A stretch of 64,000 nt of DNA from Fimbriosthenelais zetlandica. Lineage: Eukaryota. Position numbers and translations under genes: made by a program. The DNA is taken from assembly GCA_977030845.1 (NCBI GenBank), contig OZ365118.1, forward strand, positions 3,906,001 to 3,970,000. The letters are read 5' to 3'. The notes under the pieces were generated by a model. That model ran no database searches, had not been told where the DNA came from, and worked only from the letters and a program-made list of their open reading frames with translations. Within the stretch, counting starts at the first letter, position 1. The number at the start of each line of letters is the position of its first letter. This document shows, piece after piece, positions 1-64,000 of this stretch.

Positions 1-994
1 TACCGAACCAATCAGAGGACCAGCTTCGTGTCATTCTTGTCACGTGACAGAAGGGACCAATCGTGTAAGACATGGGTGACAGAGGAGCTAACCAAGGTTG
101 AAGTTGAGGCCATTGTGACAGGAATGCAGGACCTAAAATGCCAGCTGCTGCACGTTGAAGATGGATGGTAATCATATCAGAGACATTGTAGCCATATAAG
201 ATCTACAGCAGGGCAATACCTAGGTTCTTTCCTGAGGGTTCATAGTGACAGGATTCCTACATGTGTCACCATTGACCTCTAATACTAAAGTCTTGTACTG
301 TCAATGTTCAGGGCTGTCACATTGGAAATGAAGCCGTGGGTATGTATTGTAAGAGTCTTACAAAGACTCAGTACCCGCTGGTCTTGTTGAGCAGCTCACA
401 GCCTGGTTATGTACCAGAGAGACTCAAGGCCGTGGACCTATTTCACAGCTGACTTCACTCTTTGTGCACCAGCTTCGTCTTGTACAGACAACTTGAGAAC
501 TACTTCTTCCACATAATTTGATCCATAATTCAATAAAAGAACTTGCTAGATACCCCTGGATAAAGAAATCAGACCGAAATAAGCAGCTTAACTAAGTGCT
601 GTCTTTTCAAGGCCTCAAGTGTTTCTCGAGCTTATAGATTCATCCCAGCAACAACCTATCCCTCCCTTGGCCTATGCAAAATAACATACTAGTTAAAAAT
701 GCATGTGGGCTCCATTTTCTATGGGGAAAGCTTCGTTAGGAAAGTGTTTAGCATGAGGATTGCTCTGAGCTTTCAGACATCGTATCACATAGCCATGTCG
801 GTTGGTTTTAGGATGGGAATCATATCCAACTACAAAGCTTTCATGGTGGCCGGGTTTTTGTGTGAAATCAAGTATGAAGCTGAAGGCTGAGCCATTTAAT
901 GAGATTATAGCTGGTTAATCCAGTCACTCTAACAGACCCTATCATACATCACAGCTTTATGTGAATTAACAAGGTGGCCAGCTAAGGAGCATTA

Positions 995-1236
995 AGCCCG
1001 ACATCCACTGTACGATCTTTGGAAAAACAGATTTTTCTGATCGGCAAAGATCAAAATAAAATCGTTCCGGATCATTTCTCTATTGATTTACCATACAAAA
1101 ATCGGCGCCGATCCCAAGATTTTGGCATCCACCAGCCCTATCATCTGTTTTTTGGGTCCCGATCGCCTGTGATCGCTTAAGATCGCAAAATCGGGATGAA
1201 AATCGGGATGAAAATCGGGCTGGTGGATGTCGGGCT
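995..1236. mobile_element. PIF/Harbinger-type MITE (242 bp)
   Basis: 14-bp TIRs AGCCCGACATCCAC...GTGGATGTCGGGCT, TTA target-site duplication on both sides, internal AAAATCGGGATG repeats. Confidence 0.8.
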
Positions 1237-4093
1237 TTAAAGTCTGTATAATTCGTTTTATGACAAGTTCTGTACTCCCAGAAAGGAGCAAATTGTTCCT
1301 TTGCAAACAAGACCACAAACTCTACAGTCATTAAAGATATATTCATGGCACAATGAAATTAGGAGAAAAATATTTAAATCTATAGACACAACATTACATC
1401 TGAATGCTCTGAAACAATCCAAGGACATCGGAAGGACATTGAAGTTAGTTTCTAAGTGTAACTAACAGTCGGAGCTTTTCTGCCAGTCTGCCAAATCCTG
1501 AGTTTCAGGAGTATGCAGAATGAATATGGAGAATTACAATTTTGGTCACACTGCATTGCTTATTGGACTGATAAGAAATCTGCAATGTCTATCCACGTCC
1601 CTGATATTTGCAGAAATCAACAAGTCAATAATTTGTGGACTGGATTTGAGAAGTGGATTTAAAGGAAGGAGAACCTGTCTAGTTATATCAAGTGGATTCC
1701 AAAGTTTGTAGCACTGTGAGGCATCTTGATTAGGCTTTGATTTGGAACTAATTGGAAAGGTAATCAATTAATCAGCCTAGAGGAAACTTCTCCTGGGAGA
1801 AGGCTGACAAATATGGAGTGGAGTTGGAGGGAGAGTGTGAACAGAATGAGCTTGTATTAGGTGGATGCCAGGGGATGAGCTGCTCGCTGTCTTGGCAAGG
1901 CCTGCTCCGCCCCAACAGACAACCTCCTGGTACTGCCAACTACTCGGCCTGGGAATACACCCTCCCAGCAAAACTAAGCCCATCTCTCTCACCCAGCCAA
2001 CTGTGAAGTCAACATGTTTTTTTTTCTTTCGTCCGGAGAAGAATTTTTATGTGGTTTGAGATCAGGGTCATAGCACCTGTGTTTGTATTAATATTCAAGC
2101 AGTCTCCAACACTCTCCTTTCAATAGGGATTAACGTTCATAGTTTGTTGAATATGCATGAATTTGGTTTGTAATGATTTGTGTGAAAAAACAGAGCCGTG
2201 ATTAGAAACTATAGGAAGACCACAAGACCTGATCACTGATAGAAATCCCCCACAATAGGGCAGCAACAAGTTTTTCAAACGTAATTCGACGCTCTTCAGG
2301 AGAATTGTTTGAGGTATTGTGGTCAAACGAATGACTGGAATAAGCGAAAGTTACCAATGCAAAGTTCAATTAGTACTTTAAAACTGGATTAAAATCGGCT
2401 CATCTGAATGAAAGTTGATTGATTTCTTTCTTTGTATTGACAATGTGGGCCGCGTGGAAGTGTCTGATCAGGATTGGGAAGTTCATCAGTGTTTTACATT
2501 ATGATTGTCAGTGAAACCAAGTTATTCTTGGCATTCCTCAACTTGTTGATCCATTCATCAATTCAATGCTATCTTTAGTTCAACGTGAAAATAAAGTTAT
2601 GGAACAAAACGGTGACTCAATTCCCCAGCCTCAGAGAAACGAAGGACCATGATGAATAATATAGAAAACACGTCTAGGACATAGACACTCGTCTATAATA
2701 TATTTATTCGGATATAAATATAGCTGGAGAAATAGTATGTGGATTGAAAAGGACCAGAGAATAGAAACCAAGATACAAAAATAGAATAATGCAATCGGAA
2801 AGTGTGTAATGGTGATTTGGTGGGAGCGGGTGAGAGGTGGGGAAGTGGCTGGTAGGATGTATGTGTAATTCACTCTATAGAGCGGACAGTGGGAGGTTAT
2901 TTAAGGTAGTCCCGGTGCCGCCATACCCAGGCCAGTAGAGGTGGGGTGTGTTAGTGGTGTAGCACACTTAATACATACCTTGCGTACTGACCAGCGGGGC
3001 CTTCATTCAAAGGGTACGACCGGCGCACGTCTGGTCTGCATGCAAATAAAAACCAATTATACATGCTACTAAAATAGTGGACTTGATGAGAGCTGCACAC
3101 TGCAGGAAGCATAGAGATGGGGTGGGGGTCAGCGAATAGACCAAGGTCCGTAGAGATGGGGGGAGGGGGGTGGGGGAGGGGGCGAATAGTTGGTCCATAG
3201 AGATGGGAGTTTAGTTGATGCTGAATCGAGATGAATACAAGAATAATTCATATAATTCTCACCATTGGTACAATGGCATTGCTGCGACAAAGACAGCTTT
3301 TAAAACAGCAAGTTAACTGTCCATGTAATTGCTATGTAAGCCAAAGTGTAGTTGTATTGAAATACGACTCAGTCCAAGATATAAGTTTCTGGGAAGGAAG
3401 GGAATGCTCTGGAAGTGGATGAGGCGTATTGAGCCAAATGTCACTGACTCTGACCATGATGGAATGGTCCTCAGACAAATGATAAAGCTCCCCTTTTACT
3501 TTACAAGATGAGTAGATGTCTACGTTTCATGTGAGCCAGGCGGGACAGGGGGAATACTATCACAATGCTAAATCTTGTCTTCACAGGAAAAAGGAATATG
3601 AAAAGGATCAAGTAAAAAGACCATGAGTGGAACAGAAGATCTAATTTTCCCTGTGAAACTCTGCCGGGCTTTACGATCTTCTTTAAGGCTGAGAATCCAA
3701 TGAGATTGGGTTGTAATACAGATGCGGCGTGCACCAGTGGTGCCTCTTTAGTGGGAAACCTGAGGGACTCTATCCCACTAGATGCTTCTTATCTTTCTCC
3801 CACCAAAAAAAAGATCCTTTCAGGCAAATGTCTCCTGGTATTGGGTGATTCCCTGAGGATATTTTATGAGGTATAGCTTGGAGGGAAGTGCATGCAATGG
3901 GAGATACCTTGCCATTTGTATCCATTTTCATGAAATGGCACTTAACAGGGATATCTGTAATCATATGAGGATCACTAATTGGTAGGGTGTATTTGGTCCA
4001 CAGGACAATGAAAGTACATGAGTGTTTCTCTTATGATTTAATAAGATGCATGGATCAGGATTTGGTTAGTACAACCCCATCTCCTGTAACTAA

Positions 4094-4304
4094 AGCCGGG
4101 ACTCCACTGCTGCGATTTTGCTTGCGACACTACTGCGACAAAGGTGATGCTTGTGAAGTTGTGTAAGAATAAAATTGATAAATTGTGATTCAAGTTTCTA
4201 AGGCCTTAAGGCCGTCCTCCAATGGTAAATTTATCATTGAAACACAAGCATCACCTTTGTCGCAGACGTGTCGCAAGCAAAATCGCAGCAGTGGAGTCCC
4301 GGCT
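4094..4304. mobile_element. PIF/Harbinger-type MITE (211 bp) with about 62-bp TIRs
   Basis: Near-perfect inverted repeats 4094-4155 and 4243-4304 (AGCCGGGACTCCACTGCTGCG...), TAA target-site duplication. Confidence 0.88.
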
Positions 4305-7300
4305 TAAGACAAGGCCAATGACCTCTGAAAGCCTTGCCCCTTACCAATGGCATCTATAGGTGTTAGAAATCTTCATTAAACTTAAAAACCTTCAAGTATG
4401 TATCAAATCTGAAGGGGAAGTTATTAGAGCTGATGTTCTTGTCTACTTACAATCTTCTAAATGTCGTGTTAACATGCGACGCGTCCATTACCCAGCTAAG
4501 TAAGAAAGCTGGCCTCTTTAGTTGTGAACGTCAAACATTTATTTGTAATACCCAGGGTGCAGGTTGCATGGACATAGCTATTAGGAAGGGAGGCTTTTTT
4601 CTTCAGGACCAAATCCTTCAGGAGAGTATTATTACTTTTTATCTGCACAGCATAACTTTCATGATTCATATGACATAGGAGGAGAGAGGATTCAAAGAAG
4701 GGAAGAAATGATGGCAAGTATGCAAAGTTGCGACCCTAAACTGCTTGACCTATGAACACATTTCGATATAATCTGAATATATTAAGATCCAAATCTAAAT
4801 TGGTCAACATATGAAGCGATAACAGCAGAAGATCTAAGTTGAGATTGTTATCACCTGCAGTAAGATCTTCTCTAGATCTGTTCCATGAGGAATTAAGCTT
4901 TTAATTCATGTATATTGATTCGCTCCCGATCAGTCGCCATATCAGTGTATCTGGTGAGAGGGACATGAGGCATTATAATCTCCCTTATTGCCAGTACTGT
5001 TTAGCAGTAGTGTAAATGGCCTGCATGACGAGGTAAGTCGTTGCTCAGCTATTAGAATAAAAGCGATCTCTGCTTTGTTTGCTTCATTCAAACATCGTAC
5101 TCTCTTTCAACATGAAGATGAAAATCACTCTTCTCCCTATCTAGGCCGGGGTGGCACAAAGCTTTGGGAAATGAATCCTTGATGCAGTCATTTTAACTAC
5201 AGCCATTTAGTCCAAATGCTGGATCCTCCTCTTCCACAGATTCATTCAAATACCTGTATCAACGTTTTTTTCTTTGTTTAATTTTGTGACGTTTCAGGAT
5301 TGAACGCAGCATCGGCTTCAACGGTTTTGAGTTCCAACTGAATTCAGAGAAGGATGTTTACGTTCCTCACAATGTCCCACATAATGCACCATTTTGGTAT
5401 TTCTGACATTTTAGAATGTAGAGGAAAATGGTCGGGAGTATAATGTGTGGGACTTGTTTCAATGAGGATATAAAATGGCAGCGAGTGAATGCAAATCTGT
5501 ACCAAGCAAGCCACCCTTATTATGACGCAATGCCTCGAGGCAAAGCAGCGTTTAATGGGTATAATTAAAAGATACAGATGGCACTGTGGGATCGGTGCCA
5601 CGAGAACTACTGCCATCTAGACAAGATTTAAAAAAAATGAAAATAAACATCAATCCCATTTGAGGATGCAATGTAAACACAGAGTGTAAGTGAGAGGAAT
5701 TAGAAAGGCTATAATCATGGTTATTCCTGTAAAATTATGAATTACTGTAATATTATGAATTCCTGTAAGCTACAAGGACACTCTGGGAATAACCAATGTA
5801 TAACCATCTCTATAAATGAGCATATACCTTCACCAAGACTTCCCAGAATCAATTTTCCATTTGCCTATGCTACCTTAAGAGCCCAGGGCTATCCATAGGT
5901 ACATCAAGAAAAATGCAATCGTCTTGATGTATTATCTGATTGAGCAGAACCATAACGATTAAGAGGATTGGATGCGATGCTGATGCGGCATTAAAAAGCA
6001 AGTGTTAAGCGGGAGGAGCTGTGAGTGAATGATGGAGATGGAGGTGGTTTAGGTGGGTGACCTGATTATCTGGAGACTAAGGATCTATAATGTGGTCAGC
6101 CCATGTCTTGAGGGCAATATGAGACGCTACTTCACCTATATCAGCCGGCTGTAGGCCTCCCTCACCCCTCACCCTCCCCTCACCCCTTATTATAGATCCC
6201 CACCCCTACACCCTGCTTCCTAACGATAAATAACCTATTTCCCAGCTGATCATGTCACCCCTCATCCCTCCGACTGAACCCTCCATTGAACCAGTTAGTC
6301 GGTGATATTTTTTGAAGCTCCATGTGAAAGGGCAATGTGTTTAGAGGACTTGATCATGGTCTGGCCAACGAAAACATGGCCAACACAAGCGTGGCATTAG
6401 TCGGAGCAAGCCTGGGTGTTTAGGCACGCATGCATGGGAAAATAGCCACAGAAGAGCATAGCCAAGGTGGTTATCACAGACGGCCTACCAAATATTGACA
6501 GTTACAGGCAAATATGGCCGTGAGGGGTTGATTGGTGGGGGAGCAGCTCGGGGAGTCGTTTGTTAGGAGTTGGGAAGGTAGGGAAGGGAAGGAGGAGGGA
6601 TGGATGTATCAGGTTTGACATGAAGCGGAGAATATCCAGTGTGACAGTAATGGTGAGGCTGGGGGATGGTGGAACGTGCACACGCCGCCTGGCCTCTACT
6701 TTAAATCTCAAGATAGTTTGCAAATGTTGTTCAGGAGCGGATGGAGATGTTTATTTTGGCACCTGGCGGATTCATTTAGAGTGATTAGGGTCTGTAGCTG
6801 TTGTGAGGGGAGTTGGTGAGGTGTGTTGATTACCTTTAATGAGGCAGGTATATTGGTGGCTCATAGCCGTATAAGTGGTATTCTCCCACACAATGCTCCC
6901 TCTATGCTTCCCTCTCCCTCTCTCCATCTCCACTGGGAGGATTTTTTTTATCAGAACTTCTACTTTTATCATGCAAAGTGATGGTGTGAACATGTCGAGG
7001 CGTAGCGAGATGGCTGGAGAGTTTAGGACTCCCCGTTGATACCAGGGTTTGAAGTTGTTGATATTTAAAAGTTTTAAAATGGCTGCCTATTTGTCTCTGT
7101 CTCAGCTATTAGCCTATTGATATCAGAATTGAGTCAATAAAGAGGAACGAAGCCACTACTAACATGCAAAAACGATTGAGAACTAACGGGAAATTCAAAG
7201 TTCTTTCACTTTGAATTTTTAAAGAATTTTCGTTTGACATTTCTAAGCACAATTGGCATACTTATTATAAGATGTTAGATTAATTAATACAATTGAGGGT

Positions 7301-10300
7301 GAACTGTATAGGAGAGAGGACGTATATAAGGCCAGTACAACCCTGGTGGGATTAGATTGAGACACAATTAAGACCTGATTAACTGCACTGGGCAGCTTGA
7401 CCTTGTGCCCATAGATGCTGACCGGAAGTGGCAAGGGCACTCTTCAGGATTTGTCATCGATTAGTGCAGGCGGCCAGAACACTGCCTGGTCAAGTAATCG
7501 TTACACCTCATAATGGTGGCCACAGAATGCTCGCTGCCCAAGACATTCAGGCTGGGGTTGAACAGAATACCAATTTAGTTTGGGACAAATCCAATGTGGT
7601 GCATTAGCAACTAGAACAGTCCCTATATGAAGGCTATGAACAACGTGTCATTTTTTGTGGGCTTGCCAAGAATTGTTGGTTGAAATACCCTGACAAAACA
7701 GTGTTCAAGTATTGTGCAAAAATATGTCCCGAAAAAAATAAGGGCATATACATAAATATGCATAGCTTTCCTTCACGGAAATTCGTCAGGAATATGTGGA
7801 AGACTACATGGTTTAAGAAATCAGAGTCATTCAGTTGTTAGCGAATAAAGCACAGATATGAACTTTTAAAGCAATATGGAAATGTCACTTTCGAATTCTA
7901 GTCACTCAAGGTTGAGCACGTTCAAATAAAACGTGACTGGAAAATCTTTAGCCTTATTACCTTTCACAGTCAGAGAGTCAAGCTTTTAAGTGAAAAAGTT
8001 AAGAGAGAATATGGATTCCACGATTGAATCATAAAATAAATTCTCAGCTAAATTATCATTTCACTTTCAAATATTGTATCATGGTCAATATTATTTGGGA
8101 TGGAAACCAAAAATCACTTATTTGTCGAGTAAAGCTCAAGTAAGAGTTTCTGTTTCTTTTACTCCACATAAATCTTTAATTGTTTAAACACAGCATCAAA
8201 ACTAGGACAATGAATGGATTTGTTTGCGAGAAAACAATCCCAGTAGGTATCGAAAATTGTGGCATATTTGCATTGTCAACAAAGCTTCAAGAAACAGTCG
8301 CACGTCGACAGAACTTTTTGGGGAAGTTCCAGAATATCTCTGGAGAATTGAATCATACTATATGCTTAGGTAAAGTTGATAACACCATCAAGGCCATGGT
8401 TATCAAAGACACTGCGGCGAGAGATGCAAGGTTTAGGAAATCAACTCGGCGGCCATCTTGATTTCCATGGCTCGCCTGAGCATCTATATTCAGTCCAGGC
8501 ACCAGGCACCTCCAAAAAGCACCTTAAACAAGGCCTGATTACGGTGCCCGCTGCTTCCTCTCTTCTTTAAGACCCGTGTTTTTGTGAACCTACAGATTGC
8601 TTCAGTCAGGGGTGTAAAATAGCCGGTAAATGGGCCAGCAATCTATTCTCTGCCGACACTACATTAGCTAGGTGACTATAACGATAGTTGAGTCGATGGT
8701 AAATGACAAGACTTGGCTTTCTCTAACCACATGTTTGCCTGGAGCGTGCATGGGTACACCTAACTAACTGATAATTTACACCACCCACGGGAACAGGCTG
8801 AACATTCACAAACTGTAAGTGACAAGTACACAGGTTCAAAACCTGTGAAATCAGTTCAACTAAATGGGGCATCTGGTCTATGAACATCACAACTGCCAAG
8901 AGAAGCGATCATGACCAAAAGTCAAATATTTCGCCTCAGAAATCTCGGTGAAGAATTGCCTTTAATGTTCAATGGGGGTTGCAGTGCAACTAGTTTTCCC
9001 ATTTTTACTTTCAGGCATGGTTTAGGGTTGGTCTATTTTGGTTCACAATGAACATTTATCTTTCAATGTTGAAGGAAACAGTGAAATAGTTAAATATCAG
9101 GAGAGCCAGGATGCCTCAGCTGGGTGGACAAGGAATGTAATTATCATGTTCTGGGACTACACTTGAGTGACAAAATGATAAGATTTCAGAAAAAAATGAA
9201 ATATAAATTAGTAGGGGACGCGCAATGGGCATTAAAGGAATGTCATGGAATCAGGAAAGTATCAGAATCAATTCCCGGGTCATGTCTCCTAGATCAAAGT
9301 GCAATTATCGGTCATATCTTTTGGGACGACACCAACAGCATTTGAGGCTGATAGAAGGATTTGTCATTTTGACATTAAAATGAAAGGAATAGAGTGGCGT
9401 GATGTCAATGTTAAACATACAGTTACTCTGCTTTCACCATGCATAACAGATAAATGATTCTAAGTAGCTAAATGGACTGTTTGGGATCGAGAAGTCAAGT
9501 GCCAGAGCCATCCTTACAGGCAAAATACCCAACCACTTTGTCAGACAATAGGCAGTTGAGTTATGTTCCTAAAGTTCTAATGTAAGCATCCTAGTATCCA
9601 AGAGGATCGAGCAGGAACCTTCTGCTCCACATATCTTAATTATGTGAGTTAGTTTTTAATTCAGAATAACGTCCCCTGTTCCAGCGAGCAGATTGACATA
9701 TGGAAGTGATCTGCGGGATAAGTTGGACCTAATTGGGAACTGTTTCACATGGGACTTTGACTTCACCAGTGATAACCAGCTAGCCGGGACTGTGCTTAAT
9801 GACCCTAGTCCCCCGGGATGGCAGCTAGATGGGCGCACTATATGGGTTGTGGGAATCGCTTCTCCACATCGATGAGTTCTTGTATTGAGGGAGAAGTCTA
9901 TAATAAACCCTAGTCTCCAACCATTGTATTGGACAATCCTTATACAAGGGGGTGAGATTAAATAACCCTTACTGGGTATAAGAAGAATGGGTGCCGTAAT
10001 AAGCTCCATTTCTGTACTCTATTGACTTAGTTGGTACCCGAGCCCCCCACCTTCCGTCGTCTCCCAAATCACTGATCTTCCCGTGGAAATCCCCCTCTTC
10101 ACTTACAATTCATCAGATGTAGGAAAAAACTTGTTTGGCTGGCAGCCATTCGCCACAAGAGGTCCTCTTTCAATATGCCAATTTTATAGTGAATTTCATA
10201 ACAGATGGCTTTTAAAAGAGAATGATCTATGATCATTTCTCCTAATGCATTTTATCAGGGGAAATTCCAAAAAGGATTTAGAAGGAATGATGAGCGCTGT

Positions 10301-11936
10301 AAGAATATTTATCACTGAATCTGATCAGTTATAGAGTGATGAATGCGGGATGGGGAAACTTTGATGATTTATATTAATTTATCAGTTTTCATTTGAAGCT
10401 TTTCTCAGGGACACATCAGTGGGTAATGTTGATTGGAGCACTCGGGACCTTGGCAATGTCTGTCTTCTAATTCACTCACTTTAAGCAGGCAGTTAATATG
10501 AGGGACAGTCGGCAGGTTTTGCATGTGACATGATTGTGGTTTGGCTGGGACGATAAGACAAGGCAATGTTGGCTGGGAGCTGGAAGCGAAACCTGAGGAG
10601 GGACTCGAAATATGGCGAGTCACTCCCCCAGTGAGTCGTTCTAGGAGGGATGTGATAATCATCTTTAGGAGTGGGGACTTGGAGGGAAAGACAGGAGAAG
10701 CTCGGAGGGAATGATTGCTGGCAGATGCTGTTCACATGCTCTACACTCCCGCTCCTCAGTGGCTTCACTGGAGATCCCTGGTTTGCCTAATGATCTAATG
10801 AAATGTGGTTTGATATAGATTTAAGCGATGCCAGCGATGAATACGCTTAAATAGTGATTGATATCAGCAACCTTCTTACTACCACAGGGCAATAACGTAT
10901 CTTGTTTGGTAGGAAAATCGATGTGAATAACTTGAAGATAGGATTCAGATACTCCATCCTAGAGCATCCATAGATCAACATGGGTTTTAGACTCTATATC
11001 ATCCCCCTCCCAGTCAAATACAAATCTAGTGGTTGGCTATCATTAAGATGAATCAATTTATATAAAGATTTCCTGATCGACCGAGACCAGGACTGGAGGA
11101 GTTAGGGAGGGGTGGATGTAATGGACCTGCTACCATGTGTGGATGGGATCAATGTGCCTATAATAGTATCCCTACTCAGTCACATACAACTCACCCTACA
11201 AAGACCGAGCCCGCGGGAAAAAAAGGTGATAGCTTGTGACTGATTAATAGGCATACGGCGTTCAAATCTCCAGTAAATCCCTCTAAAGCGTTGAGGCAAT
11301 CAATACGAGTGTCCCCGCCCCTAAATCCACTCTTAAGCCTTTGAAAATGTGAAATCTATAAATCTACAAGTAGACTTGAAATTTAAATAATAACATGGGG
11401 TAATTTATGACTGGGGATGAACATTCAGGGGGAGGCTATAAGAAGTGTATTTCAGAGATTTGGCAGCAAGGAACAGGTTGGTGTTTCAGACAGGATCATC
11501 GCTGGAAGGTATCATTCACTCAGCCTCAAGGCCAGGCATGCAGAATAAATACTTGTAAATCCATGATTTAGCAGCGAGGAGCAGGCCTTGAGATATGATA
11601 CAGTGGCGAGGACAGACCTCCCGAAAGCACAAAAACCCTCTAGGATAACAGTATAATTTGGCATGGTTGATGTTTTTAGAAGGAATCCATATAGATATCT
11701 TCTAAAACATCAATGGTAATGTGAGAAAGAAGCAGAGATCTTCTTGGCACAACTTCTAACTCGATTCTTTGAATAGTCAATGGATGGTCCCATATTTAAG
11801 AGGCTAAATTCAGCATTCACGCGTATAACTAAATACAAGTGAAGGATAAAAAAAACCTCAATCAGCCAAAACATTATCACCATTATGGGTACACTCTATA
11901 TAGTAAACAGACAGAATAGAGTTCTCCTTAATAGGT

Positions 11937-12270
11937 GATTGTGATTGTGATTGAATGGGGTTTAACGTCACTTTTGAACAATTTTTCAGTTATATCATGA
12001 CGGTGCCTACTTGTGACAGTGAGCCCAATGCTCTTTTATAGTGCTGCCTCACTGAGGTATCATGTCGCAGGCACATGACATGATATCTCACCCAGTCACA
12101 TTATACTGACACCGGGTTGACCAGTCCTAGCACTGTCCTCTTTTTGCTGAGTGCCAAGCGAGGGAGCCACTAGTCCCATTTTTTCAGTCTTTGGTATGAC
12201 CCGGCCGCGGTTCGAACCAGCGACCTTCCACACACGGGGCGGACACTCTAACCACTACACCACCGCGGTG
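11937..12270 (-). mobile_element. Full-length tRNA-derived SINE
   Basis: Minus-strand tRNA head (GGTGTAGTGGTTAGAG A-box; GGTTCGAACC B-box) and (CAATCA)n tail. 16-bp TSD GTTCTCCTTAATAGGT at 11921-11936 and 12271-12286. Confidence 0.9.
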
Positions 12271-13114
12271 GTTCTCCTTAATAGGTTGTTTGCTTTAAGT
12301 AATATACCTACCCACCATGCTGATATAACGCTGTGTTTGGATTTATGGCAGTTTGGCACCACTAGAGTCTACTGGAGGGATTAGCACTGAGATGGTGGGA
12401 AGCCTAGTGTAAGACGAGGTTAGGGTATTCATCCTTCCTTACCTCCAACACCTCCAACTTTACCCCTAGACAGTCTGGGTTTCTGGGACCATGTACTTTG
12501 AGAGACATTATAAAGAACCACTGCTGTCCTTTTAAAAGTGCAGGTTGTTTGCATGCACACAGGTGTTTCCTAATTGTTGCATTGGAATAGCAAAATTATT
12601 ATAGCTGAAAAATTGCAGTGCCCAAACTGATTATGTATTCAAACATATGCTCAGGGGGATAGCCTATTATCTGTGTAATCATATATTAGAGATTCAGTTT
12701 CAGGTCAGGTATTGGGTGTCTATGAGCTCTATATTCACCAGCCGTCCCTTGGTATGGAGAAAGTTTGTTTACAGCATAATGAAGTAGGTGATAGGGAAGC
12801 GATATAAATCCAGACAGCAGTCTGCAGCTGTATTCTCACATACGTCCCAACTTTAAACCACAATATGGCCCAGAGCTGTGACAATAGTGACCCCAGAAGA
12901 CCGGTATGGTAGGCGGGTTTTAGCGCCCTCTGTGACCCCAGCCTCCATGGTGGAGGAAGAGAGAGGAGTGAATCAATCCTCTCTATCTAACAGTCATTCA
13001 TGGACACGGCATTGGTGTCCTCAGAATGGAGCTTCCGCGTTCTCCAAGTATGACATGTCAGGATATAGTTCCTACCAAACTTGCAGCTGTATCCTGCATC
13101 AGCGAACTACTTTA

Positions 13115-13320
13115 CAGCTACCCTGCTATCTTTCCCTCTTCTTATAAACTACTCAGTATTTTGAGAGAATTCAGTTCAAAGTTAAGGACTTTTCAGCTAG
13201 CCTGCTATCTTTCCCTCTTCTTATAAACTACTCAGTATTTTGAGAGAATTCAGTTCAAAGTTAAGGACTTTTCAGCTAGCCTGCTATCTTTCCCTCATCT
13301 TATAAACTACTCAGTATTTT
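13115..13320. repeat. 79-bp tandem repeat, about 2.6 copies
   Basis: CCTGCTATCT recurs at 13122, 13201 and 13280 in nearly identical units. Confidence 0.95.
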
Positions 13321-13774
13321 TTTTATTTTTTTTTTTTACAGAATCTCAGTTTAAATTTAAGGACTTGTCCAGTCCCAACAAGAACTTGATGATCAGTTTC
13401 GAGATGGTCATCTATGTCCGGAAAAACAACATCCTGCTCCACCAGAAATGTCACTGGTTTCCTGGTTTTTGATTTGACATCTCAGTTGCACTTTACCCCT
13501 TAGCAGTTTATTCAATAAGTGAGCTGGCGTTTATATATGTAGCGTTGGATAGGGAGCTGACAGGACTTGGACAGAGAGCTTCATCATGTCGTTGTAGGGA
13601 GCATGCGAGCATGGGTCTCGGGCATCATGGTGTATTTGTATGACAAGGCGGACCAAGCATGGCCATTATCACAGGCCGTGCTCTCCGTTATCAATGAGAT
13701 ACACAGGTCGCGCTTTAACCAACACTTTCCCTCAGATTATTGATCAAACTTGACAGTCAGATTGACCCTCAGCG

Positions 13775-13880
13775 GCCACCCCACCCACCCCACCCACCAC
13801 CACCACCACCCACCCACCCCACCCACCACCACCCACCGCCACCCACCCCACCCACCACCACCCACCGCCACCCACCCCAG
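13775..13880. repeat. CCA/CCCA-rich low-complexity microsatellite
   Basis: Visible (ccac/ccca)n run; explains the proline/histidine junk ORFs in the track. Confidence 0.95.
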
Positions 13881-14288
13881 CTGTGCTACCAACAATGCAT
13901 TTCCATTCCAGCTTTCCACACAGTTTGTTCACGGGTGCAAAAAACTTCCCATGTCCTCCCGGCCGGGGTTTAAATCATTTGGATACGTCTATATTCGGGG
14001 TTGTTAAAATCATCCTCTATCAATTCTGTGGGTTGCCCGCAGCACTGCTGGTGGTGCACTGATCATACAAACATGTTTGGGAGCTGAGAGAAATTAGGTG
14101 AATGGATGGAGGTGTAATTTATTAGGGTCATTAATCATAGATGAGCATCTAGAGGCATGAACCCACACCCACAGTCCCTTCCTGGACCTCAAAACAAGCC
14201 AATGAGGACAAGCTGGCCACATCCCGTATGGAAATTAACCATGTTGATTCTCAAGAGAGGCAAGGAAATGGAGAAGTCGTCTACTCTG

Positions 14289-14445
14289 TCAGCGGGGCTC
14301 TGACCTGCCCGGGTGGACGGCTGGGGGTATGGCAGGTCGATAGACATGCAGTGGGTGGCCACTGGACCCTTGATCATTTTCTTCTCCTGTCTTTGAATTT
14401 ACTTTGCTCTTAATTGGATCATGTTTGAATTTTAAACGCCACTCT
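14289..14445 (-). CDS. Small secreted precursor, coding exon 3 (terminal)
   Basis: ttttatttatcgtcaactgccaatgctcaag| (G)EWRLKFKHDPIKSKVNSKTGEENDQGSSGHPLHVYRPAIPPAVHPGRSEPR*. Phase 2 compatible; weaker AAG acceptor. Confidence 0.5.
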
Positions 14446-14817
14446 CTTGAGCATTGGCAGTTGACGATAAATAAAAAGCTTCAAATGGTATGGAAACATG
14501 ATCAGAAGAAACAGAATCAAGTATGTGTACTCAGCGCATATCTGAATATTCTCAACCTGTATAATTGTGCCTCTAACAGGTACATTGAGATAACATCTAA
14601 AAGTTGAAATTTCACAGCAAAAACTGACAGAAAAAGGGTTGAAGGCACGCCCAAAGCTCTGAATTGTGTACAAAATTATTACAGCAAAATATGATGGTTG
14701 TTTAAGCTAGGTGGTGAAGTGCACTACCTCTAGACTTGAATAGAAAGACCAGGGTATTCATGAAGAACAATCCATCAGGCTTCGTTCACACCTGATGGAC
14801 AATAGTAAATACCTTAC

Positions 14818-14892
14818 CCGTCAACAATCAACCAGCTTCCAACAGCCATATTATCTCCTATCAAAGCCGGAACTGTATTAGAGCGCTTCTGA
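14818..14892 (-). CDS. Small secreted precursor, coding exon 2
   Basis: cccattgtctatag| (G)QKRSNTVPALIGDNMAVGSWLIVD(G) |GTAAGG. 75 nt, phase 2-2; contains a KR dibasic site. Confidence 0.65.
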
Positions 14893-16991
14893 CTATAGAC
14901 AATGGGTATATATATGGGGGTGGCAGTGAGGTATTGGGGGTGGCAGTGAGGTATGGGGGGGCTGTCATGATATAGGACCAGCAGTCATCCATCATTCAGT
15001 GTATAGATATAGGGGTAGCTGAGACTTTACCAAACCTGTCACTCACCTCCAACTGATTAGGATGCGATCAGATGATCTGCTTACATTTACCTACACATTA
15101 TCAGCTTATCAGAGAAATAAAAACACCAAGCAATCATCTCCCCTCACCCTCTAGAAGGTGCATGGTTAAATCATGATGAACCATCTCATTAAGTATAGAG
15201 AAGGTAATACGGCGCTTAGCGCCTGCTTCTTTCCGCGGCTGATATGGCAGGGTCAGACCTGGGGTTACTTCTAATATACGAGCAGCTCACAGCAGGAAGT
15301 AAAAGCCTTTGGTTAGGGAGTTGCTCCTATAACTCCTTATAGAGTTGGCTCTGAAGCTTAGCACTGCGATGAGAACAATCCACGACCAAGTTTCTCATTA
15401 CGAAAGGCATTTATCATCCCACTATAAGGAAATCTACTTGTACAGCGGACATTATCTGGCAGATGGTTGTAGGGTTGAGATTCCGGCAAACAAGGCACTT
15501 GACGGAATGCCCGGGTAGGTACTGAGTACAATAGGGTACTGAGTGCTATAGGATCATCCATGGTATGGCTGTGTATCATTGGGGGCTTCAGTGAGCAGAG
15601 GATGGGCAGGCGGGAGGAAGTAATGCTCAAATAACCTGCCATAAGTAGAAACTTATACAGGAGATAAAGGCAACCAAAGTGTGGAATCACAATAAAGTAA
15701 ATAACCGTAAAGCAAATAATTGCTCAGCTTCTGTCGGTAACATTCTGTTCCCTTGTTAATAAAAGCAGTATTGGGTCTGTGGTTGGTTGGACTGGGCTGT
15801 TTATTTGTTATAAATCAACATTGTTGGTACGAGTGTTGCTTATGGGTGGTAGTGAGAGGACATAGATATGGAGTCAGGCAGGATTTACTTTGATCATCTG
15901 TCAGATGAAAACAATCAGGCGGCCATGGACATTGTGTACATACATGTCATCTATATGCGGACTGACCAACACACATTACCCTCCATATATGGGAGATGCT
16001 GGCCAAGACAGAATATACATAAAACAATGCTTCTGTATGTTTCTATACTAATATATAGAATCTACAGCCGCACTGCATCAACATGCAAACATGTATGTAT
16101 AATTGATTAGTACAATAAGGGGAATAGCGGAGCGACAATGGCCTGGAATTGCTTCTGATTGGCAATAAAATTCACATGACAGTCATGCTTGGTTTCGTCA
16201 GCTGAAGTAGCCTTGGTTTGGCCATTGTTAGGCGTGGTTTCCATTTGAGTGCAGTGCTGCATATTTGAAGAGCAGCCTTCAAGGATCAGCCCACTTATAG
16301 ACTTCAATGTCGCTGTCTTGATAAGGCACCATTTGGGCTCCATCAATCAACATTAAAATACTACCCATTGGGCAGAAGGAAATACGTGGCCGCTAAGTCT
16401 ATGGGTGAAGCTATCAATAGGACATACTGGGGTTATTTATGAGGGACTTTGTGACATATATTGCTGAGTGTATTCTGACCATTTGAAATGGATGATCAGA
16501 GCTTGACAGATCGTGAAGGAAGGCCCAGAGGGCTGCCATTATAGATTTCATTCAATATTTATATCTCATCAGATAAACTGCCTACTTCTCATTTTTCAAC
16601 CAAACAATGGCATGATGGATGGCTTTTTTACTTATCCTCCCAACTATTGGATGACTTAAAAATAAGACAATGTGGAAGGATGAAAAAAAACTACTAGCAT
16701 TGATTTAAGATTAGAGGTACTCATAGTACACATCCACATATGAATCGTCATATATCATCGTCCATTGTTATAAATATTTCCAAATGTCACTTATTCCTAT
16801 GTGGAATAGTCATATATAAGTAATAAACTTGAAATACAGCTGCGCAATTGCAAACAGAAAAATTGACATTTTCATTAAAGATGATTGTTTTTTAAGTATT
16901 ATAAATTGCAAGCAAGTAAGTTATGGCAATATTATGGCACTGGTAAACAGAGGCATGGTACTGGAGAATGGAGTGATATTTAAACACCTAC

Positions 16992-17101
16992 CCTCCTTCT
17001 ACTGGCTGACCTTCCAGAGACACCACATAACCGATGGAACTTTTGCCAAGGACCAGAAACATCATACAGCAAGTAGCCACAAATGCAAAGGCCTTGGCCA
17101 T
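16992..17101 (-). CDS. Small secreted protein/peptide precursor, coding exon 1
   Basis: Strong Kozak (agcATGG) with an in-frame TGA 15 nt upstream. MAKAFAFVATCCMMFLVLGKSSIGYVVSLEGQPVEG(G), donor GG|GTAGGT, phase 2; signal-peptide-like N-terminus. Confidence 0.65.
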
Positions 17102-17399
17102 GCTCGGACTTGGTCATCTAGGAATCTATCCAAGCTTTTCTCTCTTCAAAGAATAGCCGTGGGCCTTGGGGGAATAATAAAGCGTGCGTTCAAATGGTGG
17201 ATTGACGAAGAACGGAATAGACAGTCCTCCTCCGCTAACTGGTGGTATGTCCTAAGGTACATATAAATCACCGGTACTTCCCATGTGTGATGGATGGGGA
17301 AGATCTAGTATGCCACCCATCGGCATTCCGCATTATAAACCCAAAAGCACAGGTGTGAGGAAACGAACTCTACTTTCTCACTCTTTCCCCTAGTTATGT

Positions 17400-17780
17400 T
17401 ACTCCAGATGGTGGAAGCAATGCTCAATTGGGCGAGGAGAGCGTCGCAGTGGACCTCTTCCACCTTCCCCTCCTACTCTATGAGCTAGTCTGGCTGAGGG
17501 AAGCTATGAACTCGCACCAACTCAGGCTGGCAAGAAGGGAGCAGGTTTGGCTGAGCGCTCACTGCCTCAGAGAGTTGAGGACTGTTTAGTTTGGGTGTGG
17601 TGGAGGGAGGGAGCGGTGGTCGTACTACTAGTGGTTTGGGAGGCGACAGTTGGCACATAGAACTGCCGATTTCTTCTCCTTAAGACCAAGTTAAGTTCTG
17701 CTGTTTTGTAAGGGGAGGAGGATTGCGCATGTGCTGGAGGAGGAAGACATGCGCATTGATTGTGGAAGGATTGCGCTTAC
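17400..17780. promoter_or_regulatory. GC/CpG-enriched patch with paired NRF1-like motifs, candidate promoter of the secreted-precursor gene
   Basis: TGCGCATGTGC (17724-17734) and ACATGCGCA (17747-17755); lies 300-650 nt upstream of the ATG at 17101. Confidence 0.4.
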
Positions 17781-20700
17781 TGCACACATATGGGCTTCAA
17801 TCTTCTGTGAAAGAGTTACAGAAGGAAAGATGGTGATCCAAAGAGCATGTCTTTGGATCACCATGCACCTGATTTCTCACACTTTCGTGTCTTTTTGAGG
17901 TCTGATCCCAAATACATGTTTATGTTGCCTTCTGTGTAACTTAAATGTAGGTGCTCTATAACATACACACAACAAACCAACACCCTGAGGAGGGAGACTG
18001 GGGAAATGCCTTGGATAGCTCCTGGGATTGAACAGCCAACCTTTTGAATGAGCTGGCGCTCTAACCAGCTGAGCTTAATCCCTTCCCTCAGGTCTTTAAC
18101 TTTTAACTGTCCATCCTTAATACTGAGAAGAACACACTTTCATCTTAATGTTTCAAAAGATGCAAAATAATATTTTGGAGTCACCGAACAGACCTGTATA
18201 AGTTTTGAAAAGAATTATTTAAGAGTTTACCTGGGGGAATGAATGAGTGACCACTGAAGGCAGCATACAGGGCGTAAAATGAGTGAAAACACTAGTCATC
18301 TCCAGGGACGCTTTAGGCTTAGTGTGCTCTGGTGACCTTTTGCCATATTTTGCAATAAGCCACATATGTTTTGAGTGATACAAGAGCATATAATCCCCCA
18401 CGGGAGTAATGCATTAATGTCCACATTCAATAAGTAAACTTCATGGGATCAAACCATCACAGAAAACAGGTCAACCTTAGGGTTTTTCTGAAGTTTTCAT
18501 TTCACATAATGGCATGGCTTTGAAACGGAAAAGTTGAGGGCACTCTTCAATGTATTACTTATGAGTCCCCATTTGTTTCAAATGACTATGTTTTGTTTAA
18601 ACAAGTCTTAATGTTTTATATCTGCATTAAGAATCAATGAGGAATCTTCTCAACCCCTGCCCCTTACAAACAGAGCAAGAGAAACAGTTATTACATCGAC
18701 TACTTTCCAAGACAAATGGAAGTATTATCCTAACTACCACATATATCCAATATACATATTAAGTCTAAATTCCGACTCAATAGGAATTATTTGACTCGCC
18801 AAGTATATGTCTGATGTCTATACCCGTGGGCTAGAATTGGTTTAAGAGGAGACTTATAGTAGAATTAGCCATATATATGTGGCCTCTACCCGGGGGCCTC
18901 TATACTGAAGAACTCCCAGACTAACCAAATAAGTCACTGTTGACTTCTATCTTTATGAAGACATTCACATGCATATAAAAATACTTTCTTCATAGCATTA
19001 AGAGAGTTATAGACATGTTACAGGCCACATAGGCTTACAGAATTATACTCAGATGTCTAGCACTCAAAATGAGAACTTTTTGAAGGGGGATGGGAATTTA
19101 TCATTCAGATGGATTATTTCTCTCGTTTGGGGAAAAGATTGAGAAAGAGAGAGAGTGAGAGAGGGGGGGGGGGTGTATGTGCTGGGGCAATTAAATGGCA
19201 GTATATATATAGTCACAGATTCTTGATGTGTGTGTTGGAAATATGTCTTCGTCTACAGCGCTTCGTACAGCTTATTTTGAGGCCTCTCAATGCTACAGAA
19301 GTAAGAAACTATCAGAACATATCGTACAGCAAAATGTCACATACAGTCCTTCTAATTGTTCCTGTGTAGAAATATCACCAGAAGCTTTGAACCTGGCATA
19401 TTTACAAGACATCAATTGATACAGTTTGCAGGATATTTCCTCAGAAATACTCAAGGTAACTTGGTTAGGGTCTTCTTCCTCAAACACAATGGTAATTGCG
19501 ATTATTTGAGACGGACATTTCACATGTGGGGAGAAATATATGACAACAGAATAAGTGGTTTCGTTGTCCATCTTTTCTTTGCCATATGCAGACACTGATG
19601 CAGTGCTGTAGTCAGAAGGGTCAGGAGAATAGGTCCAGGCTTGGTAATGCATGATTGGCAATGCAATGGATTTCTACAAACATTCTAACCCAAGACTTAA
19701 CGAAACAAAAGTGTCATCAGAGCCTCAGCCCGCATTTCATGTTTGCTTTATCTGACAGCAAGTTCAACAAGTAATCCATCAGTTTTTAAAGGAAAGATGG
19801 ATTAGCTTTAAATAATGCAGGTTCTTAATGTAAAGAGAATAAATCCCAGATATTGGTCTTCGTCTATGTTTGTAAAAGACAGATTCATTCTGCTAACAGA
19901 TCTATTCATCATTAAACGCTAGAAAGTATTTTTCATCAGGATCTATACTGTTATGATGTCAATTGATCCAGATTGACAAATGTATTTAAATCTGCTATGG
20001 GACATTTAGAACCAATTTAAGGGTGGAATTCAGGACATTGGGCATTAGCATTAGTACGATTCACCATCTAGATAAATCAGTACAAGCTCTTAAAGCTGAC
20101 ATGAATCTAGCCATCACAGAGCGACTTGGGACTTGGTCTACAAAGCAAGAAGAAACACACCTGACGCTGACAGTCTGAGAAGATGCCGAGTCACGAGTAC
20201 TCGAGCAACCCGAGTGGTTGTTAGTGGGTATCACCCATACTGATGAGGTGGTTATCGATGGTTGGTATAGACAAGCTAACATGTCTACCTCACATGTGGG
20301 CCTTAACATCCCTCTCACATCTCAGTCGCTGTTTGTTGTAAGCATCTCCCCACATACTATAGTCCCATGATACTACAATCTAATCCAAGCTAATGACTAT
20401 AGTGGATAACTTCGAAAATGGCCAATTTCACGACAGAATATCATTGATATTTTTAATAAATATTATCCTGGAAGTACATGAGACTAAATTATAAAGCTTA
20501 CAGAACTTAATGGTTTTAAGGTTTATCTTCCATTAATATGTATAGTCATGAGAAGTCAGATGGAATAATTCCTCTCCATACAATGTAGAATTAAAACAAT
20601 ATTCCTTACTCTATGATGTGTATACATATATTGTAAGGCAAAGGCGAACCTCAACACTTTGAATGGAGGCGACTAAGGTTTTCTTATCGATCCAGGATAA

Positions 20701-23700
20701 TTCTAGTAGGGCCTGCCCATTAATACAAAACATGGAACAAAGCAATCCGTCTCCTATACAGATCTAAATTATCTCCCAGAAATAAAGTGGAATAAAAATA
20801 ACTGAGGCAAGTTTGTCTCAGTGTACATAGTAATCTTAGACTATGTTCATATAGTTGGGTGTGCATTGTCCTAAAGGAAACATATACTTTATCATTTTCC
20901 TGATGTCTTGCCTCTTTGATTTAAACTCCCAATTTCTGGATTCAACAGAGAAAGGACACCGCCCCACTTGAACTTAGTGCAAAACCTGAGGTTTCTAGTT
21001 AGTTCTATTGGACATATAGGGTGGAATTAGCGACGTGTTCATTAAACTTCTTACTAAGTATAATTAACACTCACTGATCAGAGCGTAATTAGAACGGCGT
21101 TATGAAAGGAAGTCATTTAGAGATTCCTTCTCTCAAGTAACCCCACTTATTCCTTCAATGAATGTCTCCATCGATTAAATCTAGAATGACTGGGCTAGGT
21201 TTGAGTGAAGGAGGAACAGGGAACAGACATGTGAAGGGCTGGAATGAGAAGGGAGTGTGACAGTATAAGCCTAGTTATAAATACACAACCGTACACAACC
21301 CGGGAGAATATCTAATCAATATAACCCCCTTTCATTGTGAATAACCTTAAATACAGGCCATTTATTCTGTATGAGAAACTTGTATAACGTTTTACTTTAG
21401 TTTCTTCCTCTGTGACTGACATTAGTTTGTGTATGAATGAGCTGTCAAGAGACCAAGCATTCAGATCGTTTTACTTTCATCAGTATTGTACATTCAAAAG
21501 GGTTTTACTTAGAAATAAGCTGAGAAGCTGATATAGGTTGAGATGAGCATACATAATGCAGCTTCATAAAGAGCTGTACAAGGAAATGTAATGTTGGATG
21601 GGTAGTTCAACAAATTATTAAAAAAGGCACAGAAAAATAAATGCAAATTTCTTAATAAATACATATACATAGGAACCTATTAAGTATTATCAGTGCCAGG
21701 TTTCAAGGGAATTTTCATGCAATAACCTGAGTATTATATCATAGTTAAGTGTCATTAAAAATTCACTATTGTTTAAAATAGATTTTGGTCAATATATGTG
21801 AAGTGTATCCTAAATCACAAGGTACTGCCTGGTGCAAACTTAATGATGCATACTAAATGCTCACATAAATGATTAACTCTGTTTACAGTGTACAGAATTA
21901 CATTAAAAATGACTTCATTTTTGCCGTCACTCATCCAGGAAGTTTGAAGGACTGACCTCTTTTTCGGGGGGTAATCAATATGCATCATTCCAACCAAAAT
22001 ACAATTTGTAATCATTGTCAATTGCTCACATTTTCTCAAAGTTTAAAACTGTAATCTTTAAGGTCAGACTGTGTGACCATTGCCCATTATGATGCTCTTA
22101 TATTTTTCTAATTGCTTCCTTTATTGGTGTGGGATGGCATGGGTAATAATTAATGTTTCTGCTCACGAAGGGAGAGGAAAAATCTGCTGAATCCATGCCA
22201 GGACCTGAAGTATTTACTAAGGTGTATTGTGAAATATGAAGCTTGGACATTCAATATTTCATTGGAAGAAAAGTGAAAGCAGCATTAAATATATTGGGAG
22301 AAAATCTTCCGTTTAGAACTTTGGCAACAAGTTCTGGGCGCTGTAGATGTCGTATGACCTTGCCATGATTTTAAGATCATTTTCATTTAAAATCCTGGTC
22401 TTTTAAGCTTTGCTTCGTCACTATGCGACAGGAGGTTTGATGTTGGAATTTCACAAGAATGTGAATCACCCAAAGGGTGGAGTAATTACTCTTCCTTTGT
22501 ACAATGGAGAACACATTGATCCAGCATCTTAAGTGAGCTATATGGATCCAAAGTGATTATACTTAATATTCTTATCAGGGATGAACGCTTATGACTTAAA
22601 ACAGTTGATATAATTACCAAGGTAATTAATGCTTTAAAGTAAAGTACTGCCACCATGGATGGCAGGGGGTCTGTACATGTGTGTAGCCATAATATAAAGG
22701 CATTTTATCACTATTAAGTATCTCAATATGAACCATAAAAGGCCTGTGATATTCTGTTAAGGTTTGCTCTCACTAAAACACCAGACCTATAAAGATAAAC
22801 GACATGCTCGACAGCATACATTTATCTTCACCTAATATATAATAAAGTCTCTTATTTTAGCAGCAAAAGGCGAGCACAATGATAAAGTTATGTGTCATAT
22901 AAATCCATTCAGTTTCATCAAAATAATATATACATAAACATCGATCATGACTGACAGTATTCTGTTGTGTGTCATGCAAGAGTGGATGCAGGATGTAGGC
23001 TGGTCTCAGTGGAGCGACTTTAAAGTCAGCAACCTAATGAAAAATAGTCTCGGAGGAGGTCCATTTCTTGTCTAATCCACCCACAAAATCCCAACAATTC
23101 TCATCTATGCATATTAAACATATCAAGACTGATATAATCTTAAAGGTGTTGAGTATTGTGTACAGGTTTGTAGTACACACCTCACTAACACACACCATCT
23201 ATATTCAATACATTGGAGATGGGACAATGGGAAACAAGCCAAATAGACCGATCCGACAAGGGCCAGATCTGAAGGCCATGGGTAAGTTGTTAAAGGAGGG
23301 CTGGTCAGTCTGGGGGGAGGCTGGCGAGGCAGGGGGCCCATTGATCCGTCCCTCAGCTTATAAAAAGCTCATCATTAACAAACAAGTTTCCTCTGCTGCC
23401 CACAAGGCTTATACATCCTCATTGAATGCGATGCGTGTCTTATCAATCTCCTCCCAGACTGGGAACTGTATGAGAGGAAGCCCCATCTCTCTATACCACT
23501 TGATTACAAATGGAGGGAATCAGGGATGGAGGGGGGAATAACTATAATGGAGGGAGGACAGGCAAGGCCAGCGGGATCAGGACCTGTCATGATTTGTTTT
23601 TTCTCTCCATCTGATCTTTGCTTTGAAGGATACTGTTTTTATGGATGTATGGGAAGGGTCGTGACATAAGTCTTTCAAGAACAAAGCTTCATCGGTTGGT

Positions 23701-26700
23701 AGCATCCATTAATACTGGTACAGCATCTGGGATGATGATGGGGCAGTCGTGATGGGAGATGCAAGAGAATGTTACAATATTGCTGCCATGATGTATACAG
23801 GGGACATCGCCTAATAATGCGGTGATTCGGTGACAGATTATGGTGACTGATTATGGTGACAGATTATTGCTGAAAAGACCAGGACACAAATGATGTGTTT
23901 TACAATGAATCCTGAATAAAGTATCCTTTCAGATGTATATGCTGGAAGGAGACTGGAGGAAAGCATTTGGTAAGGCAATAGAGACTTGAATGTGATAGAA
24001 GTGTATAGAGCAGAATATAAGGTAACTTTACCTCATTCATCAGGTCTGTATAAAGCCTATAGAGCGTCTAGAGGTCGGTGTCTAGTGGAGGGAGTTTTTA
24101 TATTAATATAGCCCGTGTGTTGAGATGGGGGTTGATCTAAAGCTGGGAGACGCGGCCATGTGACCAATACGCCTCCCTCAGGATTTGTTAGTGTTGGAAA
24201 GATGAGCCAAGGGTCGAGACAAGGTTGTTTGTCTCCAGTCAAAAATCACTTGGTGTTTTTGATCTGGGAGCTTGGTCGGGGGAGGGGTGGGAAAAGTGGG
24301 GAGGGAAGACTAGACGGGAAGACAGGTGGGATCAGGGGGAGGAGTAAAACATGGGGGAAAGAGTGAAAACTTAACTTGGGATCAAGCTGGATGTTTGGGC
24401 TGATTCTAGTGTGTTTTTTCATTGAATTATTCCAAGGACTTAACATGGGATTAATGAAATAAGAAAGCCCCAGCCAGAGAGTGAAAATCTGTCTGCACAC
24501 TGAGGCTATTGAACCTAAAAACTTTGGGTTCAAGAGTCTCCCCTGAATCAGCTTAATATCTCAATATTATTAATCACATCTCAGGAGAAAATTGTCTCCT
24601 TTTCCTTCAGTCAAAACTCAACCTGCATAACACCTACTTTGATGTATTTCTCATTTGAAATGTGTGCCTCCCATTCCCTCTCAAGACTTGTCAAGATGCT
24701 GAACTGTGTCAATCCCACAATAGTGTCAATTCAGATGATTTCAATAGAACTGGTGGTGAATTATTACCTTGTCTTTGTAACCCACAACTGACTAGCAATC
24801 AATCATCAGGACTCTGACAGCAAACTGCTCTCTTCTATAAGTATAAAAGCTTTATACTGCCACTGATAGTGGAGAGAAGAACCAGACATCTAATTCTCTC
24901 AGGCTCGACTATGAAATTCATTCACAATGTCTGGTGCAAACTTTTAAAACATCTTTACTCAAAGTGTTTAGCAAAGATGATAGTCTTGCACATGTATATA
25001 TGTATTTTTAAGCAGTCTGGCAACTCAAATGGGGGATGGTTCTAATGTGCAGCAACTTGGGGATAGCCGACATCAGCACTAATACAGAAGGAAGAATTTT
25101 TTTCTTCTTTATAAAATATGGATGATTTCTGCGGTGGAACAGCAGTTATGTTACCTGCAAATTATGCCAAAACAAACATTGTCAGCCACTATGTTGCATG
25201 TACTGATTTAAGATCTGATTTGAGGATAATATTTAGCAGCTTTCACGATCAACATGCTGGGATCATTCTAGATCTTCTTCAAAGAATATTCTTCAAAAAC
25301 TTTTGTTTTCATTCATCTGGCATGACTGAGAGGGGAGCGTGTTTGGGTGGGGAGAAATCACGGATCTGCTGTTAAATAATACGGCCATTTTTTGGGGTTG
25401 ACTCCCAGTGGGTCACGATCGGGGAAGAAATTAGGTTAGGTTCAGCCAATTTCCTTATCTCACTCAGCCATCCTGGGCACATTTAAAAGTTCAAACCCAA
25501 TTTTGCTGATAACTCTTCTCTCTGAGAACTAAAAGATTATAAAATTCAATAATTGTCCACTTAAATGATCTTAAGACAGATTCATGGTGAGATACTAAGG
25601 TGTATTGAAGGGGATATGAACATTAGTGGCAATGATATGCAATAGTTCCACTAATAAAGACTCAGATAGCGTGGGTGTGCAGCCATCCTGACCATTCCGC
25701 CATTGTTCATCTTATCTTAAGTGCGATGAATAGGAGAATATTTGAAATAACAACCACTTCTTAAACAGAATGCCTTCCATAATTCATCAATGCAATCAAT
25801 TTAAGATGTGCTAAGGACAAAGAGTCTATGGCAATGTAGAAATGAGCAGTGGAGTTGAGAGATGTAAATTGAGAAACTCATTTATTTCTCTGTCATTTAA
25901 TTGTCTTTCAATGTTCTCATTATGTAGTAATGGGACTACAGGGAGATGGCCAGCATGCCAGCAAGTCATAAACCAAAACTCACTCCCCAACATGAAATAA
26001 GTCCCTTAGGTCAAAAAAATAATTACCTACCTATAAATATGGACTGAACACTGAGGTAAAACAAAAAGTATAGCGCCAGGACCAAAGGCGCAGGAACTCT
26101 ATGAGGCGCAAGGGAATAGACATACATCAGATAGCGTGTTTTTCTTGGGGTTTTCCTACACTAATCCTTTCCTAATTTTATGACTCTGAACATATCCTCC
26201 CTAACAAATTCTTCAAAAAATATTAAAGCCTAAACATTTGTACGATTGAATCTGAACAGTGGTATTTATAGCACATATATACCAGAGAAAAAATAGTTCA
26301 AATCATAGTATGTCCACAAACGTGGAATTCATGATTCCAAATAACATGAGGGATATTCAGTTGTGTGTATATGAATTCATGTCATGGATTATTTTTTAGA
26401 GTCATACTAATATTTACACCACCCCCCCCCCCCCACACACCCCCCTGCTGGTTAGGCTATACCATGTTTATTGTTCGTCACGAGTTGCAAACAAGTTTTT
26501 TCTCTCTATTCATCAGCTCAATATTCTTGATGATGGCAGGCTTGTTTGCTAACGCACAAAACTCTTTTCCCACCTCCAAAAAAATCTGACAAGTTTGCTG
26601 AATATGCCAGAAATGATATCTTCAGTCAGGAGGTTTTTTTTGGTTATACAAATCAGGTACTACTGATGGAAAGGGGTGATGGTAATAGCCAAGAAAGTCC

Positions 26701-29189
26701 ATTTGGAGTAAAAATTGAGTCAATTCTTTCTATATTTGGTATGGAATATGGTACATTTTTTCACCCAGTATTATCAGTGCACAATAATCTATCATAGGGG
26801 GAGGATTAGCATGTCAGGCACTGATTATATCACTTTATACTGAACGCCTGCCTCTAAAGATGAGAAACAATAACACACACTCCTCTCAAATCAAAAGAAG
26901 GAGAGAAAAGATTGTGTTATCAGTAAGAGTCAAGATAACAGAACTGGAGGCTGGAAAAATAGATGAAAATAACTGGCGGATAATGTGGGTGCGGTGCATC
27001 ATTGTCTACATACACAGCTGACGTTTTGAGTGCGGCTCAGACATTGTTTTGTGTTTTATAGATTACGGGCATTAATTACCAGGCTGTGGTGGGGAAGTAT
27101 TATGCTGATTAGGAAATGTGGAGGGGGAATATGAGCGTGTCAATATATACCATACTAAAATGACAGTACAGAGGCTCAGCCTCAGGCCTGTCAACAATGA
27201 CAGAAAGGAACATAACATGAAATTAAACAGTAATTAAAAACCTATATTAAACACATAGGACTTAGCCAAACTTCCTGATGCCAGGTTGGAAATATTCTCT
27301 ACTACTTACAGATGAGTTTGGAGGCTGGTTGGGTGAGGTGGTGAGAAGTTTGGGTCGAAAAATTCGTTTCTAATCAGTCTGGAAAGATAATATATCGTAT
27401 GAAAAAATGAATGTGGATATTGCATGTTTTAATGTACATATAAAATCATAATTTGTGTTTCAATCTCTGATATTACTGGGGAAGGTTTTAGAAATGATTC
27501 CCAAATACTTGCTTCCTAAAAAGTGCCATTCTGTGATGGGATTTACTTATAAAACAGTGCAGTACGCGCCTCCCAACCTTTGACATAGGATGATTACAGG
27601 CAAGACAAATAGTCCACTCACGTGCCTAATCCTACCAGCCTTCATAAAAACACATGTAGAACAAATTACACGCTCAGATTTATCTTCATATCTTCACCTA
27701 TGTACAGTGAGTTGCAGTCTAGCCCGCAGCAATGGAAATCAGAGCTTTCTAAAATGAACACATGAATGTTACAAAGGTAACAATGTGTTGAGGGGAGGAG
27801 GGGACGTGGAGGGAATACCCCCTGCTGGGTAACATTCAGGTATGAATACTCGAGTGATCTCATTAAACAACATGTGTACATTTACCTACCGCGTAACACT
27901 TTCATTTCAGAAGGGTTTACTCACAATTTAAATCCAATAAACGCAATAAACATACTGAATGCAAAAACTCATACATATATACAGGGGATATGCATTGGCT
28001 TGATTTTGCAGGGACATAAAATAATGTACCGTTATAAAAAAAAACACATTTAAAACGAGTCAAACAAATGAATCCCGTGCGTCTGTTTCGAGATCCATTA
28101 AGAGGAAATAAGTGAAATTACAAAAAGCTTATAAAAAGTAGACGTACCTGGATAAATGATTTTTGAAGCAGGTATAAAAGGAGTGGTGAAGATAAGTGAG
28201 GTGGCTTCATATCGACCAGACCTAGGTGTGTACAATGTGGGAAGTCTTACCGAGTGTACAACACTATATATGATTCAGATTGATGTATCTTCATCAAATG
28301 CCATGATAATATCCAGTTAAAATATATATCACTACATTGTCGTTGGTAAAAAGTACAATAGAAGATTGTGTGAAGAAGAATTAGTGGAAATATTACATTA
28401 AATTCAATCTAAAAATAATTAAAATAAAAAAATATTAACTCACCTTTAAGGATCAGGGGATGGAAAACGATGAAGACAACCGGACGCAAAAATGACGCGC
28501 ACAAAGAATAGTACAATCGTGATAAGGCATAAAAAACAATGAATATTTAGTGATGGAAATAGAATGTGGGGATAAATGTTAAAGAAATTACTTAATATGT
28601 ACCTTCATACACAGGGGAATTTTTTGCAGAATCGCTTCTCTTCATGTGCTGAAATTAAAACATTATTTCAGTGATTAATGCGACAAAATATACACAAATA
28701 TATGCTACCAATTCAAGTATCGGAAACAAATATGAAATCATTCTTTTACACGCCTCTCACCACGGACCGTGGCTGGCTTTGATATCCCAGTTAGCAGCAC
28801 TGGGTGAAGAAGGATAATGTAATAAATATATGGGTAGTTAAACCAACATCTAAATAGGTATATTACATGTGACTGGAATATTATATAAAAGTTACATTTA
28901 AGGTAAAAGTTAACATCATATAAGAAGTGTGATAAAATAATAATAGCCTGAGAGAGTTTCAGAGCGCGCACTAGTGAATATCCCTAACTCTATACTATCA
29001 CTCCTACCCCCACTGGTTCTCAAGATTGACAGGTGACGGCGCCACTTGCGAAATAGACGGACAAACCACTATACCTCATATATAACGTTAATCCACCAGT
29101 CTCCTCCCCAAACACACGCCAAAACACAAACAACTTTGAATGACACTCAGAAGAAGGTCGTCCCGACCCCCCTCTCCCACAGCACCCGT

Positions 29190-29470
29190 CATACAAATCA
29201 GTAGACATAGAAATTAACAGATTTTGATGTCTACTAATTTTTATGTCTACTGATTTGGATGTCGACTAATTTGGATGTCAACTAATTTTAACGTATATAT
29301 ACAGAATTTAAAACTTTTAATAACAAGTGAATAAATTAGCTTAAGTGTCTGAGCAGTAGCCTAGAATAAACTCGAAAGCTTTCTTGGGTTGGGGAGGTTA
29401 TGCAGATGTCTACTAATTTATATGTCAACTAATTTTTATGTCGACTAATTTTTATGCCTACTAATTGGTA
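29190..29470. repeat. About 15-bp unit repeats (ATGTCTACTAATTTT-like) in two blocks, with one inverted copy
   Basis: Blocks at about 29227-29290 and 29405-29467. CAAATCAGTAGACAT (about 29194) is the reverse complement of ATGTCTACTGATTTG. Confidence 0.75.
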
Positions 29471-29592
29471 TTGTAAATTTTATTCTCCACTAAATAAAAA
29501 CGTTTTATACTGACACATGACACATGTTTGTCAAGTATGTTTATTTTCATATACTCCGGAGGGGATAGGCCCGGGGGGGGGGGGGGGGGGGG

Positions 29593-30028
29593 GGCTCTCG
29601 CCCAATAAATGCACGGGGGTGTGCCGCCCCATAACCAGAATGTAGACCGAGGTCTATACCACTTTCATACTTTGATGGGCAAAAAACCACCCCAACTCTA
29701 TACCAAACATACCTTTTTGCACCCCATTTAATTAAAAGTTAACGCTTAAATCTTTTAAATAAGGAATCAGCTTTATTATAATACAATGCTGAATTCAAAA
29801 TAACATTTTGTGGTGCAACAATATAAATATATAGCTACATTTGTAATAAAAAAAACACAGGGGAATAATTAACCACCCACCACTTTACGAGTAGTGAAAA
29901 AGTCGACCGATGTCTATACCTCAGTCGACTCGGATGGCTTTTGATAAGGGGTCAAGGCTATACCAAAAGGCTGAAAAGGCTACCCTAAAAGGCGGCACAC
30001 TCCTAGTGACCCTCATAGAGCGAGAGCC
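29593..30028. mobile_element. Non-autonomous DNA element/MITE with imperfect TIRs, preceded by poly-G
   Basis: GGCTCTCGC...GTGTGCCGC (29593-29627) is inverted relative to GCGGCACAC...GCGAGAGCC (29992-30028). Confidence 0.6.
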
Positions 30029-30055
30029 TATATTGAATTTGAAATGGGAAAATTT

Positions 30056-30136
30056 TGACATTGGTGGGATTCGAACCCATGTTTTTGTTGCACGCAAAAT
30101 GGCAGATCAACACCTTAATCACTCGACCACTCAATC
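30056..30136 (-). pseudogene. Degenerate tRNA-like sequence (long variable arm, Leu/Ser-like), copy 1
   Basis: A-box-like TGGTCGAGTGATTAAGG and B-box GGGTTCGAATCCC; stems poorly paired. Confidence 0.55.
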
Positions 30137-30222
30137 TGGAGTCATGCTGCTGTACAAGAAATTCTAGTACAAGAGAGAGGGACAGAGACTTTAGCACATT
30201 TGGAAAAGAAGTGAAAAACAAA

Positions 30223-30308
30223 GTGCAAGGTAGGAATCGAACCCATGTTAGGAGTAGGACCTACCCTCAAATTGGGAGTTCAACGTCTTAACCATTGCGC
30301 CATTGACT
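30223..30308 (-). pseudogene. Degenerate tRNA-like sequence, copy 2
   Basis: A-box TGGCGCAATGGTTAAG and B-box GGTTCGATTCC; shares a 21-nt upstream flank with copy 1. Confidence 0.55.
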
Positions 30309-30649
30309 GCCTTCTTGTCATGCTGGTGTACAAGAAACTAAAGAGGGTTTTGTTGAATTAATCCGAGGCATAGCATTGAAAACATACCATTTTATCAAAC
30401 CAGGGAGGGCCTGGTTGACACGAGGCTTAAGCCATAACAGGTAATGTGGCATGAGTTAGTGGAGAGAAATCAGAAAAAAACTCACCAATAAACTTATTGT
30501 AGAACGTTCTAGGCGATACCAAGTAGAATACCGCTTATATACTTCCTATTGAGTCATTCAGGATAGCTGTTAAGTCGTGTTAACTTTAGATACAGTCAAA
30601 AACTTAAGCCAGGTGAGCAGGACACGTTTTTAACTTTCCTTCGATCATC

Positions 30650-31030
30650 TGGAGATCCCAGTTTTGATGACGTCACAGGTTTTTGTGCTTGAATGCACAG
30701 AAGCATGCCTGTCATCCACGTGGTACCTGCGAGCGGCGTGGGGGCCACGAGATGGACTAGCCCTTGTTCAGTGCTGCCACCTTGTGTGTTGGGAGTGAAC
30801 TGAGCTCCGCTGTGCCTTTATTTTAGCCTGACATCCAAGCCTCACGGACTACGGGGGAGGGACGGATGCTCTGTCTACCTTTACTTCAGCGTGAAACCAC
30901 CAGGTGCCGCCTCTGAGTCTTGTCACCGCCATCAGCTGAGCGCCAAGCCGGTGCCGGGAGCTCGGAATTTTCAGAGGATGTTTGCAGATTTATGAAAGCA
31001 CCCACATGAGCCAAAGTTGAAATCCATAGG
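30650..31030. promoter_or_regulatory. CpG-rich promoter/enhancer-like island downstream of the GluR 3' end
   Basis: Full CRE palindrome TGACGTCA (30668-30675), E-box CACGTG (30717-30722) and high CpG density relative to the flanks. Confidence 0.5.
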
Positions 31031-31519
31031 TAGATTTACATGGGAAATTTACTACATGCAATAGAACGCAGGGGCGGATCTAGCTTTCAGCGAAGGGGAG
31101 ATCGATGGCTGGGACCGCCTTTGGATGGAGTTGTTTATAAAGGACAGTCGGAAGCTGGCACCTATAGACCACGTTTGGATGGACTTGTTTGTAAATCATC
31201 ATCACCCGTTCCACTTCCAATATGGCCGCCGTATAGGCCTAATCTTTTTGTGGAATTTCAAGCTCTGAAACTAAGCAATGCTATAATCATATCAAGCACA
31301 TTTAAGATTGTCATACTTTGTAGTGAATTTGGAACTAAAACTTCGGTTTTCTATGTAGGAAAGCTAAAATATAACAATAGAATAGAAGAATTCACGTTGC
31401 TATCCAGCCTGTGCTGCCATTTCAGTATATACCATCACATCTATAGCCACATATAGGCCTAGGCCTATAGGCCTAATAAAGACACAACAAAGTAAGTACT
31501 AGACAAAACCAGGTGATAC

Positions 31520-31525
31520 TTTATT
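31520..31525 (-). terminator. Candidate polyadenylation signal of the GluR gene (about 1.7 kb 3' UTR)
   Basis: AATAAA on the minus strand followed by a GU/U-rich stretch (ctggttttgtctagtacttactttgttgtgtc). Confidence 0.45.
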
Positions 31526-33211
31526 TACAAATCCAATATAAACAAAACTGAAATATTCGAAGAAGAAAATGGTGAGATTAAATTCCTGACAAGAATGTTC
31601 TTCTGAGCAAAAATCGACAATTTAAGATGAAAGTTACAGCGAAATTCTAAACATCATTTTCAATACTATTAGCCTTTCTCTTGAAATAATGCTAATTTCC
31701 ATTTCAGGTAATTTTCTTTTTTAGAAAAATTTGTCATTCGATATGTTGCTGCACATCTACAATGTCAATTCATACGTAGTAATTTATACGGGTTTTTGGC
31801 AATGGGAATAGGCCGAATACACCAGTATATTATCATAAGTACAGTACTAGAAAAAACAATTCAAGATGGCTACATCTTGCATCTGCCATATATATTCTAT
31901 ATGTAGTCTATATTTTAGCGTGAACCTATGGTAAATCGCAGATAGACTACATGTGAAGAGTTTTCAAACTCGTTATTTTTGTTTTCAGATTACTCAGAGC
32001 GTAGTGAGTCAGATTGGGTTGTGTATGCCGAGGGCCAGTAATCGTATAGTTGTCTGTAGATCAATAGTCACTGTACACACGGGAAGTCTAAATAACAGAT
32101 GAAACCCTACATGCAACTCTCACCTATTATACATAGATTGTAACTAGTCAGCTAACAATGTATCTAACATTGTTCTCATTAGTAGATAATGGGTTAAAAC
32201 CATATCTTCACAGCAGTTGCAAATTATTCTTCACAATATTAACCACATGTGGTGACGATAAAAAAGTGATACATTTTTTATAATAACAACAAAAGTCTTC
32301 AAACTTTTAGATATATGAAGAGATCTTATCAAGTCCCAAAATTCAATATTGAATCATTTTTGTACACATTTTCATATAATTTTCAAAAGGGCACCGATAT
32401 ATTTTCCATATAGGAAACACAGATAACCAACATTTGTCAATATAACAAACGATATCAATTCAGTTTTTCTTGTACATTACACATATTCATGGCGCCAGGT
32501 GTTCATTCTTTAAATCATCTCGCTTGCAAGTCTGGAAAGTCCTGAAATGATAAAATCTCGCGGATCAGATGGCAAACTCGGCCACGCACTTAATCAATAT
32601 AATCTAACGAGCCTTTTGATAGGAAGGTAAAGAACAGAGAAAAGATTCCCAAAAGGTAACCATACAAAGTAGTGTACAAGATGCATATAAAGATCTTAAT
32701 GGTGAATGCATATACTACATATAGGAAAAGATTCAACTACACTTCAAATCCTTATCCGATTTATATCCCACACCTGGTTCCTAAGATAGATAAATTAACT
32801 TATCATCCTTAACGGTGGACCAAATGATGGGAACAAATTTTCTCCCTAACTAGTGTAAAACCCTCTCGCCTCGGGAAGTAATACTTCATGAAGTAGTTGT
32901 AGTAGTTAGTAGTAGTAATAGTAGTAGTAAAGAGTAGTAAGTTACTACTGTAGAGTGGAACGTATTAACGGATGACTGGGTGTATGGGGGTTAGACAATG
33001 CGTATTAGGTACAGTACACTCTGACGGTATGTAGAGAAGGCCAGGAATGTGTATGGACAGTTACGTCACCCTCACATGACCAAGGAGAGATCACGTGAGT
33101 CTGACCCGTCACACGACACAATGTAGGAGAAGCTCGTCAAATTTGGCCATGGCATTTACTGATTTTCCAGTTCTGTTTGTTGGTCTGTCATTTCTTATCT
33201 GGCTTTCACGT

Positions 33212-33286
33212 TCAGACTTGTGTGTGCGTGTTGCCGTCGGCATATCCGTCCAAACTGATTAGCTGTGCTGCTGGTGCGTAGGTATA
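33212..33286 (-). CDS. GRIA-like: GluR exon 19 (C-terminus with PDZ ligand)
   Basis: tttatttcag| YTYAPAAQLISLDGYADGNTHTQV*. Ends in the class I PDZ-binding motif T-Q-V. Confidence 0.88.
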   Translation of the reverse strand, partial: YTYAPAAQLISLDGYADGNTHTQV

Positions 33287-34619
33287 CTGAAATAAAAACA
33301 TGCCTTAACTTAGCTGGGGCCAGCTGGAGGAGAGAGACTATTAGATTCAGATCCCACCAGAAAATCGAAGTCAGATGCAGAATGTTTCTTTAGGCTAGAT
33401 CGTGCAGGACTTGAGCAACAGTAGAAAGTGACAAAAGAGAGGTTTTCAGGAATTGGTTTGACAAAATTCAACCATTTTTACCCAACTCGATGTTACTGGG
33501 ATCCTTACAAAAATAGTCCATATGAAAGTACTAAGCACTGCACTGAATTTTCCAAGAAATACCCACATAAAAATTACTCAAAATGCTTCAATATAATAAC
33601 ATCAAAGACGTCACAGTAAAAGTCAAAATTCAATATTCAAAAACATGTAAAACAGATGTGCCTTCCTACATCGGTATTTTGTGCTGGAACAAAAATGAAA
33701 AAAAATCTGGGCGATCAATAAATGCGGATTAAACCGGCCAAAGTCAATGGGGTTACTTCATATACAAAGTGTGGAAAACAGGGTGGCACACAGACAAAAT
33801 GAGCCAAGACATGGGGTAAGCTTTAAAATTGACACATAAACAGGCAAAGTGATGCAAAATGCATTAATGCAGGCATTTCCATGCAAAAAATGTTCCACCA
33901 AGTGTTAGTCAATGCTCAAGATCCGGTATATAGTCAATGGTACATGGATACAACATAGAGGTGCAGGAGAGTAGAAGGTATCCGATTCTCTTTAGATATT
34001 TTAATTTGAAAATGAGATGTGTATCAATCCAGATTAATCTGGACATCACAAAAGTGTAGCAGAAGTAAAATCCTATGATCAAATTAAATTTTTCATGAGA
34101 AATTTTCATTGCATAAGCTGGTATGGGAATCTGTTTGGAGGGGTTAAAATTAGGCATCGGTAGTCAATTGCATAAGGGTATAAGACCATTTCTTTCTGTT
34201 CCGGAAATGAATTGGAATTTAAGCAAATTCTATACAACATCTATACTTCCATGATGTAAAAAGGGATGAAGAAGATGGGGATGAATCTCATTAAATGAGA
34301 TGTACTGTAGAGAGGGAGAGAGAGGGGACGAGATAGCGGGGAGGTATGTTTGGTGAGAGGAGGGGTGGTGTGGGGGACGGATCCAAGCCAGGTGCTATTT
34401 CAAGCAGGCTTGTTAACTTCTTACTTTAAAACCCTCAAAATCCTTCAAATACAAAATTTAATGTAAAAGTGAAATGGAGGAATTACAGAATTGCTTTTGT
34501 AATAAAATCTTGTTTAAAATGTGTCTGGGGGATGATAAAAATTTGTTATTTTTGGTATGATAACTGATCAAGCTTGCTTGTGTATTTGCCATCTGGCTTG
34601 TGATAAAGACTATATATAC

Positions 34620-34739
34620 CGTCGACATGGACATATTGGCGGCAAGGTCTGGGGATCCTACCGCGGGCGGTTGGCCAGTGTCCGGTTTGCCTTTGATGGA
34701 AAGCCGCGCCTTAGACTTGACCGCGTTGCTGAAAGACGT
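34620..34739 (-). CDS. GRIA-like: GluR exon 18 (cytoplasmic tail)
   Basis: ttattccag| TSFSNAVKSKARLSIKGKPDTGQPPA[VGSPDLAANMSMST]. Donors at GCG|GTAGGA (end 34662) or ACG|GTATAT (end 34620), both phase 0. Confidence 0.85.
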
Positions 34740-35872
34740 CTGGAATAAAATGAAATGTTGTCTCAAGAGGTGAGGAAGATAAGAGGTAGAGCCCTGGGTC
34801 CTTAAATATGTGGTGGGTGATGAGGGAGAACCACCAAATTAACAGTCATATAAATGCTGTTACTTGGTGGGTGTAGCCATTTAATCAGGGTAATAGACCA
34901 AAACTGGATTATGTGGATTATTGAGAACAATACTTATATTTGGGTTTGTTCTGTGTATAATTACCAATCCAGGTTGATGAGCTTGTCCCTTATTGAACTG
35001 AACATACATTTAATCAGGGCAATAGACCAAAAATGAATATATTATATGTGGATTTAAGTAGATTATATTTATGTCTTTGTTCATTGTATTCAGAACAAAT
35101 ATAGGTTCAGGAATTTGTTCTTTATTGAACCTCTGTCATCTGATGATGAATTATGTTCCGTGACTAGGTATAATATATTATTATAATTATAGAAAGTTCG
35201 TCAGTTAATACATGAATGTTGACTGCTGGGTTGTAACCTAATGAATGGGGAGCTGGTGTTGGGGGTTGGTGGTACGTGAATAGAGAACAGTAGTGCACTA
35301 TAGCGCTTATAGTGCACTGTGATGGCACTCAGTGATTCTTACTTTTACTTTGTGATCTGTGTCTTTACTGACTAGCCCAGGTCCACTGATGCGATTTGCC
35401 AATGAGTAATCCAATGCTGAAATCTTTACGTCACAAAACCCCTTTAAAAAAACCATGATCTATCCCCATCTAGTAACAATAATGTTTCAGAATAATTTAA
35501 TATGTCGCTTCAGTGAAACCTGGCCTTAATATTATCACACCTGGGAGAGCTATGCGGCAGGGCAAGGCAAGGCAACTGTATCCTTGGTTGAAAAATGATA
35601 CAAAATATAATTAAAAAAAACTTACTGTCCTCTTAGATGACAAATCAGTCAAAATATAATAAAAAAAGTACCGAAAATCATTCATTTGCCAAATTGAAAA
35701 GGGCAAACAAAGTATCAAAGAAAAGAAAAAAATGCTTATAAAAATGCTGTAAAAGGTAAATGGTTGTGAAAAACTTGATCACTTTGAGGAGCCACAGTTG
35801 CCTTGGTTTGATTTGAGCCGTGTAGGTGGGGAGGGGAGGAGGGAGGGTGGTAGGGCAGTATTAGGTACTTAC

Positions 35873-36010
35873 CTTGCGCCTCCTTGCTTCAACCTTAGAT
35901 TTATATAGGAACTCCATGACTGCCATGAGAAGTGCAAGCACAAGGCCGCCTACAAGAATGTAGAAGATGCCGGCCACATTGGTTAACTTAAGCGCGCTTG
36001 CTGCATCTTT
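35873..36010 (-). CDS. GRIA-like: GluR exon 17 (M4)
   Basis: ctcttacag| [46 protein letters not shown] |GTAAGT. 138 nt. Confidence 0.96.
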
Positions 36011-36174
36011 CTGTAAGAGCAAAACAGACAAAATCACATCAGGGGATGTAAAGGGCAGTGAATGTAAATGAAAAGGGCAGCGAATAGAGTAAAAAATGTA
36101 AAAAGAGTAGTAAGCAGATAAGAGTATGTTCTCTTGAGAAGTGCCAGTATTAGTATATAAAGTCTAGCACTTAC

Positions 36175-36295
36175 TCGGACCTTCTTTGAAGAACTTTCTT
36201 TCCCACATTCTCCTTTGTCATACCACCATTTTTTCTCAAGCTTTTGTAGTTCACCGTTTTCGCGCAGCTCAAGGACCGCCAGAGTAACTCGGTCT
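36175..36295 (-). CDS. GRIA-like: GluR exon 16 (flip/flop-equivalent; ends at 36181 or 36175)
   Basis: actcatcag| [38 protein letters not shown][VR]. Donors AAG|GTCCGA (115 nt exon) and CGA|GTAAGT (121 nt exon). Confidence 0.93.
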
Positions 36296-36513
36296 CTGAT
36301 GAGTTGAGAATATTCATGACATCGAAATGAGCATAAACTTGATAACCAATAACCAATTTAATAAAAAAATAAATCAACGTAAAGCTGCTATATAGGGAGT
36401 AGAGTACAACTTGATATTTTCATGAAAGTCAATTTGAAAGTTAACATTTTATGAGCTACACTGTCTTTGACAAGGTTAGAATATATTGATATCAAAGGAT
36501 GTTTTTACTTTTA

Positions 36514-36774
<261 letters not shown>

Positions 36775-36859
36775 CTATCATAAGTTTGTATCAGTCTAGG
36801 GAATGAATAATTAGGTGCCAAGATTTTGATGTCGGATTTAAGATTTGATGATTGCTCAC

Positions 36860-37029
36860 CTGCCGTTTGATTCCCGCACTTTTTTAACCCCTTCCTCGTT
36901 CGAAGCGACGAAGACGCTAGGTTCTGCCGAGCTCATGAAGGCCCACATCCGCTCATATACAGGGATGGTCGACCCCCTAAAAAATCCCATGGTCGATCCT
37001 CCCTCTAATGTGCCATACTTTATCTCGGT
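36860..37029 (-). CDS. GRIA-like: GluR exon 14 (S2)
   Basis: ttttcacag| [56 protein letters not shown](R) |GTGAGC. 170 nt, phase 0-2; GST ligand motif. Confidence 0.96.
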
Positions 37030-37370
37030 CTGTGAAAAATAAAATAACAATCAGTCACAAATACTGAAATCTTCTACTGGTACGACACTGTACTAACATC
37101 AGTAAATCACATGTGAACAGTCCAGATTAATAATGTAGTGAGGGCGAACTCCACTGGGGTTTTCAACCTTGCAAATACTGCAATTTGTGTTGCGGCTCGA
37201 CCTTGCAACTTCTCCAAGTCAGGGACTTCTCCCTTCTCATGCACTCAAGTAGAAATTGCAATGAAAAATTGGGGTTGACATAAGGCAATAGTCGCCAGTG
37301 TAGTTAGCCTATAGGAGGGCATTTAGAGTGAGTTTACCTGCCTATAGGAGTGCATTTAGAGTGCGTTTAC

Positions 37371-37515
37371 CTGTTTCGCTAAGTCGTCTGCTGATTCAAT
37401 AGGTGACTGCATTCTTTCTACTGTGAGAAAGGCAGCCAAGTTGGCTGTATAGGATGAGATGATGATCAAGGTGAAGAACCACCACACGCTTCCAACGACG
37501 CGTCCGGACATAGAT
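37371..37515 (-). CDS. GRIA-like: GluR exon 13 (M3, SYTANLAAF gate)
   Basis: tttctcag| [48 protein letters not shown] |GTAAAC. 145 nt, phase 2-0. Confidence 0.97.
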
Positions 37516-37861
37516 CTGAGAAATAATCATACAAAATTAACTCTACATATCATACAAAATCATACACATTAACTCTACAAATCATACAAAAACATACACA
37601 TTAACTCGACAAATAGAAATATCATCTAAAGTATAAATTATTATACATGCATGTGGGAGGTATAATGATAATCCATAACTATTTTAGTAATAATTAGTTA
37701 ATAATAATCTATTTGATTTTTCAGATGTTGCTTCAAGTGCCATCTATTACATCTTAGACTTCGGCTACAGACCACTTCTGGAATATTCCCAGGTAAGAAA
37801 TGATAATTTCATGATGGTAATTTCATGAGGTATTTTGAGGAGTAAGTTTAAGGGAACTAAC

Positions 37862-38001
37862 CTAGGTTCAATGTCACACCCCTGTTGCATAAATGCTCCC
37901 AGTGAGAACCACAGGGAGTTGAATATGGTGAAATTATTCGTTACAGTTGGACCGTCACTGTTGTCCTCTATGTGCCATTCAAATGGGCTGAATCGACTAA
38001 C
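37862..38001 (-). CDS. GRIA-like: GluR exon 12 (M2 pore loop, Q/R site)
   Basis: ctcttgtag| [46 protein letters not shown](R) |GTTAGT. 140 nt, phase 0-2. Confidence 0.97.
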
Positions 38002-41000
38002 CTACAAGAGAGTGACAGTGTCTCAATCCTCCACTCCAATAGAGCACCTTATAATCAACATACAGGGTAACCTTCACGTTACAGAATAGATTCAAGTTGT
38101 CTTCAGAAATAGAGAGAAATAATGAGGATTTAAGAGAGAGGATCAATGGTCGTCGGTAAGATGTACTTCTGTACAATAAGAAAAGTGGGTAAATTAGATG
38201 TCGCTGTCAAATAAGAAATCATTGCACATGCGCGCTAGCAAACCGCCACCCTTGCGCTTTTGTCGTCTCACAATATGCGTGTGCAACCAACACTGTACAG
38301 AATGCGGGCACAAGTGGCACCACAATAATAGCACAATGGGAGTTATATAGACAAGGTGCAATCTGTGGTAAAGAAATTAGACATCTACAGCAATATGGAG
38401 GAGGGCGGGGGGCCTGATAAGCTCATGTAAAACGTCCACAATAGGAGAGTACAAAATGCCAGCCTGAACCAAGGACCCCACGTTTGACAAGGAGTATAGA
38501 GTGTGTTTTTTTCCATGACTTTAAACAATGCAGTGTTCAGAGGAACAGAAGGTATATGATGTTTTAGCTATAATATAGTAGGAAAGCATGATGACATTGA
38601 TAAGGCCAAATTGAAAGCAAGTTCTTCCTGGTGACACTCTATTGTGAGACAGTAAATGACCGCAAGAGAGCTGATGTTAAGCAGCTATTTTGACAAACTC
38701 TCCGCATTACCAAAAGATTAAATCTCGTTCTAATAATAATTATAATTTAACGGCAACAGCGCCATTGGGATTAGTAGATTCATATAAAAGTCTAGTCTAG
38801 TGGAATTTACCATGCTCTTATTTTGGAAGTTTGTGCCTAGTTAGTAATGCTAGAATTTCAATTTGAATAACGAAAGAAATCAATGATAATCCGTCCAGTC
38901 CTTCTGAGCGACATTTCAAATGATGCTTCTAAGCTACCCAGGCCTCTACGACCAACTGGGTGGTATAGGTGTCCCATGCAGTAAATGATAATGTCACTGT
39001 GATTCAATGTCCACGATCAGCTACACAGTAACAGGGTGGTAATCTCTTATGTGCCAGTTGCTTTAAAGAAGAATACACCTTTCAAAGGGATTCATATTTT
39101 TCAAATTTCAATTATATTGGGATCTGAAAATGAGAATTCGCGTGGATTCAACAGCTTTTGATTGCAATGTGTTCTCAATGATCACCTAGTCTTTTAGTAA
39201 GTGAATTCTGGCTGGAGAACCCCAGTAATAAACACTGGTAAAGTGCATTGATTTAAAGGGAATCGTTCTTAGAAAACAACCCGCACTGACAAAACAATGT
39301 TTTTCTGTATGTCCCTTGTAACTGAAAATCATACAGGTATGAACTAAGACTGTAAAATTCAATGTCAATTTGTATGGTGAGTCAAACTTAGTCCTGAGGC
39401 CAGAAGGTGAGAGTTGTTTGGGGGTACATACCTGTGCTTCACACCTATACGATACCTTTGCTATTTGATCCTGAGCCAACACATAAAGTAAATGAGCCAA
39501 AAGTCAGACTAAGACCTTTCTTTCATTCTCTATATCTTTTAGATTTCCTTCATTGATCCTATAGGCATCTATTTACAATCAAATTGCTTTTTAATACCAT
39601 TTATGTTTTTTTCCTAACATATGAACCATCTTATTTAACATGGTCAGATACTTTGCATTCAATTTATACTGCCACAGAACATACTGCAAAACAAAACTGG
39701 TGTACTATAACATGAAATATATTTCAAAAAGACTAAAAAGTACTACAAAAATGAATTCAAAGTATTATTCAGAGTATTTTCTTTTGGGATCACTTTACTC
39801 CAATTATCTAAACATTAGCATTTGGAAGGTTTCCATAATGTTATATGTGGTATAATTAATTCAGGAAAGAATACTGTCAGCTGCTTCCAAAATTAAACAT
39901 TATCAAGCTAATCGCTAAAATACTAAGCCAAAAATAATGTAAACATTTTGAATGGAAACGAATATGTTTTGAATTATACTAAAAAGGCATCAAGGTGGAA
40001 TGGTATTGGTGAGACTCCAAATGAATCCAAGACAATATTCTTTCTTGATTAGAGTATACTGGTTTAAGGTATGGGAGTATGAGGGTTAGATAGTGATAGG
40101 AAGATTTGCATTACCCCTATTTTTCCTTCTGCCTAATAGTGGTTTCCACGCGCCGCATGAGGAAAGACCATTGCAAGCAGAGCAGAGGTAAAGACGTGAC
40201 TAACATGACCATAGAAAGTCAGTTGGTGATAGAAACATAGTTCCTTCTTCATTTTAAGATTCAGATTTAAGTTTCAGCTTTTTAAAGGAAAGAAAAGATT
40301 GTCTAGTGCACCCATGTAAAAGTAAAACAGAAGAAAGAAAAATGTGACCTCGACTTGTGGAGACGGGTCTCTCAAGCAAAGCATTAGCAAAGAGTGATGA
40401 GTGGAAAAAAGAAAGGTTCTAAAGAAATGATACCAAGTAGAAAGAAAGAGAAAAGAAAGACATGCATGTGAGAGGAGTGAAATAATGTGAACTGAGAGTT
40501 GAAAAAGTTGGGGCGAAGGCGAGGCTGAATTTCCCATACCAGTGTTAACATATAAGCAGCAATAACAAGGCTCCTCTTACTATCTTCAAAAAATGTCAAA
40601 GTATTTTACTGTCTTCAGAAGAGTGTGATGATTAAACGCAAAATTGCACCTGGTCGCCTCAGAGCAGAGTTGCATCACAGTTATTTTGACCAACAAAGAA
40701 CATGACAATATGATTAATAGTGATTAATCCAAACATTCCACTCCACTCCCAAGGCTATTACTGTTACTGGCATCATAAAGTATCCTAGTGCACCCCCATA
40801 TTGTGAGACGTCATAGGAGCGTAGAAAAATAAGGCAAAAGACAAGACACTTCAACAGTACCAATATAGAATATCAGGAAACTTGACTCATGGGTACATCA
40901 GAAAAAAAACATATGTATATATAGTCTAGTTGCTCTGTTCACATCAAAATAGTAGACAATGTGCAGTAGAAAGAGACCGATCTATATGAATATCTTGATT

Positions 41001-41135
41001 GTCATGACAATGAAAATGTCTTATGCTTGCTTGGATTACATGTGCTTGTAATTTGTCAAACACTATCTTTCCTATTCAATACTACACTGAGACATGCAGG
41101 TCATTGGTATTTTATTGTACAGGCCGTAATGCCTA

Positions 41136-41468
<333 letters not shown>

Positions 41469-41917
41469 TTAACTTTCAACATAACATCACAAATTCGAAA
41501 ACTGATTCAGGAACTTTAAGATTCAGTTATTCTACATGTATTGCCACAAAATTGTAACTTTTGAGAGAGATTATATGTGGAAAATCTTTACTAAAGAACC
41601 AGTCAATGGTGTTAGAGTCGTGGTCAATGTTAACTTTAAATGGGGGCTTAAAGATGCTCTAGATGGTCATTATGAAGCAGTCAGATATCACCACTAATGC
41701 TCAGTTGTATCTACACCAGTAAAGCACAACACACATAGTATCTACAGCACAAACCCTCAACTACCGGATATTACGTCATCATCCACTACCATAGACCAAC
41801 AATATACATGAGTACTACATAATGCTACATTACATAATGCTACATTACATCTATATAGGTTACCATTTGAGTTTTTCATCCTTTTAGTTAATAGGCCCCC
41901 ATAATGTCCATGCCTAC

Positions 41918-42130
41918 CTCACGGATTAACTCCCCTATCATGCCGTCCCATGTGCCATTGTCAGTCAGGCCGCCATACTTGCCATCCTTGACGGGTCGGA
42001 TAATGTACGAGAAACCAATGATGTCGGCGAGCTTGGCCGCTAGGTCTACGCAATAGCCTTCAAAGCGGTCATTGCCAACCGAGGGTCGGCCATTGTCTGG
42101 GGTTGGCTTCAACATGAGGTATGGTTCCGT
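41918..42130 (-). CDS. GRIA-like: GluR exon 10b (S1 ligand-binding segment, alternative copy B)
   Basis: ccttacag| TEPYLMLKPTPDNGRPSVGNDRFEGYCVDLAAKLADIIGFSYIIRPVKDGKYGGLTDNGTWDGMIGELIRE |GTAGGC. 213 nt, phase 0-0. Confidence 0.93.
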
Positions 42131-42926
42131 CTGTAAGGTGGGGTGCGCATGCATGCTGCTTTAGTTACTACTCACTAGATGGCGCTCCACAATATCCACG
42201 GTTACAGGGAGTCATGTGTGACATTGTAACTCCTATAGTTTCAATGTAATACCCGAGCGTGAGAGACTGGGGGCCGAGTCTGCCATGCCAGGACGAGAGG
42301 CTCATTCTAAGCACACTTACATTAATAAAGCAATTCCTTGATCTAATATGACAGTCGTAGAAAAAGAATGATTCTCAGAAAGTGTGGTGGATTCCCATAT
42401 ACTTTTCTAGCGCTTTGTCACTCTTTTTCTACACACGAGCCACGAGTTTGTTTGAGTTTGAGTTAGGACGTCACACATAGACTACGTGAAGGACTTAATG
42501 TCAAGTGTATGACGCGGCAAGAAGCATAGAAGGACAGCAGGCGCAAAGCTGGGTCAAGTGAGTTTGGGGCTTCAATTTTTAAATAACCACAAAAATCCTT
42601 TGATTAGAAGTTTGAGTGAAAGGAAAATTGATAGTCCACAAATAATAAAGAAATGGCAATGCGAGCTGATCAAGATTGAGGTTGGAATGTGACCAGAATA
42701 CCCTGTCATGGAAAGAAGAAGAATTCACAATAATTATGGCCTTTTTTTTGGAAGATCACAGAACCAGTGCCACCTGTCCTTGCTTTATGACACTAAGGCT
42801 AGCGCTATGTCTATAGGTCAGTGGCCTACGGGGCTGGGGGTCCAAGCGTGTCACCTATCACACGTTACGAGCAGGGGGTAACTGTACGTCTAGTCTTAAC
42901 ACCTTATATATACTCCACACACTTAC

Positions 42927-43139
42927 GTTACGGACCAGTTCGCCAACCATTCCGTTCCACGTTCCGTTTTCGTCTTTGGATCCGTATTTCCCGTCTCTGA
43001 CGGGGACAATCAAGTAGTCGTAACCGACTATATCCGCTATCTTCTGGGCTAAGTCTGCACAGTAACCTTCGAATCTGGCGTTACCAACTAGGGGCTGGCC
43101 ATGAGTCGCCACTGGCCGCAGGGTCAAATACGGCTCGGT
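42927..43139 (-). CDS. GRIA-like: GluR exon 10a (S1 ligand-binding segment, alternative copy A)
   Basis: ctcgtcag| TEPYLTLRPVATHGQPLVGNARFEGYCADLAQKIADIVGYDYLIVPVRDGKYGSKDENGTWNGMVGELVRN |GTAAGT. 213 nt, phase 0-0. Confidence 0.93.
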
Positions 43140-44412
43140 CTGACGAGGTGAAAACAAGAGCAAACCATGGCACAAACATAGAAAATCTCATCCACCATCA
43201 AACTTTCCGTTTTTTATCTTTCTAGGCAACAAAAACAAAAGGTTGGGAAAAACATTGGGAGGCTTCTTCCAAACCGACAACAAAATAGATTTTGCCGAGA
43301 TTTAACCACAGAAGAACAAAACGATGTACTATGTATATATACATGCTCTTCAGCTGGTGTCATTTCCAGTGGTAACAAAATTGATGGAGAAAATATACAT
43401 ATCTTATACAGAGGTACATCACGTCTACAAAATGAACATGCCTAAACCGAGTGACAGCATTTCCGGGCGGACAATTTGGAACTGATGGCTTGGAGGAGAT
43501 GGCGATGGGCCGAAATACATCCGTCAATGACATAGCTCACATTAAACGACCATGGAAATTATACTTAAACTGAGAATCAATGCAATGTTATGGCTTAACT
43601 CGAGCATACATAGAATAACAGGCTCTAGAGAGAGGGAGAAGGGTCCCAGGTATCAATTTGAGGCAGGGTTAGAGCAGAAATGAAGACATAATGAAGATGC
43701 AATAACCGCTAAGCGCAGGCAGACATGGGGAAGGGGGAGAGAGGTTCCGCAGAAACAGAGGGAGAAATCTGACAGGAGAAATGTATGTAATCAATGTTGC
43801 TCAACATTATGCAAGATTAAAGGGCCGGGGGGTCTTTATTAGGGTCTGAAGTAAAGGCGTTTAGGTCATACAGTTATTGAAGATCTCCCTACTGATACAT
43901 ACCATTCCTAATACTACAAATTAGGATAAAAGAAATGAATGATTTTAACGGTATTGGTACCGAAAAGACTTCATAACTAGGCGGGATATTCATCCCAGAT
44001 CTGTTAGCTGTTTCAGAGTGACAGGAAGGAGCATTGTATCAGGAGGGATATCTTGTAATGAAAACATCTCGGGATTTAATAGAGTACACCATCTGGGATT
44101 GAGGAAGTGCAGGGATTATTCTGAAGGCAAGTAAACATTCAAGAACTGGTGAAATTAAACTATTCTTTAAACTTATCATAATCTATATTACATGGTAAGT
44201 TATGAAGTATCATATGTATTATCTTACTGTATTGTGCTCTATTTAGATCCTTAGTAATAAGTTAGTATATCTACACATATATACTTGACTTTGATCAATT
44301 GATTCAGTTTGATTATTGTCATGTTTAGTGTTAAAATCCTTATGAATAGCATTGTTTTATTAGTTGAATCAAAGAACAATTGGCATGTAGACCTGCCACG
44401 GTTCTCACTTAC

Positions 44413-44523
44413 CAAGATCGAGGTAACAATTCGCGTGATATTTTTGATGGTGTTATTTCCCTTAGTTCTGACAAGGGAAGGATTTTGAATCATGAGCCCA
44501 CGCGTGGGTGACCACGTACCGAT
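44413..44523 (-). CDS. GRIA-like: GluR exon 9 (ATD-LBD linker, start of S1)
   Basis: gttgcacag| IGTWSPTRGLMIQNPSLVRTKGNNTIKNITRIVTSIL |GTAAGT. 111 nt. Confidence 0.93.
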
Positions 44524-44751
44524 CTGTGCAACAAAAAAAATAATATAATTATGATCAGGGATGTGTGTTATAAAACTGAGGTGGAAGGCGCAGGGTCAGA
44601 TAATGAGCAATATGGAGCATAGAGCTGAGGCAAAAATTGTTTTCCTTGACATGTTAATACCGCTGATTGTTAATCAGCTACATTTTGAGTGATAAAATGA
44701 CTGATAACACATTGTATATGTATACATGGTCCTTGTGACCTTGGTACTGAC

Positions 44752-44859
44752 CTTGGCGAGGCCTCGGTTAAGGTTAACCTCCAGAACATCCAGCGCGAAG
44801 TCGCGACGAAGTCCATGACTGTCGAACGCAACCTTACCGGACAATCCTTTAAACTCAAT
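44752..44859 (-). CDS. GRIA-like: GluR exon 8 (ATD)
   Basis: atcttcag| IEFKGLSGKVAFDSHGLRRDFALDVLEVNLNRGLAK |GTCAGT. 108 nt; F.GL.G...FD..G.R motif. Confidence 0.92.
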
Positions 44860-45027
44860 CTGAAGATAAACAACGAAAGATGAAGGGACCGTGGCATTTT
44901 AAATACTTTTAAATTTTTAAATTAGTGTCTAAATGCAGCAACGACCAAATAATTCATCTAGAACTGATCTGTAGTAAAGGCTATATTATTGGAGATAATG
45001 GTTAGAGGTGTTATGAAGTGCTCTCAC

Positions 45028-45228
45028 CTCCCTCATGGTTTTCATGATTTCATATCCATGCACCCAGGGGATGACGGGCTCGCAATCACAGTCTATACCT
45101 TCTGTCTCGTTATTAAAAAACTTGCCGTGTCGGAGAGTGGATTGGAAGACGCGCGGGTTACCGGTCAACATCTGGGTCAGGGCTTTAGAAATAAGACGGA
45201 CCGAATCTACGGCCAGCGCTGCCTCATA
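45028..45228 (-). CDS. GRIA-like: GluR exon 7 (ATD)
   Basis: atcacag| YEAALAVDSV...IDCDCEPVIPWVHGYEIMKTMRE |GTGAGA. 201 nt, phase 0-0. Confidence 0.93.
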
Positions 45229-47357
45229 CTGTGATAAAGACATAGGCGGGGTGGTTAGACAATAAAGTCATTAACACTCATTAACATCACTTAATATACA
45301 GGCATGAGACAGACAGGGAGAGTGCACAGCAGATAACTGTCCAGTGTGGAATGCAATATGTGTATGTGGTGCTCATGCGCCTCAAAAATGCAACTAAAGC
45401 AAGTGGCATAGATCTCTTAAACTTAGTGCTTCCCAACAATGCTTAGGGCGGCGGTGAATTGAATATATTGCCACTTAAATCAAATACAGTGCACAAAGTG
45501 ATTACTGTTACTCTCAGTGAAAACATAACTACTTAACAAGTGGCCAGCAGATTACGCTGGAGATAAAAGTTAGTTTAAAATAATCTTATACGAAGAGCCT
45601 TAAAATTCTGCCTGCCAAAATGGAGAAAGGGTATCCCTTATTAAAGACGCCCTTAAATATATAGGACGTTCTTCATGAAGGGATCTGAGAAGGAGAATCA
45701 ACTGGAAAACACATATATATAATGGTGTAGGGGGCGCAGTCGTATAGGGTTAAGGGAAGAGGGCATCACCGATATATGGTGGGGGAAGAAAGACTGCCAA
45801 CCAATGGGACAACAGCGGGGAGGGGGAGGGGTGGGAAGGGGAAAAGATGAAAGTAACATATTGTCAATTATGGAGGATATCTCCATTGAAAATGATATCC
45901 CATTTTAATCTCCATATAATCATTTAAAGTTATGCACTTCTTCAAAAAGCTTTTGTAAGATAAATTGGGGTGCTGGTCTACAATTGAAAAGTGCACACAA
46001 AAACCAATCCTTGGTGTCAGTTCCAATTAGCAAATTCTTCACCCAGAGTAAGCAATCATTATCCAGCCCTGCGACGGAAAACAAACCCTAGCCGAATCAT
46101 TCCATGGAGAAGAGGGGAGAGGGAAAGATAGAATGCAATGTCATGCAGCCTCTGGTAAAGAGAATGAATAATTGGAAAAATGAAGAGAAGAGTCATCCAT
46201 TCAGAGAGAAGAGAATGAGAGGGGGAGGAGAGGGAGATATTGGGGGAAGGACACATGTATCCACATCGTGTTGAGACGCCTACCTTCATTTTGCGCGGCC
46301 GTGTCGTCTGAAATAAGAGTGGTGTAGGAAGAGGTTACATCAGTTTAAATTAAATAGATGGAGGCAGAGAGAGAGGCAGGCACACTTGGCGCGCTGCTGG
46401 CCCAGTGCTTAATAACCGAATCTGTGCTCCAATGAAGCAGAAAGATAGAAACCAACCAACCGTGCATGTCTCCAACTCTCCACTCCTTATCGACTATGTA
46501 TATCAAAGGCCATGCTTTTTCTTCATCACTTCAGGGGAATTCCTACTGAATGGTCGTGGAAAAATTTCTGTCCAGGACTTTTTAAATACAGGAGTGTTTT
46601 CAGAGTGGGAGACAGCAACGATAAACTCTTAATGTTTAAAAGTTTCTAAGTGGAACAGAGGAGGGACACTTTACATGACAGAAGCAAAAGCATTTCCAAC
46701 GTTCATTCAGAAAGTAGACCATGAGATAGAGGTCTTAAAGTTGGACCTGCCAGATTATGTATTACAGGACATCAATCTAATTAATAACAGATATGATATG
46801 AATGAAATCTACCAAGATATCTCGATTACTCTATCAGCATATTTAACTCTTACTTGTCAGTATTACTCACCCTTTTATATAAGAGAAGCAAAGTTAAAAA
46901 TGTTTTAAATCTTTAGCAAAAATTCTTCAGTACTCGACAAAAACATTAGAGACAGGGAAGTTGTGCATGAAACTTGAGAAATGAGAGAGAAAATAAAAAA
47001 TATGCAAAATAAAAAATGACTTTTAAAAAGCAGTTAAGAGATTCGCCGACAGGACAGATGCAAGATCGGCCATTGAGGATACCATGGCATCCAGAATGGC
47101 ATCTTGAAAGTTCAGAAAGTTAGAAAGTGCATCATCTTTGTACAGAAATACCTTTCAAAAACATCTCTTTCAGGGAGAAAAGAAGAGATATATAGCTCAA
47201 TCAAATCGGAGAAATCACAAAATTCTGAAGTCAAAAACTTGCATCTGTGACATATAGTCGGGGAACGTGATTTGATTCTAGACATAGCGTGACACATAGA
47301 ACAGAGAGGAGAGAGATAAAGGGTACTTCTGAAACTGACACTTCTTCGGGCACTCAC

Positions 47358-47519
47358 GGAAATCTTGGCTTCACCGGCACCGTTCCACGAGTTCTTATCA
47401 AGCGCTTGCCAGGAGGAGAAGAAAGCCTGAACATCCTTATCGTGAAAGTTGACCAGTTGAAACCCGGTGATGTTGATTCCACCATGGTTGTATGCGTCCA
47501 GTCGAAGCTCTGATATTCC
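47358..47519 (-). CDS. GRIA-like: GluR exon 6 (ATD)
   Basis: tttcag| GISELRLDAYNHGGINITGFQLVNF...GAGEAKIS |GTGAGT. 162 nt; GG.N.TGFQL motif. Confidence 0.93.
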
Positions 47520-47671
47520 CTGAAACCCATGTAGAAACCATGAGATCCCCATCCCAAATAGACACAGAGAAATTCACGTCCAAACAATCAGATCCCCATC
47601 CTAAATAGACAGAGAAATTCAAGATCACATGATGAACTTATAGTAAGACACATAATGATTTAAATACTTGC

Positions 47672-47719
47672 CAGTCCCGCTAAAAGGTAGTGAAGTTTAA
47701 CCCTTCTGGCATCTGTTTT
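47672..47719 (-). CDS. GRIA-like: GluR exon 5 (48 nt, followed by a GC-AG intron)
   Basis: ctgttgtag| KTDARRVKLHYLLAGL |GCAAGT. Supplies the conserved HY..A.LG motif needed between exons 4 and 6; phase 0-0. Confidence 0.85.
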
Positions 47720-47823
47720 CTACAACAGAAAGGAATTTATACAATGGCAGGAGTCTATGATCATTGCTCTGAAATCACAAGTACAATGAATGTGGATTAA
47801 TACAATAAAGTCCACATCTTTAC

Positions 47824-48017
47824 CTGAAGGTTTAGTAACTCTTCACACTCTAACGTTGGCAAATCAAGAAGAACCCGTTTGTCCTCATCTGAGATGGTAT
47901 CTAGATGGGACAGTTGCTTGTATGCATCGTGGGCATCTGTCACCCGGTAGACCTTCACCTCCAGAGGCACTCCATCAGCACTGATCGCATCAAACAGTTG
48001 CTGAAGCCGGATTAGCC
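47824..48017 (-). CDS. GRIA-like: GluR exon 4 (ATD)
   Basis: actttcag| GLIRLQQLFDAISADGVPLEVKVYRVTDAHDAYKQLSHLDTISDEDKRVLLDLPTLECEELLNLQ |GTAAAG. 194 nt, phase 1-0. Confidence 0.92.
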
Positions 48018-49609
48018 CTGAAAGTTAAAAAAAACCTGACGTCAAGAAACTAATCTGATTCTAGACACGGACTGACAAATGGAACATCTGGAATGGACAC
48101 GTCTTCAAACAGAAGTTGCTGAAGTCGGATTAGCCCTGAATAGAAAACAAGTAGAAAATTCTGGCTTCAAAAACTGTGAATTATATAGTCAGGGAACTCG
48201 ATTTCAATCTAGACAGTGTGAATCCAGTGAGGGTATCATGTGAGCAATAAAGGGTACTCCTGGAATGGACACCTCAAACCGTTAAGCTTAATACAGTTAA
48301 ATTAGCCCTACATCCAGAAAAACTTCACTAAATGAAGTCTAAGATATCTTCAAGACTATGCTACACCACATTTCCGAACGTAATAGGTTCTTACATCCTT
48401 GAAGTCAGCCTAATTTGAAATCTGAAAACTGAAAACTGCGTAGAATATGTTCACCATGAGCTCAGGTGCGCTGCCTGTTTGGAAGGCTACTTACAGATGC
48501 GTGGTGGGGAATGCGGTCTTTATATAAAGGGACAGTCCAGTTAGCCACAGTGTCATCAGCAGTAAACCACAAACTTTGCCCAACTCGTCTACTCTCACAG
48601 ACACAAGTGACAAATGTGATGCGGCGTTTAGAAGGAGGATCACGTGCGGTAACGTTTAGGATTAATTCAGCACAGCGCCGAGGTGGAGAGAAGTGGCAGT
48701 GTCTGTTAGCCTTGTGACGTGTACGATTCACATCACGTTCACACGTACCTACACGTAATGCTGCCTGAACTAATCCACCCCTCCCACACGTACTACAGCC
48801 TCCTCCCTACCACCCAAACCACCCTCCCACACATACCTCACACCACATACATTTCCAAGAGAATATCCCTGAAATCCACTCATTCTAAAAATGGAAATCT
48901 AACAGACAGAGAGGCCATTTGGAGGCGGGATGGACTAATGTTAGATATTTAGTCACAGAACTCGACTAATTCCCACCAAGCTTCCACGTGCCAGGCTCCT
49001 CTGGCATTCCCTATCAAAACTGACACTCAAAAAGGGTTATTTACATTTAGATGGGGAGAGGCAGCTGACTGGCTGATTAAAACTGGATGAGAGGTAGGCT
49101 GAGAGATTCTGTGGTATGCTAGAACGGCAAGCTTCAAAATATATGTCTCACAAAAACCCATCCTGTCGACAGCTGGTATTGATAAACTGGTATTATATAC
49201 TTGGTACAGTGAACTTCATACTATAATATAGAGGAATCCTTTAAGTATGTGAGGAGACTACTAGAGTTTCTGAAGTTATGTAGGAAATACCACCTGCTAT
49301 CTAAGATAGTTAAGGACAGATTTCTGTTGATTATTTCTTGAAATCGTGGTGAATTATAGTGACCATAATTCACTGCAATAAAGTTGTATAATCACTGTAT
49401 ATACTAGAGTGGATAGACAACTTTTTTTTCTTTTTGTTAATTTTAATTTAATTTTATTTAAACCTGGATACAACTCGGCATAGCCGCTTTTCAGTGTCTT
49501 CCAGAACTTATGTGTCAAGTCCCGAGGGGATTTTGCCAGTAAAATATTACCAGACCTTTTGGCTCAACTTTTATTGGGTAATTAGATTAATTTGAGTGTG
49601 GAATCTTAC

Positions 49610-49858
49610 CCTCTTCACTGCTGTAGATGTAATGGATCTTCTCCCAGTGGTAGTGGCGGGTGATATCTATCAGGGCTTTACCGTACATGGGTCTCATATA
49701 CAGCTCATAGCCCAACTCCTGTCCACTAACGTTAACTGCCAAGCTTGGTGTTACGAACGGCATGTGGAAGGTGGAGGTGAATGACCGGAGAGTAGGTAAG
49801 GTGATAACCGAATGGGTGCCAAACAACGCGAAGATGCCGTTCGCCATCTGCGAACAGA
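49610..49858 (-). CDS. GRIA-like: GluR exon 3 (ATD)
   Basis: tttcag| ICSQMANGIFALFG...TFHMPFVTPS...YHWEKIHYIYSSEE(G) |GTAAGA. 249 nt, phase 1-1; matches the AMPA ATD pattern CSQ..GV.AIFG / HMPFVTPS. Confidence 0.95.
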
Positions 49859-50270
49859 CTGAAACAAAGAAAATACCATTAATACAGAACATCCGTGAAC
49901 AGACTGAAACAATAAAATTAGCATTGACACAAAGCTCTCCTTTAAAAATGAACACCACCCAAAAGTATGTCTTATTGGCATCAATACGCATATCAAGAAT
50001 CTCTTCTTAACAATTAACTTAAATATTGCACTGAGATAAGATACATAAAATGGACATTGAAGCACTGAAATATCTTCTCAATTGCCATGTATGTCTACAG
50101 CAACCTGGTAACATGAAACGTATCTTCTTTGTATACCCTTTACATTGCTGATAGTCTTGTGCTAAGATACTGGCAAAACAACATCAATACAAGATTCTCT
50201 GCTCTATGTTTAAGATATTCTATTACATTTATGTAAGCGTCATTTTGTTGTAGAGGCAGGCAGTACTTAC

Positions 50271-50420
50271 TTGTCGTACTCAGCATGTAGCTGTCATTTA
50301 CTTGTATTTTCTGCGAGTTGGCATCCAGTTTGACTCGAGACTCCGTCCCGGCATTATGGTTCATGATCTCATAGCTAAATGCCGATCTCATTTCCTGAGA
50401 GCTGTGATCAAATATCGCAC
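50271..50420 (-). CDS. GRIA-like: GluR exon 2 (amino-terminal domain)
   Basis: tctctag| GAIFDHSSQEMRSAFSYEIMNHNAGTESRVKLDANSQKIQVNDSYMLSTT |GTAAGT. 150 nt, phase 1-1; GAIF motif typical of the iGluR ATD start. Confidence 0.92.
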
Positions 50421-51539
50421 CTAGAGAGAAAAGTTAAAGGTTTATAGGTAAAAGATGTCTTTAATACCACTGGGGGACGGTTCATAAAGTCTATGGGTAG
50501 GGGAGGAAGACACCACTAACCAGTGAAAGTTTTGTGCCTTGAAAACATGGTAGTAGTATATCAAAATGAACATGTTCCTCAGGCATCAAGTCTTATACTT
50601 TCCACCTGAAGTAAGTGAGTAGTACATGGAAATGAGGGAGGTTCTCAGGCAAAGTGTAAGTAGTATATTATAAATGCATATATTTCTCAGGCGTTGAGTT
50701 ATATACCTTAGTACTAATCAAGTGTAGGTGTCAAATATTATATGGAAATGAGGTACCAGATGTGAGTAGTATATAAATGCATTATGTTTTCAGGCTTTAG
50801 GATTTATACTGCGACTAAAGGTTCCCCAAATGCGTAATACGTTGATCGCTTAATATTGCGTAATACTTTGAAACTATTTAACATAGATACGATCAAATAT
50901 GTAAGCTCTAATAGGACATGAGTATCAAATGTGATTCATTCGCTTTTTTACACATCTAACATACATAAGAACAGGATTTTACGATGCGGAATCATTCCCT
51001 TAAATCAATTTAATGTAGTCAAGGGCTCCATATATATGGGTAACAATAACATGTAAGCATTGTCAGACATGTTTTAGATTAAAGTAGGCCTATACAACAA
51101 TATCTAAGTCGACATCGGTCATAAATCTAGATTGTAGTTATAAAGTAAGTGTAATCATCACATTATTGAATCATATATAAGGAATAATTCCTCTCAGACA
51201 ATAGATATGAGCAGGTAGACAGAGAGTACACACCTGCTTAACATACCGCCCCATTATACATGCCTCATTAATATTCAAACCCCATCCACAGACATTCTCC
51301 CTGAAATATAAACCCACCATACCCCAAACACACACCAAACTCACGGCAAGTCATATAATACTGTATTAACTAACCCGCATGGTTCATATAACATGAGTAG
51401 TAATCATATCTGATATAAAAATATTAAATTAATGCTGGGATGTAACAGGTGTCTGTGTAGGACATGTAGGGATGCTCATTAACATATTAAATATAGAAGT
51501 AGCGGGGGACGGCTCAGTGCTGCCCCCACACGGACTTAC

Positions 51540-51621
51540 CAATAGGTACTCGCTCTGTGAATGCGTTGACAAGGGCCCCACTGACCTGCAGGCAAACTCC
51601 AAGAAGAATCAAAAGAGCCAT
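51540..51621 (-). CDS. GRIA-like: AMPA-like glutamate receptor, exon 1 (signal peptide)
   Basis: ATG at 51621 gives MALLILLGVCLQVSGALVNAFTERVPI(G). 82 nt, ends phase 1 at donor G|GTAAGT; hydrophobic signal peptide. Confidence 0.85.
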
Positions 51622-51639
51622 CCTGTGCTGAGGTGGTGA

Positions 51640-51960
51640 TTTTGCGCTCCAAGCGCACGCACAAACTCTAAATCAAAATGGGTTACAAAACCAAATAAAG
51701 AGTATATACAAAAGATGGGTGGGCCGAAGCGGTCGGAGCTTGCGTCACATGACGGTTATCGTCACATCCGCCCCTCCTCCACTCGAGCCGTTTTCTCGCG
51801 GTCCGCCATGGAGGCTGCTGTCTCTCTCCTCCTGATTCTACTACCGTCTCCTGCCCTCACCGCGAGCTAACTGCGCCTGCGTCAACGCACAGCGCATGTC
51901 TGAATAGATTTCCTCCAGTGGGACTATGCAGTGGCGCCATGACGGCCGCTGGAGGAGGCA
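51640..51960 (-). promoter_or_regulatory. CpG-rich GluR promoter / 5' UTR region
   Basis: CpG-dense patch just upstream of the ATG. CRE/AP1-like TGCGTCA (51741, 51878), TGACG (51750) and NRF1-like TGCGCCTGCG (51872). Confidence 0.55.
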
Positions 51961-52790
51961 AGAGGGGTGGGTGGGTGGTGGTGGGGTGATGGGAGGGGAG
52001 CATTTATTATGGTGATGTGCTGCTGGTGGTGGTGGGGGGGGGGAGGGTGGTTGGTTGGGGGACAGGCCCGCAGTGGGAAGATGGTGGAGGGGGATGGAGA
52101 GAGAGAAGGTAGCGGGGAGGTCGCATCGTACATTACCGTCCTGGTGCTGCTCTTAATACATAAGCCGCTGCACCTTCCTCCCTCAATCCTCCATCTTACA
52201 TCTCTTCTCATTCTCTTCATCTAATCTTACTCCCCCTTCCTCTCTCATCCCTTATATGATCATCCCCCTTTCCATTTTCCCTTCCTTACATCCCATTCCA
52301 TTAAGCTATTTCACGCTTTGTCATAATCCCAACCTTTATTTTCTTAGCCCACTAAAATGAATTACTTCATCATGCCCTCTTTGTAACATACCATCCCTTT
52401 TCTTTGCCACCCTTCTATCACTGCCACCCTTCCTTTTTCTACCCTTCATTCCCTAACAATGCTATCCTCCCCTTTCTCACCCTGCTTTCCCTTCCCCCTG
52501 TTTTCTTGTAGCCTGCCAATCATCTCTCTATTTCACAAAGTGGAACACAGTACAAAGCCAGCACCGAACACCTGCCGTGTGTACAGAGAAGGGACGCCTG
52601 GATGGGGGGCGGGGGGGGGGCGGGGGAAGGGGGGCGGGGGACGGGGGTATATCCCGTATGTACAGGTCTGCTCCATGATAGAGGGAGAGAGACAGGGAGA
52701 GGGACAGTGAGAGAGAGAGAAGAGAGATGGGGAGAGAGACATCTCCATTTACATCCCATACAGTCAAAAACGAAAGGAAATGAGAAGAGC
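51960..52790. repeat. Polypurine/polypyrimidine and G-rich low-complexity tract upstream of the GluR promoter
   Basis: GGT repeats, a long C/T-rich stretch (about 52160-52520), G-runs (52604-52646) and GA repeats. Confidence 0.8.
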
Positions 52791-53077
52791 GAAAAAACAT
52801 GAGCTTCTACAGTAACATTAACCTACTGTATAATAAGATGTTTTATACAGGTTGTTTCTAATGGAGCTCTGTATACATTTCACAGTCTCTTTGTGCTTTT
52901 AGTTTAAAATTCTCTCACTCATTATGTGTGTGGCCCTTCTGCAGGCTCCTGCTTAGAAATCTATCACTATCAAGTTCTCTAACTATGGGAATACATGTAG
53001 GCCTATATAGCCATAGTTAGATTATCGTAGTTGCAGATAGCTTTCGATCTAATTCTATGCTCAGAACATTGCCTCTA

Positions 53078-53438
53078 ACTATCTAAGCCTATCTCATCTC
53101 TATAGTTAAACTATCTATGCTGGCAGGTCTATCTAAACCTATCTCATCTCTATAGTTAAACTATCTATGCAGGCAGGTCTATCTAAACCTATCTCATCTC
53201 TATAGTTAAACTATCTATGCTGGCAGGTCTATCTAAACCTATCTCATCTCTATAGTTAAACTATCTATGCTGGCAGGTCTAACCATCTAAACCTATCTCA
53301 TCGCTATAGTTAAACTATCTATGCTGGCAGGTCTAACCATCTAAACCTATCTCATCTCTATAGTTAAACTATCTATGCTGGCAGGTCTAACTAAACCTAT
53401 CTCATCTCTATAGTTAAACTATCTATGCTGGCAGGTCT
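53078..53438. repeat. 50/54-bp minisatellite, 7 copies
   Basis: TATAGTTAAA recurs at 53101, 53151, 53201, 53251, 53305, 53359 and 53409. Confidence 0.95.
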
Positions 53439-56400
53439 GGTAGCGTGCCATACTGGCCATAGACATGTACATATATACCGGATATTAGTGGCAGTATACA
53501 CCAGGTGGACCAGTCCGACCCATGATGACCATCGCCCACATATACCCATTGAGTCCATTAAGTCCATCTAGGCCATCCATATAGTCCCATGCACAAACAA
53601 GCATCACATTAAACTAACCCACAAAAAGCCCGCTGAGATCACCGGGCCATGTCACTATGATATGATCATTACGCAACCTTTGCCATCACACCAACTGATG
53701 TATGCTCCGCTTTCCCCAGAATCCTGGCTCAGTTCCTAACTGGAAAATGAGGAGTGAAAATTGAGTTGTCAGAAGCACAGTGGGGGCAGGAGGAGGACCG
53801 GTGGGGGCAGGAGCAGGGCTGGTGCAGACTTGGGAGATAAAATCACCATCATGCTGTTTTATTGCCAATTTCCATTCCCATTACACGCCCTGCCCCACTG
53901 ACACGAATGGCAATCCTAGTACGTAGAGTCTATGATATGTTCCAATGGCGAGATGAAAGGGCATACCATAGAAGGGCTACCAAAACCACATATATACAAA
54001 CTCATTCAAATTGAGTCAATTTGAAAATATGAGACATCGGATCCATCCAGTACTTTTCAGGCTGCTTTCATTCTAACCTAACTTGACAGGGAATCTAATC
54101 GAGGTGTCTTGATCTAGTCTATATGCACCCTGACTTTTGGATGCCTCAATGGAAAGCCTTCTTGCTCAGAACATTGCCTCTATGAAATATTTTGTTTTGA
54201 ATTCCAAATCTGAGAAGTGGGAATAAGAGAAGGAGGTGATAAGATCTGAGCAATGACGCCCTGTCAGAGAAGGGCTCTAAACAATACAAATACTACTTCT
54301 GATTCTTAATATAGCCCAGGCCTGCTGCACCGGATCCCCACCGGAATAAGACCAACATTAATCTTGGCAGAGGTTGCCGTGGCAACCACATCACGTTGCA
54401 GGAGGACGCTCCCTCCTGGCAGGCCCTGGCTTTACCTCAAGACCTCGCCTACTCCCTAGTGACATATTTGTCCCTCAAGTTTTCCGTTTTTACATTTCTC
54501 AACCACTATGGGCCTCCAGGTGCCTTCCTCCCGGGCCTCTGTGCCTCTCTATATATATAGTCCCTCCTCCAGTTGGTTCCCCTCAGGGCCATGTCATTTC
54601 CATCAGCCATTTTGCAAATATTCAGTTATCATACCACAACCAGCTCTCATCTTAGAGAATGAAATCTGCTTCTTATCTGCTCCCAAAGAAATGACTTGCC
54701 GTAGCTTTTGGGCGCTGCCTTAATAAAGATAGATAGAACAATGGAGGTTTTATGCATTCCAATTGTGGCTATCCCCACTCGTGGAATACATAACTCGTGT
54801 TATTCCACTGTGTATGAGGTACTGGTGATGTTTCATGTCATATGTCACTCGTGTGATCTCACATCACCCATCATTCACTGGTGGGACTTCACAGGTCACC
54901 CAGAGATAACCAGCAGTAGTCAAGGCTGGTATGAATAGTGAGGAATATCCCTACACAAGACTAACCCCAACAAAACGCTCAATTTACCCGCCCACTGCTC
55001 CCCTTACATACCCAATAAGTGGATGACCTACACTCTATTGAAATGATACAATTTACAGGAGCACCTCTCACTCGACGGGGAATCACATGCTTCATTTAAA
55101 CTGGTTTGATGGATGGCTTTAGATTTGTTTGCTTTCCCTTTAAAGGATTTTAGCATGAAAAGCCTTTACTATACATTGGTTTAGTAACAGGAAACTGAAA
55201 GGGAAGAAAAAGTTGCTAGTAGTCCTAATGGATCCAATTTATCTGCCCATCCAGGCAATTATTGTGTCAGGAGCAATTGTCTGTGCTATTTCTTGTTTTC
55301 ATTGAAGTTGATGACCCCCTGACCATATGGGCTTGACCCCCATATGTCCACCATAACACATGGAAACCATATGTAAGTTGACATAACAGACAATTAGGCC
55401 AATTATTACAATGTGATGCATTCAAAATTGATTCAAATGAGATTCAGATCTAATTGTGTGATTGCTTCATATAGACCCTATTAGATCATTGGACATGATG
55501 ATGTCTATGAGCAGCTGACATTTAAATATCTAATAATGAATGTTCATGTGAATATAATCTATAATCATTTTGAATGTATAAGATATATACACTCGTCCAA
55601 TATGTTAATACCCGCCTCAGGCAATTTCCCGCTGTCTCTATGATCGGCAAACTCATTGATTAACCCAGATGTTTCCGACTCCTGACATGGCTATAATTAG
55701 ATTTCTGATTCCATCAGCTTATGTCCCCACCAAAAGTGACACAGGAGATAGAGGGGAGTGGGGTGGGGAGGGGAGGGGGGGGGGGGCTGGTACACCAGCG
55801 ACCATATATACATATACTGATACCATCTGGACTCCCTAGGAAAGTTGGAGGCAGAATAGGCAAAGCAATGACAATATTTTATCACTGGGCTACATATGCC
55901 ATGGTCTTTTGATCATTTGTTCTTCCATTATCTGTACCCTAGCCTCTGTATTGCATGTCATACGTTGTGTGTATGGAGTCAGTGAGTATAAAGTCAGTGA
56001 GAGGAAGGCTTTGGTAGGCTTGGTGTAACCTTGGCTGACCTTGTCGGTGGTTGTAAAGTGAGCTGTTTGCTCACTAGCTTGCTGTGCTGGCTCCTACACC
56101 CACCACGTCACCTCCAGCCCCTCTCCTCCAGGCCATACCATCTTCTACCTCATCCCCAGGAGGGCCTGACCAGGGGGAGGAGGAGGGGCTGACCGGGGTC
56201 GGGCCTCTTCCTCCGGTGGGACTGGATCAATATTGTCGGGCCCTGACCACCACTGCTCGGATGAAGCCATGTATGGGCCAGCTTGGCTATTGTGTATGCG
56301 GCTCAGGACCAGTGGTGGCGTGTACGGATGCTTGGTGATCGGGCACCGTTGACAAACGAGCGGTTTCCATGCCGAGGTGGGATAAAACAGGTGGGAGCAA

Positions 56401-59400
56401 GCCTCGCTTTTTACAGCATGTAATCACTGCATAGGAAGCTATAATGAGAGGGTGGGACTAGACATGCGAGGGGCGCAGGCCAGCTAGGGATGGACTGAAC
56501 GACATGCGAATCTTACTACCAGCTTCAGCCCAACCTCTAATACTCCATACTCACTTATACTGATGATTTACCTACATTAGGTGACATTACGGCAGCGTAT
56601 ATCTCATCACAGATATAACCATGTCATTAACTATATCGATTTCCAGGATATAAGCCTCGAAATTGGTAGAAAAAGTGATGATTAGTATTAACTTCCCATG
56701 GGACAATAGATCAAATTTGAGAGGGCAGGGTGGGTTGAATTAAGTACCTCTTCTTAATAGATCAAATGGGGACACTTTAGATGCTCCAAGAAAATCACCC
56801 CCAACATGCGTTGCTACACATCTTCAGTGTCTAATACTAGCAGATAAAGCCAAGCGATGGTTGGCAAGTTAAACCACAATAGATCCTCTAACCCATTCAT
56901 CTATCCCACATAATCATTACCCTGTCTGTGTTTTGGCGGAGAAAGGAGACCCATTTAGTGGAGAGAATAGACAAATGGTGCCTACCGAATAGACATATCA
57001 CTTATAGGTCTCTTCATTTGCAAGCCTTCTAGGCAGGGTAAAGCCTTGACAATGAGGTTACCAAGCCCTCGCCATTCTCAGTCCGACCATTACTGGTGCT
57101 CTACCATCCTCCCAATAGTCCCAGCCATGATTGGATATTGTTGCAGCAAGCACTGTTGTACCAGGGAAAAGGCAAAGGGCATGAAAAAACACCACCAAAA
57201 AGTCAGACGTGGGAACATTGCAACTCGCCAATCGGTAGCACAACTACTGAGGCAGAAATTAATTTAATATTGTTGCCATTTCCGAACGAGTTACAAATGA
57301 TTTTTTAAAGATTTTCCTGAGTAGTCTTCATGTTTTTGCTTGAAGGCTGAAGCTGAGTGGGTTGCTTTCAGTTTCAGTATACAGACTGTATGACAATGAT
57401 GTAGAGGTGACTTATGCCCCTCCATTATGGACGGGGTGTGTATATGCATGCCATTCCCGGCGTATTTAGTCTATAGAGTCTATAGCGTGACAGTCCAACC
57501 GTCCTCTCTCTCCCCTCACGCTCCCAAACACAACCAACTCAATCCAAGCCCACAGTATACTCTCCTCTTGGCACTTCAACACAGAAATGTTGCCATTCTC
57601 CAGCCTGCTGTTCTCCCAACAATCCATCTTCCCTTTCCAACATATATCCCTTCCCTCCATCTTCACAATCTCTCTTCATCCCTTCCCCAGAAGTAGGACA
57701 ATGTCGTTTCTCTGATAGAGATCAAGAGAAAGGAAGATCCCCAAAATACCTCAGATAGATCAAAACGACAAGCCATTGCCACGACTCTCGGCATCTCCCA
57801 GCATAAGCCCCCTCCTATATAATCCCTCCCAGCCCTCTCTCCAGATTCTCTCCTAAGAACATTGGGTGAAGGCAGATAATCTGCAGACGGCCTTCTCCCA
57901 GTGAATTTGCACCGTGGCAAGCTATCTCGGCCAGGTCCTCAGGGAGACATGCTCTTAGCGATAAATGAAACCGGAAGTCGATGTATCTCCACCACTTCCG
58001 GTGCGCGTGGGACAGAATAGAAACTCAAAAGGCTGCCATTTCTAACAAGCCGTGTAACATACAAATGCGGGTTTCAGGATTGTTCCATTTCTGTGAAATC
58101 TATCCTTTGTATAACAGACAGCTCATGAAATGGTAATGGAGGACCTTCCCACATCACCCATGTCTGTCTAGCTACAACAATGAGTTGTTCTCGCAGCACA
58201 CTTGGCAGCTAATTAATACCAGTCGATCTACCAGTTATCTAGAATAGTAATCACTTCACATACAGGCTGGCATTCTATCCTATTGTCTGGCCGTAATATG
58301 ATTGCCATTATGCAACGCAGGGAAAAAGCCATAATATGAGAGCCATTTAGGCCGGTCCCAAATCATTAGCCATCTCACCATCTCCCTCCGGTGCTGTGTA
58401 ACTATGTCTATCCAGCTTCACTCCCATTTTCCCTTGTTTATTTTGCAGATATTTCATCCTTACTACATTCCCTGCAACCACAGCAAATTCTGTAGGGAAT
58501 TTTTAGGCAGCTACTATAGTCGATATGATGCGAATCTGAAATTGTTATTCAGTAAAGTCATTTTAGTTGGCCAGACTATAGGAAATCATTTGAGCAACTA
58601 ACAGGAAAGGATTCTCCAATTCCAAAGCTATGATTACCAGACTTTGATGGAAAGCTTAGTAATCTTAAAGCGATCAATTATATAGAATTAAATTTGATTC
58701 TTGAATTGAAATCTCTTTATTTGACAGCAGATTCTGATATTTAGACCTCATGAAGTCAGTAAATGTTATTAAGAAACTTGAGTTGAAATGGCCATCGTAA
58801 ACATCTTTCTGTTATTGCTCAGCATAATCTGAAACCAGAGCGCCATATAGAAACCAGAGCACAGGCAGTTTCAGTTTTTCCTCTAGTCTCCTCCGTTCTA
58901 TGAAGGAGTGTTTTGCTGCGGCTACAAACATGTGTCATGTGAGATGCACACATCCGGGTTCTACCATCAAGTATAATCTTTCTTCTGCGCTTTTTGGGGA
59001 ACCCCCGTCACCGGAACTTTATGGCAAACATTATTAATATTACAAGCCTCAGGCTCAACAACGACCGTTCAGTTTCTGCTGATATTGCCAATGTTTAAAC
59101 ATTTAGGACGTTAGTTGCCTTAGGTAATTGCAATTACAAGGGAAATAGGGAAGGGTGTATATAAAGGCCAACTCCCCTGACTTACAGGTAGCCTATTCAC
59201 TGAGTGATCCATCCTCACTGGAAACATTGTGCTTGGCTTGCACATTTTTTATGAAGCATCTCAAAAAGATGGATTATTTGAAGCAAGTTTTATAATGAGC
59301 TTCATGAGATGAGGATTGTTGATGATGTGTTGTAATAATCCGATTATGACAGCAATCAATGTAGTAATTGAAATATTGCTGTCAGTTCGGCGGACTAGAT

Positions 59401-59925
59401 TATGTGTAGGGATATAATATAGGCCTAATAATTATAGGGACTGATTTGAAATTTTTGGGAAGAGGATTGCTTAGAGGAAGAGATGAAGAGAAAGATTTAG
59501 CTTCAGCATGACTACCCGCAACATGTTATACCCGAGACATGATGGCTGATCGTAGAGATTTCCACTGATGTATTACCCTATGATCTGACTCATAATCAAA
59601 ATCATATCATTCCCATCGAAAACAAGCAAATAACCTGCCAACAAGCATGATAAAGATAAATATCATCCATCCAGCCACTCCCCCATCACCAAAGTAACAC
59701 ACTAAAGCAGTGATTAGGGCCGGGCCTGCTCCACACGGCCCTTTATGGGACCACAAGGCCCATCTGTCAACGACCATGTGACGCGACCTTTTCTAGAGGA
59801 ACCAAGTGGAGTAGGAGAAGAAGCCTATAACTCAGGCCTCAGCTGAAGGCTGGACTTGTACTTCTAGAAGCTTCTCTCTCTGTGTCCACCATTTGTCTCC
59901 AGGGCAGTTAAGGTTACTGAATTTT

Positions 59926-59990
59926 GCTACTGGCTAACTGCCGAAGGTACTGGCTAACTGCCGAAGCTACTGGCTAACTGCTGAGGCTAC
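59926..59990. repeat. 20-bp tandem repeat, 3 copies
   Basis: G(C/G)TACTGGCTAACTGC(C/T)GA(A/G) repeated. Confidence 0.9.
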
Positions 59991-62900
59991 CCAGTAACCT
60001 GCCATATCAACCATCAGATCCTAAAAATGGCTTATCCCACATGAAGCAATACTCATTTACTTGTTCCAATTGAATTACAATCATCAATTGGATTCCTTGG
60101 AAGCTGATGAATAATGAGTATGTAGGTGCCTGCGTCTTAGCAGTTAGTAATTTTGAGAGTTGAGCCCTGGTTGTTTATGATAATGACATGGTTTAAATGG
60201 CCTATTAGTGGCATCCATTGGGTAGTCTGGGTTAGACATACTCGTCCAGCACGCCTGCCTTACCACCAGCCCATCCCAGCACCGACCTTAATGTAATTAC
60301 TATGGCTGATCTACGCTCCCTGCTTTCCTTCACTACTGTGAAGAGGCCATGAGTGTATAATGTCTTTTCTGGGTAAAGCCCATCAAAATGGCGTCTTCTG
60401 GTAACACAGGGGTTACCTATGGTAGTGGAAACAGCAGATCGTCGGCTATAGGTAGGTTCTGGTGTAGAGAGTTCAACCAGTAACTTATAATCATAGAGAT
60501 CATAAAACTGTCCTAACGACTGCATTTGATGTTAAGCCATGGATTGGCCTCTAATCGCGACAAGGACAATTGTGGGAATATCTATTAACCCAAAGCATCT
60601 CATTAATCGACTCTGTTAATATATCTAAAGGTTAATCTTCTTGACAAGGGAAACTGTTTTCGAGCTACCATATTTGACCATATACAGTCTATATATCAAT
60701 TAAATGCCAACTTCGAGGTCAGATCAGAAGCTGGAATGTATACTGTTGTACTCTGCTATAAGAATGTATATGGCTAACCCTCATGAATCACAATTATCCC
60801 CTGTATTTCCATATAATGCAGCCTCAATGTATGTAGTGTGCATTAGCTAGATCACATTTACAGGAGCCTGCTCTTAAAGGAAGCCCACCGGGGGGTCTGT
60901 TGAGGACACTTGCCGACATGTGCCATCACTTAGCATGCATTCTTAATGACGCGCTTTCAGCAAATGACTGAGTGCTCTCCAATCGCTCACCTGCCTGCCC
61001 CCGGCCCCTCCATTCTTCATCCCACCCGGCTGAAATCATACTGATAAATACTCACTAATTCACGCGACTCAATACGCGAACGATTGTCTCATTTTCCACC
61101 ACTTGAAATATAAATTGCGTGATTTCCTTCACTCTATCACGGACCCAAAATCCTCCAAAAGTGAAGTTTCTTTAGGAGACTGGCTTCCATCACTTCCCGT
61201 TCCATCAGTTTATGCTAATATTTGTTTCGCGTTATTAGCCTAACTATGAAGAATTAATCTTGTAGAGAATATCAGACTTCATTTGCTGATTAATGATCTT
61301 ATTTGCTGTCATAACAATCCACTATAAGATGATTGCTTTAGACAGACAATAAGATTAAGACTGTCAATGCGATACTGCCTCGCTGTATAAGCATCGAGTA
61401 AGTGTAATGATAAAATAAACTTCTATAGGCACCACTGTGAGCTCGGCCAATGCTAATCTTTTTAACATTGACTGTAGACATCATTGGATTGCAGTCTATC
61501 AATACTGCAGAGAAGTCAATATTTACGCTGCCACTTCTTCTTCAGTTAGCATATCCCATTGAAGCTGACTGAATTTTATCGATCTGAACTGACAATTATC
61601 TTCCAGACTCATTTCCCAAGTCACAAGCATCCACTGTGCATTACAGTGTTTGCAGTGACACACATACTTGATATTTGAACATTCAATTTGAGCAGAGACG
61701 GGACAAGGTTCTGAGAGAGAATCTATATAGACTGCCACAAAAAGCTAGCGCTTCGTTTACTTAAATCAACCTCCGCTTTCTTAACATTTCTTATGAGGAT
61801 AGAGAGATTGATCCCAGCCCCTCACAGGATCTCTTTATGAATTTGGATTTTTTCAAGAGGAGCAGCAAAACATTATCAGGGGAATGTCAGCTTATTCAGA
61901 AGGTGCCATGGGGGAGAAGGCGGGATCATTTTACCATAGAGCCGTGTGGGGCTTTCTTACCCTAGTTATACTTACATCAAAGGGACCTGTGAGCTTGAGA
62001 TGATGAGATAAGTTGGTTGATCAAAGCTCGTTAGGGTGAAAAGCGTAGGGTATGACTGATGAGAGGCTAGAACTGAGTATATACACATGCTGGGTCTTCA
62101 CTGGAAGGCTGGAGCAAGCAAGGCACACTACACAACAAATAGAAATGAAAGTATAAGAATGAAATGAATACAACTAAAAGACATGCCAGGAGCTCATTTC
62201 AAAACAGATATACGCAATAACAATATCTGTTTCGGAATCAGCTCCAAATGATAAATTGAAATGGGGATAAAGTATAGAATTAATGCAAAAGAAGATAGAA
62301 GGTGCAGGGAAATATGGATATGGAAATAATATAGCAAAAGTAAGGTAAGGCACAACACTCAGATAGACAATACAGCTTGTAAGCAGATTAATAAAGTAAG
62401 TAAGAAGAAGGCACAAGAAATAAATAAAGTATCAAGATGTATGAGATATAATGATAGGGGTGGGGAGCTGGTTCATCAGAACTCTCTCTATGATTGTAAG
62501 AAGGATATATCAGATGATACCTGCATGTACAAGAATCCCCCACACGGTAACTCACGTTTCATTAAAGAACCATTCTCTCTGGCTAGAATTCATCATGCAT
62601 CGGAAGGGATTTGCTTAATGAGAGACTGATTGTATTAGGCTGGAATAATACACGGGCGATGGTGGCAACCAGACCCTGATGAACGGCTTCAGGCGCTGCA
62701 AGAAGAAGAAGAGTCAAAGCCACTTTTACATGTTTTTTGTAAAATAACGAAGGTACTGTTTATTACAGATAAAAGTGAGTGACAACAAGTGAGGATGATG
62801 GTACAGTAGTGTGTACTTGTCTGTTATTGTCAGCTATATTAATCTTCCCTCGGTATATAAGATTCACATTTATAATGCACTCTTATGAATACAAATTAAA

Positions 62901-64000
62901 TGTGAGTAAAGACTGACAAGGGCAGATGAATCCGACCTGGGCTCATTAAATGGTCTCAGCTAGTTTTAGTATTAATTACAAGATGAGTGCCCGGTCTATG
63001 TCAGCTCGCGCGGCTGATACCTGAAGTCTTTTCTGTACTTTCTACATGAGATAGTAGTGTCAGTTGTTGGGACTAACCGACCAAACAAAACTGTTGACAG
63101 ACAATTGTGTACATTTTCCATGCCATATATAACCAAACTTTACCAAAAAATGGAACTTACATCGATTTATACACATCATTATCAAGTATCTAATGGAGGT
63201 TGGATTAGGTTCGTGAGTGATAATTATCCAATATTTGATCTGAAAAAACATTCCTATTGTCAGTACCATGAAGACTAGCTAATTGATGTATGTACAGAAT
63301 GAGCATGACAACCTTTATGTGTTCAATGTCTAACAACACTGAGTGAGAAGAAATGAGCCCCAGTGAAAATAGTCACATTCATCAGCGAGTTCCATATTAT
63401 AAAAGTTGACAGCCAAGCCAGGATGTAGGGAAGGGGTGAGTGGGGGAAGAATCACAAAGCTACTGCTTCATATACATCGCTGGTTGAGAGTCAAACCAAA
63501 CCTATAATCTATCTGATAACATCTTATCATAATGTTAAAATAACACTTACAATTAGGTTTACATAAACGTACTTAATCTGTAAAAAGCTTAAGTAATTGT
63601 GAAGTAACTTGAGATGGCTTACCATATTGGTATAAACTGAAACATACAAGAACAATTCCTAAAGAAACGTCCGATATCAAACGTGGTCTCGGGGGTGCAA
63701 GGGGTTCGAGGGGTGGGCAAAAAACTTCTCAAAGGGTTTTAATATAAGCACATTAACAAAGGTTATTCCGTAATGTTAACGTACAGTTGATTAGCGTCCA
63801 AAAAACTTGCAACAAATGGGAGCCTGAGTTTGCCAATCATTTGAGTGTGGAGGGGTAGATTCATATCAATCTGATATAAAAACGATCGCCTTATGTTTTA
63901 ATTTTCAATCAAAAATTCAGGATGAAGTCCATAATTTTGAATTGAAAATATAATCTTGAGAATTTCTCATAATTTTTTTTTCGATCTAGAGGGTCGAAAG

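What the first reader, a model, noticed from the sequence alone, without database searches (positions are those of the whole stretch)
41918..43139. Flip/flop-like switch in the other half of the binding cleft: duplicated, mutually exclusive S1 exons in an AMPA-type receptor
Seen: two 213-nt, phase 0-0 exons in tandem. Each has canonical AG/GT sites and no stops, and each encodes the same 71-aa S1 segment (TEPY...EGYC.DL...DGKYG...W.GM.GEL). They are 45/71 (63%) identical by hand count. Synonymous sites are saturated (first five codons ACC GAG CCG TAT TTG versus ACG GAA CCA TAC CTC), which suggests an old duplication with both copies under purifying selection. Differences cluster in loop 1 (residues 6-21) and in the four residues after the ligand-stacking Tyr (KYG-SKDE versus KYG-GLTD; GluA2 Y450 equivalent). 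Established: vertebrate AMPA receptors have a mutually exclusive flip/flop pair in S2 just before M4. Here that exon is single, so this gene appears to have evolved its own two-state module in S1. Inference: one gene makes two receptors differing in gating, desensitisation, pharmacology or auxiliary-subunit contacts. I do not know of a description of this, but a literature check is needed.
Basis: partly seen in the sequence, partly recalled or inferred. Interest (0 to 1): 0.9.

Follow-up and report, generated by a model that had tools for sequence, protein, structure and literature searches.

The report
Alternative ligand-binding exons in worm AMPA receptor
An annelid AMPA-type glutamate receptor gene carries two side-by-side, anciently diverged and still-selected versions of one exon of its glutamate-binding domain, so it very probably makes two receptor variants; clams evolved a similar exon pair independently, and I found no paper describing either.

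Summary
On the minus strand lie two 213-nt, phase 0-0 exons (43139-42927 and 42130-41918). Both have AG/GT splice sites and open frames and are 45/71 aa identical, with synonymous sites saturated. Both cover the same part of the S1 ligand-binding lobe (GluA2 residues 402-470, including Tyr450).

The gene is an annelid AMPA-type receptor. A deeply diverged relative (L007) has the same two exons in the same order: a-to-a 83% and b-to-b 77% aa identity, against 62-63% between types. Non-synonymous divergence is 0.10 (a) and 0.16 (b) while synonymous sites are saturated, so each copy is separately under purifying selection. Ridgeia piscesae has an intact pair, and five further contigs of unnamed organisms, annelid-like by similarity, hold two or three copies. 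Capitella, Helobdella and oligochaete-like contigs have one.

Bivalves evolved an analogous pair independently. RefSeq isoforms of Mya arenaria and Ruditapes philippinarum differ only in this exon.

Not shown: transcripts of this species (no sequencing runs were listed), strict mutual exclusivity, how exclusivity is enforced, and any functional difference. No description turned up in the papers searched. This scan has noted many other tandem alternative-exon candidates in the same genome, on other genes.

The parts
33215..50424 (-). AMPA-type ionotropic glutamate receptor gene (coding exons found by tblastn; ends approximate, first exon not delimited)
   Evidence: tblastn of Haliotis AMPAR-like P0130 finds ATD, S1, M1-M3, S2, M4 and C-terminus in order without stops. 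The closest proteins are annelid AMPARs. Constitutive exons hit only GluA1-4 among the best 60 PDB sequences.
44413..44523 (-). Exon 9 (ATD-S1 linker, ...NITRIVTSIL), 111 nt, ends in phase 0
   Evidence: orthologous exon in L007, Ridgeia and others
42927..43139 (-). Exon 10a: S1 segment, a-type (YCADLA..KIA, GMVGELVRN), 213 nt, phase 0-0, donor AAC|gtaagt
   Evidence: 83% aa identical to the L007 a exon, dN 0.10
42131..42926 (-). 796-nt intron between the two alternative exons
   Evidence: too long for steric exclusion; no block conserved with L007
41918..42130 (-). Exon 10b: S1 segment, b-type (YCVDLA..KLA, GMIGELIRE), 213 nt, phase 0-0, weaker donor GAG|gtaggc
   Evidence: 77% aa identical to the L007 b exon, dN 0.16
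41229..41444 (-). Exon 11 (rest of S1 with APLTIT..R, pre-M1 and the start of M1), 216 nt, phase 0-0
36187..36300 (-). S2 exon equivalent to the vertebrate flip/flop region (…[23 protein letters not shown]…), single copy

Best explanation
Exons 10a and 10b are alternative, functionally exclusive versions of one coding module of an annelid AMPA-type glutamate receptor. Each encodes residues equivalent to GluA2 402-470: the first strands, loop 1, helix B, the Tyr450 loop and helix C of the upper (D1) lobe of the ligand-binding domain. Splicing of exon 9 to 10a to 11, or of exon 9 to 10b to 11, gives two full-length subunits that differ only in this module. Shown: the exons are intact, homologous and adjacent; they arose by a duplication older than the split from at least one deeply diverged species; each has since been kept by purifying selection. 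Inferred: only one is used per mRNA. Including both would duplicate 71 residues inside a single fold and skipping both would delete them, although either event would keep the reading frame. Inferred: 10a is the default form and 10b the regulated form. 10a has the stronger donor, conserved in three species, and every transcript-derived or annotated relative seen carries an a-like exon. Inferred: the isoforms differ in ligand-binding-domain behaviour (agonist sensitivity, gating or desensitisation kinetics) or in upper-lobe surface contacts.
For: Anatomy and statistics. Orthologous two-exon arrangement in L007: a 9008-9220 and b 10100-10318, with canonical splice sites. Identities are a/a 83% and b/b 77% against 62-63% across types. 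Selection: between the window and L007, dN is 0.10 (a) and 0.16 (b) with pS 0.83-0.85, within the range of constitutive exons of the same gene (dN 0.00-0.18). A within-species origin (WIN_a sister to WIN_b) is rejected, AU p=0.04. Ridgeia piscesae has an intact a exon (213 nt) and b exon (216 nt) with AG/GT sites. WIN_b, L007_b, Ridgeia_b and L010_3 group at 80/94 support. L008, L009, L010, L011 and L013 hold two or three tandem S1 exons next to an exon 11 that is 88-95% identical where the contig includes it. Independent precedent for either/or use: RefSeq isoforms of Mya arenaria (P0171/P0443) and Ruditapes philippinarum (P0179/P0445) differ only in this exon, and the two Mya exons lie in tandem in the genome. 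Both exons cover the same Pfam positions, so double inclusion would duplicate part of a domain.
Against: There is no transcript evidence for this species or for any annelid b-type exon. Both run searches listed nothing. All transcript-derived or annotated annelid proteins seen (P0170/P0271, P0274, Ridgeia P0176, the mRNA-like contig L012) carry an a-like exon. Both exons are multiples of three, so neither double inclusion nor double skipping is policed by frameshift and NMD. The intron between them (796 nt) is too long for steric exclusion. No conserved intronic element or reproducible RNA pairing was found. The S1 tree has only 71 columns and weak resolution, and Ridgeia's pair could be an independent duplication (AU p=0.28). 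The bivalve isoforms are computational RefSeq models whose read support I could not inspect.
Confidence: 0.8

Rival explanations
1. Exon 10b (or 10a) is an unused relic of an exon duplication, a pseudo-exon that is never spliced into functional mRNA.
For: No b-type transcript was seen among the few annelid transcripts available. 10b has the weaker splice sites.
Against: The b exon is open, keeps its length to within 0-2 codons and keeps AG/GT sites in the window, L007 and Ridgeia. b-b dN is 0.16 while synonymous sites are saturated, the same range as constitutive exons. Under neutrality a 71-codon frame stays open with probability of about 0.03 per lineage ((61/64)^71, my arithmetic). PF10613 scores 10b higher than 10a.
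Confidence: 0.04
2. The exons are not exclusive: both are included together, or one is an optional cassette added to the other, giving a subunit with a duplicated S1 segment.
For: Both are 213 nt and phase 0-0, so including both keeps the frame. No exclusivity mechanism was found.
Against: Both encode the same Pfam positions 11-76 of one domain, so a tandem copy would disrupt the bilobed fold. That consequence is an inference from established iGluR structures. In the bivalve analogue the annotated isoforms carry one exon or the other, never both. All full-length relatives retrieved have one S1 segment, except evident mis-assemblies such as P0012.
Confidence: 0.08
3. The pair is an assembly artefact or a collapsed or duplicated haplotype.
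For: None beyond the tandem arrangement.
Against: The copies share only 59% nt identity with saturated synonymous sites. The same arrangement occurs in independent assemblies of other species.
Confidence: 0.01

Closest known systems
Vertebrate AMPA receptor flip/flop exons (GRIA1-4)
   Same: A mutually exclusive pair of tandem-duplicated, homologous exons inside the ligand-binding domain of an AMPA-type subunit, doubling the number of subunit variants. It arose by intragenic duplication (Chen et al. 2006, as cited in PMC13520880).
   Different: Flip/flop lies in S2 just before M4 and alters the dimer-interface region that controls desensitisation (established knowledge). The pair here lies in S1 (GluA2 402-470) and does not include helix D or J. 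The flip/flop-equivalent exon is single here. The origin is independent and annelid-specific. Function is untested.
Bivalve AMPAR-like S1 isoform pairs in RefSeq: Mya arenaria XP_052791387/XP_052791388 and Ruditapes philippinarum XP_060554332/XP_060554333
   Same: Same exon with the same boundaries (…TTIM|EAPY…GELTRD|EVDLAIAPLT), tandem copies in the genome, and isoforms that differ only in this exon.
   Different: Both bivalve exon types sit inside the bivalve clade of the S1 tree (99/94), so this is a separate duplication. The exon lengths differ (about 231 and 216 nt in Mya). The bivalve exons carry extra cysteines. These are predicted isoforms, and I found no paper discussing them.
Mutually exclusive exons in other ligand-gated channels (insect nAChR alpha6; insect GluCl exon 3)
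   Same: Tandem-duplicated alternative exons that swap part of the ligand-binding region of a neurotransmitter-gated channel (PMC1919356, PMC13512814; listed).
   Different: Different receptor superfamily (Cys-loop) and different phyla.
Tandem exon duplication-derived substitution events in general
   Same: Adjacent homologous exons of equal phase, ancient, both under selection, used one at a time (PMC9013439, PMC9741552, PMC6071210).
   Different: No competing RNA structure or other exclusivity mechanism could be identified here.

Membership tests
AMPA-type ionotropic glutamate receptor (GluA clade) | ATD - S1 - M1/M2/M3 - S2 - M4 architecture | tested here: met
   tblastn with P0130 finds all parts in order. 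Pfam finds PF10613 and PF00060 on single exons.
AMPA-type ionotropic glutamate receptor (GluA clade) | Closer to GluA than to kainate or NMDA subunits | tested here: met
   Exons 11 and 15 hit only GluA1-4 among the 60 best PDB sequences, at E 1e-34 and 2e-18. Exons 11-15 are 80-90% identical to vertebrate GluA2-4. The alternative exon itself scores about as well against kainate receptors.
AMPA-type ionotropic glutamate receptor (GluA clade) | Pore motifs: MQQG (Q at the Q/R site) and SYTANLAAF | tested here: met
   Read directly from the translated exons 12 and 13.
AMPA-type ionotropic glutamate receptor (GluA clade) | Glutamate/AMPA-gated cation current | not testable with these tools
   Needs heterologous expression.
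Mutually exclusive tandem-duplicated exons | Adjacent homologous exons of the same phase encoding the same protein segment | tested here: met
Mutually exclusive tandem-duplicated exons | Each copy kept by purifying selection | tested here: met
   Orthologous a and b exons in L007: dN 0.10 and 0.16 with saturated pS. Intact pair in Ridgeia.
Mutually exclusive tandem-duplicated exons | Mature mRNAs contain exactly one of the exons | not testable with these tools
   No sequencing run was listed. Annotated either/or isoforms exist only in the independent bivalve analogue.
Mutually exclusive tandem-duplicated exons | An identifiable mechanism of exclusivity (frame incompatibility with NMD, steric hindrance, or competing RNA structures) | tested here: inconclusive
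   Frame incompatibility is absent, because 213 nt is a multiple of 3. The 796-nt intron excludes steric hindrance. There are no conserved intronic blocks. The weak inverted repeats and duplex z-scores are not reproduced across species.
Vertebrate flip/flop module | Alternative pair located in S2 immediately before M4 | tested here: not met
   The pair lies in S1, and the S2 exon 36300..36187 is single.
Vertebrate flip/flop module | Common descent with the vertebrate duplication | tested here: not met
   Different exon. The a and b exons fall among annelid S1 sequences in the trees.

The most novel reading that the evidence does not exclude
AMPA receptors have repeatedly evolved swappable ligand-binding-domain exons: flip/flop in S2 of vertebrates, an S1 pair in bivalves, and an old cluster of two or three S1 exons in a subset of annelids that predates the split of the window's lineage from siboglinid tube worms. 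On this reading the annelid a and b modules are co-adapted helix B/helix C cores plus divergent loop 1 and post-Tyr450 loops, and they give subunits with measurably different agonist sensitivity, gating kinetics or partner contacts, with b expressed in a restricted set of cells.
Probability: 0.55. Interest if true: 0.72.

Novelty: new variant of a known kind. Interest (0 to 1): 0.62.

Why it matters
Flip/flop splicing is a textbook way in which vertebrates tune fast excitatory transmission. A 2026 comparative study of bilaterian AMPA receptors states that alternative splicing of invertebrate AMPARs still has to be studied (PMC13520880). Here one annelid gene, and independently a bivalve gene, swap a different part of the same domain. 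This offers a natural experiment on which parts of the ligand-binding domain can be exchanged to retune an AMPA receptor, and a case of convergent evolution of receptor diversity by exon duplication rather than gene duplication. It is directly testable by RT-PCR and by expressing the two isoforms. It also warns annotators and phylogeneticists that published single-isoform models of lophotrochozoan AMPARs omit part of the repertoire.

Tried and rejected
1. RNA evidence. The look-up of sequencing runs was run on 41100-44700 (rna) and 41200-43200 (any). Neither listed a run, so read laying could not be used.

2. A fragment alignment of all window exons to P0130 (A1) was misaligned by MAFFT and discarded. 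A2 (P0130:380-914 plus the two exons) was used instead.

3. The representative search with 10b returned mostly single-exon genomic ORFs that read into the intron. It gave no transcripts and no close relative.

4. The region search with P0170 found few annelid proteins and not the window's own protein.

5. The 90% clusters of annelid AMPARs held no isoform with an alternative S1 exon.

6. I looked for docking/selector RNA structures. There are no conserved intronic blocks between the window, L007 and Ridgeia. Inverted repeats are weak; the best window pair, 41446-41469 with 42898-42921, is 75% complementary over 24 nt. Duplex energies stand out only in the window (z -2.1 and -3.3) and not in the other two species. 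I rejected this as evidence.

7. A suspected alternative S1 exon in the 937-aa vertebrate GluA2 isoforms was only species variation.

8. P0213 and P0171 were not on record for locus retrieval, and the P0010 locus came without DNA.

9. The WGS prefixes of the metagenome contigs were not found in any paper, so the species of L007-L013 remain unnamed.

Full report
**1. What is in the window.**
The finding lies on the minus strand. Two exons, 43139..42927 (10a) and 42130..41918 (10b), are each 213 nt (71 codons) and free of stops. Both are bounded by cag| acceptors, with donors AAC|gtaagt and GAG|gtaggc. They are 45/71 aa and 126/213 nt identical. Only 24 of 71 third codon positions agree. Nei-Gojobori gives pS 0.93 (saturated) and pN 0.25.

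Exon 9 (44523..44413) ends in phase 0 with …TRIVTSIL. Exon 11 (41444..41229) starts in phase 0 with [12 protein letters not shown]. Either exon alone gives the canonical S1 sequence.

Both peptides match Pfam PF10613 over the same profile positions 11-76, at 66.4 and 69.6 bits against a cut-off of 30. Both hit iGluR S1 lobes in the PDB at E 1e-16 to 1e-19. Aligned to GluA2, the exon corresponds to residues 402-470 and its DGKYG tyrosine to Y450 (numbering from my knowledge of GluA2).

**2. The gene.**
tblastn with a molluscan AMPAR-like protein finds the amino-terminal domain, S1, M1-M3, S2, M4 and the C-terminus in order between about 50424 and 33215. The pore exon reads MQQG and M3 reads SYTANLAAF. 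Exons 11 and 15 hit only GluA1-4 among the 60 best PDB sequences. The nearest proteins overall are annelid:
- an unnamed JGI/Logan transcript (P0170),
- Ridgeia piscesae,
- Hirudo verbana GluR2,
- Capitella teleta,
- Helobdella robusta.

This is an annelid AMPA-type receptor gene. Only exon 10 has a second copy in the window at tblastn E<=1, so the exon equivalent to flip/flop (36300..36187) is single.

**3. Are both copies kept by selection?**
A search with the open frame around 10b found a 134-aa genomic ORF that is 77% identical (P0416). Its contig (L007, an ENA assembly of an unnamed species) holds the orthologous gene with both exons in the same order. Exon a lies at 9008-9220 (213 nt) and exon b at 10100-10318 (219 nt). 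Both have canonical splice sites and sit between exon 9 and exon 11.

Identities are a/a 83% and b/b 77%, against 62-63% across types. The duplication therefore predates the split of the two species. An AU test rejects WIN_a and WIN_b as sisters (p=0.04).

The two species are deeply diverged, with pS 0.52-0.95 in all exons. Even so, dN is 0.10 for a and 0.16 for b, inside the range of the constitutive exons (0.00-0.18). This is the lineage-separated test that a comparison of the two copies in one genome cannot give. Each copy has been under purifying selection since the split.

**4. How widespread is the cluster?**
- **Ridgeia piscesae (L001):** an intact a exon (213 nt) and an intact b exon (216 nt, cag|…GGT|gtaagt), 2.4 kb apart.
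- **L008:** three copies, of which the first shows a 1-nt frameshift in a contig of 1.46x coverage.
- **Metagenome contigs L009, L010 and L013:** three copies each.
- **L011:** two copies.
- Where the contig includes exon 11 (L008, L009, L010 and L013), it is 88-95% identical to the window's.
- **Single exon:** Capitella (L002), Helobdella (L003) and many JGI contigs that I take to be oligochaete-like.

In a 71-column tree, WIN_b, L007_b, Ridgeia_b and L010_3 group at 80/94 support, and the middle copies of the three-exon clusters group at 86/84. Resolution is weak, and an independent duplication in Ridgeia is not rejected (p=0.28).

Four type-defining residues are shared by the window, L007 and Ridgeia. 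At GluA2-equivalent positions 426, 432, 464 and 468 the a exons read A, I, V, V and the b exons read V, L, I, I. By my knowledge of GluA2 these are conservative substitutions in helices B and C that look co-adapted. Loop 1 and the residues after Tyr450 vary between species as well as between types.

**5. An independent equivalent in bivalves.**
Among the 90% clusters of molluscan AMPAR-like proteins, two RefSeq isoform pairs differ only in this exon, with identical boundaries:
- Mya arenaria XP_052791388 / XP_052791387,
- Ruditapes philippinarum XP_060554333 / XP_060554332.

In the Mya genome the two exons lie in tandem between the exon 9 and exon 11 equivalents. Both bivalve types fall inside the bivalve clade of the S1 tree (99/94), so this duplication is separate from the annelid one. 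Other molluscan isoform pairs differ elsewhere, mainly by a C-terminal cassette of 34-36 aa.

**6. What is not shown.**
- No sequencing run was listed for this DNA, so no junction could be counted.
- All annelid transcripts or annotations seen carry an a-like exon.
- Exclusivity is inferred from the fold, because both exons encode the same half-domain, and from the bivalve isoforms.
- The frame does not enforce it, because 213 is a multiple of 3.
- Steric hindrance does not enforce it, because the intron is 796 nt.
- No conserved intronic element or reproducible RNA pairing was found.
- The a donor AAC|gtaagt is identical in the window, L007 and Ridgeia. The b donor is GAG|gtagg in the window and L007. 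I read this as a being the default exon and b the regulated one, which is an inference.

**7. Comparison with what is known.**
The arrangement works like flip/flop in gene architecture but is not a member of it. It lies in S1, not S2. It does not include the helix D/J interface elements (established knowledge). It arose separately. I found no description of it. A 2026 comparative AMPAR paper says invertebrate AMPAR splicing remains to be studied. Searches on mutually exclusive exons with iGluRs, and on mollusc or annelid AMPARs, gave nothing relevant. An oyster iGluR survey does not mention isoforms. The library is incomplete, so this is 'not found', not 'does not exist'.

Notes from this scan list many other tandem alternative-exon candidates in the same genome, in Vsx, nAChR, Pax2/5/8, ARNT, usherin and AP-2. 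The general phenomenon is therefore common here, and this is one instance of it.

**8. Verdict.**
- **Observation:** confirmed.
- **Interpretation:** supported for age and selection; inferred for exclusivity and function.
- **Correction:** the module is shared among annelids and paralleled in bivalves.
- **Class:** a new variant of a known kind.

Noticed in passing
window 48140-48114 and 48022-47996 (minus strand): The acceptor plus the first 22 nt of an amino-terminal-domain exon (ttcag|GGCTAATCCG.CTTCAGCAACT) occurs twice, 26/27 identical and about 118 nt apart. Using the upstream copy would read GLIRLQQLLFEDVS… into a stop. It may be a decoy acceptor or poison exon.
   Followed up: partly
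L008: 6143-6256 / 6394-6453; 13284-13403 / 13490-13603; 16471-16602 / 16976-17104: In this unnamed relative the orthologous AMPAR gene also has second copies of exon 9, of part of exon 14 (S2) and of the M4 exon. One exon-14 copy carries a stop in a low-coverage contig. The window gene has none of these.
   Followed up: partly
Owenia fusiformis proteins P0213 vs P0275: Two annotated products of one Owenia AMPAR gene differ in a block at residues 691-721 (S2). This may be another alternative LBD exon.
   Followed up: no
L012 (Ga0307400_10032664), 237-1670: An mRNA-like metagenome contig encodes an AMPAR-like protein with a signal peptide joined almost directly to S1 (no amino-terminal domain) and without the M2 pore exon. 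It carries an a-like S1 exon.
   Followed up: no
Molluscan proteins P0130/P0431, P0152/P0439, P0177/P0444, P0180/P0446, P0278/P0279: Gastropod, scallop and squid AMPAR-like genes share an optional C-terminal cassette of 34-36 residues. In squid the two forms are named database entries (Q9U0T0 and Q86G57).
   Followed up: no
Bivalve S1 exons (P0171, P0443, P0179, P0445 and relatives): Both bivalve exon types carry two cysteines absent from annelid and vertebrate AMPARs, one in loop 1 (…CG…) and one in the strand before the Tyr450 loop (…IC…). They may form an extra disulfide.
   Followed up: no
window 42927-43139 vs L001 14146-14206: The last 49 nt of exon 10a plus its 6-nt gtaagt donor (55 nt in all) are 89% identical at the nucleotide level to Ridgeia, despite saturated synonymous sites elsewhere. 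The L007 species does not share this, so it is probably chance or codon bias.
   Followed up: partly
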